Shown here in pieces: positions 1 through 63,003 of a stretch of DNA of 63,003 nt. The notes below the pieces were generated by a model, which was given only the letters and a program-made list of their open reading frames with translations, was not told the origin of the DNA and did not search any database. The position numbers were made by a program, and so were the translations under genes. Every line of letters begins with the position of its first letter. Positions within the stretch are counted from its first letter, which is position 1. The stretch spans positions 1 to 63,003 of the forward strand of contig JAZQVI010000040.1 of NCBI GenBank assembly GCA_045631745.1. Reading direction: 5' to 3'. Source of the DNA: Eubacteriales bacterium. GTDB lineage: Bacteria > Bacillota > Clostridia > Oscillospirales > CAG-272.

Positions 1-106
1 AGTAGCTGATGTTACCGCCGTTACGCTCATCCCAGCCCAGACGGTACATGTTTGCGCAGGCACTCTGCATTTCTTTGATAAAGGGTGCTTCCAGAATGTT
101 TTTCAT
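1..106 (-). CDS. rhaD: rhamnulose-1-phosphate aldolase, N-terminal fragment (continues past the window edge)
   Basis: The reverse complement reads MKNILEAPFIKEMQSACANMYRLGWDERNGGNISY. The GWDERNGGN motif is typical of RhaD. ATG at 106, 26 nt downstream of the rhaA stop. Confidence 0.8.
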   Translation of the reverse strand, partial: MKNILEAPFIKEMQSACANMYRLGWDERNGGNISY

Positions 107-131
107 GATGTATATCCTTTCGTATCGTATG

Positions 132-1379
132 TTATGCTCTCTTGCTCATGACGTCGCGCTCGTAAGCCTCGACCACATCGAACCAGTTGCTGCCGGGAAC
201 GTTCTGACGGCAGAGATATTCGTTCCAGACCTCACCGAAGGGCATGGTCTTAAGCTCCTCCTGTGCGGCCATCAGACGGGAGTAGTTGCTTGTGTCCTGC
301 AGAGCCTTGAGCTCGTCATGGGGCATCAGAGCAGCGATCAGCAGAGCCTTCTGCATGTTGCGTGCGCCGACCGCCCATGCGCCAACACGGTTGATGCTGG
401 CATCGAAGTAGTCCAGACCGATCAGCACGCGATCCTCTGCGTGATTGCGGATGATCTCAACGGCGATATCCTTGACCTCGTCCTCCAGCAGTACCACGTG
501 GTCACTGTCCCAACGGACGGGCTTGGTGACGTGCAGAGCAACCTTGGGGTTGAAGCAGAGAAGTGCGGAGATTTTGTCGGATACCATCTCGGTAGGATGA
601 TAGTGACCGTTGTCCATCAGAGGCACGATTCCGCGAGAGGTTGCATAGGAAAGCGCAAATTCTGCAGATCCTGCGGTATAGGACTCAAGGCCAATACCAA
701 ACACCTTGGATTCCAGCGTCACATAAACCTTGTTTTTGTCATATCCACAGCCAAGGATCTGATCCAAAGAATCCAAATAACGCATTCTGGGGCCCAGTCG
801 GTCAGCGGGGATATCCTTCATACCGTCGGGGATCCAAATGTTCATCAGACAGGGGGTTCCGGTCTGTTCTGCAAAGTATTCCGAAATACGGATGCAAGCA
901 ATTCCGTGGCGGATCCAAAATGCACGAATCTCCTCATCGGGATTCGTCAACGTTCCGTTTTCAGCAAGAGGATGCGAAAAATATGTAGGATTGAAATCCA
1001 ATCCAAGTCCATTTTTCTTGGCATAGTCAACCCATGCCTGAAAATGCTCTGGGAGAATTGCATCACGATCCACGGGAGCGCCGTTATTGATCGCATAGAA
1101 GGCGTGTACGTTTACGCGGTGCTTGCCTGCAATCATGGAAAAAGCCTTGTCCAAATCCTGCATAAGCTCACTGGGATTGCGAGCCGCACCAGGATAATTG
1201 CCGGTAGCCTGAATACCGCCGGTCAGCTTACCTGAATTCTCAAAGCCCTTGACATCATCGCCTTGCCAGCAATGCATGGAAATAGAAACTCCGGAAAGCT
1301 TTTCGATGGCGGCCTCTGTATCAACGCCGATTGCTGCATAGCGATCCTTCGCAATCTGATAACGTTCTGCTTGCGTCAT
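132..1379 (-). CDS. rhaA: L-rhamnose isomerase
   Basis: 415 aa starting MTQAERYQIAKDRYAAIGVDTEAAIEKL..SMHCWQGDDV, which is RhaA-like. A GGAG RBS lies 7 nt upstream of the ATG at 1379. The longer ORF-track start (1601) runs through an AT-rich promoter region. Confidence 0.93.
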   Translation of the reverse strand: MTQAERYQIAKDRYAAIGVDTEAAIEKLSGVSISMHCWQGDDVKGFENSGKLTGGIQATGNYPGAARNPSELMQDLDKAFSMIAGKHRVNVHAFYAINNGAPVDRDAILPEHFQAWVDYAKKNGLGLDFNPTYFSHPLAENGTLTNPDEEIRAFWIRHGIACIRISEYFAEQTGTPCLMNIWIPDGMKDIPADRLGPRMRYLDSLDQILGCGYDKNKVYVTLESKVFGIGLESYTAGSAEFALSYATSRGIVPLMDNGHYHPTEMVSDKISALLCFNPKVALHVTKPVRWDSDHVVLLEDEVKDIAVEIIRNHAEDRVLIGLDYFDASINRVGAWAVGARNMQKALLIAALMPHDELKALQDTSNYSRLMAAQEELKTMPFGEVWNEYLCRQNVPGSNWFDVVEAYERDVMSKRA

Positions 1380-1536
1380 GTAGAAATCTCCTTTATAAAA
1401 TTCTATCTTAATATATATTATACATGGTTTGGGTGTTTTTTTCAATAGTTTTTCGAAAAACATCACAAAAACTTGTTTTTGTTTTTTTGAGCTGTACTTA
1501 ACAAAAATAAATATTTCATTTTTTTTAAATAAAACC

Positions 1537-1564
1537 TTGAAAAAAACAGAAAAAGTGATATAAT
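1537..1564 (+). promoter_or_regulatory. sigma-A type promoter of purC
   Basis: TTGAAA, 16-nt spacer, TGaTATAAT (extended -10), about 40 nt upstream of the purC ATG. Confidence 0.5.
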
Positions 1565-1603
1565 AGTATTGGTTAATTTTTCTCGAACGAAAGGACGACA
1601 ATT

Positions 1604-2287
1604 ATGAAAAAAATTTATTGCGGAAAAACAAAGGATGTTTACGGACTTGACAACGGCAACGTTATGCTGAAGTTCAAGGATGATTGTACCGGAAAAGACG
1701 GCGTGTTTGATCCGGGTGAAAACACCGTAGGTCTTACGATTGAAGGAATCGGAAAGGCAAATCTGCAAACGTCTGTATACTATTTTGAGCTCCTTAAGAA
1801 GGCAGGCATCAAGACGCACTATGTTAGTGCAAACGTTGATGAGGCAACTATGGAAGTTCTGCCCGGAAAGGTTTTCGGTCACGGACTGGAGGTTATTTGC
1901 CGTCTGGTTGCTACCGGTAGCTTCATTCGCAGATACGGCGAATACATTAAGGACGGAACGCCTCTGGAGGGTGGCTATGTTGAGTGCACCTTTAAGAACG
2001 ATGAAAAGGGTGATCCGCTGGTTACCGGCGAGGGTCTGGCAGCACTTGGCGTTATGAGCCCTGAAATGTTTGAAAGCATGAAGGAGCAGACGCTGAAGAT
2101 TACCAAGATCGTAGCAGATGATCTTAAGACCATTGGACTGGATCTGTGGGATATCAAGTTTGAGTTCGGTTATAACAACGATGAGGTTATTCTGATCGAC
2201 GAGATCGCATCCGGAAATATGCGCGTATATCAGGGAGACAAGATCGTTGATCCTGTTGAGCTTACCAAGCTGATTCTGAACCGCTGA
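1604..2287 (+). CDS. purC: phosphoribosylaminoimidazole-succinocarboxamide (SAICAR) synthase
   Basis: 227 aa: [27 protein letters not shown].., ..[15 protein letters not shown]. This matches the PurC family pattern. Confidence 0.92.
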
Positions 2288-2300
2288 TAACAATTAAAAA

Positions 2301-2342
2301 AGAGGCATTGATGCTTAGAAATTGCATCAGTGCCTCTTTTTT
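2301..2342 (+). terminator. intrinsic terminator after purC
   Basis: AGAGGCAtTGATGC / GCATCAgTGCCTCT hairpin followed by TTTTTT. Confidence 0.8.
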
Positions 2343-2502
2343 GCCCATTTTACTCCCCTCAACTATACAAAATTTGTCTTTTGTATAGTAGTATGTATGT
2401 ACCAAAAGAAGGAGATATTTGGTTCCCTACGTACAAATTAACGCCCCACCGCGCATCATATTGTCTGATGTGCAGTGGGGCTTTTTGATAATGGATGCAG
2501 AA

Positions 2503-5658
<3,156 letters not shown>

Positions 5659-5671
5659 TTACTACATCTTT

Positions 5672-5705
5672 ATTATATCATACACAACCGTTATTGTCAA
5701 CGGTT
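5672..5705 (-). promoter_or_regulatory. beta-galactosidase promoter with overlapping palindromic operator
   Basis: Minus strand reads TTGACA (5695-5700), 17-nt spacer, TATAAT (5672-5677). The inverted repeat AACCGTT-N6-AACGGTT (5686-5705) covers the -35 and resembles a cre/LacI-type site. Confidence 0.55.
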
Positions 5706-5710
5706 TCAAA

Positions 5711-5753
5711 CAAAAGAAAACCCTGCCGCAAGCGATTTTCGCTTGCGGCAGGG
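5711..5753 (-). terminator. intrinsic terminator of the surface-protein gene
   Basis: CCCTGCCGCAAGCG / CGCTTGCGGCAGGG 14-bp stem followed by a T-run on the minus strand. Confidence 0.85.
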
Positions 5754-5792
5754 CCGCATATTATATTAGGCTAAAAGACAATCCGTTTCGAA

Positions 5793-8700
5793 TTAGTCTT
5801 CCTTGCGCTTGCCAAGGCAAACTGCGCCAGCCATGATAGATGCGAACAGGATACCAGCTGCGCTGGTTACTACAGAGCCACAACCCTTCTTTGCAGGCTC
5901 TTCGCTTGCATCCGGAGCAGCGTTGTCAGCAGCGGGAGCGGTGGTATCTGCGGGCTGGGTGGTGTTGGTATCACCGGCGTCGTCGCCGCCCTCTTCCTCA
6001 TCTTCTTCGGGAAGCTTAGGCTCTTCCATTACAATGGTAATGTTCGCGGGATCGATTTCCTTCGGGAGAGGCAGGCTGTTATCAACAAGCTTAAAGGTCT
6101 CTTCCAGGCTGAAGGAAGCATCTCCTGCCTGGTTGGAGAAGGTCAGGCTGATAACAGGCTCTACGAACATATTGGGACCAGCATATATCGTCGTCGGATT
6201 CATCGTACACGTACGGTCCGTAGGAACGGGAGTTTCAGGATTATAGTCCTCACAAGGACTCGATCCGATTCCGAGTCCAACTCCATTCACCTTTGCCAGC
6301 GTCTGGTGCTCGTCATCAATCTCCTTAACAAAACCAACTGCATTGGTCAGAGTGAAGGTTCCGCCGGCATTGAGCCAACCAAGAACGATACCGTTGTGGT
6401 TAACGTTGCAGTCGATAGGAGCACTCATGTATCCGCGTGCGATAACGTTGGAAACGTTGATCTCGGTTCCGGTGCTGTTCGCACAGTTCTCTCCAACAAA
6501 TCCACCAATCTTGGTTGCAGTCTCGGCAACAGTAGCCTCGATGGAACCGTAGTATGCGGAATTGGTGATCGTCAGCTTTCCGGGACGAGGAGAACCATTA
6601 AACATATCACCAACCTGTCCTACGAAACCGCCAACCATAGCACCGTCAAAATTGTCTTTAGCAAACGGCTTGATCATCTTGATCGTTCCGTTGAATACGC
6701 ATCCGTCAATCACGGTGACAGCACCCTCACCGCCGGCACGCTCACGAATCTGAGCAAAGAAGCCGCCTGCAAATACGTTCTTCTGGCTTGCCGAACCGGC
6801 AGTGATCTCAGCGGTTACAACACTGTTTTTAACCGTGAGCGCCTTGTCCATCTGCCATCCGATCATACCGCCAACATATACCGGGCCGTTCACAGAACCA
6901 CGGATGACACAGTTGGAAATGGTCATCTCATCCGCGCGGGATGCACCTGCAATCGCACCGGTGTAAGCGCCGGTACCGGTTACTGCAATGTCGAGATCCA
7001 GATTCTCAAAGAGAACCGCTCCGGGGAAGGAAGCGTCGGTATTGATCTGTCCAAACAATCCACCGGTCTGAGTAGTACCGGAAACGGAGGATTCCACAAC
7101 AGTCAAATTCTTGACACCAACCGCAATGATACCTGCGGGTACCAAGTAAGATCCGAAAATGCCGCTATGAGTAATAGGATCGGTAGCAGAATCGGTAGCC
7201 TCAATCTTGACACCCTTCAGAGTATGGCCCTGACCGTCAATCATACCGAAGAACTTAGCATCCGTTTGACCCTGCATCGGCCAAGCCTGACCGGTTACGT
7301 CAATATCTGCTGCGAGCTTAACAGTAGTTCCTGCAAAATTGTTTCCTGCAGCGATTGCTGCCACAAATGCAAGCATCTCCTCTGCGGTGGAGATGGTCAT
7401 CTCTCCTCCGTAAATATCGAGAGGATCAATGCCCTTCGGAAGGGGCTTGAGTCCGCCAACCAGCTTGAAGGTCTCTGCCAGGCTGAAGGAAGCATTTCCA
7501 TCCTTGTTGGAGAAGGTCAGACTGGTGACAGGAGCGCTGAACATATTGTATGCATAAGCTGCCGTAACTGTAGAAGTCCTGTCAGATGTACTCCAACCTG
7601 TTGTTCCGGTTCCATTGGTTCCGGTGAGAACCTTATGATTGGAGTCGATCGCTTTTACCTGACCAACTGCATTGGTCAAGGTGAATGTTCCGCCTGCGTT
7701 CAGCCAACCAAGGATAAGACCGTTGTTATTTACGGTACAATCCTCGGGAGCGCTCATGTATCCGCCAACGATAACGTTGGAAACGGTGATTACAGAGTTC
7801 GAGTTCGCGTAGTTTTCACCAACAAATCCGCCAAACTTGGTTGCAGCCGTAGTATCAGCTGCAGTAACAGCAATGGCACCGTAGAATGCAGAGTTGGAAA
7901 TGGTAACCACACCGGGACGGGGCTGCCCGGAGTCATTCATAGCACCAACCAGTCCTACGAAACCGCCAACCTGAGCATTGTAGCTCTCGTACACCTCTAC
8001 ACCGTCCCTGGTGGCTTTTGCCTTGAACGAGGTGTTAATAGTTCCGCTGAATACGCATCCGTCCATCACGGTGTTGCTACCGTGACCGCCTACGCGCTCA
8101 CGAACCTGACCGAAGAAGCCACCAATCATTTGGCCCGATCCGGTTACTTCGGAAGACACTACACAATTCGTAACCGTGAGTGCCTTGTCCATCTGCTGTC
8201 CGATCATACCGCCGACAGCCGATGTACCTGTGACATAGCCACGAATCACACAGTTGGAGATGGTCATCTCATCTGCACGGGATACACCTGCAATTCCACC
8301 GGCGAAGAAAGCAGTGGTGACCGTTACGTTAATGTCAAGGTCGAGATCCTCAAACAGAACCGCTCCGGCAACGTCGCCGTTCTTGTTGTTGATCTGACCG
8401 AACAATCCGCCTGCGAGTTCAGAACCGAGTACAGACGAGCTTTGGATCGTCAGATTCTTAACGCCGACAACAGAGCCCTCAACAGGCACCAGGTATCCAC
8501 CGAAAATACCCTGGTAGGTTCCGCCGGCATTCAGTCTGATTCCCTTCAGGGTGTGGCCCTGACCGTCGATCATACCGGAGAAAACTCCCTGCTGTCCGGA
8601 CATCGGCCATGTCTGATGAGTCACATCAATATCTGCTGCGATCTTGATGGTCTTTCCGGAAAAATCATTTCCGTCAACAATGGCCTGAACAAACGAAAAC

Positions 8701-8849
8701 AGATCTTCCATTGTAGTAACAATGGGTTCAGCTGCATCCGCATCCCAAGTGTTGACTACTTCATCAGCACTTGCGGAAAGGGTGGTCATGGGAACGAAGG
8801 TGAGCATCAATCCCAAAACCAGAAGTGTAGCAATTAGTTTACGCTTCAT
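5793..8849 (-). CDS. large secreted surface protein with GLUG-like repeat motifs, internal tandem duplication, acidic/Pro-rich stalk and C-terminal TM anchor
   Basis: 1018 aa. Signal peptide MKRKLIATLLVLGLMLTFVPMTTLSASA. Recurrent GGLFGQ / GGIAGV / GGMIGQ / GGFFGQ / GGFVGE motifs. C-terminus ..EEPAKKGCGSVVTSAAGILFASIMAGAVCLGKRKED. GAGAGG RBS before the ATG at 8849. Confidence 0.85.
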   Translation of the reverse strand: MKRKLIATLLVLGLMLTFVPMTTLSASADEVVNTWDADAAEPIVTTMEDLFSFVQAIVDGNDFSGKTIKIAADIDVTHQTWPMSGQQGVFSGMIDGQGHTLKGIRLNAGGTYQGIFGGYLVPVEGSVVGVKNLTIQSSSVLGSELAGGLFGQINNKNGDVAGAVLFEDLDLDINVTVTTAFFAGGIAGVSRADEMTISNCVIRGYVTGTSAVGGMIGQQMDKALTVTNCVVSSEVTGSGQMIGGFFGQVRERVGGHGSNTVMDGCVFSGTINTSFKAKATRDGVEVYESYNAQVGGFVGLVGAMNDSGQPRPGVVTISNSAFYGAIAVTAADTTAATKFGGFVGENYANSNSVITVSNVIVGGYMSAPEDCTVNNNGLILGWLNAGGTFTLTNAVGQVKAIDSNHKVLTGTNGTGTTGWSTSDRTSTVTAAYAYNMFSAPVTSLTFSNKDGNASFSLAETFKLVGGLKPLPKGIDPLDIYGGEMTISTAEEMLAFVAAIAAGNNFAGTTVKLAADIDVTGQAWPMQGQTDAKFFGMIDGQGHTLKGVKIEATDSATDPITHSGIFGSYLVPAGIIAVGVKNLTVVESSVSGTTQTGGLFGQINTDASFPGAVLFENLDLDIAVTGTGAYTGAIAGASRADEMTISNCVIRGSVNGPVYVGGMIGWQMDKALTVKNSVVTAEITAGSASQKNVFAGGFFAQIRERAGGEGAVTVIDGCVFNGTIKMIKPFAKDNFDGAMVGGFVGQVGDMFNGSPRPGKLTITNSAYYGSIEATVAETATKIGGFVGENCANSTGTEINVSNVIARGYMSAPIDCNVNHNGIVLGWLNAGGTFTLTNAVGFVKEIDDEHQTLAKVNGVGLGIGSSPCEDYNPETPVPTDRTCTMNPTTIYAGPNMFVEPVISLTFSNQAGDASFSLEETFKLVDNSLPLPKEIDPANITIVMEEPKLPEEDEEEGGDDAGDTNTTQPADTTAPAADNAAPDASEEPAKKGCGSVVTSAAGILFASIMAGAVCLGKRKED
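6048..8723 (-). repeat. intragenic tandem duplication, two units of about 1.35 kb (about 450 aa) each
   Basis: Unit 1 (7422-8723) and unit 2 (6048-7400) align end to end, from (M/A)E(D/E)(L/M).(S/A)FV.AI..GN.F.G.T.K.AADIDVT to SLTFSN..G.ASFSL.ETFKLV....LPK.IDP. Confidence 0.85.
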
Positions 8850-8928
8850 AATTTTACCTCTCTTTTTGTTTTTTTGCATCCGATTGCACAATTTTGCCAC
8901 CAATTCGTGCATCGAATATGCTACACTT

Positions 8929-8957
8929 ATTATACATTATAATGAAATTTTTGTCAA
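8929..8957 (-). promoter_or_regulatory. sigma-A type promoter of the surface-protein gene
   Basis: Minus strand TTGACA (8952-8957), 17-nt spacer, TATAAT (8929-8934). Leader is about 75 nt. Confidence 0.55.
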
Positions 8958-9060
8958 CCTTTTTTGGAAAACTACAGGTTCAAAAAAAAGAGGTCAATTT
9001 TGTGAAATATACACAATTTTTCTTCCAATTCGTGAAAAAAAAACACCCATCTTCATCGAT

Positions 9061-9092
9061 AAAAAAAGGACTCCCGCCAAGTGCGGGAGTCC
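9061..9092 (-). terminator. intrinsic terminator of lipoprotein cassette 1
   Basis: GGACTCCCGC-caagt-GCGGGAGTCC with a 7-nt T-run on the minus strand. The same stem recurs at 17450-17474. Confidence 0.85.
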
Positions 9093-9100
9093 CGAGATTG

Positions 9101-9835
9101 TTACATGGGTGTGGTAGCGTGCAGGCAGAAATCGTCAATGTAGAAGACGGTTTCCTTTGTAGTAGAATGTTGGCTAAAGGAGAAGGTCAAGCGCTCTACC
9201 GTGTCGTTTTTCAGCAAATCCTTGATGTTTTTCAGCGTTTCGTTGTCACTGCCCTTTGCCTTGGAAGTGGCAAAGTCGATCGTCACCAGCGTCCATTCCT
9301 TTGCGGGAATTTCCTCAGTGTAGTAGATTGCAGGAGCCGAGTCATTGGTGTACTTGATCGAAAGCGTGATCTCACGCGCCTTAGCCTGTGCGTTGTAAAC
9401 CCAGAAGGAAATCTTCTTCACCTTGCTGAAATCGCTGTAATTTTTGCGGTGTTCGATATCCATGAAGTGTCTGACGTTCGTTTCGCTATAACTGTTGCTC
9501 TCGACCTTTCTGCTAATCTTCAAGCTCTGCTTGCCGGAATGAACGATCTTCTTCTCTACCGTCGCAGCCGTACCCACCTGGCCGGCAGTCACGGGATTGA
9601 AATCCGCGGGTCTTTCAAAGTCATTGATGATGATCTGATACAAGCCGTCGCTTCCCTTCTCGGGGGTCGGAACCTTCCAATTTGTGATGGTTCCTGTAAC
9701 AAGCTCAAACTCTTCGGTGCCTTGATCTTCATTCAAATCTGTATCATCATTGGGAGTTTGGGCATCGTCGCATCCTACGAAGAGCGGAAGGCAGCACGAG
9801 AATGCCAACAAGAGCGTAAGTAATCTTTTTTTCAT
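9101..9835 (-). CDS. small lipoprotein with CBM-like (galactose-binding-like) domain, cassette 1
   Basis: 244 aa. Lipobox LPLFVGC. C-terminal pattern ..ISFWVYNAQ..EWTLVTIDF..FYIDDFCLH is typical of beta-sandwich carbohydrate-binding modules. Paralog at 17490-18191. Confidence 0.8.
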   Translation of the reverse strand: MKKRLLTLLLAFSCCLPLFVGCDDAQTPNDDTDLNEDQGTEEFELVTGTITNWKVPTPEKGSDGLYQIIINDFERPADFNPVTAGQVGTAATVEKKIVHSGKQSLKISRKVESNSYSETNVRHFMDIEHRKNYSDFSKVKKISFWVYNAQAKAREITLSIKYTNDSAPAIYYTEEIPAKEWTLVTIDFATSKAKGSDNETLKNIKDLLKNDTVERLTFSFSQHSTTKETVFYIDDFCLHATTPM

Positions 9836-9841
9836 GGCAGC

Positions 9842-12487
9842 TTATCCTTTCTCTACGTACAAATTTGTGATTGCAAGACTCAAACCACTGGTCTCAATGG
9901 TCAGCTTGACGCTATCGGGAGCCGCAGTCTTCTTTGGAATGGTATCGCCGCAAACAAGCGCGTAACCATTGATCTCAACGTGATTCATACCGGGCTTGAG
10001 CGTAATAGTCAATGCCTCATTCTGCTCATCAAGATGAATTCCCTCGTAAACCTTTTTATAATTACCCGAGCTCTTCTTGACCTTGACAGTGAATTCCACG
10101 GTCTTATCGGAATCGTTGTAAATGTCGAGCCAGAAAGACTGAGAAATGCTGTTGATCGAAAGTTTCTTCAGATCGAAGGTCAGATCCTGAGTTCCGTTCT
10201 TCAGAGTGACGCGGTAAGCATCCTTGCCGCAATCCGAATCGTTTGCAACGAACTTCGTGGTATTGCCACCTACGGAGAGATAGTCGCCGATCTTATCTGC
10301 CGTGATTTCCTGATAGGACGCGCCAAGCCAAAATTCGCCCGAAACGGTCTTGGTTCCGTTGGTGGCGGAAATGGTGGCGATGCTACCCTTGGTCAGGTCA
10401 ATTTTGGCAACAATCTTGCCCTCGGTACGAGTGAGTGCCGTACCGTTCAGCGAAACGGTTACACCCTCGGGAGCCTCCATGGTCAGCGTGATAATCGAGC
10501 TTCCCTTTTCGAAGTCAGAAACGCGAACGCCCATGCTCAAGAGATCAAGCGCTGCAGAAAGAGAGGAACGAAGGGTATCGAAGTTGTTTTCGAGATCCTC
10601 ACCGATCTGAACCAGTGTTCCGGAATAGTATCCGGTTGCGATGAACTCTACCAAAGAGATGAACTCCTCGTCGGTGTAGGTCACGTTGTTGTTCTTTGCA
10701 TACTCTTTATAGATCTCCTCCATCACGTAGAAGGCCTCATAGTCCTCCATACTGTCGCGGAGAGCCTCAAGACGAATGCTCACAAGAGGTCCCGCGATGC
10801 CGTAGTTTGCACCGGGATAGAAGATAAATCCGTCACCGTTACTTGCAGGATAGCGGTTTGCCGTCTGATAGCAATCCTGGAGCTCGCTCATGACACCGTC
10901 CCAACCGTTGTCCATATTGTAATAGAGGTTGGTATACCACATCTGATGTCCTGCAATGTTGTACTGCTGGAGAATCCAGCCCATTGCACGTGTGGTCAGG
11001 AGCGAGTCATCAATGTGGAGCGTGGGATTGGGAGAAGGCGGGTACACACCGGTGTACATCCAAACCTCAGCCGTGTCGGTTCCGTAGAACTCGTTGTAAC
11101 GGTCATTCTCCGCCTCAAGCAGCTCACGTCTCTCTTCCGTTTGGAAGTGCCAAAGCTGAATCCACTGCGTGTAGGGATACTCAAAGTTCATAAAATCCGA
11201 GTTGTTGGTGGAGTTTGTCTGAGCCATCGTAACAGCGTGCTGAATGACTCTCATATCCTCGAGAACTTCGCGGATAAAGTCTTCTTCAACCGCAGCGCCA
11301 AGCCACTTGTCTCCGCCGGAGGCCAATCTGCCTGTTTCCAGGTAGTCCATGTACTCATCGTAGAGAGCCTGCTGGATTTTCTTGAGCTCACTGGTCACGA
11401 ATTCCACTTCCTTGGGCTTTTCGCGGTAGTCTGCCTCGTCAAGGTTGGTGAGCCACATGCCCAGCTTCTCCATGAGGTTGATTCCCTCTTTGGCGGAGCG
11501 CTTCAGGATCATGAGCAGTGTGCTTTTGTACAGATCAAAATCAACCAAGGATCCGTTAGCGGCAGCAGTTTGGTCAGGCAGCTTGCCATCCTTCTTTTTG
11601 TAGGGAATATTGATCCAGGTCACACGCTCATCCTGCGTGTACTTTACAAGCGAGTCAATCCAGGTTTCAAGCTCGCTGACAGAGGGATTAAATCTGTGGC
11701 CGAGACCGGTGGGGAGAGACTGGGGCTGCAAACGATAGTTCAAAAGCGCCTCAGTGTAGAGTTCCTCCATTTCAAGTGTCCAAGCAAGCTCTCCTCTTGC
11801 AAGCGCATCGTCATAAACCGCAAAGCAGCTCTTCTGATGCGTTGCACTGGGGAGAACGTAATCCCAAACAGTAACCTCTACAGGGAACTCTCTGGTCTCG
11901 CCGTTGATAGTCAAAGCAAACTTACCAGTGTAAACACCTGCCGCCTGATCTGCGGAAATGTTTACATTGAACCAGATTCCCTGATTGAGTCCCTTGCGAA
12001 CCTGTGTCTCACCATATTCAATAGCAACATCAAGAGGCAGAAGCGCATCGGGATATGCTCCGGCCTTACAACCGGAAAGGATGTCCTTGATTTCAGAAAC
12101 AATGATGTATTTCTCATTGTACACGGTGAAGCAGTCCTTGGAGAGGGTGTTCGCACCGCTCTTCAGATCGCGCAGCTCCACATCATAGCTCAAGATATCC
12201 GTCGTTGCATTCAAAATCACCTGTGCGTTTTCGTACTCGTTGCGGAAGCCCTTGAAGCTAAGCTTCTGTGTTCCGGACGAATACTCCTGCTTCTGCAGCA
12301 CCTTCACAGTTGAAGGCGCAGTGCACATTGTCGCACTGACGAATTCAACAGGAGCCTCGATTTTGTCTCCTCCGCCGACATTGCCGGAGCCGTCGGTTGT
12401 CTCATCATTACAACCCGCCAAACAGCCAAACAACATCACAGCAAAGAGCATCAAACAAAGCAGTCTTGTCGTAAGTTTTGTTTTCAT
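9842..12487 (-). CDS. large lipoprotein, DUF4091/GH123-like putative glycoside hydrolase, cassette 1
   Basis: 881 aa. Signal peptide and lipobox (LFGCLAGC). YPDALLPLD.., VTVWDYVLP, NLDEADY (Asp-Glu pair) and WMYT.. motifs fit my memory of DUF4091 proteins. AGGAGG RBS. Confidence 0.8.
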   Translation of the reverse strand: MKTKLTTRLLCLMLFAVMLFGCLAGCNDETTDGSGNVGGGDKIEAPVEFVSATMCTAPSTVKVLQKQEYSSGTQKLSFKGFRNEYENAQVILNATTDILSYDVELRDLKSGANTLSKDCFTVYNEKYIIVSEIKDILSGCKAGAYPDALLPLDVAIEYGETQVRKGLNQGIWFNVNISADQAAGVYTGKFALTINGETREFPVEVTVWDYVLPSATHQKSCFAVYDDALARGELAWTLEMEELYTEALLNYRLQPQSLPTGLGHRFNPSVSELETWIDSLVKYTQDERVTWINIPYKKKDGKLPDQTAAANGSLVDFDLYKSTLLMILKRSAKEGINLMEKLGMWLTNLDEADYREKPKEVEFVTSELKKIQQALYDEYMDYLETGRLASGGDKWLGAAVEEDFIREVLEDMRVIQHAVTMAQTNSTNNSDFMNFEYPYTQWIQLWHFQTEERRELLEAENDRYNEFYGTDTAEVWMYTGVYPPSPNPTLHIDDSLLTTRAMGWILQQYNIAGHQMWYTNLYYNMDNGWDGVMSELQDCYQTANRYPASNGDGFIFYPGANYGIAGPLVSIRLEALRDSMEDYEAFYVMEEIYKEYAKNNNVTYTDEEFISLVEFIATGYYSGTLVQIGEDLENNFDTLRSSLSAALDLLSMGVRVSDFEKGSSIITLTMEAPEGVTVSLNGTALTRTEGKIVAKIDLTKGSIATISATNGTKTVSGEFWLGASYQEITADKIGDYLSVGGNTTKFVANDSDCGKDAYRVTLKNGTQDLTFDLKKLSINSISQSFWLDIYNDSDKTVEFTVKVKKSSGNYKKVYEGIHLDEQNEALTITLKPGMNHVEINGYALVCGDTIPKKTAAPDSVKLTIETSGLSLAITNLYVEKG

Positions 12488-12519
12488 TTTTTCCTCCTAA
12501 GACAATTTATTTGCATTTA

Positions 12520-12548
12520 ATTATAACATGAATGGAACAAAAAGTCAA
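12520..12548 (-). promoter_or_regulatory. sigma-A type promoter of cassette 1
   Basis: Minus strand TTGACT (12543-12548), 17-nt spacer, TATAAT (12520-12525). Confidence 0.6.
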
Positions 12549-12721
12549 TTCCATCTTTCTTGGCTTGTCTTTTTTTGGTGTTGTACACAAAAAAGCAGTG
12601 CAAGACTTGTGCAACATCACACCGAGAATTAACACGCCGTTCATATGAATACGGAAAATATTTTTTTCTTGATTTTTCTGGCGATTTATGCTACAATATG
12701 TTAGAAGTGCGAGGTGATGGA

Positions 12722-13423
12722 ATGCGAACATTTACAGACTGGAATTGCGACCTTCTCCCCATGATGGGAGGGCTGGTGACAACACCTTGTGAAGCGGCAA
12801 AGACACTCTTGCTTCTTAAAGAAAAATTCGGACTGTCACGCTTTTGCATGACGCCCGAATTTGACTGTGAAAAGGATTCCGTTGCATCGTTTATCGCCAA
12901 GAGAGAGCGAGCCTGCTCCGATCTTGCCTCTCATCTGCCGTCCAATATCAAGCTTCTGCAGGGAGCCTCTGTTTTACTTTTGCCCGGGCTTTCGGAGGAG
13001 CGCGGACTCAAGGCGCTTTGCCTTCCGACGACAGACGAGCTTCCCATCAAGCTTCCCTTCTTTTCCATGTCGAACCGGTCGTCGGTTGAGTTAAACCGGT
13101 TGCTTTATCATTCCTCTCGACGCATTTGTCTTTTATCCTTTGATTCTTACTTAAATTGCTATTCAAAGGATGACATCGAGCGTTGGAGCAAGCTGGAGAA
13201 CGTTTCCTTCCAGTTCAATTACCGTTCCTTGGCATCTCCCGAGGTGCGACTTCTTCTAAAGCATTTAATCGATCGAAATGCCACCATTCGCTTCGGAACA
13301 GAGTTGAATTCCTTCGGAAAAGCCTGCTATTATGAGTTTGATCACTACATTGACGTGGCGAAATCCTACTTTTCCGAGTACGAAAGAGACCGACTGTTTT
13401 TCTCGAAGAAACACGTAAAATAG
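12722..13423 (+). CDS. hypothetical protein, possibly a degenerate CpsB/YwqE-like PHP-fold protein lacking the metal ligands
   Basis: 233 aa from MRTFTDWNCDLLP with a GAGGTGA RBS. The block order resembles the PHP tyrosine phosphatase CpsB, but the His/Asp positions are substituted. Confidence 0.6.
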   Translation: MRTFTDWNCDLLPMMGGLVTTPCEAAKTLLLLKEKFGLSRFCMTPEFDCEKDSVASFIAKRERACSDLASHLPSNIKLLQGASVLLLPGLSEERGLKALCLPTTDELPIKLPFFSMSNRSSVELNRLLYHSSRRICLLSFDSYLNCYSKDDIERWSKLENVSFQFNYRSLASPEVRLLLKHLIDRNATIRFGTELNSFGKACYYEFDHYIDVAKSYFSEYERDRLFFSKKHVK

Positions 13424-13437
13424 CGTTTTTTACAAGG

Positions 13438-13710
13438 TTATTCCTCCGAGGTGTGCTTTTCGCAATATTTGAGCTTTGTCGCTTGACCCCCGCGGATATG
13501 TCTCTCCTCTTTGTTTTTCATCAATACCTTTTGTACCTCTTCAAACAATCCCTTGTTGACAAACCGAAGCGTCTGCGTGACGTCCTTATGTACCGTGCTC
13601 TTGCTGACACCAAACACCGCCGCCGCCGATCTGACCGTCGCTTGGTGGCTGATCAAATATTCCGCAAGAACCACGCATCTGGCTCTGCCGCCCCAATCGG
13701 ATACCATCAT
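13438..13710 (-). CDS. spoIIID: sporulation transcriptional regulator SpoIIID
   Basis: 90 aa. ..ATVRSAAAVFGVSKSTVHKDVTQ.. and ..HIRGGQATKLKY match SpoIIID hallmark segments. Confidence 0.92.
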   Translation of the reverse strand: MMVSDWGGRARCVVLAEYLISHQATVRSAAAVFGVSKSTVHKDVTQTLRFVNKGLFEEVQKVLMKNKEERHIRGGQATKLKYCEKHTSEE

Positions 13711-13751
13711 AATTTGTTTCCCCTTTCTCGAAACGAAAATAATCCGATATC

Positions 13752-13780
13752 ATTCTATGTAACGCGTGAAAAAAATAGAA
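13752..13780 (-). promoter_or_regulatory. candidate sigma-E type promoter of spoIIID
   Basis: Minus strand TTCTATT, 14-nt spacer, CATAGAAT, compared with the remembered SigE consensus (TCATATT-14-CATACAAT). It lies 42 nt upstream of the ATG. Confidence 0.4.
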
Positions 13781-13804
13781 TCCACCAAAGGAATTTTGTA
13801 TTTT

Positions 13805-14578
13805 ATGAAGAAAGAAGACTTTGCATTTTTACAATCCAATCTACTGGAAGGCATGACCTCTATTTCGGCGCTGCTGAACACACCGCCCGAGATCAATGAC
13901 CGAAAGATCCTCAAGATTCAGATCGATCAATCCAAACGGCGTTCAAAGGCTGCAGAAATCGGTTTTTTGGTTGCAAAATCAAAGGAATTGGGATTCCCTC
14001 TTGAGTTTGTTGCAAGCGAAGAAATCGATCAGATTGCCGTCGGCTCCTCGCATGGAGGAATTGTGGCATTTTGCAGTGACAGAAGCTATCCGGTTTTGCG
14101 CGCGGAAATGATCAATCCAAAGGGCTTTTATGTTTATCTGGAAGGAATCGAGGATCCGTACAATTTTGGAAATGCGATCCGATCGCTGTATGCTGCCGGG
14201 GTGAGCGGAATTGTCATTCCTCCTCGAAACTGGATGAGTGCCTCGGCCGTCGTTGCCAAGTCTTCTGCAGGCGCCTCCGAGCGACTTCCGATTTATGTTT
14301 CGGACGCAGAGTCTGTTGCACCGATCTTTCATCAGGCAAACTACCGCGTCCTGTGTGCGGGGATCAGAGATTCGGTTTCTGTCTTCGAGGCCGAGATCGC
14401 TTATCCGATTCTTTTGGTAATCGGAGGCGAAAAACGCGGTATTTCCCGCACAATTTTAGAGCAAGCCGATCAGATTTTGCGCATTGATTACGGCAGAGAA
14501 TTTCGCGGTTCTCTTTCGGCATCCTCCTCTGCTGCGGTCTTAGCCTTTGAAATCATGAGAAAAAACTTAAACAAATAA
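13805..14578 (+). CDS. TrmH/SpoU-family RNA 2'-O-methyltransferase (RlmB-like)
   Basis: LEGIEDPYNFGNAIRSLYAAGVSGIVIP and LLVIGGEKRGISRTILEQAD motifs. The ATG at 13805 is preferred over the GTG at 13766, which lies inside the putative spoIIID promoter. Confidence 0.82.
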   Translation: MKKEDFAFLQSNLLEGMTSISALLNTPPEINDRKILKIQIDQSKRRSKAAEIGFLVAKSKELGFPLEFVASEEIDQIAVGSSHGGIVAFCSDRSYPVLRAEMINPKGFYVYLEGIEDPYNFGNAIRSLYAAGVSGIVIPPRNWMSASAVVAKSSAGASERLPIYVSDAESVAPIFHQANYRVLCAGIRDSVSVFEAEIAYPILLVIGGEKRGISRTILEQADQILRIDYGREFRGSLSASSSAAVLAFEIMRKNLNK

Positions 14579-14621
14579 AAAAGAAAAACCGACGATTGCC
14601 ACAGCAATCGTCGGTTTTTTC

Positions 14622-15362
14622 TTATTGATTCGGTTGTCTGGCTTCCTCATCCTTCAAATGAATTTGGGAAATGATCAGAAACATAAGCAAATATCCGATC
14701 AGTCCGCTTGCCAGGTCTCCAAGGTAATACAGAATCATTCCAAGCAGATCGGCAGTTCCTCGCGGAGCTCCGTTGTCAATGTCAAAAATAATTCTTGATC
14801 CCAAACGGCTTACCATCAAAATCAAAGAAACAGACAGGGCGCATTTGAGCACCAAATTTGAAATGCCGAACATTCCCGAAAAATTGAAATTGATATTCTT
14901 TTCCGTTCTCTTTCGCTGAAAAAGCAAATAGCAAAGCAGAAAGGCGAGCCCCAAGAGCATAAGATCACCGAAAAAGTCAACCATCACATAGTAAAAGTGG
15001 TAGTTCATCGAACTCCAATCGGAATTGATCAAATTCACAAGCAAAAGGCTCAGAAAATACTTCAAAAAAGAGCAACCGATGTACACAAGAGTCAAGATAC
15101 CGGTCGCCCGGGCAGAATAACGCGCAAAAAGATACACCAAAAAGGAAAAAGCAACCCAGTAGTAAAGGTAATGCGCCGCATCCTGAACAAAGTCCCACAG
15201 AACAGGAAAAATCGTTTCGGAAATCAAAATATTTGAGGACGACAGCACGTAGATCGGTGTACAAACAAATACGAAAAAGCAAGAGATCACAAGCAGCAAT
15301 AAACTGCCGTATCGCTCGACTTTTTTCTTTCTTTCCATATCAAAGGTTGTAATTTGTATCAT
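14622..15362 (-). CDS. polytopic integral membrane protein, function unknown
   Basis: 246 aa with about 6 hydrophobic helices. No motif recognised. Confidence 0.7.
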   Translation of the reverse strand: MIQITTFDMERKKKVERYGSLLLLVISCFFVFVCTPIYVLSSSNILISETIFPVLWDFVQDAAHYLYYWVAFSFLVYLFARYSARATGILTLVYIGCSFLKYFLSLLLVNLINSDWSSMNYHFYYVMVDFFGDLMLLGLAFLLCYLLFQRKRTEKNINFNFSGMFGISNLVLKCALSVSLILMVSRLGSRIIFDIDNGAPRGTADLLGMILYYLGDLASGLIGYLLMFLIISQIHLKDEEARQPNQ

Positions 15363-15473
15363 AAATTCCCTCTCTGCTTTTCTTTTTTAATCGATTTTTA
15401 TCGTTATTTGTAAATCATTTTCTTACAGCGTCATATCCTTTTATAGAAAATGTGACACTGAAAGGATTGAAAT

Positions 15474-16403
15474 ATGCCGATACCAATGAATAAGCACTTC
15501 AAAATTGACGTTCCCATGGATTCTGCAGAGCTTCATCGGCAGATCGAAACACTTGCCGAAAAGCACCCCTCACTCAACGTCATGGAGGTTGGAAAGAGCA
15601 TCCTTGGAAAAAGCATCCCTCTTATCTCCATTGGATGCGGAAAACGAAAGGTTCTGTATGTTGGCGCGCATCACGGAATGGAGTGGATCACATCAGCGGT
15701 CTTGCTCCGATTTGTTTCCGAATTCTGCGAGTTGCTTGATCGGAATGAAAAAGCATATAAGTGCTCCCTCCGTCTACTCTCGGATCAGTACACCATTTAC
15801 GTCCTTCCCATGCTCAACCCCGACGGCGTCGATTATCAGATCCACGGGGTGAATACAAAAAATCCGCTGTATGACCGCGCACTGTCCATGAATCATGGCA
15901 GCAGCGATTTCTCACATTGGCAGGCAAACGCCAGAGGCGTAGACCTAAACCACAACTACAACGCAGGCTTCCAATCCTATAAGCGCATCGAAGCAGAGGA
16001 ACAGATTCCATGCGGTGCACCGACAAGATATAGCGGACAGGAGCCCGAGTCAGAACCGGAGGTGCGCGCGCTTTGCAATTTCATTCGCTTTCAAAAGGAT
16101 CTGCGCTTGGTACTCACGCTTCACACACAGGGTGAAGAGATCTTTTGTCGGTTAAATGAAGCAGTGATCACGCGCAATTTCCTTGCACTTTCCAAGATAT
16201 CTGCCTTGACAGGCTACAAAATATCAGAAGCAGAGGGACCTGCTGCGTACGGCGGCTTGACCGATTGGTGTATTCAAACGGAGGGAATTCCTGCACTGAC
16301 ATTGGAGTGCGGAAAGGGCGTCAATCCCCTGCCGATCTCCGATCTTCACGCAATTTATCGTCGACTTCGCGAGACCTTGTTCGTCGCGCCGACCTTGTTT
16401 TAA
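15474..16403 (+). CDS. M14-family zinc carboxypeptidase (gamma-D-glutamyl-diamino-acid peptidase-like)
   Basis: 309 aa. HHGMEW (HxxE zinc motif), NPDGVDY, GVDLNHNY. Confidence 0.85.
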   Translation: MPIPMNKHFKIDVPMDSAELHRQIETLAEKHPSLNVMEVGKSILGKSIPLISIGCGKRKVLYVGAHHGMEWITSAVLLRFVSEFCELLDRNEKAYKCSLRLLSDQYTIYVLPMLNPDGVDYQIHGVNTKNPLYDRALSMNHGSSDFSHWQANARGVDLNHNYNAGFQSYKRIEAEEQIPCGAPTRYSGQEPESEPEVRALCNFIRFQKDLRLVLTLHTQGEEIFCRLNEAVITRNFLALSKISALTGYKISEAEGPAAYGGLTDWCIQTEGIPALTLECGKGVNPLPISDLHAIYRRLRETLFVAPTLF

Positions 16404-17347
16404 TCAACTCTGTTGCGGCGTGTTCCCTTTTGGAAGGCGTCAATATTCTGCGAAATCTCATTCATCAACCGAACTCGTGTTTCATAACCTCCCCACGCCA
16501 TATGAGGTGTCAGGCACACGTTTGGCAGATGACTGATGCGATGATAGGCGTGATCGGCAGGATACGGCTCTTTGGAGTAAACATCGATTCCGATGCCGCC
16601 AAGTCTTCCTTCTTCGATCGCGTTTACCAGTGCAGTCTCGTCTGTCACCGCGCCACGCGCCACGTTGATCAAGATCGCAGAGGGCTTCATCATCCGAATG
16701 TGAGCATCATCAATTAAATTTCTGGTAGAATCATTGAGGGGCGTATGGATTGAAATGATATCCGCCTCCTTGCAGATTCGATCAAGGGATACACACTCCC
16801 ACTCTTCAACGGGAGTCCGTTTATTGACCAAAACACGGCATCCCAATGCCTTAGCAACAGCGCCTACCTGGCGACCAATGTTCCCAAACCCTACAATTCC
16901 CCATGTTTTACCGCAAATTTCGTGATATACGGGGGTCAGACAGTTTGCAATTCCGTTTTTTGTGTAGGAGCCGCTTCTCGTCATCTCGCAATATTCCGGT
17001 AGGTGTGTCATGAGAGATAACGCCATAGCGATTGTCACCTGTGCAACACTTTGCGTAGAGTATCCGACCACGTTGGAGACCGCGATCCCATGCTCACGGC
17101 AATAGCCTACGTCAACATTGTCAAAGCCTGTTGCAGCAAGGCAAATCAGCTTGAGCGACTTGGCCATCGCCAACTCAGGCGCCCCCAGCTTGACCTTGTT
17201 GAGGATCGCAACGTCTGCGTTCTTCAGATGCTCGGGAATTTCCATGGGAGCGGTTGACTGATAAAGAGTCAAATTCCCGTATTTTTCAAATAGGCTCAAA
17301 TCAAGATCACTTCCCAGCGTAGCAGCATCCAAAACAACGATGTTCAT
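16400..17347 (-). CDS. D-isomer-specific 2-hydroxyacid dehydrogenase (glycerate/hydroxypyruvate reductase-like)
   Basis: 315 aa. GIVGFGNIGRQVG Rossmann motif, ..INVARG..VDE.AL, HMAWG. Confidence 0.9.
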   Translation of the reverse strand: MNIVVLDAATLGSDLDLSLFEKYGNLTLYQSTAPMEIPEHLKNADVAILNKVKLGAPELAMAKSLKLICLAATGFDNVDVGYCREHGIAVSNVVGYSTQSVAQVTIAMALSLMTHLPEYCEMTRSGSYTKNGIANCLTPVYHEICGKTWGIVGFGNIGRQVGAVAKALGCRVLVNKRTPVEEWECVSLDRICKEADIISIHTPLNDSTRNLIDDAHIRMMKPSAILINVARGAVTDETALVNAIEEGRLGGIGIDVYSKEPYPADHAYHRISHLPNVCLTPHMAWGGYETRVRLMNEISQNIDAFQKGTRRNRVD

Positions 17348-17443
17348 GCGGAACTCCTTTTTACGAATTTAAGATATTATAACATATAACACCGATTCTT
17401 GCAAGACGTTTTGATGAAAAACGGGTAAGAAATCATTAAAATT

Positions 17444-17474
17444 CAAAAAAGGACTCCCGCACATAGCGGGAGTC
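17444..17474 (-). terminator. intrinsic terminator of lipoprotein cassette 2
   Basis: GGACTCCCGC-acata-GCGGGAGTCC with a T-run on the minus strand. The stem is identical to the one at 9068-9092. Confidence 0.85.
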
Positions 17475-17489
17475 CTTGAGGTTAAAGAA

Positions 17490-18191
17490 TTACATCGGAT
17501 TCGTCGAATGCAGACAGATATCGTCGATATAGAAGATTATATCCTTCGCAGTGGAAGCACGGGTGAAGGTAAAGGACATACGCTCTACCGTCTTACCTGC
17601 TGGGATTTCATTATAGTCTGCAAGATTGATCACAACCTCGGTCCACTCTTTGGAGGGAATCTCTGTGTCTACGCTGATATGCGTCTTAGAATCACCTGTT
17701 AATGTGATCGCAAAGGTCAACTCCTTAGCCGTTTTCTGTGCATTGTATACCCAGAAGGAGATTTTCTTTACAGTCTTGAAGTTGGAGTAGTCCTTGCGGT
17801 GCTCCAAATTCAAGGGCTGTCTGAGGTTTGCATAGTCATAACGGCCGTCTTCGTTCAAAAAACGAACCTTAAAGCTTTGATTGCCGGAATGAACGATCTT
17901 CTTCTCGACCTCGCCCGCGGTGTTCTTTTGTCCTGCAATCAAAGGACCGATATCTGCGGGTCTCTCAAAGTCGTTGATAATAATTTTGTACAAGCCGTCC
18001 TCACCCTTTTCAGGCGTCGGCACCTTCCAATTTGTGATGGTTCCTGTAACAAGCTCAAACTCTTCGGTGCCTTGATCTTCATTCAAATCTGTATCATCTG
18101 TATCATTGGGAGTTTCAGCATCGTCGCATCCTACGAAGAGCGGAAGGCAGCATACAAATGCCAACAAGAGAGCAAATAATCTTTTTTTCAT
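17490..18191 (-). CDS. small lipoprotein with CBM-like domain, cassette 2 (paralog of 9101-9835)
   Basis: 233 aa. Same lipobox LPLFVGC. The N-terminal ~80 aa are nearly identical to the paralog. Ends ..IFYIDDICLH. Confidence 0.8.
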   Translation of the reverse strand: MKKRLFALLLAFVCCLPLFVGCDDAETPNDTDDTDLNEDQGTEEFELVTGTITNWKVPTPEKGEDGLYKIIINDFERPADIGPLIAGQKNTAGEVEKKIVHSGNQSFKVRFLNEDGRYDYANLRQPLNLEHRKDYSNFKTVKKISFWVYNAQKTAKELTFAITLTGDSKTHISVDTEIPSKEWTEVVINLADYNEIPAGKTVERMSFTFTRASTAKDIIFYIDDICLHSTNPM

Positions 18192-18197
18192 GGCAGC

Positions 18198-20834
18198 TTA
18201 TCCTTTCTCTACGTACATATTGGTGATGGCAAGGTTCAAACCACTGCCGTTATCAATGGTCAACTTGAGGCTGTCGGGAGATATCGGCTCCTTTGTGGGA
18301 GATCTCTCTCCGCTAAGCAACGCATATCCGCTGATCTCGACGTGATTCATGCCTGGCTTGAGCGTAATCGTCATCTGATAGTCCAAATGGTACGCCTCAT
18401 ATACCTTCCTATAATTGCCTGTGCCCTTCTTGACACGGACGGTGAATTCCACTGTCTGATCGGAATCGTTGTAAATGTCAAGCCACAGAGACTGAGAAAT
18501 ATTGTCGATATCAAGATCCTTCAGATCGAAGATCAAATCCTGAGTTCCGCCCTTCAGATCTACACGGTAAGCATCCTTGCCGCAATCAGAATCGTTTGCA
18601 ACGAACTGCGTGGGGTTGCCTCCTACGGAAAGATAGTCGCCGATCTTATCTGCCGTGATCTCCTGATAAGATGTACCAAGCCAGAAATTACCCGACGCGG
18701 TCTTGGAACCGTTGGTAGCAGAAATGGTCGCAACGTTGGTCTTAGACAAATCTACAGACGCAACAAGCTTTCCGTCCTGTGCCGTAACAGCCTGACCATT
18801 CACGGAAATCGACACGCCTACAGGAGCATCCATGGTCAGCTTAATCACAGCGCTGTTCTTTTCGAAGTCGGTTACGCGAACGCCCATCGAAAGAAGATCA
18901 AGCGCTGCCACCATTGCCTCGCGCAGGCTACCGAAGTTATCGGTCAGAGGATCCCCAATCTGAACAAGCGTACCGGTATAGTATCCCGTTGAGAGGAGAT
19001 CAACGATGGAAGCAAACTCTTCATAAGAGTATTCGATTCCGTTCTTTTCTGCAATCTCCTTATACATCTGCTCCATTACATAGAAGATCTCATAGTCCTC
19101 CATACTATCGCGGAGAACCTCGAGACGAACGCTTGCAACCGGGCCCTTGATCCCGTATGGTGTACCGGGATAGAAAATGAATCCGTCGCCGTTCGTAGGC
19201 TCATAACGGTTTGCCGTCTGATAGCAATCCTGAAGCGATCCGGACATAACATTGTCCCAACCGTTTTCCATGTAGTAGTAGAGGGTGGTGTACCAATACT
19301 CGTGTCCTGTGATGTTATACTGCTTCATCATCCAGCCCATTGAACGAAGGGTCAGAAGATCATCGTCAATATGCAGGGTCGGATTGGGAGAAACAGGGAA
19401 GGTCGCGGTGTACATCCAAACCTCTCCCGTATCAGTACCATAGAATTCGTTGTAGCGGTCAATCTCTGCCTGAATCGCATCACGCCATTCTTCGACGTGG
19501 AACTGCCACAGATAGATACACTGGGTAGCCGGATACTCGTAGATCAAATTGGAATTGGTCGCAACGTTGGTATGCGCAGAGGTTGTCCAGTGTTGAATCG
19601 TTCTCAGATCCTCAAGAACCTCACGAATGAAGTTCTCTTCAACTGCAGCGCCAAGCCATTTATCTCCGCCCGAAGCCAGTCTTCCTTCCTCCAGGTATCC
19701 AATGTACTCGTTGTAGAGTCCTTGCTGAATCTCCTTGAGTGTCTTGGTCAGATATGCCGATTCCTTCGTTCTCTTGTGGTAATCTGCCTCGTCAACAAGA
19801 GTGAGATACATACCCATCTTTTTCAGGAGATTGATTCCCTCAGTCGCCGAACGCTTGAGCAGCAATTCGAGTGTGTACTTGTACAGACTAAAATCAATCA
19901 AGGTTCCCTTCTGACCGGCTGTTCCGTCGGGAAGGGTCCATTCCTTTTTGTCTATTTTGTAAGGAATGTTAATCCAGGTAACACGCTCGTCCTTCGTGTA
20001 CTTGACAACCGAATCCACCCAGTCGTTCAAATCGTTAATAGAGGGATTGAAAGCGTGTCCGAGACCGGTGGGAAGAGACTGGGGCTGCAGACGGTACTCC
20101 AGCAGCATCTGGGTGTAAATCTCCTCCATTTCACGCGTCCATGAAACCTCTGCCTTGCCCAATGCATCGTCATAAACGGCAAAGCAGCTCTTCTGATGGG
20201 TAGCGGAAGGAACAACGTAATCCCAAACCGTTACCTCAACAGGAAATTTCTTGGTCTCGCCGTTGATGGTCAGAGCAAAGCTGCCGGTGTAAACACCTGC
20301 CGCCTGATCCTCGGGAACAAACACGGTAAACCACAGTCCCTGATTGAGTCCCTTGCGGAACTGGTTCTCGCCGTATTCGATAGCGGAATCCAAAGGCAGG
20401 AGCGCATCGGGATAAGAGCCTACTCCATAGCCGCTGAGAAACTCAAGCTGTTTTGTTACGGTGATGTACTTTTCGTTGTACACGGAGAAGCAATCCTTGG
20501 AGAGAGTGTTTTCCCCGCTCTTCAGATCACTCAACTCCACGTCATAGCTCAAAACATCGGTTTTCGCGGTCATGATCACCTGAGCGTTTTCGTACTCATT
20601 GCGAAAGCTCTTGAAGCTGAGCGTCTGCGTGCCCGAGTTATAATCCTGCTTTTGCAACACCTTGGTAGTAGAAGGTGCAGTGCACATCGTGGCACAGACG
20701 AACTCCACAAGCGCTTCTTCTGTGTTATCGTTTTCGGGGTCATTGGGATCGTCTTTGCATCCCGCAAGACAGCTGAACAGCATCACAGCAAAGAGCATCA
20801 AACAAAGCAATCTTGTCGTGAGTTTTGTTTTCAT
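18198..20834 (-). CDS. large lipoprotein, DUF4091/GH123-like putative glycoside hydrolase, cassette 2 (paralog of 9842-12487)
   Basis: 878 aa from MKTKLTTRLLCLMLFAVMLF (AGGAG RBS). Colinear with cassette 1 throughout and keeps VTVWDYVVP and LVDEADY. Confidence 0.8.
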   Translation of the reverse strand: MKTKLTTRLLCLMLFAVMLFSCLAGCKDDPNDPENDNTEEALVEFVCATMCTAPSTTKVLQKQDYNSGTQTLSFKSFRNEYENAQVIMTAKTDVLSYDVELSDLKSGENTLSKDCFSVYNEKYITVTKQLEFLSGYGVGSYPDALLPLDSAIEYGENQFRKGLNQGLWFTVFVPEDQAAGVYTGSFALTINGETKKFPVEVTVWDYVVPSATHQKSCFAVYDDALGKAEVSWTREMEEIYTQMLLEYRLQPQSLPTGLGHAFNPSINDLNDWVDSVVKYTKDERVTWINIPYKIDKKEWTLPDGTAGQKGTLIDFSLYKYTLELLLKRSATEGINLLKKMGMYLTLVDEADYHKRTKESAYLTKTLKEIQQGLYNEYIGYLEEGRLASGGDKWLGAAVEENFIREVLEDLRTIQHWTTSAHTNVATNSNLIYEYPATQCIYLWQFHVEEWRDAIQAEIDRYNEFYGTDTGEVWMYTATFPVSPNPTLHIDDDLLTLRSMGWMMKQYNITGHEYWYTTLYYYMENGWDNVMSGSLQDCYQTANRYEPTNGDGFIFYPGTPYGIKGPVASVRLEVLRDSMEDYEIFYVMEQMYKEIAEKNGIEYSYEEFASIVDLLSTGYYTGTLVQIGDPLTDNFGSLREAMVAALDLLSMGVRVTDFEKNSAVIKLTMDAPVGVSISVNGQAVTAQDGKLVASVDLSKTNVATISATNGSKTASGNFWLGTSYQEITADKIGDYLSVGGNPTQFVANDSDCGKDAYRVDLKGGTQDLIFDLKDLDIDNISQSLWLDIYNDSDQTVEFTVRVKKGTGNYRKVYEAYHLDYQMTITLKPGMNHVEISGYALLSGERSPTKEPISPDSLKLTIDNGSGLNLAITNMYVEKG

Positions 20835-20868
20835 TTTTTTCTCCTTAAATGAAAAATATTTGCAATAT

Positions 20869-20897
20869 ATTATAACATACACGCTCAAATATGTCAA
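20869..20897 (-). promoter_or_regulatory. sigma-A type promoter of cassette 2
   Basis: Minus strand TTGACA (20892-20897), 17-nt spacer, TATAAT (20869-20874). Confidence 0.6.
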
Positions 20898-21026
20898 TTA
20901 TGTCTCGGTTTTTTATTCTTTTTTGGCGTTGTTGACAAATCTGTGTCACTTGATTTGTGAAATATCACCTTTAGAATTCTTTTCTACCATTTTTTATGTT
21001 AAAAACGCAGAAAAGCAAAAAATAAC

Positions 21027-21055
21027 TTGTCAAGCACTTAAAAATGTGCTATAAT
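21027..21055 (+). promoter_or_regulatory. sigma-A type promoter of the ABC-F gene
   Basis: TTGTCA, 17-nt spacer, (TGc)TATAAT. Confidence 0.55.
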
Positions 21056-21089
21056 AGAAAGGATATTATGTAAACAAGGCGGTAACGAA

Positions 21090-22697
21090 ATGATTACGAT
21101 CAACAACCTCAGCTTCCACTTTGGAGGACAGCTTCTGTTCAAAAACGTGGATCTGAAATTTACTCCAGGCAACTGCTACGGCATCATCGGCGCAAACGGT
21201 GCGGGAAAATCTACGTTCTTACGTATTCTGTGTGGCGAGCTGGAGCCCTCCACGGGGGAGATTTCCATTCCCGAGACGGTGAGAATGTCGGTGCTCCGTC
21301 AGGATCACTTTGCATTTGACGAATATACGGTTCTTAACACCGTCATCATGGGCAACAAAAAGCTCTACGATGTGATGAAGGAAAAGGACGCTATCTACGA
21401 GAAGGAGGACTTCACCGAGGAAGACGGTCTGCGCGCCTCCGAGCTGGAAACCGAATTTGCCGAAATGAACGGCTGGGAGGCAGAATCCGACGCCTCCAAG
21501 CTGATCCAGGGACTCGGACTGGATGTCGATATTCTCTACAGCGAGATGTCCACCCTCAAGGAGAGCGAAAAGGTCAAGGTTATGCTGGCGCAAGCGCTCT
21601 TTGGCAATCCCGACATTATCATGCTCGACGAGCCTACCAACGGTCTTGATATGGATGCCGTGCTTTGGCTTGAGGATTTCCTCTCCGACTACTTCGGAAC
21701 GGTTTTGGTGGTCTCGCACGACCGTCATTTTCTCAACGATGTCTGCACCAACATCGTGGATATCGACTACAACGGCATCAAGATGTACGTCGGCAACTAT
21801 GAGTTCTGGTACGAATCCAGCCAGCTGATCCAAAGAATGATCAAGCAGCAGAACAAGCGTGCAGAGGAAAAGATCAAGGAGCTACAAGCGTTTATCGCAA
21901 GATTCTCCGCAAATAAATCCAAATCCAGACAGGCAACCTCCCGCCGCAAGCTGCTCGACAAGCTCAGCATTGAGGAGCTTCCCGCCTCCAGCCGCAGATA
22001 CCCCTTTATCGGCTTTGACATGGATCGGATCGCGGGTAAAGATATTCTCTTTGTCAAGGAGCTCACCAAGACGATCGGCGACACGGTTCTGTTCAAGGAT
22101 CTGTCTTTTACTGTAAACAAAGAGGACAAGATCGCATTTCTTGGCAACGAGCAAGCGATCACTGCCCTGTTCAAGATTCTGATGGAAGAGGACACCCCCG
22201 ATGCAGGCAGCTTCAAGTGGGGCGTGAGCATTACGAAGTCCTACTTCCCTCACGACAACTCCGAATATTTCAACAACTGCACGCTCAGCATCATCGATTG
22301 GCTCTCGCAGTATGCAAAGGAAAACACCGAGACCTATCTGCGTGGATTTCTTGGAAGAATGCTCTTCTCCAACGAAAGCGTATTTAAGCCCGTCAATGTC
22401 CTCTCGGGTGGTGAAAAGGTGCGTTGTATGTTCTCCCGTATGATGCTCTTCGGCTCCAACTTCCTTCTTTTGGATCAGCCTACCGACCACCTCGACCTGG
22501 AATCCATCAGTGCGGTCAACAACGGACTTTCTGCCTTCAAGGGTAACATCATGTTTACCTCTCACGACTATGAATTGGTCAACACAGTAGCGAATCGAAT
22601 CATCGAGATCACGCCCGAGGGAATCACTGATTTCAGCGGTACCTATGAGGAATTTCTGCAAAGAAAAAAGGAAAAGGCAGATGCGATGACTCGCTAA
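21090..22697 (+). CDS. ABC-F family ATPase (YbiT/YdiF-like) with a degenerate second ATP site
   Basis: 535 aa with two ABC domains, no TM segment and a basic linker (KQQNKRAEEKIKELQAFIARFSANKSKSRQATSRRK). NBD1 has GANGAGKST and MLDEPTNGLD. NBD2 has LGNEQAIT in place of Walker A and LLDQPT in place of LLDEPT. Confidence 0.9.
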   Translation: MITINNLSFHFGGQLLFKNVDLKFTPGNCYGIIGANGAGKSTFLRILCGELEPSTGEISIPETVRMSVLRQDHFAFDEYTVLNTVIMGNKKLYDVMKEKDAIYEKEDFTEEDGLRASELETEFAEMNGWEAESDASKLIQGLGLDVDILYSEMSTLKESEKVKVMLAQALFGNPDIIMLDEPTNGLDMDAVLWLEDFLSDYFGTVLVVSHDRHFLNDVCTNIVDIDYNGIKMYVGNYEFWYESSQLIQRMIKQQNKRAEEKIKELQAFIARFSANKSKSRQATSRRKLLDKLSIEELPASSRRYPFIGFDMDRIAGKDILFVKELTKTIGDTVLFKDLSFTVNKEDKIAFLGNEQAITALFKILMEEDTPDAGSFKWGVSITKSYFPHDNSEYFNNCTLSIIDWLSQYAKENTETYLRGFLGRMLFSNESVFKPVNVLSGGEKVRCMFSRMMLFGSNFLLLDQPTDHLDLESISAVNNGLSAFKGNIMFTSHDYELVNTVANRIIEITPEGITDFSGTYEEFLQRKKEKADAMTR

Positions 22698-22702
22698 AAC
22701 AA

Positions 22703-22738
22703 ATCAGCCGCGCTCTTGGGTGCGGCTGATTTTATTTT
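22703..22738 (+). terminator. intrinsic terminator after the ABC-F gene
   Basis: ATCAGCCGC / GCGGCTGAT hairpin followed by TTTTATTTT. Confidence 0.75.
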
Positions 22739-22819
22739 GTCAGATGATTTCATAAAGCAAAGATAATCTCCTTTTTATGCGCATATGATTATAAACAAAA
22801 AGCAAAAGGAGAGCGCAAA

Positions 22820-24382
22820 ATGAAGCAAGCACGTCAAATCTTTCGGGATGCCATTCTTTTGACTCTGGCTTCCCTTCTCATGCGAACGGTTGGCGTTGCG
22901 TTTCAAGTAGCAGTATCCAATCGCGCAGGAGCTGAGGTCATGGGCCTTTATTCTCTGATGATGGGGGTTTACGGCTTTGCCCTGACGCTGGCAACCTCGG
23001 GAATCCACCTGGGTGTCACACGCCTGGTCGCCCGGTATCTGAGCTATCATCAGTCAAAGCACATCAAGGGAATCGTTAAAACCGCCTGCATTTATGCCCT
23101 CACGTGTGGTTGCCTGGCGGCGGGGCTGCTGCTGATCTTTGCCGAGCCGATCGGCGTTCGCCTGTTATCGGACGCACGGACAGTGCCCTCTCTGCGGCTT
23201 TTTGCGATCTCTCTTCCGTTCATTTCACTCTCCTCCGTGTTCGGCGGATACTTTACCGCCGTCCGAAGAAGCTATAAAAACGCGAGCGTTCAAATCACCG
23301 AGCAGCTTGTGAAAATCGGACTAACCATGTATCTTTTTTCGATGCTCTTCGCAAAAAGCACCGAGGGAATGCTCTGCGCCCTGGTGCTCGGAGGCGTTTG
23401 TGCGGAAATCTTTTCTTTTTTGTTTGCCACACTGTTGTACTTAACCGACAAGCAAAAAAGAAGCACCGCCGAAAAAGCGTCTCCTTGCGGAGGTCGGGCG
23501 TTGCTTCAAAACACCGTTCCCATCGCCCTAACCTCATACGTCCGTTCCGCCCTTTTGGCAATTCAGAATGCGATCATACCGAGAGGACTAAAAAAGAGCG
23601 GCGCGTCGCACGCTGCCGCCCTGGTGTCTTACGGCTGTATCCACAGCATGGCGCTCCCCGTGGTACTCTACCCCGCAGCGCTGATCTCCTCATTTTCGGG
23701 ACTTTTGATCCCAACGATTGCAGAATGTCACGCGCAAAACAGACAAGTGCAGATTCGATACATCGTCTCTAGAGTTTGGTTCTTTTCCATGCTTTTTTCG
23801 GTCGGAACAGCGGGAATTCTGATCTGCTTTTCGGGAGAGCTCGGAGCGCACCTCTACCCAAATTCCGATGCAGGGAGATACATTCGCCTGCTCGCTCCCC
23901 TCATTCCCATCATGTATCTGGACACCGCCACCGATGCTATGCTCAAAGGGCTTGGAGAGCACGTTTATTCCATGAAAATCAATATTCTCGACGCCTTTAT
24001 TTCGGTGATCCTCGTTTGGATCCTAACCCCTCGCTACGGGGTGAACGGCTATCTTGTTGCGATCTACGTATCCGAGCTTTTCAATACCGTCTTTAGCATC
24101 ACAAGACTGCTATCGATCACGCGTGTCTCTCCCAAGCTTCTCAAATGGGTGTATCTCCCCCTTTTTTGTATTCTCGCAGCAACCCATCTGACGCGTCATT
24201 TTCTCAATCTGGCGACACAGAACGCGAGTCGTTTCCCGATTCTGCCCTGCATCGTCACGGTACTGACCTATCTGCTTTTCTTGGTTGTCACAAGGACTGT
24301 AAACCGAGAGGAGCTGCAATGGGGAAAAAGCCTTTTGGCACTCAAAAAAGAGGAGTCAGAGCTTACAAAAACAACCGTCTGA
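22820..24382 (+). CDS. spoVB: MOP-superfamily flippase, stage V sporulation protein B-like
   Basis: 520 aa, about 14 TM helices. N-terminus ..ILLTLASLLMRTVGVAFQVAVSNRAGAEVMGLY is typical of SpoVB/polysaccharide flippases. Adjacent to dpaAB. Confidence 0.75.
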   Translation: MKQARQIFRDAILLTLASLLMRTVGVAFQVAVSNRAGAEVMGLYSLMMGVYGFALTLATSGIHLGVTRLVARYLSYHQSKHIKGIVKTACIYALTCGCLAAGLLLIFAEPIGVRLLSDARTVPSLRLFAISLPFISLSSVFGGYFTAVRRSYKNASVQITEQLVKIGLTMYLFSMLFAKSTEGMLCALVLGGVCAEIFSFLFATLLYLTDKQKRSTAEKASPCGGRALLQNTVPIALTSYVRSALLAIQNAIIPRGLKKSGASHAAALVSYGCIHSMALPVVLYPAALISSFSGLLIPTIAECHAQNRQVQIRYIVSRVWFFSMLFSVGTAGILICFSGELGAHLYPNSDAGRYIRLLAPLIPIMYLDTATDAMLKGLGEHVYSMKINILDAFISVILVWILTPRYGVNGYLVAIYVSELFNTVFSITRLLSITRVSPKLLKWVYLPLFCILAATHLTRHFLNLATQNASRFPILPCIVTVLTYLLFLVVTRTVNREELQWGKSLLALKKEESELTKTTV

Positions 24383-24923
24383 ACTGTCTCCCCTCCATTG
24401 CGGCATGAAGGGTTTCGGGGATTTTAGTAAAATCAGCCACCAACGAATGAGGCTTCTTTTGTGGATCGTCCTGGTTCATCGGAACGAAGTAGACGTGCTT
24501 TTTGGATAACAACGTCGCAATATTTTTCAGATTGGAGGAAAGCGCATCGTTGGACGCCAAGGAGATAATCAAGGGACGGTCACTCCGCAGATGCGCCTTC
24601 GCAGCCATGCAGACAGCCGTGTCGGTGATTCCGTTCGCCAGCTTTGCAAGGGTGTTTCCCGTACAGGGACTGATGATCATGGCATCGAGCTGGATCTTGG
24701 GTCCAAGGGGTTCTGCACCCACAACGGTGTGTACAATCTCCTTGCCGCAGAGCTGCTCCACTTCTTTTTTCAGTGTTTCTGCCATTCCAAACCGCGTGTC
24801 TGTATTCCACACGTTCTCGCTCATAATGGGCAGGATCTCGTAATTCATATCGATCAAGTTCTTCAATTCCTTAAGTGCAACCCCGTGGGTGCAAAAGGAT
24901 CCACAAAAAGCATAACCAAGCAT
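24363..24923 (-). CDS. dpaB: dipicolinate synthase subunit B
   Basis: 186 aa from MLGYAFCGSFCT (GGAAAGGGAG RBS). Flavoprotein-like ..ISPCTGNTLAKLANGITD.. motif of SpoVFB. Confidence 0.9.
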   Translation of the reverse strand: MLGYAFCGSFCTHGVALKELKNLIDMNYEILPIMSENVWNTDTRFGMAETLKKEVEQLCGKEIVHTVVGAEPLGPKIQLDAMIISPCTGNTLAKLANGITDTAVCMAAKAHLRSDRPLIISLASNDALSSNLKNIATLLSKKHVYFVPMNQDDPQKKPHSLVADFTKIPETLHAAMEGRQFRRLFL

Positions 24924-24940
24924 AGCTATTCTCCCTTTCC

Positions 24941-25780
24941 TCAAGTATTGTCAAGATAATCAAGCACCGTCTCGGCGATAATCGTCCCCGCGGTTTCAGG
25001 AAAATGCTTACCCGGGAGTCCCTGTGCAAAAATCAAGGGGAAGCCCATTTTCTCGGCAAAAACCGTATCAAATCCCCCAGGCAGGGACGCAAGCTCCATT
25101 AAAATGCAATCACGATTCCAGCTCATGAGCACCTTTTCCGTAACGATTCGTTCGGGAACGGTGTTGAAAACGATTCGACATTCATCGGAGAGTTGACACA
25201 GGGAAAAATCGTTTAGAGGAATCGATCTGCAGTGTCGAAGTCTCGCGTGCGCTAGATCGCGCTCTTTCCTTGCAAAAACCGTTACATTTGCCCCCAAAGC
25301 AACCAATCGCTCGGCAAGAAGGGATGCAATCCGACCATATCCGAGAATTGCAACAGAGCATCCGTCAAGAGTCACCGGAAGCGCCTCTAAAGCAAGCATG
25401 ATCGCGCCCTCGACCGTTGGAAGCGCATTCCGCATTTGCAGCCCTTCAAAGTGAAAATAATCACACATTTGCACACCGGCATCCTTTGCCTGCTGCACCC
25501 ATAAATCCGGAATTTTGCCTCCAAAAATGAAAGCATCTTGTCGAACTGCCTCCAAAAGGCTTGAAAAACGAATGCCGCGACCTTCATCCAAAGGGCATTG
25601 AATTCTAACGCCATCGCTCGTGACGGGAAGCGGCAGAAGAAGAACGTCTGCGTTTTCCACCTCGCTTTTCCAATCAACCTCAACGGATTGTTCCCCTAAC
25701 CCCCAGGTGGTCAGTGCAATTCCCTTTCCACGCAGATACATCGCCGCCGCAATCTGACGCCGATCCCCTCCCATAATCAA
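24941..25780 (-). CDS. dpaA: dipicolinate synthase subunit A
   Basis: 279 aa. (I)MGGDRRQ.., ..VAILGYGRIASLLAERLVALGANV.. Rossmann motif. The start is uncertain: TTG at 25780 or ATG at 25774, with no strong RBS. Confidence 0.85.
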   Translation of the reverse strand: MIMGGDRRQIAAAMYLRGKGIALTTWGLGEQSVEVDWKSEVENADVLLLPLPVTSDGVRIQCPLDEGRGIRFSSLLEAVRQDAFIFGGKIPDLWVQQAKDAGVQMCDYFHFEGLQMRNALPTVEGAIMLALEALPVTLDGCSVAILGYGRIASLLAERLVALGANVTVFARKERDLAHARLRHCRSIPLNDFSLCQLSDECRIVFNTVPERIVTEKVLMSWNRDCILMELASLPGGFDTVFAEKMGFPLIFAQGLPGKHFPETAGTIIAETVLDYLDNT

Positions 25781-25865
25781 CCATTTTTTAATGACAGACG
25801 CCCCCTTCCCTTCAAATCGTGCTCGCCTCGAACGATAACAGGATATGAAAAAGAACTGCTCGCCG

Positions 25866-28151
25866 TCACCGTTGAGCAGTTCTTGGGAAAGAAAATTGTT
25901 TTTGGGGGATCTCGACCCAATATTCCTGTGCTAGCGCATCGCGCGGACACAACTCAAATATCTCTCTTCTCCCAAAGATCACGCGATCTGTATCCTGCAG
26001 ATTCTCAAAAAATCCGACCGATACCGATGATTGTGTTCCATGGGCACCAAAGATAAACAAATCGGAGGAAAGTGCCGCATCGCGTGCAAGATGCGAAATC
26101 TCGCCCTGCCACACGTCTCCGTTCATATAGGCGATCCGCTGTCCGCAAACGTCCATGGAAAAGAGAACGGATCCTTCCGAGCTGTCCTCGGACTGAAGGG
26201 CGTGGTAATAGATAATCTGAACCTGCGAGTGACTCGGTTCATCCGCACCGTAAAGCACCTTCACGCCATGTAAAACAGCCTCCTGCTCCAATCTTGCGGC
26301 GATCGCCGCATCATTCTCGTTTCTCGGAACAGGCAACCGCAAAATCCGCAGCTTTATTTGTCCGCAAAGCGAGGCAATTTGCGACGCGCTCTGCGAATGA
26401 TAGTGCGTCAAAATCAACTCCTGCAGTTCCGTGCATTTCAGTTCTGTCACGGTGTTGCAAATCGACCTTGCGATTGCCGTACTTCCCTTTGAAAAATCAA
26501 TAGCAATCGCTGTTTTCCCTTCTGCCAATACCAATGCCTCATCATACCCTGTGGAGACATAGCTTGCAACGACGCCCATTTCCTGTGGCAATACATCGGC
26601 ATACCCAACCAACAGAATTACAAAGGATAAAGCAAACGGCAACACCAACCATCCTTTTTGATTCAACTCAATGATCGCAAAAAGAATCAAAAGAGCGGTT
26701 AATGCAATCAAGAGGATCCCTGTCAGATCCCCGTCTAAAAGGATAAGAACGTCGGGGAGATCCGCGCCCCATGTTACAATCGAGAGCAAAGCCCGAAAAA
26801 TTATTTTAGTCAGAAAAACGATCGGAACAAATGACGGGAACACAAGTGTGAGTGCTGAAAAAAGCAACACCAGCGAGATCAGCGGGGACAAGATCATTGT
26901 CAGAATGATCGACAGAACCGACGTGCTCCCAAACAAATAGGCAGACAAAGGTAAAATTGCGGTGTTTGCAAAGAGCCCGACCGCAACTGCATTCAGCGAT
27001 ACCCAAATGATCCGCCTGATTCCCTTCGGAATTTCGGTGTCTTTTGTAATGTTTTTGTAGATTTCTCCAACAACGGGTATAAAAATTAAGATACCTGCAG
27101 TTGCAACAAAGGATAACCAAAAGGAAAGATCAAAAACAGAATACGGCGCTACCGTTAAAATCAAAAAGGCAACAATGCACAAGGTAGTAAATCCATCATA
27201 ATCGTGACCGACATAGTACGAGCCGTAAAGAACGCCAAGCATGACAACGGCACGTAAGGTGGAGGGCGAACATCCTGTGATGAAAAGATAGAGAAAAATT
27301 CCCAAAAAGACCAGAACAGTACGAGAATTTTTGTTGAACGGAAGACGTTTCAAAAGGATGTCCAACATCAAGAACATGATCGAAATGTGCAGACCGCTCA
27401 GCGCTAAAAGATGTGAAACGCCACCTCTTTGAAAAGCAAGTACGGTATCGTCCGAAAGATATGAGCGATCACCAAGAAACAATGCAGATGCAAGCGGGCC
27501 ACTTTCGCTACCAAGTGCTTGATATAACCGAAAAGAGAGATCCTTCTGAATCTTTGAAAACCAAAGCTTGATTGTCTTCTCCTTTTCTTCAAAGATCGTG
27601 CAATTTCGATAGTCCTCGCACGTGACGATTCCGACATAACCGTCTGCATAAAGCATGGTTTCTTCTTCATAATGCGCTATATTTTCAGGCAATCGAACCT
27701 CACCCGTCAGCCGAAAACGGTCGCCCGGCTGCAAGGCTGAAAGATACTCGCACTCCAGAAGAACTTTTGCGGATATACGCTTCCCATCCACCTCCCTCAG
27801 TCGGACACCATACCGACTTCCATGGGATGAAGCGTTTCTTGTTTCGCACACATATCCTTCGACCACAATTTCTTTTTCCGCCAAATCAGAAAACCTACCT
27901 GCCGTAACATCAAAAAACAACCAGGATTGAAAACAGGCGACAGCTACAGCGAACAGACATAGAATCAAGGCCAGCATTTTGATGCTGCATCTTCGTTTCC
28001 ATATCGCACGGGTCGCAAAGAAGAGCGCAGCAGCCAAGGTCAAAAGGAGCAGTATGATCTTGATATGCGCGTTAAATTTGACTCCAATCAGTGAAATAAT
28101 CAAAAAACAACAAATCGCCGACGCCAGTGGTCGATTTCGAAAAAGAGCCAT
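25866..28151 (-). CDS. comEC: DNA internalisation competence protein ComEC/Rec2 with C-terminal metallo-beta-lactamase domain
   Basis: 761 aa. GGVSHLLALSGLHISIMFLML competence-domain motif, many TM helices, ..LTHYHSQSA.. beta-lactamase-like motif. Confidence 0.9.
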   Translation of the reverse strand: MALFRNRPLASAICCFLIISLIGVKFNAHIKIILLLLTLAAALFFATRAIWKRRCSIKMLALILCLFAVAVACFQSWLFFDVTAGRFSDLAEKEIVVEGYVCETRNASSHGSRYGVRLREVDGKRISAKVLLECEYLSALQPGDRFRLTGEVRLPENIAHYEEETMLYADGYVGIVTCEDYRNCTIFEEKEKTIKLWFSKIQKDLSFRLYQALGSESGPLASALFLGDRSYLSDDTVLAFQRGGVSHLLALSGLHISIMFLMLDILLKRLPFNKNSRTVLVFLGIFLYLFITGCSPSTLRAVVMLGVLYGSYYVGHDYDGFTTLCIVAFLILTVAPYSVFDLSFWLSFVATAGILIFIPVVGEIYKNITKDTEIPKGIRRIIWVSLNAVAVGLFANTAILPLSAYLFGSTSVLSIILTMILSPLISLVLLFSALTLVFPSFVPIVFLTKIIFRALLSIVTWGADLPDVLILLDGDLTGILLIALTALLILFAIIELNQKGWLVLPFALSFVILLVGYADVLPQEMGVVASYVSTGYDEALVLAEGKTAIAIDFSKGSTAIARSICNTVTELKCTELQELILTHYHSQSASQIASLCGQIKLRILRLPVPRNENDAAIAARLEQEAVLHGVKVLYGADEPSHSQVQIIYYHALQSEDSSEGSVLFSMDVCGQRIAYMNGDVWQGEISHLARDAALSSDLFIFGAHGTQSSVSVGFFENLQDTDRVIFGRREIFELCPRDALAQEYWVEIPQKQFSFPRTAQR

Positions 28152-28229
28152 GCCGATCCCTCCTTTCATTCCCTTTTGTAGGTTTTGGGGGCAAAAAACA
28201 TAAAAATGGCGCTGATTCTAAAAAAATCC

Positions 28230-28258
28230 TTGACAAATCAACATTTATGGTATATAAT
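28230..28258 (+). promoter_or_regulatory. sigma-A type promoter of acpP
   Basis: TTGACA, 17-nt spacer, TATAAT. Confidence 0.55.
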
Positions 28259-28322
28259 AACTTGGGTTGTCAAGATTGGTTTGACAACAAAACATCGAAT
28301 TTACTTTCGGAGGATATACGTT

Positions 28323-28550
28323 ATGTTTGAAACTTTAAAGAACATTCTTGTCGATGAGCTTCAGCTGGATCCCGATGATATCAAGATGGAATCCGAGCTT
28401 ACCAACGACCTTGGTATCAATTCCATTGAGTTGGCTGACTTGATCATGCTCTGCGAAGACCAGTTTGGCATCGAGATTGAGGATGAGGACATCCACAAGT
28501 TCGCAACCATCGCAGACGTTGTAAACTATCTCGAGGCACACAGCAAGTAA
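28323..28550 (+). CDS. acpP: acyl carrier protein
   Basis: 75 aa MFETLKNILVDELQLD..DLGINSIELADLIM.. with the phosphopantetheine Ser in a GxNS(I/L) context. GGAGGA RBS. The upstream part of the track ORF is rejected. Confidence 0.9.
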   Translation: MFETLKNILVDELQLDPDDIKMESELTNDLGINSIELADLIMLCEDQFGIEIEDEDIHKFATIADVVNYLEAHSK

Positions 28551-28561
28551 TTTTTTCAAAC

Positions 28562-28602
28562 AGAGCGGACAGAACCCATCGGTTCTATCCGCTCTCTTTT
28601 TT
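28562..28602. terminator. bidirectional intrinsic terminator shared by acpP (+) and proC (-)
   Basis: AGAGCGGAcAGAACC / GGTTCTaTCCGCTCT 15-bp stem, with a T-run on the plus side. Confidence 0.8.
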
Positions 28603-29410
28603 ATTTTTTCAAACGCTTTGTCTTCTCAAGCGCTGCACCAACTGCATTCATACAGGTTGCGCGGAATGCACCGTCCTCCAGTGCGCGCACCCCTTCAATG
28701 GTGGTGCCTCCGGGACTGCAAACGGCATCCTTGAGCTCTCCCGGATGCTTGCCGGTCTGCAAAATCATCTCGGATGCGCCGGAAAGCGTTTGTGCGGCAT
28801 AAAGAAGCGCCTTTTCTCTGGGGAGTCCCCCCGCAACGCCACCATCTGCCAACGCCTCTGCAAAGAGATACACGAATGCAGGTCCGCAGCCGGAAAGCGC
28901 GCCCGCCGCATCAATCAATCCCTCCGACAGCCGATCCAATCGTCCTGACGCAGAAAGCCCCTTCAAGAAGTCAGCCTCCTGCTCTGCTGTCACCATGGAA
29001 TTGGTTGCGTATACCGTCATTCCCTTTCCGACCAATACCGGTGTATTGGGCATGATGCGGATTACGGGACAGGAAAGCCGAACCATTTCCTCAATCTCGG
29101 AGATGCAAACACCTGCAGCGATGCTCACAAGCACGAAGGAATCGTCTCTCTCCTTCAGAATGGGAGACAGGGATTCAAGCACCCCTCTCATTCCCTGGGG
29201 CTTGACCGCCAGGAAAATATACCGGCTGTTTTGGGCGACCTCTGCAAGCGTTGCAGCGGTTGCCTTGTTGTTTTTTGTTAAAAATTCAATTTTGGAACTG
29301 TCTGCATCGCAGACCGCAAGACGGTCAGCCGACAGAACCTTGGAAGCAGCCTGTGCAAGCGCGCCACCCATATTTCCGCAACCGATAAAACCAAATTCAA
29401 ATTGACTCAT
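28601..29410 (-). CDS. proC: pyrroline-5-carboxylate reductase
   Basis: 269 aa. FGFIGCGNMGGALA.., ..SPGGTTIEG.. motifs. Confidence 0.93.
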   Translation of the reverse strand: MSQFEFGFIGCGNMGGALAQAASKVLSADRLAVCDADSSKIEFLTKNNKATAATLAEVAQNSRYIFLAVKPQGMRGVLESLSPILKERDDSFVLVSIAAGVCISEIEEMVRLSCPVIRIMPNTPVLVGKGMTVYATNSMVTAEQEADFLKGLSASGRLDRLSEGLIDAAGALSGCGPAFVYLFAEALADGGVAGGLPREKALLYAAQTLSGASEMILQTGKHPGELKDAVCSPGGTTIEGVRALEDGAFRATCMNAVGAALEKTKRLKK

Positions 29411-29426
29411 TTTTTCCTCCTGTGGA

Positions 29427-30686
29427 TTAACGAATCTGTCCGTTTCCGCGGATCACATATTTATATGTCGTGAGTTCCTCAAGTCCCATCGGGCCTCTTG
29501 CATGAAGCTTCTGCGTGGAAATACCGATTTCACAACCAAGTCCGAACTCTCCCCCGTCCGTAAAACGTGTAGACGCATTGACATATACGGAGGAACTGTC
29601 CACCGCCGCTACAAAGAGATCTGCGGTTTCCTCATTTTCGGTAACGATTGCCTCACTGTGGCGCGTGGAGTGCTTCTCAATATGAGAGATGGCCTCCTCA
29701 ACGCCACCAACAACCTTGACTGCAAGAATGTAGTTTAAAAACTCCGTATCAAAATCCATGTCCGAGGCAGGTGTTCCGTCGATCATCGCGGTCGCTTTTG
29801 CATCCAGGCGAAGCTCTACTGGCTGTACACCGTTCGATGCACGTTTGTCACACAAACGATCACGAAGAAGCGGCAAGAAACGTGCAGCAATCTGCTCGTC
29901 GACCAAGCAAACCTCTGCGGCATTGCACACCGACGGACGGCTGGTCTTTGCATTTTCAATAATATTCAGAGCCTTCTCAATGTCTGCATCACGGTCAACG
30001 TATACGTGGCAAATTCCCGTTCCCGTCTGAATACAAGGAACCTTTGCTTGATCGACACAGGCTTGAATCAGTCCGGCTCCTCCTCGGGGGATCAAGAGAT
30101 CCACCTTGCCAACGGCGGTCATCAGTTCCTTTGCGCCCTCTCTGGAGGTGTCGGGAACCATGTTCACGAAATCCTGTGAAAGTCCGATGGAGGCAAGTCC
30201 TTTTCTCAGTGCCTCAACGATCGCCATAGATGAGCGGAATGCTTCCTTGCCGCCTCTGAGCACACATACGTTCGAACTCTTGAGAGAAAGAGCAGCTGCA
30301 TCCGAGGTGACATTCGGACGACTTTCGTAAATGATTGCAACAACCCCCATGGGAACGCGAACCTTTTCGATCACAAGTCCATTGGGGCGTTCGATTCGAT
30401 TTAACACCGCGCCCACAGGATCGGGAAGTTCTACAACCTCTCGGATTCCCTTTGCCATTCCTGCAATACGCTCAGCGGTCAGTCGAAGACGGTCGGTCAT
30501 GACGGAATTCATTCCGTTTGCCTCCGCCTGCGCCAGATCCTCGGCATTTGCCGCTAAAATCGCATCCTGATTGGCGATCAGCTGATCTGCCATGGCGTAA
30601 AGAGCCTTATTTTTTTCTGCTTCGGAGAGCAGAGCCAGCTTGGACGCCGCGCTCCTTGCGCGCTCCAACAATGCTTGAATCGTCAT
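29427..30686 (-). CDS. proA: glutamate-5-semialdehyde dehydrogenase (gamma-glutamyl phosphate reductase)
   Basis: 419 aa. ..VIYESRPNVT.., ..CNAAE.., ..ASTRFTDGGEFG.. motifs. Confidence 0.93.
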   Translation of the reverse strand: MTIQALLERARSAASKLALLSEAEKNKALYAMADQLIANQDAILAANAEDLAQAEANGMNSVMTDRLRLTAERIAGMAKGIREVVELPDPVGAVLNRIERPNGLVIEKVRVPMGVVAIIYESRPNVTSDAAALSLKSSNVCVLRGGKEAFRSSMAIVEALRKGLASIGLSQDFVNMVPDTSREGAKELMTAVGKVDLLIPRGGAGLIQACVDQAKVPCIQTGTGICHVYVDRDADIEKALNIIENAKTSRPSVCNAAEVCLVDEQIAARFLPLLRDRLCDKRASNGVQPVELRLDAKATAMIDGTPASDMDFDTEFLNYILAVKVVGGVEEAISHIEKHSTRHSEAIVTENEETADLFVAAVDSSSVYVNASTRFTDGGEFGLGCEIGISTQKLHARGPMGLEELTTYKYVIRGNGQIR

Positions 30687-31459
30687 GACTTCACCTTCTT
30701 TGCATAAAAGCGGGTTCCAACAGATACTCCGTCAAACAGATCGTAAAGCAATGCGGGCGTAGAGCCGTTCATAATGACCATATCACAACCGTTCTCACCG
30801 CAAATCCTTGCTGCGTGGAGCTTGGTCTTCATTCCGCCTGTCCCAAGAGAAGATCCCTCGTCTCCGCCAAGTGCCAACAGCTCTTCGGTCAACTCATGAA
30901 CCTCCGGAATCAGCGTTGCATCGCTGTTTTTGTGCGGATCAGCGGTATAAAGTCCATCGATATCCGAAAGAAGCACCAAAAGATCTGCTTCAACTCCGAC
31001 AGACACCATTGCAGAAAGCGTATCATTGTCTCCCACGCGGATCTCATCGGTCGCAATGGTATCGTTTTCGTTGATGATGGGCAAAACCCCAAGCTCAAGC
31101 AAGCGATTGAGCGTGTTTTTGAAATTCTGATAACGGTCATCGTGAGAGAAATCCGACCCCGTCAACAAAATCTGCGCCACCGTGTGATGATATTCGCTGA
31201 AGAGCTTGTCATAGGTGTACATCAATTCACACTGGCCAACAGCCGCTGCCGCCTGCTTGGTGGGAATATCGGTCGGACGCTCATTCAGAGAAAGCTTTCC
31301 AACCCCCATTCCGATCGCACCAGAAGACACAAGAATAATCTCGTGTCCCGCATTTTTCAGATCACTCAGAATCCGACAAAGCTGCTCTACGCGACGAACG
31401 TTCAAACAACCGGTTGTGTGCGCCAGGGTTGACGTTCCAACCTTAATTACTATTCTCAT
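30683..31459 (-). CDS. proB: glutamate 5-kinase (short form, no PUA domain)
   Basis: 258 aa. IVIKVGTSTL.., ..LVSSGAIGMG.., ..GDNDTLSA.. Overlaps proA by 4 nt. Confidence 0.92.
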   Translation of the reverse strand: MRIVIKVGTSTLAHTTGCLNVRRVEQLCRILSDLKNAGHEIILVSSGAIGMGVGKLSLNERPTDIPTKQAAAAVGQCELMYTYDKLFSEYHHTVAQILLTGSDFSHDDRYQNFKNTLNRLLELGVLPIINENDTIATDEIRVGDNDTLSAMVSVGVEADLLVLLSDIDGLYTADPHKNSDATLIPEVHELTEELLALGGDEGSSLGTGGMKTKLHAARICGENGCDMVIMNGSTPALLYDLFDGVSVGTRFYAKKVKS

Positions 31460-31492
31460 GGAGTAAATTCTCCTTTTTATCGATCATAAATA

Positions 31493-32635
31493 TTAAAGCT
31501 TTTCCAAGATGTAATCAGCAAAATCCTTGCAGGTTGCTCCGTCTCGGTTCCCCGTCACAACAACACGCTTCTCGGTTTCGGTGCAGATTGACATCGCATT
31601 CGCAAGGATGTCCGCCTTGTCCGCCATGGCAATATGGCGAAGCATCATCTCTACTGCCTTGATGAGGCTGGAGGGATTTGCATACTCACCGATTCCCTCT
31701 TCAATCATACGGGGAGCAGAGCCGTGGATCGCCTCAAACATCGCATATTGATCGCCGATGTTCGCGCTTCCCGCCGTTCCGACACCACCCTGGATCTGCG
31801 CGGCCTCGTCGGTAATGATATCTCCGTAAAGGTTGGGCAAAAGGAAGACCTGGAAACGATTGCGGATGCTGGTATTGACAAGGTTTGCAGTCATGATATC
31901 GATATACCAGTCTTCCGCTTCAATACCGGGATAATCCTTTGCTACCTCATGACAAATCTCCGAGAATTTGCCATCCGTCTTTTTCATAATATTTGCCTTG
32001 GTTACAATGGCAACGTTGGTCTTGCCGTTGTTCTTCGCATATTCAAATGCGGCGCGCGCGATACGCTTTGTTCCTGCATCGGTCGTCACCTTAAAGTCCA
32101 TGGCAAGCTTTCCGGGAAGCTCCACACCGCAGCTTCCCAAAACATACTCACCCTCGGTATTCTCGCGGTAGAAGATCCAGTCGATCCCCTCCTCCGGAAC
32201 ACATACGGGACGCACGTTTGCATAAAGATCCAGCTCACGTCGCAGGGCAACATTCGCGCTTTCCATCGTACCACCCTTGGGCGTGGTGGTAGGACCTTTC
32301 AAAAGAATATCACATTCTTTGATCGCTTTCAATGTATCGGCAGGAACCGCCTGACCGCAAGCCAAGCGATTTTCGATGGTCAACCCCTCGATATTCTTCA
32401 GAACGATCTTACCCGATGCAATCTCATCCTTGAGGAGAACCTCCATGATGCGTTTGGTCTCACGCATCAGAATCGGACCGATTCCGTCACCACCGCAAAC
32501 GCCGATCACGATCTGCTCCTGCGTGGAAAAATCCTTTGCCGCAGAGCCCTGTTCCATTTTATTTTGTCTGGCAAGCTGCGCCTGCATCAGGGCGCGAAAC
32601 TGCTCGACAGCAACATCAATCTCTTTTTCAAACAT
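31493..32635 (-). CDS. icd: isocitrate dehydrogenase (isocitrate/isopropylmalate dehydrogenase family)
   Basis: About 380 aa. ..GGDGIGP.., ..LRRELDLYANVRP.., ..YRENTEGEY.., ..NLYGDIITDEAAQIQGG.. The start is either ATG 32635 (GGGGGA RBS) or ATG 32650, which overlaps the aconitase stop. Confidence 0.8.
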   Translation of the reverse strand: MFEKEIDVAVEQFRALMQAQLARQNKMEQGSAAKDFSTQEQIVIGVCGGDGIGPILMRETKRIMEVLLKDEIASGKIVLKNIEGLTIENRLACGQAVPADTLKAIKECDILLKGPTTTPKGGTMESANVALRRELDLYANVRPVCVPEEGIDWIFYRENTEGEYVLGSCGVELPGKLAMDFKVTTDAGTKRIARAAFEYAKNNGKTNVAIVTKANIMKKTDGKFSEICHEVAKDYPGIEAEDWYIDIMTANLVNTSIRNRFQVFLLPNLYGDIITDEAAQIQGGVGTAGSANIGDQYAMFEAIHGSAPRMIEEGIGEYANPSSLIKAVEMMLRHIAMADKADILANAMSICTETEKRVVVTGNRDGATCKDFADYILEKL

Positions 32636-32649
32636 CGTCAAGTCCCCCA

Positions 32650-34578
32650 TCAAATATTGGATCGCGTATACGCCAACAGTCCGCCTGCCTTGAGAATCTC
32701 CTTCTGACGCTCGGTAAAGGAGCAAGTCAGGGAAATCTTTACACCCGTTGTCTCATCGGTCAAGGTCATCACTCCACTCTCCATGCCGTCCCAGACGTTG
32801 CTGATCGAGAGCTTATCCCCTTGCGTCAGCTTGTCATAATCCTCGGCATTTTGGAAGGTCAGGGGCATGATTCCCGCATTGATCAGATTCGCTGCGTGAA
32901 TTCTTGCAAAGCTCTTTGCTATCACTGCGCGAACGCCAAGATAGAGCGGAACAAGCGCTGCGTGCTCTCTCGAAGAGCCCTGTCCATAGTTGGTTCCTCC
33001 AATGATGATGCTCTCGCCTGCCGCCAATGCACGCTCTGCAAAGGTTTCATCACATACAGCAAAACAGAACTTGGAAAGGTAAGGAATATTGGAGCGATAA
33101 GGCAGAATCTTTGCCCCCGCAGGCATGATGTGGTCAGTGGTAATATTATCGCCAACCTTCAAGACCAGCTCTGCCGCAAGCTCGTCATTCTGAGGACGGC
33201 TCTTGGGGAATTCCTTGATATTGGGGCCGCGAAGCACCTCGACCGACGCTGCTTCATCCGCAGTGGCAGGCGCGAGGACTGCGCTATCGTCAATTTTGAA
33301 CTGCTCGGGCATCTGAATCTCGGGCATCTCCCCAAGCAGAATGGGATCGGTGATCTCGCCTGTCAGTGCCGCCGCAACAGCAGTCTCGGGAGAAACAAGA
33401 TAGACCTTTGCATCCTTTGTACCGCTTCTACCCTCAAAGTTACGGTTGAAGGTACGGAGGCTCACGCCTGCAGAGTTGGGAGAGAAGCCCATACCAATGC
33501 AGGGACCGCACGCACACTCCAAAACACGTGCACCGGACGCCAAAATATCGGACAATGCACCGCAATCAGCAAGCATAGTCAGAACCTGACGGGATCCGGG
33601 GGAAATGGAGAGACTGACACGAGGATCGACAGTCTTGCCCTTGAGCAGAGCCGCGACCTTCAAAAGATCCAACAAAGAGGAGTTTGTGCAAGAACCGATG
33701 CAAACCTGATCTACCTTCGTACCCTTCAAGCTTTCAACCGTTACAACGTTATCGGGCATATGCGGGCAAGCAATCAGAGGCTTCAGTTCAGACAAATTGA
33801 TCTCGATCACACGATCGTAAACCGCATCGAGATCGGAGGCAAGAGGAGTATAGTCAGCCTCTCTTCCCTCGGCCTTGAGGAAAGCTCTCGTCACCTCATC
33901 GGAGGGGAAAATGGAAGTGGTCGCGCCAAGCTCGGTTCCCATGTTGGTAATGGTGGCACGCTCGGGCACGGACAAGGTCGCAACGCCCTCTCCTCCCCAC
34001 TCAATGATAGAGCCAACGCCTCCCTTTACCGAAAGAATTCTGAGAATCTCAAGGCTGACGTCCTTCGCGGTTACGAAGGGACGAAGCTTACCGGTAAGGT
34101 TGACGCGGATCATCTTGGGCATCGTAATGTAATATGCACCGCCGCCCATGGCAACCGCGACGTCAAGACCGCCCGCTCCAAATGCGAGCATTCCGATGCC
34201 GCCACCTGTGGGCGTGTGGCTGTCGGATCCAATCAAGGTCTTCCCGGGGATCCCAAATCTCTCAAGATGCACCTGATGGCAGATACCGTTTCCGGGGCGA
34301 GAGAAATAAATGCCGTGTTTCTTGGTAACAGACTGAATATAACGGTGGTCATCGGCATTCTCGAATCCCGACTGAAGGGTGTTATGGTCGATGTACGCGA
34401 CGCTTCTTTCGGTGCGAACACGATCGATTCCCATCGCCTCAAACTCAAGATAAGCCATGGTTCCGGTCGCATCCTGTGTCAGCGTCTGGTCAATGCGAAG
34501 TGCAATCTCACTTCCGACCGTCATCTCACCGCTGATCAGATGGGATTTAATAATTTTCTGTGCAATAGTGAGTCCCAT
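32650..34578 (-). CDS. aconitate hydratase
   Basis: 642 aa. ..IDQTLTQDATG.., ..IGSDSHT.., ..GSCTNSS.., ..CGPCIGMG.., ..GSSREHAA.. aconitase motifs. Confidence 0.92.
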   Translation of the reverse strand: MGLTIAQKIIKSHLISGEMTVGSEIALRIDQTLTQDATGTMAYLEFEAMGIDRVRTERSVAYIDHNTLQSGFENADDHRYIQSVTKKHGIYFSRPGNGICHQVHLERFGIPGKTLIGSDSHTPTGGGIGMLAFGAGGLDVAVAMGGGAYYITMPKMIRVNLTGKLRPFVTAKDVSLEILRILSVKGGVGSIIEWGGEGVATLSVPERATITNMGTELGATTSIFPSDEVTRAFLKAEGREADYTPLASDLDAVYDRVIEINLSELKPLIACPHMPDNVVTVESLKGTKVDQVCIGSCTNSSLLDLLKVAALLKGKTVDPRVSLSISPGSRQVLTMLADCGALSDILASGARVLECACGPCIGMGFSPNSAGVSLRTFNRNFEGRSGTKDAKVYLVSPETAVAAALTGEITDPILLGEMPEIQMPEQFKIDDSAVLAPATADEAASVEVLRGPNIKEFPKSRPQNDELAAELVLKVGDNITTDHIMPAGAKILPYRSNIPYLSKFCFAVCDETFAERALAAGESIIIGGTNYGQGSSREHAALVPLYLGVRAVIAKSFARIHAANLINAGIMPLTFQNAEDYDKLTQGDKLSISNVWDGMESGVMTLTDETTGVKISLTCSFTERQKEILKAGGLLAYTRSNI

Positions 34579-34598
34579 AATAATTCTCCCTTGATTGG

Positions 34599-35240
34599 TT
34601 ACAGTTCAATTTTGATATGTGCTGCCGCGTTGTGAATATGCTCATACGTGCGCTTTTCCGCCAATTCGGGGTCACGCTTTGCAATCGCTTCGTAAATCGC
34701 GCGGTGTTCCTGAGCAGAATGCAAAGCACGGTCTTCGTTTTCAACGGCTGCCTTGCGGAATTTCTGCACTTTTTTGTGAAGCGGAAGAAGTGTATCATTC
34801 AGAATTGAGCTTCCGCTGAATTTGTAGAGTTGGCGATGGAATTTGCTGTCCAATCCTTTGATATGATCTGCATCCTTTCTGCCAACGTAGAATTCCTGTA
34901 ATTCCACCGTTTCCAAAAGCTCTGCAATCTGTTCATCTGTGATATGAAGCGCGGCCTCCCTCGATGCAAGTCCCTCAATTCGCAAACGAATCGCGAAAAT
35001 ATCCTCCAGATCCTTTTGCGTCACGCCAACGATCAGAATTCCCTTTGAGGAAATCTGAATCAGATGCTCCTGCTCCAATCTGTGGAGCGCTTCTCTTACG
35101 GGAGTTCTGCTTACACCAAGATCCGACACCAGTCGCATCTCGCTAAGAAGCTCACCTCTCTGATATTTGCCCGAAAGAATCTCTCCCTCCAGACGTTCAA
35201 AAACCTGCTCTGCAAGAGACAGTGTACGATGCTCTAACAT
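34599..35240 (-). CDS. GntR-family (FadR/FCD subfamily) transcriptional regulator
   Basis: 213 aa. ..LSEMRLVSDLGVSRTPVREALHRLEQEHLI.. winged HTH plus a helical C-terminal domain. Confidence 0.88.
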   Translation of the reverse strand: MLEHRTLSLAEQVFERLEGEILSGKYQRGELLSEMRLVSDLGVSRTPVREALHRLEQEHLIQISSKGILIVGVTQKDLEDIFAIRLRIEGLASREAALHITDEQIAELLETVELQEFYVGRKDADHIKGLDSKFHRQLYKFSGSSILNDTLLPLHKKVQKFRKAAVENEDRALHSAQEHRAIYEAIAKRDPELAEKRTYEHIHNAAAHIKIEL

Positions 35241-35253
35241 TCAAATATCCTCC

Positions 35254-36630
35254 TTACAGTCTCTGAAAGCGGCCCGCAGACAGCTCCTCGATCTTTTCCT
35301 CTACCTCGCTTGTGGTCAGGGTGGTCTGTCTTCCATCCTCATATTCCTTGTCGATCCATTCCTTCAAGGAAACCACCAGAGGGTCTCTCTTGTCAACCTT
35401 CTCGCTCTCTGCCAGACGATAGTTCTCGTTGATCCAATATGCAATTCCTGCAAGACCGGATGCCTTTCCGAGAAGAACCGTTGCGGGACGGTTGAGAATC
35501 TTACGCGTGTCAAAAATGTTGTAGATCTCCTCGTCCTTGAGCAGGCCGTCCGCGTGAATACCCGCGCGGGTCACGTTAAAGTTTCTTCCTACCAGAGGCG
35601 TCATGGGGGGCACCTTGTAGCCAATCTCCCGACGGAAGAAATCGCCGATCTCGGTAATCACCGTGGGATCCATGCCATCGAGGGAGCCACGCAGAGATGC
35701 GTATTCCATAATCATTGCTTCAAGCGGAATATTACCGGTTCGCTCTCCAATACCAAGCAAGGAACAGTTCACGGCACTGGCACCATAGAGCCATGCAGTG
35801 GTCGCATTGGTAACAGCCTTATAGAAATCGTTATGTCCGTGCCATTCCAGCATCTCGCTCGGCACATCCGAATAGTGCTGCAAGCCGTAAATAATGCCGG
35901 GAACGCTTCTGGGAAGCGCAACCTCCGGGTATGGCACACCATAGCCCATGGTGTCGCAAGCACGAATTCGAACGGGGATCTTGGCATCCTGCGACATCTT
36001 CATGAGTTCGTTTACAAAAGGCACCACAAAGCCGTAGAAATCCGCTCTTGTGATATCCTCAAGATGGCATCTCGGCATAACGCCTGCCTCAAACGCCTCA
36101 GCTACAGTTGCAAGATAATGCTTCATGCACTCGCTTCTGCTCATCTTCATTTTCTTAAAGATGTGATAGTCGCTGCAAGAAACGAGAATTCCCGTCTCGC
36201 GGATTCCAAGGTCACGAACCAGCTTGAAATCCTCCTTGCTCGCGCGGATCCAGGTCGTGATCTCGGGGAACTTGAGTCCAAGCTCCTGACATTTTGCAAC
36301 CGCCTCACGATCCTTCTTGCTGTAAACGAAAAATTCGGTTTGGCGAATGATTCCGTAGGGGCCGCCCAAGCGAGACATCAGCTGATAAAGCTTTACAATC
36401 TGCTCAACGGTGTACGGCTCAACAGACTGCTGGCCGTCACGGAAGGATGTGTCGGTAATCCAAATATCCTCGGGCATTCCGATCGGCACGCGGCGATGGT
36501 TGAAGGAAATACGCGGCACCTCGGAATAAGGATACAGATCACGGTACAGGTTCGGCTCGTCTACATCCTGCAGCGAGTACTTATAGTTTTTTTGCTCCAG
36601 TAAATTGGTCTTATTGGAAATTTCAAGCAT
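35254..36630 (-). CDS. isopropylmalate/homocitrate synthase-family enzyme, probable Re-citrate synthase
   Basis: 458 aa. ITDTSFRDGQQ.. HMGL-like motif. First gene of a string that continues with aconitase and IDH, as in the clostridial Re-citrate synthase context. Confidence 0.65.
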   Translation of the reverse strand: MLEISNKTNLLEQKNYKYSLQDVDEPNLYRDLYPYSEVPRISFNHRRVPIGMPEDIWITDTSFRDGQQSVEPYTVEQIVKLYQLMSRLGGPYGIIRQTEFFVYSKKDREAVAKCQELGLKFPEITTWIRASKEDFKLVRDLGIRETGILVSCSDYHIFKKMKMSRSECMKHYLATVAEAFEAGVMPRCHLEDITRADFYGFVVPFVNELMKMSQDAKIPVRIRACDTMGYGVPYPEVALPRSVPGIIYGLQHYSDVPSEMLEWHGHNDFYKAVTNATTAWLYGASAVNCSLLGIGERTGNIPLEAMIMEYASLRGSLDGMDPTVITEIGDFFRREIGYKVPPMTPLVGRNFNVTRAGIHADGLLKDEEIYNIFDTRKILNRPATVLLGKASGLAGIAYWINENYRLAESEKVDKRDPLVVSLKEWIDKEYEDGRQTTLTTSEVEEKIEELSAGRFQRL

Positions 36631-36653
36631 AGTTCAGACCTCCTTTGTACATC

Positions 36654-36690
36654 TGTATACAATTATACACATATACCGCCATTTTGTCAA
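36654..36690 (-). promoter_or_regulatory. promoter of the citrate-synthase operon with an adjacent TGTATACA palindrome
   Basis: Minus strand TTGACA (36685-36690), 17-nt spacer, TATAAT (36662-36667), immediately followed by TGTATACA (36654-36661). The palindrome has a GT-N-AC core as in GntR operators. Confidence 0.5.
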
Positions 36691-36729
36691 TAGAAAACAA
36701 GAAAAAAACACCGTGGAATGTGTTTTTTC

Positions 36730-36758
36730 TTGACAAAATCTACATTTAAAGCTATAAT
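36730..36758 (+). promoter_or_regulatory. sigma-A type promoter of yfcE-like gene
   Basis: TTGACA, 17-nt spacer, TATAAT. Confidence 0.55.
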
Positions 36759-36788
36759 GAAAGAAAGTCCATTTCGAAAGGATTCTCT

Positions 36789-37349
36789 ATGAAACTATTT
36801 ATCGCATCCGACCTTCACGGTTCTGCATATTACTGCGAAAAATTGATCAATGCCATCGAAAGGGAGGCTCCCGATCAGATCCTTCTTCTCGGCGATCTCC
36901 TTTATCACGGCCCGCGAAACGACCTTCCACAGGATTATGCTCCCAAAAAAGTGATCGAGATGCTAAACGCGATTTCCAGCGATCTGCTTTGCGTGAGAGG
37001 AAACTGTGAGGCCGAGGTCGACCAGATGGTTCTCAACTTCCCTGTTCTTGCAGATTACGCCTGGCTGTGTGTGAATGGTCTTCGGATCTTTGCAACCCAC
37101 GGGCACCACCACTCCGAACAGAATCCCCCTCCCTTCAAAAAAGGCGATATTCTTCTTTGCGGACACACTCATATTCCGGCATGGAACTGCCATGACAATT
37201 TTTATTATCTCAATCCGGGCTCTCTTTCAATTCCAAAGGAGCAATCCTACCACAGCTATATGATCTTGGATGAGCAGACCTTTTCCTGGAAAGACCTTGA
37301 CGGCCATACGTATCACACCATGACCGTCGAGCATACAACGGAGAACTAA
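36789..37349 (+). CDS. yfcE: YfcE-family metallophosphoesterase (phosphodiesterase)
   Basis: 186 aa. ..ASDLHGS.., ..LLGDLLYHGPRN.LP..YAPKKV.., ..VRGNCEAEVDQM.., ..THGH.., ..GHTH.. closely parallels E. coli YfcE. Confidence 0.9.
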   Translation: MKLFIASDLHGSAYYCEKLINAIEREAPDQILLLGDLLYHGPRNDLPQDYAPKKVIEMLNAISSDLLCVRGNCEAEVDQMVLNFPVLADYAWLCVNGLRIFATHGHHHSEQNPPPFKKGDILLCGHTHIPAWNCHDNFYYLNPGSLSIPKEQSYHSYMILDEQTFSWKDLDGHTYHTMTVEHTTEN

Positions 37350-37351
37350 CA

Positions 37352-38128
37352 ATGTCATTTCCATTTTCGAAATGCCCTCGCGTTATGTGCTTCACAGCCG
37401 AATGCGGTGCAAAGAAATGGTCGATCGGCAAAAAAACAATTCATGCAAAGAACGATCTGATCATTTATCACGAGAATGCAGAGGTGCAATACACCACAGA
37501 GGATTTGATCCTGCACGCGCTTCCCAAAAGTGTGTTGTTTCTGCCACGCGGCTACTCTGCGACGGCTCAGGTTCTACACGGCGAATCTGTTACCGTCATC
37601 GAATTCGAGCTGTGCGAACAGGAATCCTCGCCTCTGAATCTTTCCCTCACTACAAGCACGGCCCCCTCGAGACTGAAGAACCGTTTTCTGCATTTTGCAT
37701 CGGAATGTACAAAGCCACGCACCCTATCATCGGAATGCTCTATGCTGACGGATTTTTACAGCATTCTCCATGAATTGAGCCGAAACACGAAAGACGGAAA
37801 TCGACAGACACTGCAAGAGGAAAAGATCCGTCCGTCCGTGGCTTACATGGAACGTCATTTTTCAGACAAAAAGCTTCACATCAAACAAATTGCAGCTCTG
37901 TCCGGCATCAGCCAAACGTATTTCAGAACTCTTTTTCAGAGACAATACGGCTGCACGCCTCTCCAATATATCAATCAAAAGAAGTTGGAGCGTGCAAAAT
38001 CGTTGCTACAGGAAACCGATCTGCCCATTTCGGAGATCGAGGCAGCCTGCGGATTCCGCGACCACGCATATTTTGTTAAGCAATTTGAGAATGTTTACGG
38101 CTCGCACCCCGAGTCTCTTCGTCCGTAA
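37352..38128 (+). CDS. AraC-family transcriptional regulator
   Basis: 258 aa with a C-terminal double HTH: ..IAALSGISQTYFRTLFQRQYGCTPLQYI..ISEIEAACGFRDHAYFVKQF. Confidence 0.88.
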   Translation: MSFPFSKCPRVMCFTAECGAKKWSIGKKTIHAKNDLIIYHENAEVQYTTEDLILHALPKSVLFLPRGYSATAQVLHGESVTVIEFELCEQESSPLNLSLTTSTAPSRLKNRFLHFASECTKPRTLSSECSMLTDFYSILHELSRNTKDGNRQTLQEEKIRPSVAYMERHFSDKKLHIKQIAALSGISQTYFRTLFQRQYGCTPLQYINQKKLERAKSLLQETDLPISEIEAACGFRDHAYFVKQFENVYGSHPESLRP

Positions 38129-38169
38129 GAGGACAAGCTTATTCCCATCTTTTACCCAACGGAGGAACT

Positions 38170-39264
38170 ATGAAACGCAGAATTCTTACTACCCTGCTTG
38201 CTCTGGCGGCCATTCTGTCCATGACGATGGTTTCCTGCAAAAACAAAACGAACGATTCTTCCAACGATGTCGTCGGTGCAGACGGCACTGCGGGAGGCTC
38301 CGACATCAAAGTTGGAGAGATCGAGACACTTGACCGTGTTTTAAATCTTCGCCTTTACACAGAAAAAGACGGTGACAAGTACTATGCAGTCGTTGGCTTC
38401 ACAAAAAATCAGCAGAACACCTTGACCATTCCAGCAACCTTTAAGGATCTTCCCGTTCGCGTGATCGCAGACGGTGCATTCAAGGGGTGCAAGCAGATCA
38501 CTTCTCTGTCCATTCCCGAAGGTATAACCGTCATTGGAAAAATGGCTTTCGACGATTGCGATAAAATCACGGAAGTCGTCATTCCCGATTCCGTCATCTC
38601 CCTTGGAGAGCGCGCGTTCAGTGACTGCGACACCCTTGCAAGCGTGAGCATTGGCAACGGCTTGCATACCATCTCGGAGAGTGCATTCTACAGCTGTGAC
38701 AAGCTGACGGCAATTCAGTTCGGTTCCTCTGTGCGTGTGATCGATCACGCCGCATTTGCAAACTGCTATGCGCTTGAGGAAATAGTCCTTCCCCGCGAGC
38801 TTACCTCTCTCGGCGAAAGAGCATTCCGTTACTGCAACAAGCTGAAAAAAATTCAGCTTTTTGATCAACTCACGAAAATCGGTGAAGACGCTTTCTTCGG
38901 ATGCACCGAGCTGATCACAACCGAATCCGAGGGGGCGCGCTATCTGGGCAATGACGAGAATCCCTATCTGCTTCTGTGTGATATTTCCGACAAAACCATA
39001 ACGGAATACACGCTCCGCGCAGACACGCTCTACGTTATGCAGTCTGTTTTTGCAGATTGCAGCAAGCTGACCTCCGTTACCCTTCCCTCGTCAGTCAAGC
39101 TTCTCTCCGAAAAGGTATTTGATCGCTGCACCGCGCTGACTACCATTCAGTTTGGTGGCACGACGGAGGAATGGAACGCCCTTCACAAGATCAATCTTTG
39201 GGATAACCAAACCGGTAATTACACGGTTGTTTGTACCAACGGAACACTTTCGAAAAGCTCATAA
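38170..39264 (+). CDS. lipoprotein with BspA-type leucine-rich repeats
   Basis: 364 aa. Lipobox SMTMVSC. Repeated ..I(P/G)..V..IG..AF..C..L..(I/V).. units of about 23 aa. Confidence 0.82.
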   Translation: MKRRILTTLLALAAILSMTMVSCKNKTNDSSNDVVGADGTAGGSDIKVGEIETLDRVLNLRLYTEKDGDKYYAVVGFTKNQQNTLTIPATFKDLPVRVIADGAFKGCKQITSLSIPEGITVIGKMAFDDCDKITEVVIPDSVISLGERAFSDCDTLASVSIGNGLHTISESAFYSCDKLTAIQFGSSVRVIDHAAFANCYALEEIVLPRELTSLGERAFRYCNKLKKIQLFDQLTKIGEDAFFGCTELITTESEGARYLGNDENPYLLLCDISDKTITEYTLRADTLYVMQSVFADCSKLTSVTLPSSVKLLSEKVFDRCTALTTIQFGGTTEEWNALHKINLWDNQTGNYTVVCTNGTLSKSS

Positions 39265-39270
39265 AGCAAC

Positions 39271-39310
39271 AAAAAAAGCATCGGTCAGACGTATCTGACC
39301 GATGCTTTTC
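39271..39310. terminator. bidirectional intrinsic terminator (LRR lipoprotein / nitroreductase)
   Basis: AGCATCGGTCAGA / TCTGACCGATGCT 13-bp stem flanked by an A-run and a T-run. Confidence 0.85.
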
Positions 39311-39344
39311 GTTTCGCGGTACTCATACGAAACTCAAAAAAACA

Positions 39345-39866
39345 TTATTGGAACTCTTCATAAAAAACAGTTTCATCAATCGGACGAGATTGAAAATGCA
39401 TATCAAGGGGCTTTGCATCATCCGATGGATATCCCATCACAAGCAAGGCGATCGGCTCAATGTGATCGGGAATGTGATAATTCTCCCGCATTGCGGCTGG
39501 GTCAAAGCTCATCACCCAACAGGAACCGACTCCTTCATTTTTGGCTGCGAGCATCAAATACGTCGTGACAATAGCCGCATCCACGGGAGAAGCAAGTGCG
39601 CCGTCGTATCTTCTCACCCAGCTTTCCTCTCGGTTATGGCAAACAAGCATTGCCGTCGGCGCATGAAAGTGGCTTCTGGTGCAGTTCTTAAGTTTTTCAA
39701 TCGAATCGTCGGTGTTCAGCACAAGGATTCTTTGCGGTTGGTTATTACACCCTGTGGGTGCTTTGTGACCTACAAGCAGAATTCGATCTATCACATCTTT
39801 CGGCAAATGTTCCGGTTTGAAGCTGCGTACAGAATATCGCTCTGTAATCAGTTGTTCGAAATCCAT
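39345..39866 (-). CDS. nitroreductase-family protein
   Basis: 173 aa MDFEQLITERYSVRSFKPE..APTGCNNQPQR.. AAAGGAG RBS before the ATG at 39866. Confidence 0.88.
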   Translation of the reverse strand: MDFEQLITERYSVRSFKPEHLPKDVIDRILLVGHKAPTGCNNQPQRILVLNTDDSIEKLKNCTRSHFHAPTAMLVCHNREESWVRRYDGALASPVDAAIVTTYLMLAAKNEGVGSCWVMSFDPAAMRENYHIPDHIEPIALLVMGYPSDDAKPLDMHFQSRPIDETVFYEEFQ

Positions 39867-39906
39867 TTTATTCTCCTTTGGGGACATTTTTTATACTTTA
39901 CGGGAA

Positions 39907-40101
39907 TTATATTTGCTTTTGCACGCTTTTATATTCATCATAAAAACGATAGTACGGGCAAGTTCTCGTGCTCCCGGACAAAAATCGTATCATTTCGTCC
40001 TCGTCAAGATTCACGCTGCACTCGTAGTCCTCGTAGTCTTCGTTGTAGTCATAGAACACGCAGGTTTCGCATGTTCCTGCTTGCTTCTTTTCGGTTGTCA
40101 T
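39907..40101 (-). CDS. small acidic Cys-rich protein (CxxC ... C ... C), function unknown
   Basis: 64 aa MTTEKKQAGTCETCVFYDYNEDYEDYECSVNLDEDEMIRFLSGSTRTCPYYRFYDEY. AGGAGG RBS. Looks like a conserved clostridial small-protein family, but I cannot name it with confidence. Confidence 0.65.
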   Translation of the reverse strand: MTTEKKQAGTCETCVFYDYNEDYEDYECSVNLDEDEMIRFLSGSTRTCPYYRFYDEYKSVQKQI

Positions 40102-40206
40102 CGTGCACCTCCTTGAAGGGATATCTTATTATACACGATTCTGCCGAAAAAGTAAAGATAATGAGAAAATTTATGATAACTTTTTTGGAATTTTCCCAAA
40201 AAAGAC

Positions 40207-40235
40207 TTGCAATTTCAAAAAATGTGTGCTATAAT
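40207..40235 (+). promoter_or_regulatory. sigma-A type promoter of tRNA-Val
   Basis: TTGCAA, 17-nt spacer, (TGc)TATAAT, 13 nt upstream of the tRNA 5' end. Confidence 0.7.
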
Positions 40236-40248
40236 ATCCCCGTTGCAT

Positions 40249-40325
<77 letters not shown>

Positions 40326-40330
40326 AAAAA

Positions 40331-40360
40331 GATCCCCCCGTATAAACGAGGGGATCTTTT
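40331..40360 (+). terminator. intrinsic terminator 1 (after tRNA-Val)
   Basis: GATCCCC..GGGGATC hairpin flanked by AAAAA and TTTTTT. Confidence 0.75.
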
Positions 40361-40376
40361 TTGCTGAAAAAGCATC

Positions 40377-40501
40377 GGAACGAAGAACTCCGCAAATCTC
40401 GCGCCAAGCGAGATTTTGCCAAAGCGCGCGATAAGACAGAATAGAGGTCAAGCACAGAATCAAACCGCGCGCTTGAGTTCAGAGTCTCCCTGTTTCCACC
40501 A
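40377..40501 (+). ncRNA. tRNA-Val-derived tRNA-like unit A (degenerate, about 50 nt longer than a tRNA); expression unknown
   Basis: The 3' 27 nt, GAGTTCaGAGTCTCCCTGTTTCCACCA, equal the tRNA T-arm/acceptor/CCA with a 1-nt insertion. The 5' end GGAACGAAGAACTCCG resembles GGAAGCATAGCTCAG. The middle holds hairpin AAATCTCGC/GCGAGATTT and stem AGCGCGCG/CGCGCGCT. Confidence 0.5.
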
Positions 40502-40506
40502 AAAAA

Positions 40507-40540
40507 GAACTCCAACATGCTGTGTTGGAGTTCTTTTTTT
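40507..40540 (+). terminator. intrinsic terminator 2 (after unit A)
   Basis: GAACTCCAACA / TGTTGGAGTTC hairpin followed by TTTTTTT. The stem sequence is unrelated to terminator 1. Confidence 0.75.
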
Positions 40541-40552
40541 GCTGAAGAGCTT

Positions 40553-40675
40553 GGAACAAAGAGCTCTGTAAATCTCGCATTGCGAGATTTACCAAAGCGC
40601 GCGACAAAAGATACTGTTGGAAAGCCAAAGAATTAAAAACGCGTGTATGAGTTCAGAGTCTCCCTGTTTCCACCA
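40553..40675 (+). ncRNA. tRNA-Val-derived tRNA-like unit B (degenerate, expanded); expression unknown
   Basis: Same 27-nt 3' end as unit A, 5' GGAACAAAGAGCTCTG, and the same AAATCTCGC/GCGAGATTT hairpin. The second stem is kept as GCGCGCG/CGCGTGT through G-U-compatible changes. Confidence 0.5.
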
Positions 40676-40678
40676 AAA

Positions 40679-40711
40679 GAAGACCCCCAGCACTTTGTGC
40701 CGGGGGTCTTC
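40679..40711. terminator. intrinsic terminator 3 (after unit B; also serves the convergent XRE/TPR gene)
   Basis: GAAGACCCCC..GGGGGTCTTC hairpin followed by TTTACTTTT. The regulator stop codon is at 40719. Confidence 0.7.
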
Positions 40712-40718
40712 TTTACTT

Positions 40719-41603
40719 TTAGTTTTCTCTCAAAAGTTTTTCCAAAAGCTGCACGCGCTCGTTCGAATAACGATATGCACCCTTGAAATCCTCGATCTCT
40801 CTGCAACAGATCTCAAGATCGCTCAGAATCGCCAAAAGACTAATCTCATTGAGCAAAATCTCTGCTTCCAAAAGGCTCAACAATGCTTCCCTTGCCTCTT
40901 CGAATTTACTCCGGTTCATCAAACTCTTGATATTCAAATGGGCGCAGAAAAGGGATTCATCCGAATAAACCTGAGCAAAATGCTCTGCCGGAGCCTCATC
41001 GCCGTTTTCCAATGCTTCCAACGCTCCTAAATACCGTGAAAAAGCGTTTCTGCAAATAACAGACCTTGTCGCCCCATCGTCCAACACGTCCGAGTACAGC
41101 ATGGGCGAAATCCGTTCCATATAACGGAAATACACCTCTGCCTCAGCATAAATATGCTCTGCAGGATAGAGTGTATCCGCCGCATACAGCATCGCCTCGT
41201 CAAAAAATCGGCAGGCCTGACGGATCTTCCCTTCCCAAAAAAGGGATTTCGCAATTTCAAGATCACAGTTGGCAAGAATCAGCCGAATTTCATCGTCCGG
41301 CTCGGAACAAGACGAAAGGCAAAGACTTCGACATCCCGTCCAATCCCCTACGCGGTATGCCCTTTTAATGTTCGGCAGTGCGCTCATTTTCTGATAAGCG
41401 AGCTCGTCGCCCTCCTCTGCTAAAAGAAAGCCAACAGGAACATTGAGTGCCTTAGCGATATACCGAATAGTAGAAAGTGATGGTTGCGCGCTCCCGTTTT
41501 CTATGCAACTAAGCATATTTCGGGTAATCTGATTACCGGCAAGCTCTGACTGAGTCATGAGCTTTGCAACTCGCAAAGAACGAATTTTTTCACCGATATT
41601 CAT
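40719..41603 (-). CDS. XRE-family HTH regulator with C-terminal helical (TPR-like) domain, RNPP/Rgg-like architecture
   Basis: 294 aa. N-terminal IGEKIRSLRVAKLMTQSELAG..ISR..LSCIENG...PSL.TI.YIAKALNVPVGFLL, followed by about 220 aa of helical repeats. Confidence 0.8.
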   Translation of the reverse strand: MNIGEKIRSLRVAKLMTQSELAGNQITRNMLSCIENGSAQPSLSTIRYIAKALNVPVGFLLAEEGDELAYQKMSALPNIKRAYRVGDWTGCRSLCLSSCSEPDDEIRLILANCDLEIAKSLFWEGKIRQACRFFDEAMLYAADTLYPAEHIYAEAEVYFRYMERISPMLYSDVLDDGATRSVICRNAFSRYLGALEALENGDEAPAEHFAQVYSDESLFCAHLNIKSLMNRSKFEEAREALLSLLEAEILLNEISLLAILSDLEICCREIEDFKGAYRYSNERVQLLEKLLREN

Positions 41604-41642
41604 AGCGTACCATCACTTTCACAAGGTATTCACAATCGAAAA

Positions 41643-42275
41643 TCAGAGTTCAAACTCCTCATCTTCATATGTATATTCTTCTGCCTCGAGTTCCTCGATC
41701 GCATTCTGAACCTTTTTACCAACGGCGCGGCCCACTCTTCCGGGAATTCTTGCAGCCGCAACAATGCCGGAAGCAACCTTCATGGATGCGATATTGCAGG
41801 ACTGGCAGAACGCCTCAAAGCGTCCGGGCAGAGATTTGGAGTAAATATACTCGTCCAACAATCCGTACATACGGTCCATGTTTGCATCTACAACATCCGC
41901 AATGCGATCAACGGTCAATTCATAAATTCCATCAGCTGCTTCTCTTGCCTGACTCATGCGAATCTCGTAATCGGTCAATGCTTTCTCCTCAATGGATTTC
42001 GCCTTTGCCTGTGCAGGAGCAAGAAGATTTCTGAAATCGCCATCCATCTTCTTCATCAACTTATCATAGAGTTCAATTTTCTCAGCAGCCTCAATCGACT
42101 GGGGCGTGAGCGCCTCCTCAAGCTTCACCTCGAGCCCTGCAATCTGCTGCTGCATTGCGTCGATAGTAGCAGCTCTCTCTTGAAGCTCACCCTCGATTTT
42201 TTTCAAAACCAAGTCAACCTCATTTTTGTTATAGCCGTTGAGCTGATTTCTAAATTGAACAGAAATTTCTGACAT
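41643..42275 (-). CDS. DivIVA-domain protein
   Basis: 210 aa. F.NQLNGYNKNEVDLVLKKIE matches the DivIVA N-terminal signature. Coiled-coil middle and acidic C-terminus EEYTYEDEEFEL. Confidence 0.8.
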   Translation of the reverse strand: MSEISVQFRNQLNGYNKNEVDLVLKKIEGELQERAATIDAMQQQIAGLEVKLEEALTPQSIEAAEKIELYDKLMKKMDGDFRNLLAPAQAKAKSIEEKALTDYEIRMSQAREAADGIYELTVDRIADVVDANMDRMYGLLDEYIYSKSLPGRFEAFCQSCNIASMKVASGIVAAARIPGRVGRAVGKKVQNAIEELEAEEYTYEDEEFEL

Positions 42276-42420
42276 GCTCTATGTCCTCCAATACCTTTAC
42301 TCTCACATTCCAAATATCCGCGTACGTGATACATTTCTTCTAATATATCATATCACAAAACGAAAAATCTTTCAATGGTTTTCTACTACTTTTTTTATTT
42401 TTGGCATTTTGCACAAATAA

Positions 42421-42456
42421 AATCGGGTGCCGCGAAGCTCTGCGGCACCCTTTTTT
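42421..42456. terminator. intrinsic terminator downstream of the hydrogenase operon
   Basis: GGGTGCCGC / GCGGCACCC stem flanked by AAAAT and TTTTTT. Confidence 0.8.
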
Positions 42457-42462
42457 GGAATA

Positions 42463-44217
42463 TTAAAGTCCTCTCTTGATGTAAGAGGTATGAAGAATCT
42501 CGTGAGCCTTATGGCTGTTGGGCTTTTCGAAGAACTCATCATAAAGCTTTTGTACAGCGAGATTGTCCTGCGACTTACGCAGCTCGGAAGTTGCGTCATC
42601 GTTATAAAGAACGGCTGCACGAACGGCACGAAGATCCATGTTCATACGAACCTTAGCAGGCTGGATCGGTTGACCACCGCCATTGACGCATCCGCCGGGA
42701 CAACCCATAATCTCAATGAATTGAACATCAAGCTCGCCCTTCTGAACCTTTTCAAGAAGCTTCTTTGCCATACCTGTGCTGGAGGCAACTGCAACATTAA
42801 CCGTCAAATCTCCAAGCTTATAGGATGCCGTCTTAATTCCTTCAACACCGCGAACCTCGGCAAAATCGAGTTTCTCCAGCTTCTTTCCGAGAATCACCTC
42901 GGCAGCATAGCGGAGAGCTGCCTCCATAACGCCGCCTGTTGCTCCGAAGATTGCGCCTGCGCTCGATCCGATTGCAAAGGGATCGTCAAACGCCGCATCG
43001 CCGAGTGCACGGAAGTTGATGCCCGCCTTCTGAATCATTCTGCCAACCTCACGGGTAGTGATGGCATAATCCACGTCAGGAACACCTGCCGCAGACTGAT
43101 TAGGACGTCCAACCTCAAACTTCTTTGCGGTACAAGGAATTGCGGAAACCATTACGATGTCAGCCGGATCCCATCCCATCTTCTGTGCATAGTAGGTCTT
43201 AACGACTGCGCCGAACATCTGCTGAGGAGACTTGCAGGTAGAAAGATTGTCCACAAAATCCGGGAAGTAATGCTCGCAATACTTGATCCATCCGGGCGAG
43301 CAGGAGGTGATCATGGGAAGTGTTCCATTGTTCTGGATTCTTCCGATCAGCTCGTTTGCTTCCTCCACGATGGTCAGGTCTGCAGTGAGATTCATGTCGT
43401 ATACGCCGTCAAAGCCAAGTGCCTTCAGAGCGGCAACCATCTTACCCTCGACGTCGGTGCCGGGCTCATAGCCAAAGCATTCACCAAGCTGTGCACGAAC
43501 AGACGGAGCCGTGCAAATCATCACGTGCTTCTTGGGATCAGCCAGCGCCTCAAACACCTTATCGGTGTCGTCTCTTTCATAGAGCGCACCTACAGGGCAA
43601 GCCACGATACACTGACCGCAGTTGATGCAGGAGGTGCTTTCAAGCGCCTGCTCAAATGCAGATCCTACGTAGGTGTCAAAACCGCGGTTATTTGCACCAA
43701 TTACACCGATCTCCTGGATCTTTGCACACGTTGCAACACATCTGCGGCAAAGAACACACTTATTGTTATCGCGGATAATGGGTGTCTTGTCATCGATCTC
43801 ATATTTGTTTACAACGCCCTTGAAGCGAGACTGATCCACACCGTACTCGCGGCACAAAGTCTGCAGCTCGCAGTTGGTGGAACGCACGCAAGAAAGGCAC
43901 TTCTGATCGTGATTGGAGAGCAACAGCTCCAGGTTCATCTTGCGCGAAGCAGTAATCTTGGGAGTGTTGGTCTTGATCTCCATCCCATCGGTGCAGGGAT
44001 ACACGCAAGCAGTAACCATGCGGAACGGCCCCATCGCAGCACCGCGTTTTTCAGAAACCTCTACGAGACACAGACGGCAAGCGCCGATCTCGTTAATATC
44101 TTTCAAATAACACAGCGTAGGAATATCAATATTTGCCGCTCTTGCAGCCTCCAAAACGGTAGAGCCGGCAGGAACGGAATACGCCACGCCATTAATTGTA
44201 ACCTGAATCATATCCAT
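42463..44217 (-). CDS. hydA: [FeFe]-hydrogenase catalytic subunit (HydA of the HydABC/Hnd type)
   Basis: 584 aa. N-terminal 2Fe-2S ferredoxin fold (..CRLCLVEV..), two 4Fe-4S motifs, and H-cluster motifs ..TSCSPGW.., ..MPCTAKK-like IPCTAKKFE.., ..EIMGCPGGCVNGGGQP. Confidence 0.93.
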   Translation of the reverse strand: MDMIQVTINGVAYSVPAGSTVLEAARAANIDIPTLCYLKDINEIGACRLCLVEVSEKRGAAMGPFRMVTACVYPCTDGMEIKTNTPKITASRKMNLELLLSNHDQKCLSCVRSTNCELQTLCREYGVDQSRFKGVVNKYEIDDKTPIIRDNNKCVLCRRCVATCAKIQEIGVIGANNRGFDTYVGSAFEQALESTSCINCGQCIVACPVGALYERDDTDKVFEALADPKKHVMICTAPSVRAQLGECFGYEPGTDVEGKMVAALKALGFDGVYDMNLTADLTIVEEANELIGRIQNNGTLPMITSCSPGWIKYCEHYFPDFVDNLSTCKSPQQMFGAVVKTYYAQKMGWDPADIVMVSAIPCTAKKFEVGRPNQSAAGVPDVDYAITTREVGRMIQKAGINFRALGDAAFDDPFAIGSSAGAIFGATGGVMEAALRYAAEVILGKKLEKLDFAEVRGVEGIKTASYKLGDLTVNVAVASSTGMAKKLLEKVQKGELDVQFIEIMGCPGGCVNGGGQPIQPAKVRMNMDLRAVRAAVLYNDDATSELRKSQDNLAVQKLYDEFFEKPNSHKAHEILHTSYIKRGL

Positions 44218-44236
44218 TTTTCACAATTCCCCTTTC

Positions 44237-46162
44237 TTAGCCCTTGGAAATCGCCTTGATCTTCTTGCAAGAATCCAGACAAGCTCCGCACTTCACGCAC
44301 TTTGCAGGATCAATCTCAAGAGACGGCAGCTTGTGTCCGGGCGCCACGTAAGTGGTCTTGCGAATGGCGTCTGCAGGACAATTTCTTGCACACATACCGC
44401 AGCCAATACACTTATCTGCATCGATGCTGAAGCGAATCAGCTTCTTGCACACGCCGGCCGGGCACTTCTTATCAACAATGTGTGCGATATACTCTTCTCT
44501 GAAATAGCGAAGCGTGGAAAGAACCGGGTTCGGAGCGGTCTGACCCAATCCGCAAAGGGATGCAGACTTGATGTAGTTGGAGAGCTCCTCCAAGCGGTCA
44601 AGATCCTCCATCTCGCCCTTGCCCTCAATGATCTTATCCAAGATCTCGAGCAATCTTCTGGTTCCGATTCGGCAAGGCGTGCACTTTCCGCAGGACTCAT
44701 CCACCGTGAAATCCAGGAAGAAGCGCGCGATGTCAACCATACAGTTGTCCTCATCCATAACGATGAGTCCGCCCGATCCCATCATCGAACCAATCTCAAG
44801 GAGGTTATCGTAGTCGATGGGGGTATCGATCAGGTGAGAAGGAATACATCCGCCGGAAGGTCCGCCGGTCTGTGCCGCTTTAAACTTCTTGCCATTGGGA
44901 ATACCGCCGCCGATCTCCTCGATAATATGACGAAGCGTAGTACCCATGGGAACCTCAACAAGACCCGTGTTCTTGATCTTGCCGCCAAGTGCAAAGACCT
45001 TTGTTCCCTTGGATTTCTCGGTTCCGATGCTTGTAAACCACTCCACACCATTGAGAATGATCTGGGGAATATTTGCATAGGTCTCCACGTTATTGAGGAC
45101 AGTAGGCTTTCCAAACAGACCCTTAACAGCCGGGAACGGGGGACGGGGACGAGGCTCGCCTCTGTTACCCTCGATAGAGGTCATCAGAGCGGTCTCCTCA
45201 CCGCACACAAATGCTCCTGCGCCCAAGCGGATACCGAGATCAAAATTAAATCCGGTTCCGAAAATGTTTTCTCCAAGAAGTCCCTTCTCCTTCGCCTGCT
45301 CGATTGCGATCTTCAGACGATTTACGGCAATGGGATACTCTGCACGAACGTAAACGTAACCTTGATCTGCGCCGATCGCATAACCTGCGATCGCCATAGC
45401 CTCAATCAGCGCGTGGGGGTCACCCTCAAGCACAGAGCGATCCATGAACGCACCGGGGTCACCCTCGTCCGCGTTACAGCAAACATACTTCTGTACGTTG
45501 CCGCGATTGCCGGAAGCAAACTTCCACTTCATACCCGTGGGGAAACCTGCACCACCGCGGCCGCGAAGCCCGGATGCCAAAATGGTCTCGATAACCTGGT
45601 CGGGAGTCATCTCGGTCAGCACCTTACCAAGCGCCTTATATCCGTCTCTTCCGATGTACTCATCAATGTTCTCGGGGTCGATTACACCGCAGTTTCGGAG
45701 TGCCAAACGGTACTGGGATTTATAGAAAATGGTATCATTCAAGGAATAGTGCGCATCCTCTACCACATCAGCATCTGCAACGTCGTTGTAGACAAGTCTC
45801 TCAACCGTACGTCCGTTCACCAGATGCTCGGAAACGATCTCCGCAACATCCTCAACCGTTACGTTGCTGTAGAAGGTTCCGCCGGGATAAACGATGACAA
45901 CCGGACCAAGCGCACAAAGTCCAAAACATCCCGTCTGGATGACCTTGATCTCCTCGGAAAGGCCCTGCTTTTCAATTTCAGACTCAAATGCAGCCTGAAT
46001 TTTGGGGCTTCCGGAAGATGTACACCCGGTACCGCCACAGCACAGAACGTGTGCGCGCACCTTGCTGTCATCACCGGCCTTGACGTCCTTATTATAGTCG
46101 CGAAGAATCAAAGATTGCTTCATTGTCTCTCTGATCTTTTCAAGTTCAACCAAAGATATCAT
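44237..46162 (-). CDS. hydB: NADH-binding flavoprotein subunit (NuoF-like, HydB)
   Basis: 641 aa. N-terminal thioredoxin-like 2Fe-2S, ..GRGGAGFPTG.KW.. FMN/NADH motif, ..ESCGKCTPCR.., and a C-terminal 2x[4Fe-4S] ferredoxin domain. Confidence 0.93.
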   Translation of the reverse strand: MISLVELEKIRETMKQSLILRDYNKDVKAGDDSKVRAHVLCCGGTGCTSSGSPKIQAAFESEIEKQGLSEEIKVIQTGCFGLCALGPVVIVYPGGTFYSNVTVEDVAEIVSEHLVNGRTVERLVYNDVADADVVEDAHYSLNDTIFYKSQYRLALRNCGVIDPENIDEYIGRDGYKALGKVLTEMTPDQVIETILASGLRGRGGAGFPTGMKWKFASGNRGNVQKYVCCNADEGDPGAFMDRSVLEGDPHALIEAMAIAGYAIGADQGYVYVRAEYPIAVNRLKIAIEQAKEKGLLGENIFGTGFNFDLGIRLGAGAFVCGEETALMTSIEGNRGEPRPRPPFPAVKGLFGKPTVLNNVETYANIPQIILNGVEWFTSIGTEKSKGTKVFALGGKIKNTGLVEVPMGTTLRHIIEEIGGGIPNGKKFKAAQTGGPSGGCIPSHLIDTPIDYDNLLEIGSMMGSGGLIVMDEDNCMVDIARFFLDFTVDESCGKCTPCRIGTRRLLEILDKIIEGKGEMEDLDRLEELSNYIKSASLCGLGQTAPNPVLSTLRYFREEYIAHIVDKKCPAGVCKKLIRFSIDADKCIGCGMCARNCPADAIRKTTYVAPGHKLPSLEIDPAKCVKCGACLDSCKKIKAISKG

Positions 46163-46210
46163 AAATTCGGTTCCTCTCTCTCTTTATTATAAATCACAGA
46201 TCTCGAAAGA

Positions 46211-46705
46211 TCAGATGTATTTTGCCAAAATATCGTCAACGTCGTCAACGGTCAGTCTTCCGTAAACCTCGCCGTTTACAGTCAAAACAGGAGCCAGTCC
46301 GCACGCACCGATGCAACGAGTTGCCTCAATGGAGTACTTTCCGTCAGCCGATGTGCTTCCGATCGGAACGTTGAGTCTCTCGGAAATCTTCTCGATAATG
46401 TCGCCCGAACCCTTTACATAGCAAGCGGTTCCCAAGCAAACAGCAATCGCATACTGACCATCGGGATTCAGTTTGAATTGCGCGTAGAAAGACACAATTC
46501 CAAAGATCTCTTCCAAGGAAACGCCGGTCTTGTCCGCGATGATCTTCTGAACCTCGATCGGAAGATATCCGTAAATTTCCTGCGCCTCCTGAAGGATCGG
46601 CATCATGGAGCCCTTTTCTCCGATATGTTTCTCAATAACCTTCAGCAAAGCCTCTTCTTGCTCCTTGGTCCCGTGAAACTCGACCATCGTCAGTTTCTTT
46701 TTCAT
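46211..46705 (-). CDS. hydC: NuoE-like 2Fe-2S subunit (HydC)
   Basis: 164 aa. ..VCLGTACYVKG.. and ..TRCIGACGLAPV.. cysteine motifs. Confidence 0.92.
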   Translation of the reverse strand: MKKKLTMVEFHGTKEQEEALLKVIEKHIGEKGSMMPILQEAQEIYGYLPIEVQKIIADKTGVSLEEIFGIVSFYAQFKLNPDGQYAIAVCLGTACYVKGSGDIIEKISERLNVPIGSTSADGKYSIEATRCIGACGLAPVLTVNGEVYGRLTVDDVDDILAKYI

Positions 46706-46892
46706 AATTCAAGCAGCCTCCTAACTTGTTTTTCGTCATTTTCACCGTTGCATTCTTACTTGCAACACACAACAAGTACATTATACTACATTATGTAGAA
46801 AAAATCTATAGTTTTTTGAAAATTTTCGTGATTTTTGTTAAAAATATTTGCCATTTGGGACAAAAATAATGTAATCAGCTTTTTAAAACACC

Positions 46893-46928
46893 AAAAAAGG
46901 CATTGCGGAATATCCGCAATGCCTTTTT
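46893..46928 (-). terminator. intrinsic terminator of the MsmK-type ATPase gene
   Basis: GGCATTGCGGA / TCCGCAATGCC hairpin with a T-run on the minus strand, 9 nt after the stop codon. Confidence 0.85.
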
Positions 46929-46936
46929 CATACCGA

Positions 46937-48052
46937 TTAGTGCAGAACGCAACGCTCGGTATCCTTATCAAAGATATGAAGTCTGGTCATATCGAATGCG
47001 ACCTTGATCTTGTCACCCGCACGAGTCTTGGATCTGGAGGAAACGCGAGCGATCAGCTTGCCCTCTTCTCCAACGTTGAGGTACAGATAGATCTCAGCAC
47101 CCATCAACTCGGTTACATCAACGTCAGTATCGAATGCTGCATCGGCATACTTCTCAAGATTCTGCTCGTCGTCAAAGATACACTCGGGACGGAGACCGCC
47201 GAATACTTCCTTGCCGATGTACTCCTGAAGCTCGGGAGCCTTTGCCTTGTTCTCGGGCATCTTGAGGTAGTTGCCCTCGTAAACGAAGTACAGCTCGCCG
47301 TCCTTCTCCTCCAGCTTGCCCTCCATAAAGTTCATCTGAGGAGTTCCGATAAAGCCTGCAACGAACATATTAACGGGCTCGTCATAGAGCTTCTGAGGAG
47401 CGTCAGCCTGCTGAATCAGACCGTCCTTCATAACGACGATTCTCGTAGCCATGGTCATAGCCTCTACCTGGTCGTGCGTTACGTATACGAAGGTGGTCTC
47501 AACGCGGTTATGGAGCTTGGTCAACTCGGTTCTCATCGCAGCACGAAGCTTTGCGTCCAAGTTGGAAAGAGGCTCGTCAAGCAAGAATACCTCAGGGTTA
47601 CGAACGATTGCACGTCCGAGAGCTACACGCTGCTTCTGACCACCGGAGAGAGCCTTCGGCTTACGATCGAGCAGGTGGGTGATATCGAGTACGCGAGCTG
47701 CATCCTCAACCTTCTTCTTGATGACATCCTTCGGAACCTTGCTCAGCTTCAGACCGAATGCCATGTTTTCAAACACAGACATATGGGGATACAGAGCGTA
47801 GTTCTGGAACACCATCGCGATCTTACGATCCTTAGGAGCAACGTCATTTACCAAACGGTCACCGATACGGAGCTCACCCTCAGAGATTTCCTCCAGACCT
47901 GCGATCATACGCAGAGTGGTGGACTTACCACAACCGGAAGGACCAACGAGAACCAGGAACTCCTTGTCCTTGATCTCCAGGTTAAAGTCGGATACCGCAG
48001 TAACGCCGCCGGGATACTTCTTGTAAATATGCTTCAGAGATAAACTTGCCAT
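46937..48052 (-). CDS. sugar ABC-transporter ATP-binding protein (MsmK/MsmX/MalK type), orphan
   Basis: 371 aa. GPSGCGKSTTLRMIAGLE, LSGGQKQRVALGRA, FLLDEPLSNLD, and a C-terminal regulatory OB-like domain. No permease or binding-protein gene is nearby. Confidence 0.92.
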   Translation of the reverse strand: MASLSLKHIYKKYPGGVTAVSDFNLEIKDKEFLVLVGPSGCGKSTTLRMIAGLEEISEGELRIGDRLVNDVAPKDRKIAMVFQNYALYPHMSVFENMAFGLKLSKVPKDVIKKKVEDAARVLDITHLLDRKPKALSGGQKQRVALGRAIVRNPEVFLLDEPLSNLDAKLRAAMRTELTKLHNRVETTFVYVTHDQVEAMTMATRIVVMKDGLIQQADAPQKLYDEPVNMFVAGFIGTPQMNFMEGKLEEKDGELYFVYEGNYLKMPENKAKAPELQEYIGKEVFGGLRPECIFDDEQNLEKYADAAFDTDVDVTELMGAEIYLYLNVGEEGKLIARVSSRSKTRAGDKIKVAFDMTRLHIFDKDTERCVLH

Positions 48053-48259
48053 ACTTGTATTTTCCTCCTGTGTCTCCTTGCGAGTAGCTTGCAGACATTA
48101 TTTTCATCGTATATTATTGTACCAAATTTTCAGCAAAAATGGAAGAGGTTAATTGCCCAAAATTGCATTCTTTTATTTATATATCTTGCACAAACAAAGA
48201 TGCTCTTTTTTCAAAGTCTCGCCTTCAAAGATTTAATATATTAAAGTTTTGCTTCCGAA

Positions 48260-50416
48260 TCAAGCCTTTTTCTTCATTCTGAGTGCAATTCTCTTCTTTT
48301 GAACGTCAACACTGATGACCCAAACGGTGACAACGTCTCCCACCTTCACAACCTCGGACGGATGCTTTATAAAGCGATCCGAGAGCTGCGAAATGTGAAC
48401 CAGACCGTCCTGATGCACACCGATGTCAACGAAGGCACCAAAGTCAATGACGTTTCGGACCGTTCCCGTCAGCTCCATATCGGGCTTGAGATCCTCCAGG
48501 CTGAGAATATCGTCTCTGAGGACGGGAGGCGGAAGTGTATCACGGATATCGCGTCCGGGCTTTTGCAGCTCCGAAACGATGTCCTCCAACGTCGGCAAGC
48601 CGATTCCAATCGTCTCGCAAACCGAGCGCGCTCCCATCTGTTCAACCTTCTTGCCAAGCTCCTTGAGATTCCCTGCCTTGACATCGTCTCTGGTGTATCC
48701 AAAGAGTGCAAGAAGTTTTTCTGCAGCCTCATAGGATTCGGGATGTACGCCTGTGTTATCGAGAATATTCTTCCCTCCCGGCACGCGCAAAAATCCTGCT
48801 GCCTGCTCGTATGCCTTAGCACCGATTCTCGGAACCTTCAGAAGCTGCGCGCGAGAGGAAAATTCGCCGTTTTCCTCGCGATAGCGAACAATATTCTTTG
48901 CAGACGTGGAATTGATTCCTGCAATATGTGCCAGGAGTGAAAAGGATGCCGTATTGATATCAACACCAACCGAGTTCACGCAATCCTCGACCACGCCGCC
49001 AAGCGCCTCGTCCAATCTTGCCTGCTTCATATCATGCTGATACTGTCCAACACCGATTCCCTTCGGATCAATTTTGATCAGCTCTGCAAGGGGATCCTGC
49101 AAGCGTCTTGCGATCGAAACTGCACTTCTCTGCATAACATCAAATTCAGGGAACTCCTCTGCTGCCAGCTTGGAAGCTGAATAAATGGATGCTCCCGCCT
49201 CGCTTACAACGATATATTTTACGTCTCTGTCAATCTCCTTGATGAGATTTGCAATGAAGATCTCACTCTCCTTGGATGCAGTACCGTTTCCGATCGCGAT
49301 CACATCAACGCCATGCTTCGAGATCATCTGCTTGACAATCCGCTTACTTTTTTCAATCTCCTCGCGGGGCTTAACGGGATAGATCACGCCGGTGTCGATG
49401 ACCTTGCCGATCTTATCGACCACTGCCAGCTTACAGCCATGTGCATAACCGGGATCAAAGCCCAAAACGGTCTTTCCTTTCAAGGGGGATTGCATCAAAA
49501 GATGGCTGAGATTGTCAGCAAACACCTTGATCGCTCCCTCGCAGGCATTATCGAAAATGTCGCTTCTGATCTCTCTCTCAATGGAAGGTGCAATCAGTCT
49601 CTGATAACTGTCAGTCAGCGCCATTGCAACGTGCTCGGTGGCAGGACTGCCGTTTCCAAGAAGAATTTTTGCACGCAATCCTTGCAAAACAACAGTCTCC
49701 TCGACCGAAATAGATACCTTCAAAAACTCTTCCTTCTCTCCGCGATTAAGAGCCAAAACACGATGCGGCAAAACCTTCTTGAGAAGCTCGGAATATTCAT
49801 AATATTGCGCGTAAACCGAATCCTCGTCCTTGGTGTTGCGTGCGTTGAGCGTTCCGTTTTCAAAGGTCAGAGTACGGATCTCCTTGCGGTACTCTGCATT
49901 GTCCGAGATGTCCTCGGCAATGATATCTCTTGCACCCTGGAGTGCCTCTTCAATACTCTGAACGCCCTTTTCTTCATCAATGAAAGCAGCAGCCTGCTCA
50001 TCAATGGAGGGAGTGTACGAAGGCTCTTGCGCCAACAAAAGCTCCGCCAAAGGCTCCAACCCCTTCTCTCTTGCAACCGACGCGCGCGTCTTTCTGTGCG
50101 GACGGAAGGGACGATAAATATCGTCCACCTCGGTGATAGTCTTGGCTGCATCGATCGCCGCTTGAATCTCGGGCGTCATCTTTTCCTGCGCGGTAATGAG
50201 CGCAGAGACCTCTTCCTTTCGCTTTTCCAAATTTCTCAAAAAATTCAAGCGATCGTTCAGGTCACGCAACACGCTGTCATCCAGACTCCCCGTCACCTCC
50301 TTGCGGTAACGCGCAATAAAAGGAATGGTGTTTCCCTCGTCAATCAGTGCGACAGTCTTCTCGACCTGATCGACCTTGAGCCCAAACTCCGCCGCAATCG
50401 TCTCAATCATGTTCAT
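48260..50416 (-). CDS. tex: Tex-like transcription accessory protein (S1 RNA-binding domain)
   Basis: 718 aa. N-terminal ..TIPFIARYRKE.TG.LD.., YqgF-like and HhH domains, and a C-terminal S1 domain ..G.V..V.DFGAFVDIG...DGLVHIS. Confidence 0.93.
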   Translation of the reverse strand: MNMIETIAAEFGLKVDQVEKTVALIDEGNTIPFIARYRKEVTGSLDDSVLRDLNDRLNFLRNLEKRKEEVSALITAQEKMTPEIQAAIDAAKTITEVDDIYRPFRPHRKTRASVAREKGLEPLAELLLAQEPSYTPSIDEQAAAFIDEEKGVQSIEEALQGARDIIAEDISDNAEYRKEIRTLTFENGTLNARNTKDEDSVYAQYYEYSELLKKVLPHRVLALNRGEKEEFLKVSISVEETVVLQGLRAKILLGNGSPATEHVAMALTDSYQRLIAPSIEREIRSDIFDNACEGAIKVFADNLSHLLMQSPLKGKTVLGFDPGYAHGCKLAVVDKIGKVIDTGVIYPVKPREEIEKSKRIVKQMISKHGVDVIAIGNGTASKESEIFIANLIKEIDRDVKYIVVSEAGASIYSASKLAAEEFPEFDVMQRSAVSIARRLQDPLAELIKIDPKGIGVGQYQHDMKQARLDEALGGVVEDCVNSVGVDINTASFSLLAHIAGINSTSAKNIVRYREENGEFSSRAQLLKVPRIGAKAYEQAAGFLRVPGGKNILDNTGVHPESYEAAEKLLALFGYTRDDVKAGNLKELGKKVEQMGARSVCETIGIGLPTLEDIVSELQKPGRDIRDTLPPPVLRDDILSLEDLKPDMELTGTVRNVIDFGAFVDIGVHQDGLVHISQLSDRFIKHPSEVVKVGDVVTVWVISVDVQKKRIALRMKKKA

Positions 50417-50441
50417 ACAATGAAAAACCTTTCTTACTTAT

Positions 50442-51149
50442 TTACTTTCTCGTGGCATCCAAAAGCGCCTTCTCTTCTTCATCGGTCAAGAGTCTCCAGT
50501 CCCCTCGGTCAAGCGTGGGATCCAAAGACAACGGCCCGAAGGTCAACCGCTCAAGGAAGGTAATGCGGTTGTTCACCGCCTCCATCATGCGCTTGATCTG
50601 ATGATATTTCCCCTCGGTGATAAAGATGACCCCCTCCGTCTCGGAGCGAAGCTCCACCCGACAGGGCTTTGTCACGTAATCCCCGATGTCAACACCAACC
50701 TCCAGCCGGCTGACATCCTCCGCAGAAAGCGGAAAACGGACAGAAAAACCGTAGCTCTTGGTCACGTGGCTCTTGGGCGCGAGCAATCTGTGAGAGAGCG
50801 CGCCGTCGTTGGTCAAAAGCATTAACCCCAGCGTATGCTTATCAAGGCGTCCGCACGGAAACAAGCCCATTTTACGGTACTTTTCGGGTAAAAGCTCGGT
50901 CACAACAGGATCTCTGCCATCTTCGGTGGCACTGATATAGCCATCCGGCTTGTTCAAAAGAATATAGAAAAACTTCCGATATTCCACAGGCTCACCCGAG
51001 AACACAATGCGATCTCGCTCGGGGTCAACTTGTTGATCCGATTTGCGAGCAGCCGTTCCGTTAACCGTCACAAGGCCTGCTCGACACGCCTTTGCTGCCT
51101 CTGTCCTGGTTGCAATTTTACATTCAGAAAGCAACCGATCCAATCGCAT
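50442..51149 (-). CDS. rsuA: pseudouridine synthase, RsuA/RluB family
   Basis: 235 aa. S4 domain MRLDRLLSE...TR.EA, catalytic ..GRLDKHT.GLMLLTNDG... Confidence 0.9.
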   Translation of the reverse strand: MRLDRLLSECKIATRTEAAKACRAGLVTVNGTAARKSDQQVDPERDRIVFSGEPVEYRKFFYILLNKPDGYISATEDGRDPVVTELLPEKYRKMGLFPCGRLDKHTLGLMLLTNDGALSHRLLAPKSHVTKSYGFSVRFPLSAEDVSRLEVGVDIGDYVTKPCRVELRSETEGVIFITEGKYHQIKRMMEAVNNRITFLERLTFGPLSLDPTLDRGDWRLLTDEEEKALLDATRK

Positions 51150-51259
51150 TCAAACGCCTCCCCTCTTTCATATTTCTACTTCTTTATTATATCACACCAA
51201 ACCTGTTTTGTAAAGAGATATTTTTGCTGAAATAAAAATTATGCCGTCTGTGGAAGATG

Positions 51260-51300
51260 AAAAACCGGCACAATGCTCTACCCAAAAGCATCATGCCGGT
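51260..51300 (-). terminator. probable intrinsic terminator after the membrane-protein gene
   Basis: ACCGGCA..TGCCGGT stem (with inner AATGCT/AGCAT pairing) followed by TTTTT on the minus strand. Confidence 0.6.
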
Positions 51301-51317
51301 CCATGAGATCTTTTCTG

Positions 51318-52103
51318 TTAAATTTCTGTGGTGTCAATTTCCGATGCGGCGATTTCTATCGCATCCGGCTCCGTTTTGTCGTCCTCTATTATATTTTTTT
51401 CTGTTTCCTTGATTCTCGAAAACCAATCGAGGAAGATCCCCACAAGGAATCCCAGTGTAAGTGTTCCCAAAACGCCCAAAAGGTACGCGATAAAGGTGAC
51501 CTCAAAACTTCCGAAAATATTCAGAAAATAGATGGAATAATCACCATACATATTCATTCCAAAGTTAGCAAGGTGGAAGCACCAGTTCAGAAACACACCA
51601 AAGCCGATCGATGTGTAAACAAATGCAGCTGCTTTTCCGAAGTTTAGCCAAGTCAGTTTAACCCGCCCAACCAAAATCAGATAGAAACCGTACAACGCCA
51701 TTGCAAGATGGCAAGCAGCTTCACTGATGTGTATAAAGTTGGCCGAATATTCATGGTTCATCAGGTATGATGCTCCCGGGCTGATATAAAGCGCCAAAAA
51801 CATTCCAAATCCTAAAAACGCAATCGCACAGTAGGCAAAGTCCTTAATCTTTTCATTCAAAAACGGTGTGAATAAAATCACTGTGCAAATATAGGGACTG
51901 ATATTCTCAAGCGTCATAAAGCCATCCTCGAGCCATCCGCGCTCGTACGCTGCATAATTCCAACAAAAGAAAAACACCGCACAAGCAATTATAAACAACG
52001 GATTCACAATCGGATGTTTAAGCTTTTTCCGAAAGAAGCACATCAAAAACAAAGCAGCAAAGAAGACCAACGACAGACCGCCGAGCATTTGCATCATGTG
52101 CAT
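51318..52103 (-). CDS. polytopic integral membrane protein, function unknown
   Basis: 261 aa with about 7-8 hydrophobic helices. Its start lies 3 nt after the stop of the upstream LRR gene. Confidence 0.72.
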   Translation of the reverse strand: MHMMQMLGGLSLVFFAALFLMCFFRKKLKHPIVNPLFIIACAVFFFCWNYAAYERGWLEDGFMTLENISPYICTVILFTPFLNEKIKDFAYCAIAFLGFGMFLALYISPGASYLMNHEYSANFIHISEAACHLAMALYGFYLILVGRVKLTWLNFGKAAAFVYTSIGFGVFLNWCFHLANFGMNMYGDYSIYFLNIFGSFEVTFIAYLLGVLGTLTLGFLVGIFLDWFSRIKETEKNIIEDDKTEPDAIEIAASEIDTTEI

Positions 52104-52105
52104 AA

Positions 52106-52978
52106 TCAGCGATCACCGTTCCTTTCATTTGTTTCGGGGGGGATCAGCAAATCAGTGGAGTCAACAATCTCGACTGTTGCATCACCGTACCATCCATCCG
52201 CCCAGCTTTCCGGCCAGTCCTCCTCCGGAATCGTTGTCTTAATGACAAGATTTTCACATCCGACAAAAGCATTTGCTTCAATGGCGATCAAACTTTCGGG
52301 CAAAACAACCTCGGTCAGGCTTTTGCATCCGGCAAAAGCATACTTGCCAATCTTCCAAATCCCCTCATTCAAGGTCAGTTTTTCAAGAGATGAACAGTTG
52401 ACAAAGGCATATTCTCCCACGTGTGTGACAGTTTCGGGAATTTCAATTTCTGTCAAGGAGGTACAGTTCTCAAACGCATGATCTCCGATTTTAACGAGGC
52501 CATCAAGCAAATAGACCTTTGTGACCCCTATACAATCCTTGAATGCACCATCGAGAATACCAAGCACTTTTTTCTCGTTAAAATACGCGCCTAAATAGAC
52601 GTCGCCTTTCAAAAACTCGTACACTCTCTCAATTTCAACAAAATTTTGATTTTCGCTCTCCGAATAAACAATACCCGCTGTAGTTTCGTACTCCCAAACA
52701 GCCTCAAGCACAATATCTCTTGTGATTTTGCGATGGGAAGCACTCCAGCCGCGCAGATATGCTCCATCCTTTACAACAGACGGCGGAACAGCGTCCTGTC
52801 CTTGCAAAACACGTTGCACCAAGGATCCTCCCAAAAGCGTACCGCCATTCAAATCAAATTCTACAGTGTACGTTTTTTTACTATCAAAGAAGATCAGGGC
52901 CAACAGGATTGCAACAACCAAAAACAGAATTCCAAAAGCAATCAGAATTTTCATTCTGCCTTTATATTCTTCTCTCAT
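52106..52978 (-). CDS. membrane-anchored protein with a Listeria-Bacteroides-type repeat and BspA-type leucine-rich repeats
   Basis: 290 aa from MREEYKGRMKILIAFGILFLVVAILLALIFF (GAGGAGGA RBS). ..YTVEFDLNGGTL....V..G..V..P....K.G..L.GWS.. is followed by ..IG..AF..C.SL..I.. LRR units. Confidence 0.8.
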   Translation of the reverse strand: MREEYKGRMKILIAFGILFLVVAILLALIFFDSKKTYTVEFDLNGGTLLGGSLVQRVLQGQDAVPPSVVKDGAYLRGWSASHRKITRDIVLEAVWEYETTAGIVYSESENQNFVEIERVYEFLKGDVYLGAYFNEKKVLGILDGAFKDCIGVTKVYLLDGLVKIGDHAFENCTSLTEIEIPETVTHVGEYAFVNCSSLEKLTLNEGIWKIGKYAFAGCKSLTEVVLPESLIAIEANAFVGCENLVIKTTIPEEDWPESWADGWYGDATVEIVDSTDLLIPPETNERNGDR

Positions 52979-53110
52979 ATACAGGTCCTCCTCTATGTTT
53001 TTTCTAATTTTAACACATTTAAGTGAATGTTTGGTGAACATTTTGTTAATGCGAGTAAAAGATCCTCTTATTTTGTAAAAAAATGTTTTTTAGAAAGAAT
53101 AAGTTGCCTA

Positions 53111-53144
53111 AAAACAAAAAAGGACAAAGTTTTTTCTTTGCCCT
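53111..53144 (-). terminator. intrinsic terminator of the dap-lysA operon
   Basis: AGGGCAAAG / CTTTGTCCT hairpin followed by TTTTTTGTTTTT on the minus strand. Confidence 0.75.
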
Positions 53145-53162
53145 CTTTTATTACATTTTAAA

Positions 53163-54461
53163 TTACAGCTCGTTTCTGCAGAGATCCTCGTAGGATTCAC
53201 GGCGAATGATAAGCTTGTCCTCACCGCCTGCAACCATAACCATCGCAGGACGCGGGATACGGTTATAGGTCATCGACATCGCATAGTTATATGCTCCCGT
53301 AGTCAAAACAGCAACAATATCGCCACGCTCGGTCGTTGCAGGAACAGGAACATTCTCTTGGAGAATATCTCCGCTCTCGCAGCATCTTCCAACCACCGAT
53401 GCACGCATACCCGCAGGCTCATTCATACGATTTGCGATATACGCCGTATAGGGAGACTGATAGAGCGCAAAACGCGGATTGTCGGTCATACCGCCATCCA
53501 CCGAGACATAGTTCTTGTAACCCGGAATCTGCTTTACGGTTCCAACTGTATAAAGCGTCAGACCTGCATCAGCTACGATACTTCTTCCCGGCTCCATGCG
53601 AACAGCAGGAGGCGTCAAGCCGAGGCTCTCACACTGTGCCTTGAACGCTGCACCCACCTGGCGAATATTTGCAGGAATATCGATAATGGGATGCTCCTCA
53701 AGATAGCGAACGCCGTAACCTCCGCCAAGATCCAGCTCACGGATCTCATACCCGAACTTTGCCTTCATCTGCGCCGAGAAATCCAGCATGATCGCGCACG
53801 CGCGAAGGTAGATATCAGAATCAAACACCTGGGATCCAACGTGACAGTGGAAGCCCATCAACGTGATGTTCTTGAGTGCAAGCGCGTTGGAGACGATCTG
53901 TTCAGCTGCACCCGTTTCAATGGCATTACCGAACTTGGAATCTACCTTTCCGGTAGAAACGGCCTCATAGGTATGCGGATCGATTCCGGGGGTGATGCGG
54001 ATCAAAATCTTTTGGTTGATCCCTCTCTCGCCTGCGATGCGATCCACCGCGTAAAGTTCCTCGTTGTTGTCCACAACAAAGGTTCCCACGCCATGCTCCA
54101 TCGCATAGGCAATATCTGCATCGGTCTTGTTATTTCCGTGGAAATATGCTCTTTCCATAGGAAAATCCACCGATGCCGCCGAATAGATCTCCCCCGACGA
54201 AACCACGTCAATTCCCATGTTCTCCTCTCTCATCACACGATAAATGTGACGGAAAGCAGCAGCTTTTCCGGCATAAAGCGGAAGCGCAGATTCTCCAAAC
54301 GCCTCCTTCATGGCGGTCATATACGTGCGGCAACGCTCGCGGATGCGATCCTCGTCCATCACGTAAAGAGGGGTGCCATGCTTCTTTGCAAGCTCTACGG
54401 TATCCATGCCACCAATGCAAAGATGCCCCTTCTCATTCACAGAAAGATTTTCACAAATCAT
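53163..54461 (-). CDS. lysA: diaminopimelate decarboxylase
   Basis: 432 aa. ..TPLYVMDE..I.., ..YAGKA.. (PLP Lys), ..HCHVGSQ.., ..LDLGGGYG.., ..CESGD.. Confidence 0.93.
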   Translation of the reverse strand: MICENLSVNEKGHLCIGGMDTVELAKKHGTPLYVMDEDRIRERCRTYMTAMKEAFGESALPLYAGKAAAFRHIYRVMREENMGIDVVSSGEIYSAASVDFPMERAYFHGNNKTDADIAYAMEHGVGTFVVDNNEELYAVDRIAGERGINQKILIRITPGIDPHTYEAVSTGKVDSKFGNAIETGAAEQIVSNALALKNITLMGFHCHVGSQVFDSDIYLRACAIMLDFSAQMKAKFGYEIRELDLGGGYGVRYLEEHPIIDIPANIRQVGAAFKAQCESLGLTPPAVRMEPGRSIVADAGLTLYTVGTVKQIPGYKNYVSVDGGMTDNPRFALYQSPYTAYIANRMNEPAGMRASVVGRCCESGDILQENVPVPATTERGDIVAVLTTGAYNYAMSMTYNRIPRPAMVMVAGGEDKLIIRRESYEDLCRNEL

Positions 54462-54469
54462 AATTCACC

Positions 54470-55651
54470 TCAAAGCAAGCGGCGCAGGCGTTCTACTGCC
54501 TCGATCGTGGACTCACGCGTACCAAAGGAGGTCAGGCGGAAATATCCCTCGCCACACGTTCCAAATCCCTCGCCGGGAGTTCCCACGATCTGCGCGTTTT
54601 CCAACAAGTAATCAAAGAATTCCCAGGAGCCCATTCCGTTCGGACAACGGAGCCACAGGTAGGGAGAATTCTCTCCGCCCGTGAACCAAATGCCTTTTTC
54701 TCTGAGGAACTCTGCCAGGATTCTTGCATTTTCCATATAATAGCCGACACATTCCATCGCCTCAGCGTGTCCCTTTTCCGAAACAGCCGCCTCAGCAGCG
54801 CGCTGAACCACATAAGGAACGCCGTTGAACTTAGTCGCCTGGCGTCTTGCCCAAAGCTTTGCAAGCTTGACACCGTTTGCCTCAAGTTCAGCAGGAAGAA
54901 CCGTCCATCCGCAACGGGTGCCGGTAAAGCCAGCGGTCTTGGAAAGACTGCAGATCTCAATTACGCAGGAACGTGCTCCATCGATCTCGTAAACAGAGTG
55001 CGGGAAATCACCCTTGATATAGGACTCATAAGCAGAATCAAACAGAATCAGTGATCCGGTGCGATTTGCAAAATCCACCCACTCGGTCAGCTGCTCGCGA
55101 TTGTAGACTGCTCCGGTAGGATTGTTGGGGGAACAGAGATAGATCAGCCAAGGCTTCTCTTCAATCCCCATGGGCATAGGCAAAAAGCCGTTCTCTGCAT
55201 TTGCCTCAAGCAGAGTTGCCTTCCGTCCGCTCATCAAGTTACTATCTACGTAAACGGGATAAACGGGATCGGGAATCAGGATATCGTTATCGCCGAGAAT
55301 ATCGACCATGTTGCCGATATCGCTCTTGGCACCGTCACTTACAAAAATCTCCTCTGCATCAAGTGCAACACCCATACGTGCATAGTAATCGGCAATCGCG
55401 CCACGCAGAAAATCATATCCATATTCAGGAGCGTATCCGCGGAAAGTCTTGGAGTCCGCCATTTCGTCAACCGCGCGGTGCATCGCTTCGATCACCGAAT
55501 CGGTCAAAGGAAGGGTTACGTCGCCAATTCCCAAACGAATGATCTTCTGCTCGGGATGGGCTGCACTGTAAGCCTTAACACGCTTTGCAATATCGGAAAA
55601 CAGATAACTTTCCTTAATCTCTCCAAAATGCTCATTGATCCGAATCTTCAT
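54470..55651 (-). CDS. dapL: LL-diaminopimelate aminotransferase
   Basis: 393 aa from MKIRINEHFGEIKESYLFSDIAKRV..IRLGIGDVT.PL.. (AAGGAG RBS), ..SLSKTAGFTG.R.G.. PLP Lys. Overlaps the dapF 3' end by 20 nt. Confidence 0.88.
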   Translation of the reverse strand: MKIRINEHFGEIKESYLFSDIAKRVKAYSAAHPEQKIIRLGIGDVTLPLTDSVIEAMHRAVDEMADSKTFRGYAPEYGYDFLRGAIADYYARMGVALDAEEIFVSDGAKSDIGNMVDILGDNDILIPDPVYPVYVDSNLMSGRKATLLEANAENGFLPMPMGIEEKPWLIYLCSPNNPTGAVYNREQLTEWVDFANRTGSLILFDSAYESYIKGDFPHSVYEIDGARSCVIEICSLSKTAGFTGTRCGWTVLPAELEANGVKLAKLWARRQATKFNGVPYVVQRAAEAAVSEKGHAEAMECVGYYMENARILAEFLREKGIWFTGGENSPYLWLRCPNGMGSWEFFDYLLENAQIVGTPGEGFGTCGEGYFRLTSFGTRESTIEAVERLRRLL

Positions 55652-56489
55652 AGTCAAACACTCCTTCATAAGACTTTTGCGCAGGTCCTGTCATCAGCAC
55701 GCGCATATCGCTCTCACATACAATTTTAAGGTCACCGCCGCGCAAACGAACGGTGATGGGGGTATCCATTGGACAAATTCCATTCAAAACCGCAGCTACA
55801 ACGGTTGCACATGCACCTGTGCCGCAGGCATAGGTCTCTCCGCTTCCGCGCTCCCACACACGCATCTGAAGCGTCTTTGAGTCAATCACGCGAACGAACT
55901 CGGTGTTCACACGGTCGGGAAAGATCGCGAGGTTTTCAAAGTTCGGACCGATCTTCTCAAGATCCAAAGAATCCACATCGTCCACAAAGGTAACGGCATG
56001 GGGATTTCCCATGGAAACAGCAGTCAGTCGGTAAACACCGCCGTTAACCTCAACAGGACTGTCGATCATGCGCTCTCCGTCAAATGTAACGGGGATCTCG
56101 GCAGGGGTCAGGATTGCCTTCCCCATATCCACCTCGACCGACTTGACTTTTCCGTTCTCAACATTGAGGTTCAGATATTTGATGCCCGAAAGCGTTTCGA
56201 TGCTCAGTTTCTCCTTGCAAACGATCCCGTTGTCATACAGATACTTTCCAACACAACGGATGGCGTTCCCGCACATTTTCCCCTCACTGCCGTCCGCATT
56301 GAACATTCTCATCTTGGCATCGGCGGTCTCGGAGGAGCAGATCATCACAAGTCCGTCCGCACCTACCGAAAAATGTCTCGGGGACATTACAAAAGAGATG
56401 CGATTGGGATCGTCAAGCTCTTTTTCCATGCAATTTACGTAAATATAATCATTTCCGATGCCGTGCATCTTGGTAAAAGGAATTTTCAT
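55632..56489 (-). CDS. dapF: diaminopimelate epimerase
   Basis: 285 aa. F.KMHG.GNDY.., ..FNADGSE..MCGNA.RC.., ..ACGTGA.A.. Confidence 0.93.
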   Translation of the reverse strand: MKIPFTKMHGIGNDYIYVNCMEKELDDPNRISFVMSPRHFSVGADGLVMICSSETADAKMRMFNADGSEGKMCGNAIRCVGKYLYDNGIVCKEKLSIETLSGIKYLNLNVENGKVKSVEVDMGKAILTPAEIPVTFDGERMIDSPVEVNGGVYRLTAVSMGNPHAVTFVDDVDSLDLEKIGPNFENLAIFPDRVNTEFVRVIDSKTLQMRVWERGSGETYACGTGACATVVAAVLNGICPMDTPITVRLRGGDLKIVCESDMRVLMTGPAQKSYEGVFDYEDSDQ

Positions 56490-56501
56490 CTATCGCGCTC
56501 C

Positions 56502-57254
56502 TCAGTCGGCAAAATTCAAAAAATCCTGCATATTGTAAAGACCGGCAGGCTGCTGGATCAGAAATTCAGCCGCGCAAATCGCACCCTCAGCAAAGAGTGC
56601 ACGGCTATGCGCCTCGTGGCGCAGCGTAATGGTTTGCGTATCGGTTCCAACGATAATCTCGTGGTCTCCGACGATGTTCCCCATTCGGATGGCATGGATA
56701 CCGATCTCGTCCGGATCACGCTTGCCCTGTCCATATCTTCCGAAAATCAGCTTTGCGCCCTTTCTCACGGTGCGAATCGCCTCTGCAAGAAGCAGCGCTG
56801 TTCCACTGGGGGCATCCAGCTTACGATTGTGATGCTTTTCGATAATTTCAATTTCCGCATCGGGCATTGCCTTTGCCGTCTTTTTTGCAAGCTCTGCCAA
56901 AAGCGCCACACCAACAGACATATTTGCCGAGAAAAAGATCGGGATCTGCTTTGCAGCAGCATGAATACAAGCCAGCTCCTCCTCGGTGTGACCTGTCGTA
57001 GAAAGAACGACAGGGATCTTCTTTGCAACGGCGTAGGAAAGCATCGCCTCTGTTCCCGCGTGATGAGAGAAATCAATGATGCAATCGGGGGTCTCACAAA
57101 CCGCATTCCAATCGGTATAACTCGGAAAATCTCTCGTATCCACCGGCAAAATATCAAATCCCGCAACCGGGCGAGAGCCTCTGCATCCGGCAAGGGTGAG
57201 AGCAGCAACCTCTCTTCCCATTCTGCCGCCGATTCCGCAAATCAGAATCTCCAT
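56502..57254 (-). CDS. dapB: 4-hydroxy-tetrahydrodipicolinate reductase
   Basis: 250 aa from MEILICGIGGRMGREV.. ..E.HH..K.DAPSGTA.. motif. The start overlaps the dapA stop by 1 nt. Confidence 0.9.
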   Translation of the reverse strand: MEILICGIGGRMGREVAALTLAGCRGSRPVAGFDILPVDTRDFPSYTDWNAVCETPDCIIDFSHHAGTEAMLSYAVAKKIPVVLSTTGHTEEELACIHAAAKQIPIFFSANMSVGVALLAELAKKTAKAMPDAEIEIIEKHHNRKLDAPSGTALLLAEAIRTVRKGAKLIFGRYGQGKRDPDEIGIHAIRMGNIVGDHEIIVGTDTQTITLRHEAHSRALFAEGAICAAEFLIQQPAGLYNMQDFLNFAD

Positions 57255-58162
57255 CAAGCCTTTCCTCCCTCGGGGATCAGATTCCATTCTTTCATAACTG
57301 CGATCATTTTCGCCTCATGCTCGGGCTCCATTACGGTCAGGGGCATACGAACATAGTTCTCGCAAATTCCCATTGCCGCAGAAGCTGCCTTGACAGGGAT
57401 CGGATTGACCTCACTGAACAATGCATTGATCACGGGAAGCAGGTCAAGCTGAAGCTTGGTGCTTCCTGCGATATCGCCCTTGAAGAATCTATCACACATT
57501 TCAACCGTCTCAGCAGGCATAATATCGGAGAGCACCGAAATGACACCGATTCCACCCAGAGAAAGCACGGGAACGATCTGATCGTCATTTCCGGAATAGA
57601 TATCCATACGACCTCTGACAGCGGCTGCAAGCTCAGCGATTTGAGAAATGTTACCGCTTGCCTCCTTGATGCCAACGATCATGGGATGATCTGCAAGGAC
57701 GGAAGCAGTCGCGGGAAGAATGTTGCACCCCGTTCTGGAAGGAACATTGTAAAGGATCACCGGCTTGGTGCTGACATCAGCGATTGCCGTGAAGGACTGA
57801 ATCAGTCCCTTCTGCGTCGCCTTGTTATAATAGGGCGTCACAACCAGCACAGCATCCGCGCCTACCTCGCAAGCGTACTTGGTCAGCTCGATCGCATAAT
57901 CGGTATCATTGGATCCGGTTCCTGCAATAACAGGAACTCTTCCTCTCGTCTTCTCTACCGTAAACCGAATCACCTCGCGGTGCTCGTCGTCGGTCAGAGT
58001 AGAAGCCTCACCGGTGGTACCGCAGGTAACCAGCGCATTGATTCCCTTCTCGATCTGCCATTCGATCAATCTCTCCAATGCAGGATAATCTACTCCATTT
58101 TCGTTAAGGGGAGTTACCAGCGCGCTCGCTGCACCTTTGAAGACGGTTTTCTTTTCGTTCAT
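57254..58162 (-). CDS. dapA: 4-hydroxy-tetrahydrodipicolinate synthase
   Basis: 302 aa from MNEKKTVFKGAASALVTPL.. (AAAGGAAAC RBS), ..CGTTGE.., ..YN.P.RTG.., ..GIKEASG.. The upstream 95 codons of the track ORF cover the riboswitch and are rejected. Confidence 0.92.
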   Translation of the reverse strand: MNEKKTVFKGAASALVTPLNENGVDYPALERLIEWQIEKGINALVTCGTTGEASTLTDDEHREVIRFTVEKTRGRVPVIAGTGSNDTDYAIELTKYACEVGADAVLVVTPYYNKATQKGLIQSFTAIADVSTKPVILYNVPSRTGCNILPATASVLADHPMIVGIKEASGNISQIAELAAAVRGRMDIYSGNDDQIVPVLSLGGIGVISVLSDIMPAETVEMCDRFFKGDIAGSTKLQLDLLPVINALFSEVNPIPVKAASAAMGICENYVRMPLTVMEPEHEAKMIAVMKEWNLIPEGGKA

Positions 58163-58200
58163 GTTTGTGTTTCCTTTCTGTTTGAGATTGCTCTGTCCGC

Positions 58201-58442
58201 AAAAACAGGCAGAGCGCATAGTTCGAATGCGGCTCTGCCAGTTCACTGATCTCCTTGCCCATTGGAGCAAATCTCTGTGAAGAAGGATAGCTCTCCGCAT
58301 CTCTGCGACAGCATAACGGATTTTCTCACGTTCTGCCAGACCGATCTTACGCCTCGACCGTCTTCGGCATCCGAACCTTTTCCAACCGCAACGCCTCGCG
58401 AAGGCTTTGACACGCTCGGTACTCATTTCAAAATGCGCCTCT
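58201..58442 (-). promoter_or_regulatory. lysine riboswitch (L-box) with terminator expression platform
   Basis: The minus strand shows AGAGGCGC, AATGAGTA, GGAAAAGG, TGCCGAAG, TCTGGC, GCTGTCGCAGAG and CGGAGAGCTATC in canonical L-box order. It ends with the GGCAGAGC..GCTCTGCC hairpin plus TGTTTTT (58201-58239). Confidence 0.85.
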
Positions 58443-58460
58443 ATCATATTTATATACGCA

Positions 58461-58489
58461 AGTATAGCATATTTTCAAATTGTTGTCAA
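58461..58489 (-). promoter_or_regulatory. sigma-A type promoter of the L-box/dap operon
   Basis: Minus strand TTGACA (58484-58489), 17-nt spacer, TATACT (58461-58466), about 20 nt upstream of the riboswitch. Confidence 0.6.
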
Positions 58490-58528
58490 GTTCTTTTGCA
58501 AAAAAACGGCTGTATTTTGCGCGTTTTT

Positions 58529-59377
58529 TTATTGTTTTTCGACCGACCCCTTGGAATTGAGCGGAAGGACCTCCCAACCGCGTCCTGTCGGCACGGCAAA
58601 CCCACCGATTCCGCAAGATCTTGCATATCGAACAGCATCGTCAAAGGCATACGTCAGCGCGTCCTTTCGATGCGCATCCGAACTCAACGTGACCCTGCCT
58701 CGCTTCTCGGCAATCCGTCTGAGTACATACGGAGAAGGATACGGAAGACTTCTATATCCCCTCGCCATCGCCCCCGTATTGATCTCAAAGATCACGTCAT
58801 GGCGTAGCAGCTCGTCCAGTGCATCCATCATGGGACGGCGGTAGCGGTAATCGTCCGACGCAAACATCCGATCCCCTTCGTTAAACTTTTCAATCAAATC
58901 AAAGTGTCCGATGATATCACAGCCGGTTCGGCCGGGAAGCTCTGCCACAGCCCTATAATACGCTGCGGCATATCGGTAAAAATCTCCGCCAAAGCATTCC
59001 TTCACAGTCCGACGGACATCCTCCTCGGAAAGATCGACCGCGTGATATTTTCCGTCTTGCAAAACATAGTGAACCGATCCGATGACATAGTCGAACCCCA
59101 ACGCCTGCTCCTCGGTATAAAGATCCTGTTCGATTCCGCATAGAATGCGGATCTGATCTCCGTAGTTCTTTTTTAGACGCTCGACCTCATTACGATATGC
59201 GAGTGTCGACTCGGGCGTCATGCAATAATCCGGATCGAATGCCGTGCAGGAATGTCCCGAAAAGCCGAGGATCTCCAAACCTTGTCGGATCGCCTCGCCA
59301 ACGATCTCCTCCGGAGTGTCCCTTCCGTCGCAGAAGGATGTATGGGTATGCAGGTTACATTTTGGATAAAAAACCAT
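58529..59377 (-). CDS. HisJ-family histidinol-phosphatase (PHP domain)
   Basis: 282 aa. ..CNLHTHTSFCDG.., ..GFSGHS.., ..GSVHY.., ..IGHFD.., ..SSDAH.. PHP metal-ligand motifs are intact. Confidence 0.85.
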   Translation of the reverse strand: MVFYPKCNLHTHTSFCDGRDTPEEIVGEAIRQGLEILGFSGHSCTAFDPDYCMTPESTLAYRNEVERLKKNYGDQIRILCGIEQDLYTEEQALGFDYVIGSVHYVLQDGKYHAVDLSEEDVRRTVKECFGGDFYRYAAAYYRAVAELPGRTGCDIIGHFDLIEKFNEGDRMFASDDYRYRRPMMDALDELLRHDVIFEINTGAMARGYRSLPYPSPYVLRRIAEKRGRVTLSSDAHRKDALTYAFDDAVRYARSCGIGGFAVPTGRGWEVLPLNSKGSVEKQ

Positions 59378-59404
59378 ACCATAGGCTCCTCAAAAGGAAA
59401 TATT

Positions 59405-60214
59405 TTAATCCTCTGCTTCGGGAGGCAGATTAGCGGCAACGACCTGTCGAATGTACTCCGTCAACTCATTTTGAGAAGTTGCATTGACACGTTCGCGATC
59501 AATCACTTCGATGATGTCCAATTCAACCACGATGGGAGAAAGTAAAAAACGCTTTGAAATCTTCTCTGTCCCCTGCGTAGTCATGATAACGATGGGCGCG
59601 TTAGCAAGCTGTGCCAGGTAGCAGGCGCCCGTTTTGAAGCGCAAAAGTTTTCCCGTTTTGCTGCGTGTTCCCTCGGGATAGATTCCAACATCCACGCCCT
59701 CGCTCTTCATACGGTCTGCAGCCGCCTGCAAGGTGCGAACTGCGCGAACACCGTTGCCTCGGTCGATCCCAACAAATCCCGCCTGTCGAATAAACGGTCC
59801 CACAATCGGGATCTTAAAATTCGCCTCTTTGGAAATATAGGCAAGCTTACGCTTGTTCAGCGCGGCAAGAACGGTCATTGGATCAAAATCCGATCGGTGA
59901 TTGCTCACCAAAACGCACGGGCAGTCGGGCAATTTTTCCTCTCCCGTGAGACGAATGCGGATCCCCATCACAAGCATTAGCCATCTGAGAGAAAACCAAA
60001 TGATAAAGCGACAGGCCTTGCTGATTTTCTTTGGCGATTTTTTCGGCATCATCAGGGATATCAAAAGCAAAATCGCAAAATAAAGCAGAGCGATTCCCAC
60101 GTAAAACGCGGGAATCACCAGCAAGAGCCATGCCGGATGAAAGCCTTGACCTCCAAGCCAAACCGCCCCCGAAGCAATCAGGGAAAGGAGAATGAAAATC
60201 ACGTTTAAAATCAT
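59405..60214 (-). CDS. plsC: 1-acyl-sn-glycerol-3-phosphate acyltransferase
   Basis: 269 aa from MILNVIFILLSL (GAGGT RBS). Motifs NHRSDFDP (HX4D), ..GFVGIDR.., ..IYPEGTRS.. Confidence 0.88.
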   Translation of the reverse strand: MILNVIFILLSLIASGAVWLGGQGFHPAWLLLVIPAFYVGIALLYFAILLLISLMMPKKSPKKISKACRFIIWFSLRWLMLVMGIRIRLTGEEKLPDCPCVLVSNHRSDFDPMTVLAALNKRKLAYISKEANFKIPIVGPFIRQAGFVGIDRGNGVRAVRTLQAAADRMKSEGVDVGIYPEGTRSKTGKLLRFKTGACYLAQLANAPIVIMTTQGTEKISKRFLLSPIVVELDIIEVIDRERVNATSQNELTEYIRQVVAANLPPEAED

Positions 60215-60239
60215 CTGCACTACCTCTATATTTCGTATC

Positions 60240-61118
60240 TTATACCGTCGCAGGTTCTTTTGCAGGCACGGCTGAACAAACAGAATACTCCGAAACATTC
60301 AAAAACGTCTCTCCGTCAATTTGAAGAGCAACGGGGCGATCAAACTTTACAGTAACCTCATGTCCGCGAATCGCCGTGAAGATATCCTTATGGTTGACGT
60401 GCTCGCCCTTGAAGATGGACGGGAATACAATCAGCGTCTTCAGGCTGCCGGAACCATGCAACGCACAAAAAGTCACTTCTCTGTTTGGATTGAGACGATC
60501 CTGGTCGGGCGCCACCATCATACCGCCACCGTAATATCTACCGTTCATAGTGGGAGCGATCCATACCTTTTTAAACGCATACGTTTTGCCGTCTACGATC
60601 ACCGTAGCATTGGTCGGCTTGTAGTGGAACAACAGTCCCTTGATCGCAATCGATGTATAGTTGATCGGCTTTGTGGTTGTCTTTCGCAATTCATCACCGA
60701 CCTCACAGCAATATCCGTCAATTCCGTATCCGATACCGTTGATAAAACGATAGGATTTCCCGTGAACCGTCACGGTCGGAAGATCTTTGATATATGGCGT
60801 CGCAAAAATCAAGCCGCGTTCGTCAGCGGGTACATCACGGAGAAAATCGTTTCCGGTTCCCGTTGGAAAATAGTAGAAGCGCTCCGGAATAACCATTCCG
60901 TCAGTATCATTCACAAAGCGATTCAGGGTTCCGTCACCACCTGCCAAAATCAAAGCATCCGTGTCGGAAATCCCCTTCAAAAAAGCTTCCATGTTTCCAA
61001 CTTCTCTGACATCACAGAAGGAGAGCTCTCCGTCCGTCAAAATTGTTTTCAGTTCATTCACGCGGCTCTGTCCAAACCCGTTTCCGGAGATCGGATTGTA
61101 CAAAATAAAGTACTTCAT
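60240..61118 (-). CDS. diacylglycerol-kinase-family lipid kinase (YegS/BmrU-like)
   Basis: 292 aa. MKYFILYNPISGNG.., ..LILAGGDGTLNRFVN.., ..PTGTGNDF.. Confidence 0.88.
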   Translation of the reverse strand: MKYFILYNPISGNGFGQSRVNELKTILTDGELSFCDVREVGNMEAFLKGISDTDALILAGGDGTLNRFVNDTDGMVIPERFYYFPTGTGNDFLRDVPADERGLIFATPYIKDLPTVTVHGKSYRFINGIGYGIDGYCCEVGDELRKTTTKPINYTSIAIKGLLFHYKPTNATVIVDGKTYAFKKVWIAPTMNGRYYGGGMMVAPDQDRLNPNREVTFCALHGSGSLKTLIVFPSIFKGEHVNHKDIFTAIRGHEVTVKFDRPVALQIDGETFLNVSEYSVCSAVPAKEPATV

Positions 61119-61160
61119 CTAAAAAACTCCTTTCTCAAACCGTTTTCTGTCTCCTATAAA

Positions 61161-61997
61161 TCAATCCAAAAATTCAGGAGAAATCGTTACACCGAAAGAG
61201 GTCGCAAGGCTCTGCAGCTCTCTCATGTTATCATCGGTAATCGTTTGATGTAAAGTTGCACCGCCGGTCATAGATGCGATCTTTACGTAAATCTCTGCAC
61301 TCTTCTCCACCGTATGCGCCAAACCAAACGTCTCATCAAAATCGCTTCCCGAGCAGAAAATTCCATGCTGCGCCCAGATAACGACATTATACTTTTTGAT
61401 CTTTTCTGCCGTTGCAACCGCAATTTCTCTGCCGCCGCAAACCATCCACGGAACAACACCGACGCCCTCTCCAAATACGATGGGACACTCGGTCATGTTT
61501 CTCCAAAGTGCACGGGTAAACGCCTTATCCGTCAGGGGAAGAACACTGCTCAGTGCAATAACATTAACAGGATGGCAGTGGTAGATCACACGGCTCTTTC
61601 CGCCGGACGCAATCTTCTTCACCTCATGATTCATCAGATGCGTAGGAAGCTCACTGGTAGGTCTTCCGCCACCTACAAGTCCCCAAACAATGCGGTAATT
61701 CTTACCTTCACCATCGATCTCAATGATGCAGCAGTTATCCGAGGGGTTTGCAAGGACGTTGGAAAAATACTTTCCGGATCCTGTCACCATGAAAAATTCA
61801 TTTGCAAGCGCGGGAACCTCCGTTCCGATCGGGGCAAATTCACGTGTAAACGTAAGATCCTCACGAACCGATTCGATTTCCTCGGCAGGAATACGGTAAG
61901 AAAGATTTCCGCCGTTTCTCTCGTGATAGCGCAACTGCCATCCATCATCTGCAAATTTCACAAAACCTTTTGCGAATGCACTCTCCAGCACCTTCAT
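61161..61997 (-). CDS. class II aldolase, rhamnulose-1-phosphate aldolase-like (second copy in window)
   Basis: 278 aa. ..HERNGGNLSYR.., ..FMVTGSGKYF.., ..PTSELPTHLM.., ..YHCHP.N.IAL.., ..WAQHGIFCSG.. is colinear with E. coli RhaD. Confidence 0.85.
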   Translation of the reverse strand: MKVLESAFAKGFVKFADDGWQLRYHERNGGNLSYRIPAEEIESVREDLTFTREFAPIGTEVPALANEFFMVTGSGKYFSNVLANPSDNCCIIEIDGEGKNYRIVWGLVGGGRPTSELPTHLMNHEVKKIASGGKSRVIYHCHPVNVIALSSVLPLTDKAFTRALWRNMTECPIVFGEGVGVVPWMVCGGREIAVATAEKIKKYNVVIWAQHGIFCSGSDFDETFGLAHTVEKSAEIYVKIASMTGGATLHQTITDDNMRELQSLATSFGVTISPEFLD

Positions 61998-62018
61998 TTG
62001 TAGTTCTCCTGTAAAAAG

Positions 62019-62759
62019 TTATTTTGTATTCGTTTTGTTATCATTGTTACCGTCCCGTCTGAGCACCACCCAAACGGTCCGAAGCAAAATTTTCAGATCA
62101 AATCCAAGACTTGCATGTTTGACGTAATAAGCATCCATAATTGCTTTGTTCTTATAATACACATCGTCCCTGCCGCGAATCTGCGCATAGCCGGAGATTC
62201 CCGGACGCACCGCAAACACGCCAAGCCGCGCTCTCATATCGTTGCACTTTTCTTCCGTCAACACCAACGGGCGGTAGCCTACAAAGGACATCGTTCCGAT
62301 CAACACACACCACAGTTGGGGTAATTCGTCCAGCGAAAGGCGGCGAAGCACGCGTCCGATCTTCGTGTGATATTGCTCGGGATTTTCCAGTCTTGACGTA
62401 GCACAATCGCTTGGAGCATCGGTTCTCATGGAGCGAAACTTGTAGCAACGAAAGACTTTTCCGTCCTTGCCCACGCGGTTCTGTATAAAGATCGCGGGAC
62501 CTTCGGAATCCAATTTGACCGCGATCGCAAGAAGCAACATCGTCGGACAAAGCAGAATCAAAAGGATCAGCGACACCACAATGTCAAATAATCTTTTAAA
62601 AAAACAGTAAAAATAACATTTTTCTTGATTGGGCTTATATTCAACGATGAATCTCTCGTAGAAGGACTCCGGATATTCCATCAACGGGTCGGCAATCCCA
62701 TCTACCCCCTCAGAAGACGTTCCAAACCCAACATCATGTGTTTTTCGGGATAGTTGCAT
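62019..62759 (-). CDS. sugar phosphotransferase (bacterial sugar transferase family, polyprenyl-phosphate hexose-1-phosphate transferase)
   Basis: 246 aa. FKRLFDIVVSLILLILL.P..L..A..VKLDS.GP..F.Q.RVG..GK.F...KFRSM, ..DELPQL..VL.G.MS.VG.RP. Confidence 0.88.
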   Translation of the reverse strand: MQLSRKTHDVGFGTSSEGVDGIADPLMEYPESFYERFIVEYKPNQEKCYFYCFFKRLFDIVVSLILLILLCPTMLLLAIAVKLDSEGPAIFIQNRVGKDGKVFRCYKFRSMRTDAPSDCATSRLENPEQYHTKIGRVLRRLSLDELPQLWCVLIGTMSFVGYRPLVLTEEKCNDMRARLGVFAVRPGISGYAQIRGRDDVYYKNKAIMDAYYVKHASLGFDLKILLRTVWVVLRRDGNNDNKTNTK

Positions 62760-63003
62760 ATGATCTCCTGCTCTGTCTTCCGCCTGCTGTTTCCAAGATG
62801 AAGCACAATGTACAAGACATCATATATTATTTCTCATTATATCACTTCTAATCAAAAAAGTCAACACGATTTCCTTTTTTTCAATGGTTGAATTCGTTTT
62901 TTGGAATCGAAATCACTCGTATTTTGCTGATTTAACAGAGACTTGCAGTCCGAAAGCAAAAAGGAAAGCGCACGCCCCTTCCACAAAAAAGGGGGGGCCC
63001 AGG

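Follow-up and report, generated by a model that had tools for sequence, protein, structure and literature searches.

Two co-oriented cassettes lie on the minus strand of the window, by which we mean the whole 63,003-nt stretch of DNA analyzed here (Table 1). Each runs from a promoter through a gene for a lipoprotein of about 880 aa and, after a gap of 6 nt between stop and start codons, a gene for a lipoprotein of about 240 aa, to a terminator. This layout had been proposed from a sequence-only reading of the DNA, and the open reading frames, promoters and terminators were all located as claimed. The peptide motifs listed in that reading, YPDALLPLD, VTVWDYV(L/V)P, (N/L)(L/V)DEADY, the LPLFVGC lipobox and FYIDD(F/I)CLH, were also all present. 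The junction between the large and small genes, GAGAAAGGATAAGCTGCCATG, is identical in copies 1 and 2, and a Shine-Dalgarno-like sequence for the small gene sits within the 3' end of the large gene. When positions 8800-21200 were scanned, both promoters ranked within the top three promoter-like sites, and the cassette terminators were the top two terminator-like sites. The terminators share the stem GGACTCCCGC-N5-GCGGGAGTCC followed by a T-run, at 9092-9061 and at 17475-17445; this motif was found only twice in the window against zero occurrences expected by chance. Both cassettes are two-gene operons, with a strong promoter and a terminator of their own. A TTG at 20897 was also considered as the start of the copy 2 large gene and was rejected, because it belongs to the -35 hexamer. 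The beta-helix surface protein has its own promoter (8957-8929), lies outside the operon and is a conserved neighbor in the sub-lineage. The two cassettes flank genes for an M14 peptidase and SpoIIID, and an L-rhamnose isomerase is encoded in the window.

Table 1. Features of the two cassettes and their neighbors in the window.
Feature	Position	Strand	Details
Copy 1 promoter	12520..12548	-	TTGACT-17-TATAAT, extended -10 TG, consensus 11/12
Copy 1 large gene	9842..12487	-	881-aa lipoprotein
Copy 1 catalytic-pair codons	11435..11440	-	Asp350-Glu351 (TNLDEADY); predicted from alignment
Gene-conversion tract 2	11276..11365	-	within large gene, about aa 375-405, barrel helical insertion
Copy 1 small gene	9101..9835	-	244-aa lipoprotein; starts 6 nt past large-gene stop
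Gene-conversion tract 1	9671..9844	-	large/small junction and about the first 55 small-gene codons
Copy 1 intrinsic terminator	9061..9093	-	GGGACTCCCGC-ACTTG-GCGGGAGTCC, then T7
Copy 2 promoter	20869..20897	-	TTGACA-17-TATAAT, extended -10 TG, consensus 12/12
Copy 2 large gene	18198..20834	-	878-aa lipoprotein; start is the ATG behind AAGGAG
Copy 2 catalytic-pair codons	19788..19793	-	Asp348-Glu349 (TLVDEADY); predicted from alignment
Copy 2 small gene	17490..18191	-	233-aa lipoprotein
Copy 2 intrinsic terminator	17445..17477	-	AAGGACTCCCGC-TATGT-GCGGGAGTCCTT, then T-run
Beta-helix surface protein	5793..8912	-	1039 aa, internally duplicated, C-terminal membrane anchor
LacZ-type GH2 beta-galactosidase	2503..5652	-	without signal peptide (cytoplasmic); recurrent neighbor

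The large protein of copy 1 begins with a signal peptide carrying an LAGC lipobox, followed by an N-terminal beta-sandwich (about residues 50-215), a (beta/alpha)8 barrel (about 216-520) with a long helical insertion (about 358-413), a DUF4091 region (about 467-600), a helical linker, an Ig-like sandwich (about 655-735) and a CBM-like jelly roll (about 740-881). Its proposed likeness to GH123/DUF4091 proteins was borne out: the large proteins scored above the Pfam gathering thresholds for PF22680 (GH123 N-terminal domain) and PF13320 (GH123_cat, formerly DUF4091), and a Foldseek search of the PDB with the AlphaFold model (pLDDT 83, pTM 0.85) returned GH123-type beta-N-acetylgalactosaminidases as all of the top 22 matches. 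The best structural match was NgaCa (PDB 8K2F/8K2G), with a target-normalized TM-score of 0.75 and a structure-based identity of 18%; the family profile matched NgaCa at E=8e-45. At the sequence level, the barrel core aligned weakly with solved enzymes (E=0.004).

Nine residues have been reported to be conserved superfamily-wide in GH123/DUF4091 enzymes (PMC11087588). Their equivalents in copy 1, with order and spacing kept, are D147, W172, D350, E351, Y478, G513, W517, Y557 and R572; eight are invariant among 24 family members, and the W172 position is occupied by W in 19 and by Y in five. The Asp-Glu pair that had been singled out earlier proved to be invariant, also when Planctomycetota and Omnitrophota homologs were included in the alignment. 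It is positioned after the fourth barrel strand in the AlphaFold model and aligns with the consecutive Asp-Glu of NgaDssm ('ADEP') and NgaAt ('WDEP'). Y478 and W517 correspond to Y392 and W431 of NgaLy, two residues said to surround the substrate. The enzyme group to which this long-form family belongs is formally a distant subfamily of CAZy GH123 (PMC11087588). By sequence and modeled fold, the large protein is a long-form enzyme of the GH123/DUF4091 superfamily with predicted activity, and its catalytic half adds a new member to a family already known.

The small protein of copy 1 consists of an FVGC lipobox, an acidic linker and a CBM-like jelly roll, whose strands run from the NDFE-type first to FYIDD last. 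The expected CBM-like fold was recovered in the model, which best matched CBM11, CBM22 and CBM4-type modules; CBM16, CBM61 and a GH50 CBM-like domain that was also matched by the large-protein model were found as well. Pfam matches to CBM_11 and CBM_4_9 were weak and fell just below the gathering score, and the sole match above threshold among the small proteins was Lyase_N, in copy 2 only. A flagellar sheath protein and NDUFAF1, a complex I assembly factor, appeared in the same fold search, so that the modeled fold is no proof of sugar binding. The small-protein HMM matched the C-terminal domain of divergent large proteins (iE 2e-9 to 2e-5), and hhalign comparison of the small protein with this domain gave E=1e-4. 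The small protein and the C-terminal domain of the enzyme are thus distant paralogs. Within the close small-protein family, conservation is highest in the stretch GTITNWKVPTPEKG.DGLY..NDFERPAD, which lies at the domain start, partly outside the confidently folded core of the model. In most relatives, the small partner has two CBM-like domains in tandem. Signal peptides with a lipobox Cys are present in both partners across the family, and both proteins are probably lipidated.

We also analyzed 45 evaluable large-family genes from other genomes. A small homolog lies directly downstream on the same strand in 38 of them, and in one case (P0013, 1091 aa) the two are unambiguously fused, with the split form in a sister genome. 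The pair had been described as obligate, which is slightly too strong given that a separate partner was not detectable in five of the 45; nevertheless, the predicted synteny holds in nearly all sampled related genomes, even where identity falls to about 26-30%. The pairing, which recurs in most of the related gut Clostridia sampled, is not a chance one. In the literature searched, no description of such a pairing of an enzyme with a binding-module lipoprotein was found, and we regard the two-gene pair as well supported and of moderate novelty.

In most relatives, genes for an AraC regulator, two ABC permeases and a solute-binding lipoprotein (SBP) of about 550 aa immediately precede the pair. 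Among 36 non-redundant loci, SBPs were present in 25, permeases in 23, AraC regulators in 15 and GH2 in eight. Elsewhere, then, the pair usually resides in a Gram-positive polysaccharide utilization locus with an ABC sugar importer. In the window, no transporter or regulator was found adjoining either cassette, and the pair is a free-standing operon here and in the sub-lineage. The GH2 neighbor pointed out earlier is indeed a recurrent associate, although it is a cytoplasmic rather than a surface protein. In some relatives, the pair lies among GH28, GDSL-esterase and AXE1 genes, a context that looks pectin-like and would supply no 2-acetamido sugar. A secreted purple-acid-phosphatase-like phosphoesterase is encoded 3' of the pair in at least eight distant loci and was not found in the window or its sub-lineage.

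The two cassettes are 71% identical at the nucleotide level. The large paralogs are 70% identical over their full length (E=0), within the 65-75% estimated by eye, and the small paralogs, at 61% (E=9e-112), fall slightly below it. The two-copy arrangement and the same five intervening genes recur in related species, on contigs that were assembled independently (L002, L003 and L010), and therefore the duplication is no assembly artifact. In L001, the genes between the cassettes are found in the same order with a single cassette in the region, and the intergenic region at the copy 2 site is about 160 bp. Between orthologs, dN/dS was about 0.11 in the large genes and 0.16-0.17 in the small ones, all four genes are under purifying selection, and paralog dS is about 1.0. 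Both paralog clades received 100% bootstrap support across three genomes. Base composition is uniform, and no transposase or integrase was found near the cassettes. In two tracts, paralogs within a genome are closer than orthologs between genomes, on which basis we call gene conversion. The duplication is ancient, and the copies are under purifying selection and partly homogenized by gene conversion.

We propose that the cassette probably encodes a retaining beta-N-acetylhexosaminidase of the cell surface, together with a binding subunit that has its own anchor. Both proteins would be held by lipid anchors at the outside of the cytoplasmic membrane, in a spore-forming gut Clostridium. The large protein most likely cuts a beta-linked N-acetylhexosamine, with beta-GalNAc the probable one, at an internal position of a glycan or close to its end. 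By a retaining, substrate-assisted mechanism, Asp350 would orient the 2-acetamido group that the substrate carries, and Glu351 would serve as acid/base. The small protein, presumably translated from the same mRNA, is a stand-alone version of the CBM-like domain at the enzyme's C-terminus, with a predicted lipid anchor and an acidic tether to itself, and most likely acts as a detached glycan-binding or positioning subunit, perhaps in physical contact with the enzyme. For most relatives, the adjacent ABC sugar importer would take up the products; in the window genome, where the importer is not adjacent, the nearby cytoplasmic GH2 beta-galactosidase could finish imported Gal-HexNAc fragments. Both old paralogs have been kept functional, probably with diverged glycan preferences. 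Characterized members of the superfamily all act on beta-GalNAc or beta-HexNAc (PMC11087588). However, NgaMg, the second assayed Group 1 enzyme, showed no activity on any substrate offered (PMC11087588), which speaks against the proposed function, as do the low identity to NgaCa, the weak sequence alignment of the barrel core, the pectin-like surroundings of some relatives, the sub-threshold CBM matches and the absence of a transporter or regulator beside either cassette.

It is unlikely, but deserves serious consideration, that the enzyme assignment is right but the small protein, instead of binding glycans, has a structural, docking or regulatory role, such as that of a protein-protein module that positions, stabilizes or masks the enzyme at the membrane. 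Jelly rolls do serve protein-protein roles, as NDUFAF1 and the flagellar sheath protein illustrate, and the CBM scores are sub-threshold; the conserved stretch at the domain start could be an interface, and gene-conversion tract 1 covers exactly the junction and the small-protein N-terminus. Nevertheless, the best fold matches are genuine type-B CBMs whose structures were solved with ligands bound (CBM11, CBM22, CBM61 and CBM16), the homologous domain is appended to the enzyme's C-terminus, the usual place of a CBM, and the tandem domains of most relatives recall multivalent CBMs.

We think it distinctly unlikely that the target is a bacterial envelope glycopolymer (teichoic acid, capsule or exopolysaccharide) or the cell's own wall under remodeling, instead of dietary or host glycans. 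The tethering of both proteins beneath the wall, the M14 peptidase and SpoIIID between the cassettes and the phosphoesterase, which would fit phosphodiester-linked HexNAc polymers, agree with such a target, and repeating-unit exopolysaccharides have been suggested as substrates for oligosaccharide-releasing enzymes (PMC11087588). However, the usual context, an ABC sugar-import locus under AraC control that includes GH2, GH3 and GH29, points to nutrient harvesting rather than self-remodeling, the phosphoesterase is missing from the window and sub-lineage, and the intervening genes have unrelated housekeeping roles and keep their order in L001.

That the long-form subfamily has left HexNAc chemistry for another sugar, such as one within a pectin-like or other acidic plant polymer, with the Asp-Glu in another role, seems quite improbable. 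The closest-lineage relatives (L006 and L007) do lie amid two GH28 genes, GDSL and AXE1 esterase genes and a GH2-like gene, and the L-rhamnose isomerase and the inactivity of NgaMg on all HexNAc substrates assayed would fit; against this, all nine superfamily residues are kept, including Y478, W517 and the acetamido-handling Asp, and beta-GalNAc or beta-HexNAc is the substrate of every characterized superfamily member (PMC11087588). Finally, chance adjacency, an assembly artifact or a recent mobile cassette, which the self-contained units and the short L001 intergenic region might suggest, can be regarded as refuted in effect by the analyses of synteny and selection, together with the independent assemblies, the paralog divergence, the uniform base composition and the lack of a nearby transposase or integrase.

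Among known systems, the proposed surface enzyme most resembles NgaCa, the Group 1 cleft-type, oligosaccharide-releasing beta-N-acetylgalactosaminidase of Cohnella abietis in the distant GH123 subfamily (Sumida et al. 2024, PMC11087588). They share the N-terminal beta-sandwich, the barrel, the DUF4091 region, the consecutive Asp-Glu after the fourth strand and all nine superfamily residues. Whereas NgaCa has 516 aa, the window protein, of predicted activity, has about 880, with a larger barrel, the long helical insertion, the helical linker and the Ig-like and CBM-like domains, and, as a lipoprotein, it comes with a partner gene dedicated to it. The classical GH123 exo-enzymes (CpNga123, 5FQE; BvGH123, 5L7R; NgaP) and Groups 2-4 (NgaAt, 8K2H; NgaDssm, 8K2J; NgaP2, 8K2L; NgaLy, 8K2N) have the same fold and DE motif but are more distant (profile E=7e-27 to 4e-3). 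A retaining, substrate-assisted mechanism has been demonstrated for them, and their active sites are pocket-shaped or carry extra loops for terminal GalNAc (PMC11087588); no separate binding-module partner is described for any of them. The small protein resembles type-B jelly-roll CBMs (CtCBM11, 1V0A and 6R31; CBM22, 1DYO and 4XUP; CBM4, 3K4Z; the GH50 agarase domain, 4BQ2), with sub-threshold sequence similarity, but is a separate lipoprotein and not an enzyme domain. As in Gram-positive polysaccharide utilization loci (Sheridan et al. 2016, PMC5320581), AraC, permeases and SBP precede the pair in most relatives, unlike the stand-alone pair of the window and sub-lineage; a dedicated non-SBP binding-module lipoprotein was not found described as a component of such loci in the literature searched. 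A separately anchored non-catalytic binder beside a lipid-anchored glycosidase in a glycan-import locus also recalls the SusE/F-type SGBPs and surface GH lipoproteins of Bacteroidota (PMC7618045). However, those utilisomes sit in the outer membrane around a SusC/D transporter, whereas here, in a Clostridium without SusC/D, the anchor would be in the cytoplasmic membrane and relatives have an importer of the ABC type.

The window carries two copies of one cassette, each consisting of a large gene for a GH123-like lipoprotein followed by a small gene for a lipoprotein that resembles carbohydrate-binding modules (CBMs). An ORF listing bore out all four reading frames as an earlier sequence-only reading of this DNA had placed them. 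Between the copies, the large proteins are colinear with 70% identity, the small proteins share 61% identity, and the entire cassettes are 71% identical at the nucleotide level. In both copies, the large-gene stop and the small-gene start are 6 nt apart, and the junction (GAGAAAGGATAAGCTGCCATG) is identical. Because the Shine-Dalgarno-like AAAGGA of this junction falls within the 3' end of the large gene, translation of the small gene is plausibly coupled to that of the large gene. A scan of positions 8800-21200 ranked both cassette promoters within the top three promoter-like sites and the cassette terminators as the two best terminator-like sites. The terminator stem occurs twice in the 63-kb window, whereas no occurrence is expected by chance. 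The TTG at 20897 was rejected as the start of the copy 2 large gene, given that it belongs to the -35 hexamer; the start is the ATG at 20834, which is preceded by AAGGAG. Sequence inspection also revealed a positive n-region, a hydrophobic h-region and a Cys-ending lipobox in both partners throughout the family, the signal peptide being MKTKLTTRLLCLMLFAVMLF(G/S)CLAGC in the large proteins and MKKRL..LLLAF.CCLPLFVGC in the small ones. On the basis of these signal peptides, both partners are predicted to be membrane-tethered lipoproteins.

Coordinates of the cassette features and of the adjoining beta-helix protein in the window
Feature	Position	Strand	Description
Copy 1 promoter	12548-12520	-	TTGACT-17-TATAAT, extended -10 TG
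Copy 1 large gene	9842-12487	-	881 aa
Copy 1 small gene	9101-9835	-	244 aa
Copy 1 terminator	9061-9093	-	stem GGACTCCCGC/GCGGGAGTCC
Copy 2 promoter	20897-20869	-	TTGACA-17-TATAAT, extended -10 TG
Copy 2 large gene	18198-20834	-	878 aa
Copy 2 small gene	17490-18191	-	233 aa
Copy 2 terminator	17445-17477	-	stem GGACTCCCGC/GCGGGAGTCC, as copy 1
Beta-helix surface protein	5793-8912	-	1039 aa, two ~480-aa internal repeats

The assignment of the large proteins to GH123/DUF4091, which the sequence-only reading had suggested, was upheld by both profile and fold searches. The two proteins passed the Pfam cutoffs for PF22680 (GH123 N-terminal domain; 49.7 and 43.7 bits, cutoff 27) and PF13320 (GH123_cat, formerly DUF4091; 43.7 and 37.9 bits, cutoff 23.1), the latter match spanning profile positions 209/215-323 of 324, where the DUF4091 region forms the C-terminal part. 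We built an AlphaFold model on 24 family members (pLDDT 83, pTM 0.85), and the top 22 matches of this model in a Foldseek search of the PDB were all GH123-type enzymes, with target-normalised TM-scores of 0.60-0.75. Among solved sequences, those nearest to the large protein are the beta-N-acetylgalactosaminidases described by Sumida et al. 2024 (PMC11087588). Closest of all is NgaCa, the Group 1 enzyme of Cohnella abietis (8K2F; E=1e-20 with a single sequence and 8e-45 with the family profile; target-normalised TM 0.74-0.75 in Foldseek), which is ~360 residues shorter than the large protein of the window. In the model, a disordered tether after the lipobox is followed by an N-terminal beta-sandwich and a (beta/alpha)8 barrel that has a long helical insertion (~358-413). 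Next comes the DUF4091 region, and after it a helical linker, an Ig-like sandwich and a C-terminal jelly roll.

The conserved residues of the superfamily are also retained. Nine residues are strictly conserved across Groups 1-4 and GH123 (D95, W115, D327, E328, Y392, G427, W431, Y466 and R478 in NgaLy, an enzyme of another group; PMC11087588), and their counterparts in the copy 1 large protein are, in the same order, D147, W172, D350, E351, Y478, G513, W517, Y557 and R572. The spacing of four between G and W (G513/W517) is identical in NgaLy and the large protein. Eight of the nine are invariant among the 24 family members, and W172 is W in 19 and Y in five of them. HMMER alignments of the large protein to NgaCa and to two enzymes of other groups, NgaDssm and NgaAt, span residues ~438-572, and alignment of the Asp-Glu pair to the solved enzymes needed a profile of the barrel core alone; this profile aligns D350/E351 with ADEP of NgaDssm and WDEP of NgaAt. 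The pair, which had been singled out beforehand in a 'DEADY' motif, comes after the fourth barrel strand in the model and is invariant not only in 24/24 family members but also in 20/20 members of a broader set that includes homologs from other phyla. In characterised members, the Asp stabilises the 2-acetamido group that the substrate carries, with the Glu as acid/base in a mechanism that is retaining and substrate-assisted (PMC11087588). Given that CAZy now treats all these groups as GH123 subfamilies (PMC11087588), the large protein may be filed, as far as sequence and model indicate, as a GH123 member from an uncharacterised long-form branch nearest Group 1. NCBIfam has no model that matches it, and public records name long-form members only as 'DUF4091 domain-containing protein'. 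With the catalytic half, a known family gains a new, uncharacterised member.

For the small protein, the expected CBM-like character was borne out by the fold but not by curated Pfam CBM membership. Its model (pLDDT 78; >80 for most of residues 60-244) is a jelly roll whose best Foldseek matches were three CBM11 structures, 1V0A, 6R31 and 6R3M (target TM 0.59-0.63, E=5e-8 to 8e-8). Behind these came a CBM-like domain from GH50 agarases, and CBM22, CBM4, CBM16 and CBM61. The Pfam gathering scores were not reached for CBM_11 (25.5 vs 27), CBM_4_9 (23.1 and 24.5 vs 25.9) or CBM_3 (20.5 vs 22.4), and there was no NCBIfam match. The sole Pfam pass was Lyase_N, the CBM-like N-terminal domain of chondroitin lyases; it was passed by the copy 2 protein (32.5 vs 26) but not by that of copy 1 (22.9). 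In the search with the large-protein model, the C-terminal part likewise matched the GH50 CBM-like domain. Direct comparison of the small protein with the large-protein C-terminal domain by hhalign gave E=1e-4, and the small-protein HMM matched the C-terminal domain of several divergent large proteins (iE 2e-9 to 2e-5). Going by these two results, the small protein and the C-terminal domain of the enzyme itself appear to be distant paralogs. Divergence between the two small proteins is greatest in the C-terminal halves, where there is also a 13-residue indel, a pattern that would fit diverged ligand preference.

Next, we examined whether the two genes stay together in relatives. We gathered 56 loci from metagenome and genome collections and scanned them with HMMs of the large and small families, which gave 47 long-form large genes, 45 of them with enough downstream sequence to judge. 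A small homolog lies directly downstream on the same strand in 38 of these 45, so that the pair is syntenic in related genomes, as had been anticipated; one further gene is a clear fusion of large and small (P0013, a 1091-aa protein of locus L006; in the sister genome, L007, large and small are separate genes within the same context), one is a possible fusion (locus L028), and five have no detectable separate partner. Other apparent fusions suggested by HMM matches were rejected on their coordinates, since the small-protein HMM was matching the large protein's own C-terminal domain; these matches are themselves evidence of paralogy. The synteny holds down to ~26-30% identity of the large protein, and in most of the distant relatives the partner carries two CBM-like domains in tandem and is a lipoprotein of 385-425 aa. 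No partner was found for the more remote DUF4091 proteins of Planctomycetota, Victivallales and Armatimonadota. In other words, the pairing is a feature of the long-form branch. In L041 (1-8808) and L042 (622-8964), a long-form GH123-like module is embedded in giant proteins (2780-2935 aa) that lack a separate small partner.

The hosts of this branch in the scanned genome collection are mainly uncultured gut Clostridia (Christensenellales, 'Ca. Scatosoma', Pumilibacteraceae and others). A word-indexed protein search had indicated a tiny family of 28 clusters, which we rejected as a sensitivity limit because an exhaustive search returned >150 clusters (50% identity) matching end to end (E<1e-146) and 1584 representatives at E<=1e-30. 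Public records list the small protein as 'hypothetical protein' or leave it unnamed. The pair had been proposed as undescribed, and our literature searches returned nothing relevant to it: no description of this conserved split arrangement, an enzyme with a CBM-like lipoprotein paralogous to its C-terminal domain, was found in the literature searched.

The history of the duplication was then reconstructed. Both paralog clades received 100% bootstrap support across the window and the related loci L002 and L010. With a paralog dS of ~1.0 and an ortholog dN/dS of ~0.11 (large genes) and 0.16-0.17 (small genes), the duplication is an old one, and purifying selection acts on all four genes. Locus L001 has one cassette in the region, at the copy-1 position, and a ~160-bp intergenic region at the copy-2 site. 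Dating the duplication against this locus failed because its placement in the tree had 49% bootstrap, so that its single-copy state fits both a loss and the ancestral condition. Duplication of the large/small module is recurrent and took place independently elsewhere: L025 (5236-12115) carries two pairs in tandem, and L031 and L039 have two large genes each. A mobile-element origin of the cassettes was rejected on the grounds of uniform base composition and the absence of recombinase genes nearby.

Two tracts (9844-9671 and 11365-11276) show concerted evolution. Within them, paralogs of the same genome are 80-99% identical, as against 49-80% between window and L002 orthologs, and the same two tracts were homogenised independently in the window genome and in L002. 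As judged from these identities, the tracts are products of gene conversion between the cassettes. The terminators point in the same direction. The exact motif with its 5-nt loop is absent from all related loci; in L002 (terminators at ~4990-5020 and 13370-13400), copy 2 has the same stem as the window, its loop being shorter (3 nt), and the stem of copy 1 differs (GGGCCTCCGC...GCGGGGGCCC). Since the shared stem of L002 lies behind copy 2 only, the copy-1 terminator of the window was probably overwritten by conversion.

We also analyzed the genomic neighbours. The usual arrangement in most relatives places the large and then the small gene behind an AraC regulator, two ABC permeases and a ~550-aa solute-binding lipoprotein, in this order, and ahead of a 'third gene'. 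A secreted purple-acid-phosphatase-like protein often comes next, with GH2, GH3 or GH29 often nearby. Among 36 non-redundant loci, the solute-binding protein was present in 25, the permeases in 23, the 'third gene' in 20, AraC in 15, and a phosphoesterase and GH2 in eight each. In most relatives the pair is part of a polysaccharide utilisation locus of the Gram-positive type. The conserved 'third gene' family (675-1533 aa, directly after the pair; e.g. L004 11760-16361, L008 11879-13906, L009 11705-15328 and 12 further loci) has no Pfam or PDB match and does not occur in the window. Two unknown neighbours have no NCBIfam model. A calcineurin-like phosphoesterase lies beside the pair in distant loci (L013 11964-13997; L021 12515-14530; L008 13919-15997; L034 7531-9018; L028 2280-3806), and several of the loci encode it with Listeria-Bacteroides (Flg_new) repeats and an N-terminal domain of the purple-acid-phosphatase type.

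The window cassettes have no adjoining sugar transporter or regulator and are flanked by housekeeping genes. The whole sub-lineage (window, L001, L002, L010, L006, L007 and L011) is without an adjacent transporter, and in six of its seven loci, all but L001, a beta-helix surface protein adjoins the pair. In the window, this protein has weak DUF4957 and pectate-lyase-like (beta-helix) Pfam matches, an acidic Pro/Ala/Asp/Thr-rich stalk and a membrane anchor at the C-terminus, and a consensus promoter of its own lies at 8957-8929; no PDB sequence match or NCBIfam model was found for it, and its homologs lie beside the pair in L002, L003, L010, L006, L007 and L011. A cytoplasmic LacZ-type GH2 is also kept in the window, L002 and L010. 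The two cassettes are not in tandem, as six genes lie between them, encoding a conserved 233-aa unknown, SpoIIID, a SpoU methyltransferase, a membrane protein, an M14 peptidase and a 2-hydroxyacid dehydrogenase. The first (12560-13423, plus strand) is listed as 287 aa, with a Met at ~12722 that is probably the true start and gives 233 aa; it is conserved upstream of copy 1 in L001 and L002, has no Pfam or NCBIfam match, and adjoins the 90-aa SpoIIID-like gene (13438-13710, minus strand). A perfect 16-17-bp hairpin with T-runs on both sides (14583-14620), resembling a bidirectional terminator, separates the convergent SpoU methyltransferase (13766-14578, plus strand) and membrane-protein (14622-15362, minus strand) genes. 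The rest of the window (e.g. 24363-25780, 25866-28169 and 42463-46162) is ordinary chromosome of a spore-forming anaerobe, with genes for dipicolinate synthase A/B, ComEC, proline and TCA-branch enzymes and an electron-bifurcating-type [FeFe] hydrogenase. It also includes an orphan MsmX/MalK-type ABC ATPase (46937-48052), which could energise sugar importers encoded elsewhere.

GH123-type enzymes are dedicated beta-GalNAc glycosidases. As the most likely role, we propose from sequence and models that the large protein acts as a surface retaining beta-N-acetylhexosaminidase, probably an oligosaccharide-releasing beta-GalNAc-ase, and that the small protein would be a detached module with an anchor of its own, serving in binding or positioning. 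The products would then be imported and finished in the cytoplasm, e.g. Gal-HexNAc by GH2. What the cleft-type (Group 1-like) branch acts on in nature is a question acknowledged as open (PMC11087588). Bacterial envelope polysaccharides or exopolysaccharides are one candidate, favoured by the recurrent phosphoesterase, which could point to a phosphodiester-containing glycan, and by the authors of PMC11087588, who suggested such substrates. Host glycans with beta-GalNAc are another candidate. An acidic plant polymer such as pectin is less likely: the GH28/esterase context of L006 and L007 is the sole pointer to it, but the conserved catalytic machinery needs a 2-acetamido sugar, and we therefore rate it as of low probability. 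A glycosaminoglycan, to which the Lyase_N match had drawn attention, is not favoured, as no locus contains a sulfatase or lyase.

Taken together, the overall observation of a duplicated lipoprotein cassette is confirmed and its interpretation supported. These cassettes indicate no new principle; they are a well-defined target, in gut Clostridia, for the missing natural substrates of cleft-type GH123 enzymes. A large, uncharacterised long-form GH123 branch exists, usually with a conserved partner lipoprotein that has no name, Pfam family or literature. What is gained is a defined enzyme/partner pair for expression and assay, conserved loci (ABC importer, GH2, phosphoesterase and 'third gene') as guides to the substrate, and a natural paralog pair for mapping specificity determinants. 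We consider it unlikely that the reading extends further, i.e. that the long-form lipoprotein and its CBM-like paralog are a physical two-subunit surface enzyme, a monoderm counterpart of the Bacteroidota utilisome core, with a new endo-acting specificity for a beta-HexNAc polymer not yet linked to GH123 (e.g. phosphodiester-containing bacterial envelope glycans or Sda/LacdiNAc-bearing mucin), and that the duplicated cassettes have two distinct specificities.

The cassettes were also compared with the Sus-like utilisome of Bacteroidota. Genes resembling SusC/D are absent from the window and from every related locus, the neighbours being ABC permeases and solute-binding proteins, and the cassettes, being without a SusC/SusD pair, are not a member of that system; however, the two would work alike, through an SGBP and a surface GH. 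If the partner is a detached binding subunit, then the concept of the 'surface glycan-binding lipoprotein' would extend from Bacteroidota to monoderm gut bacteria.
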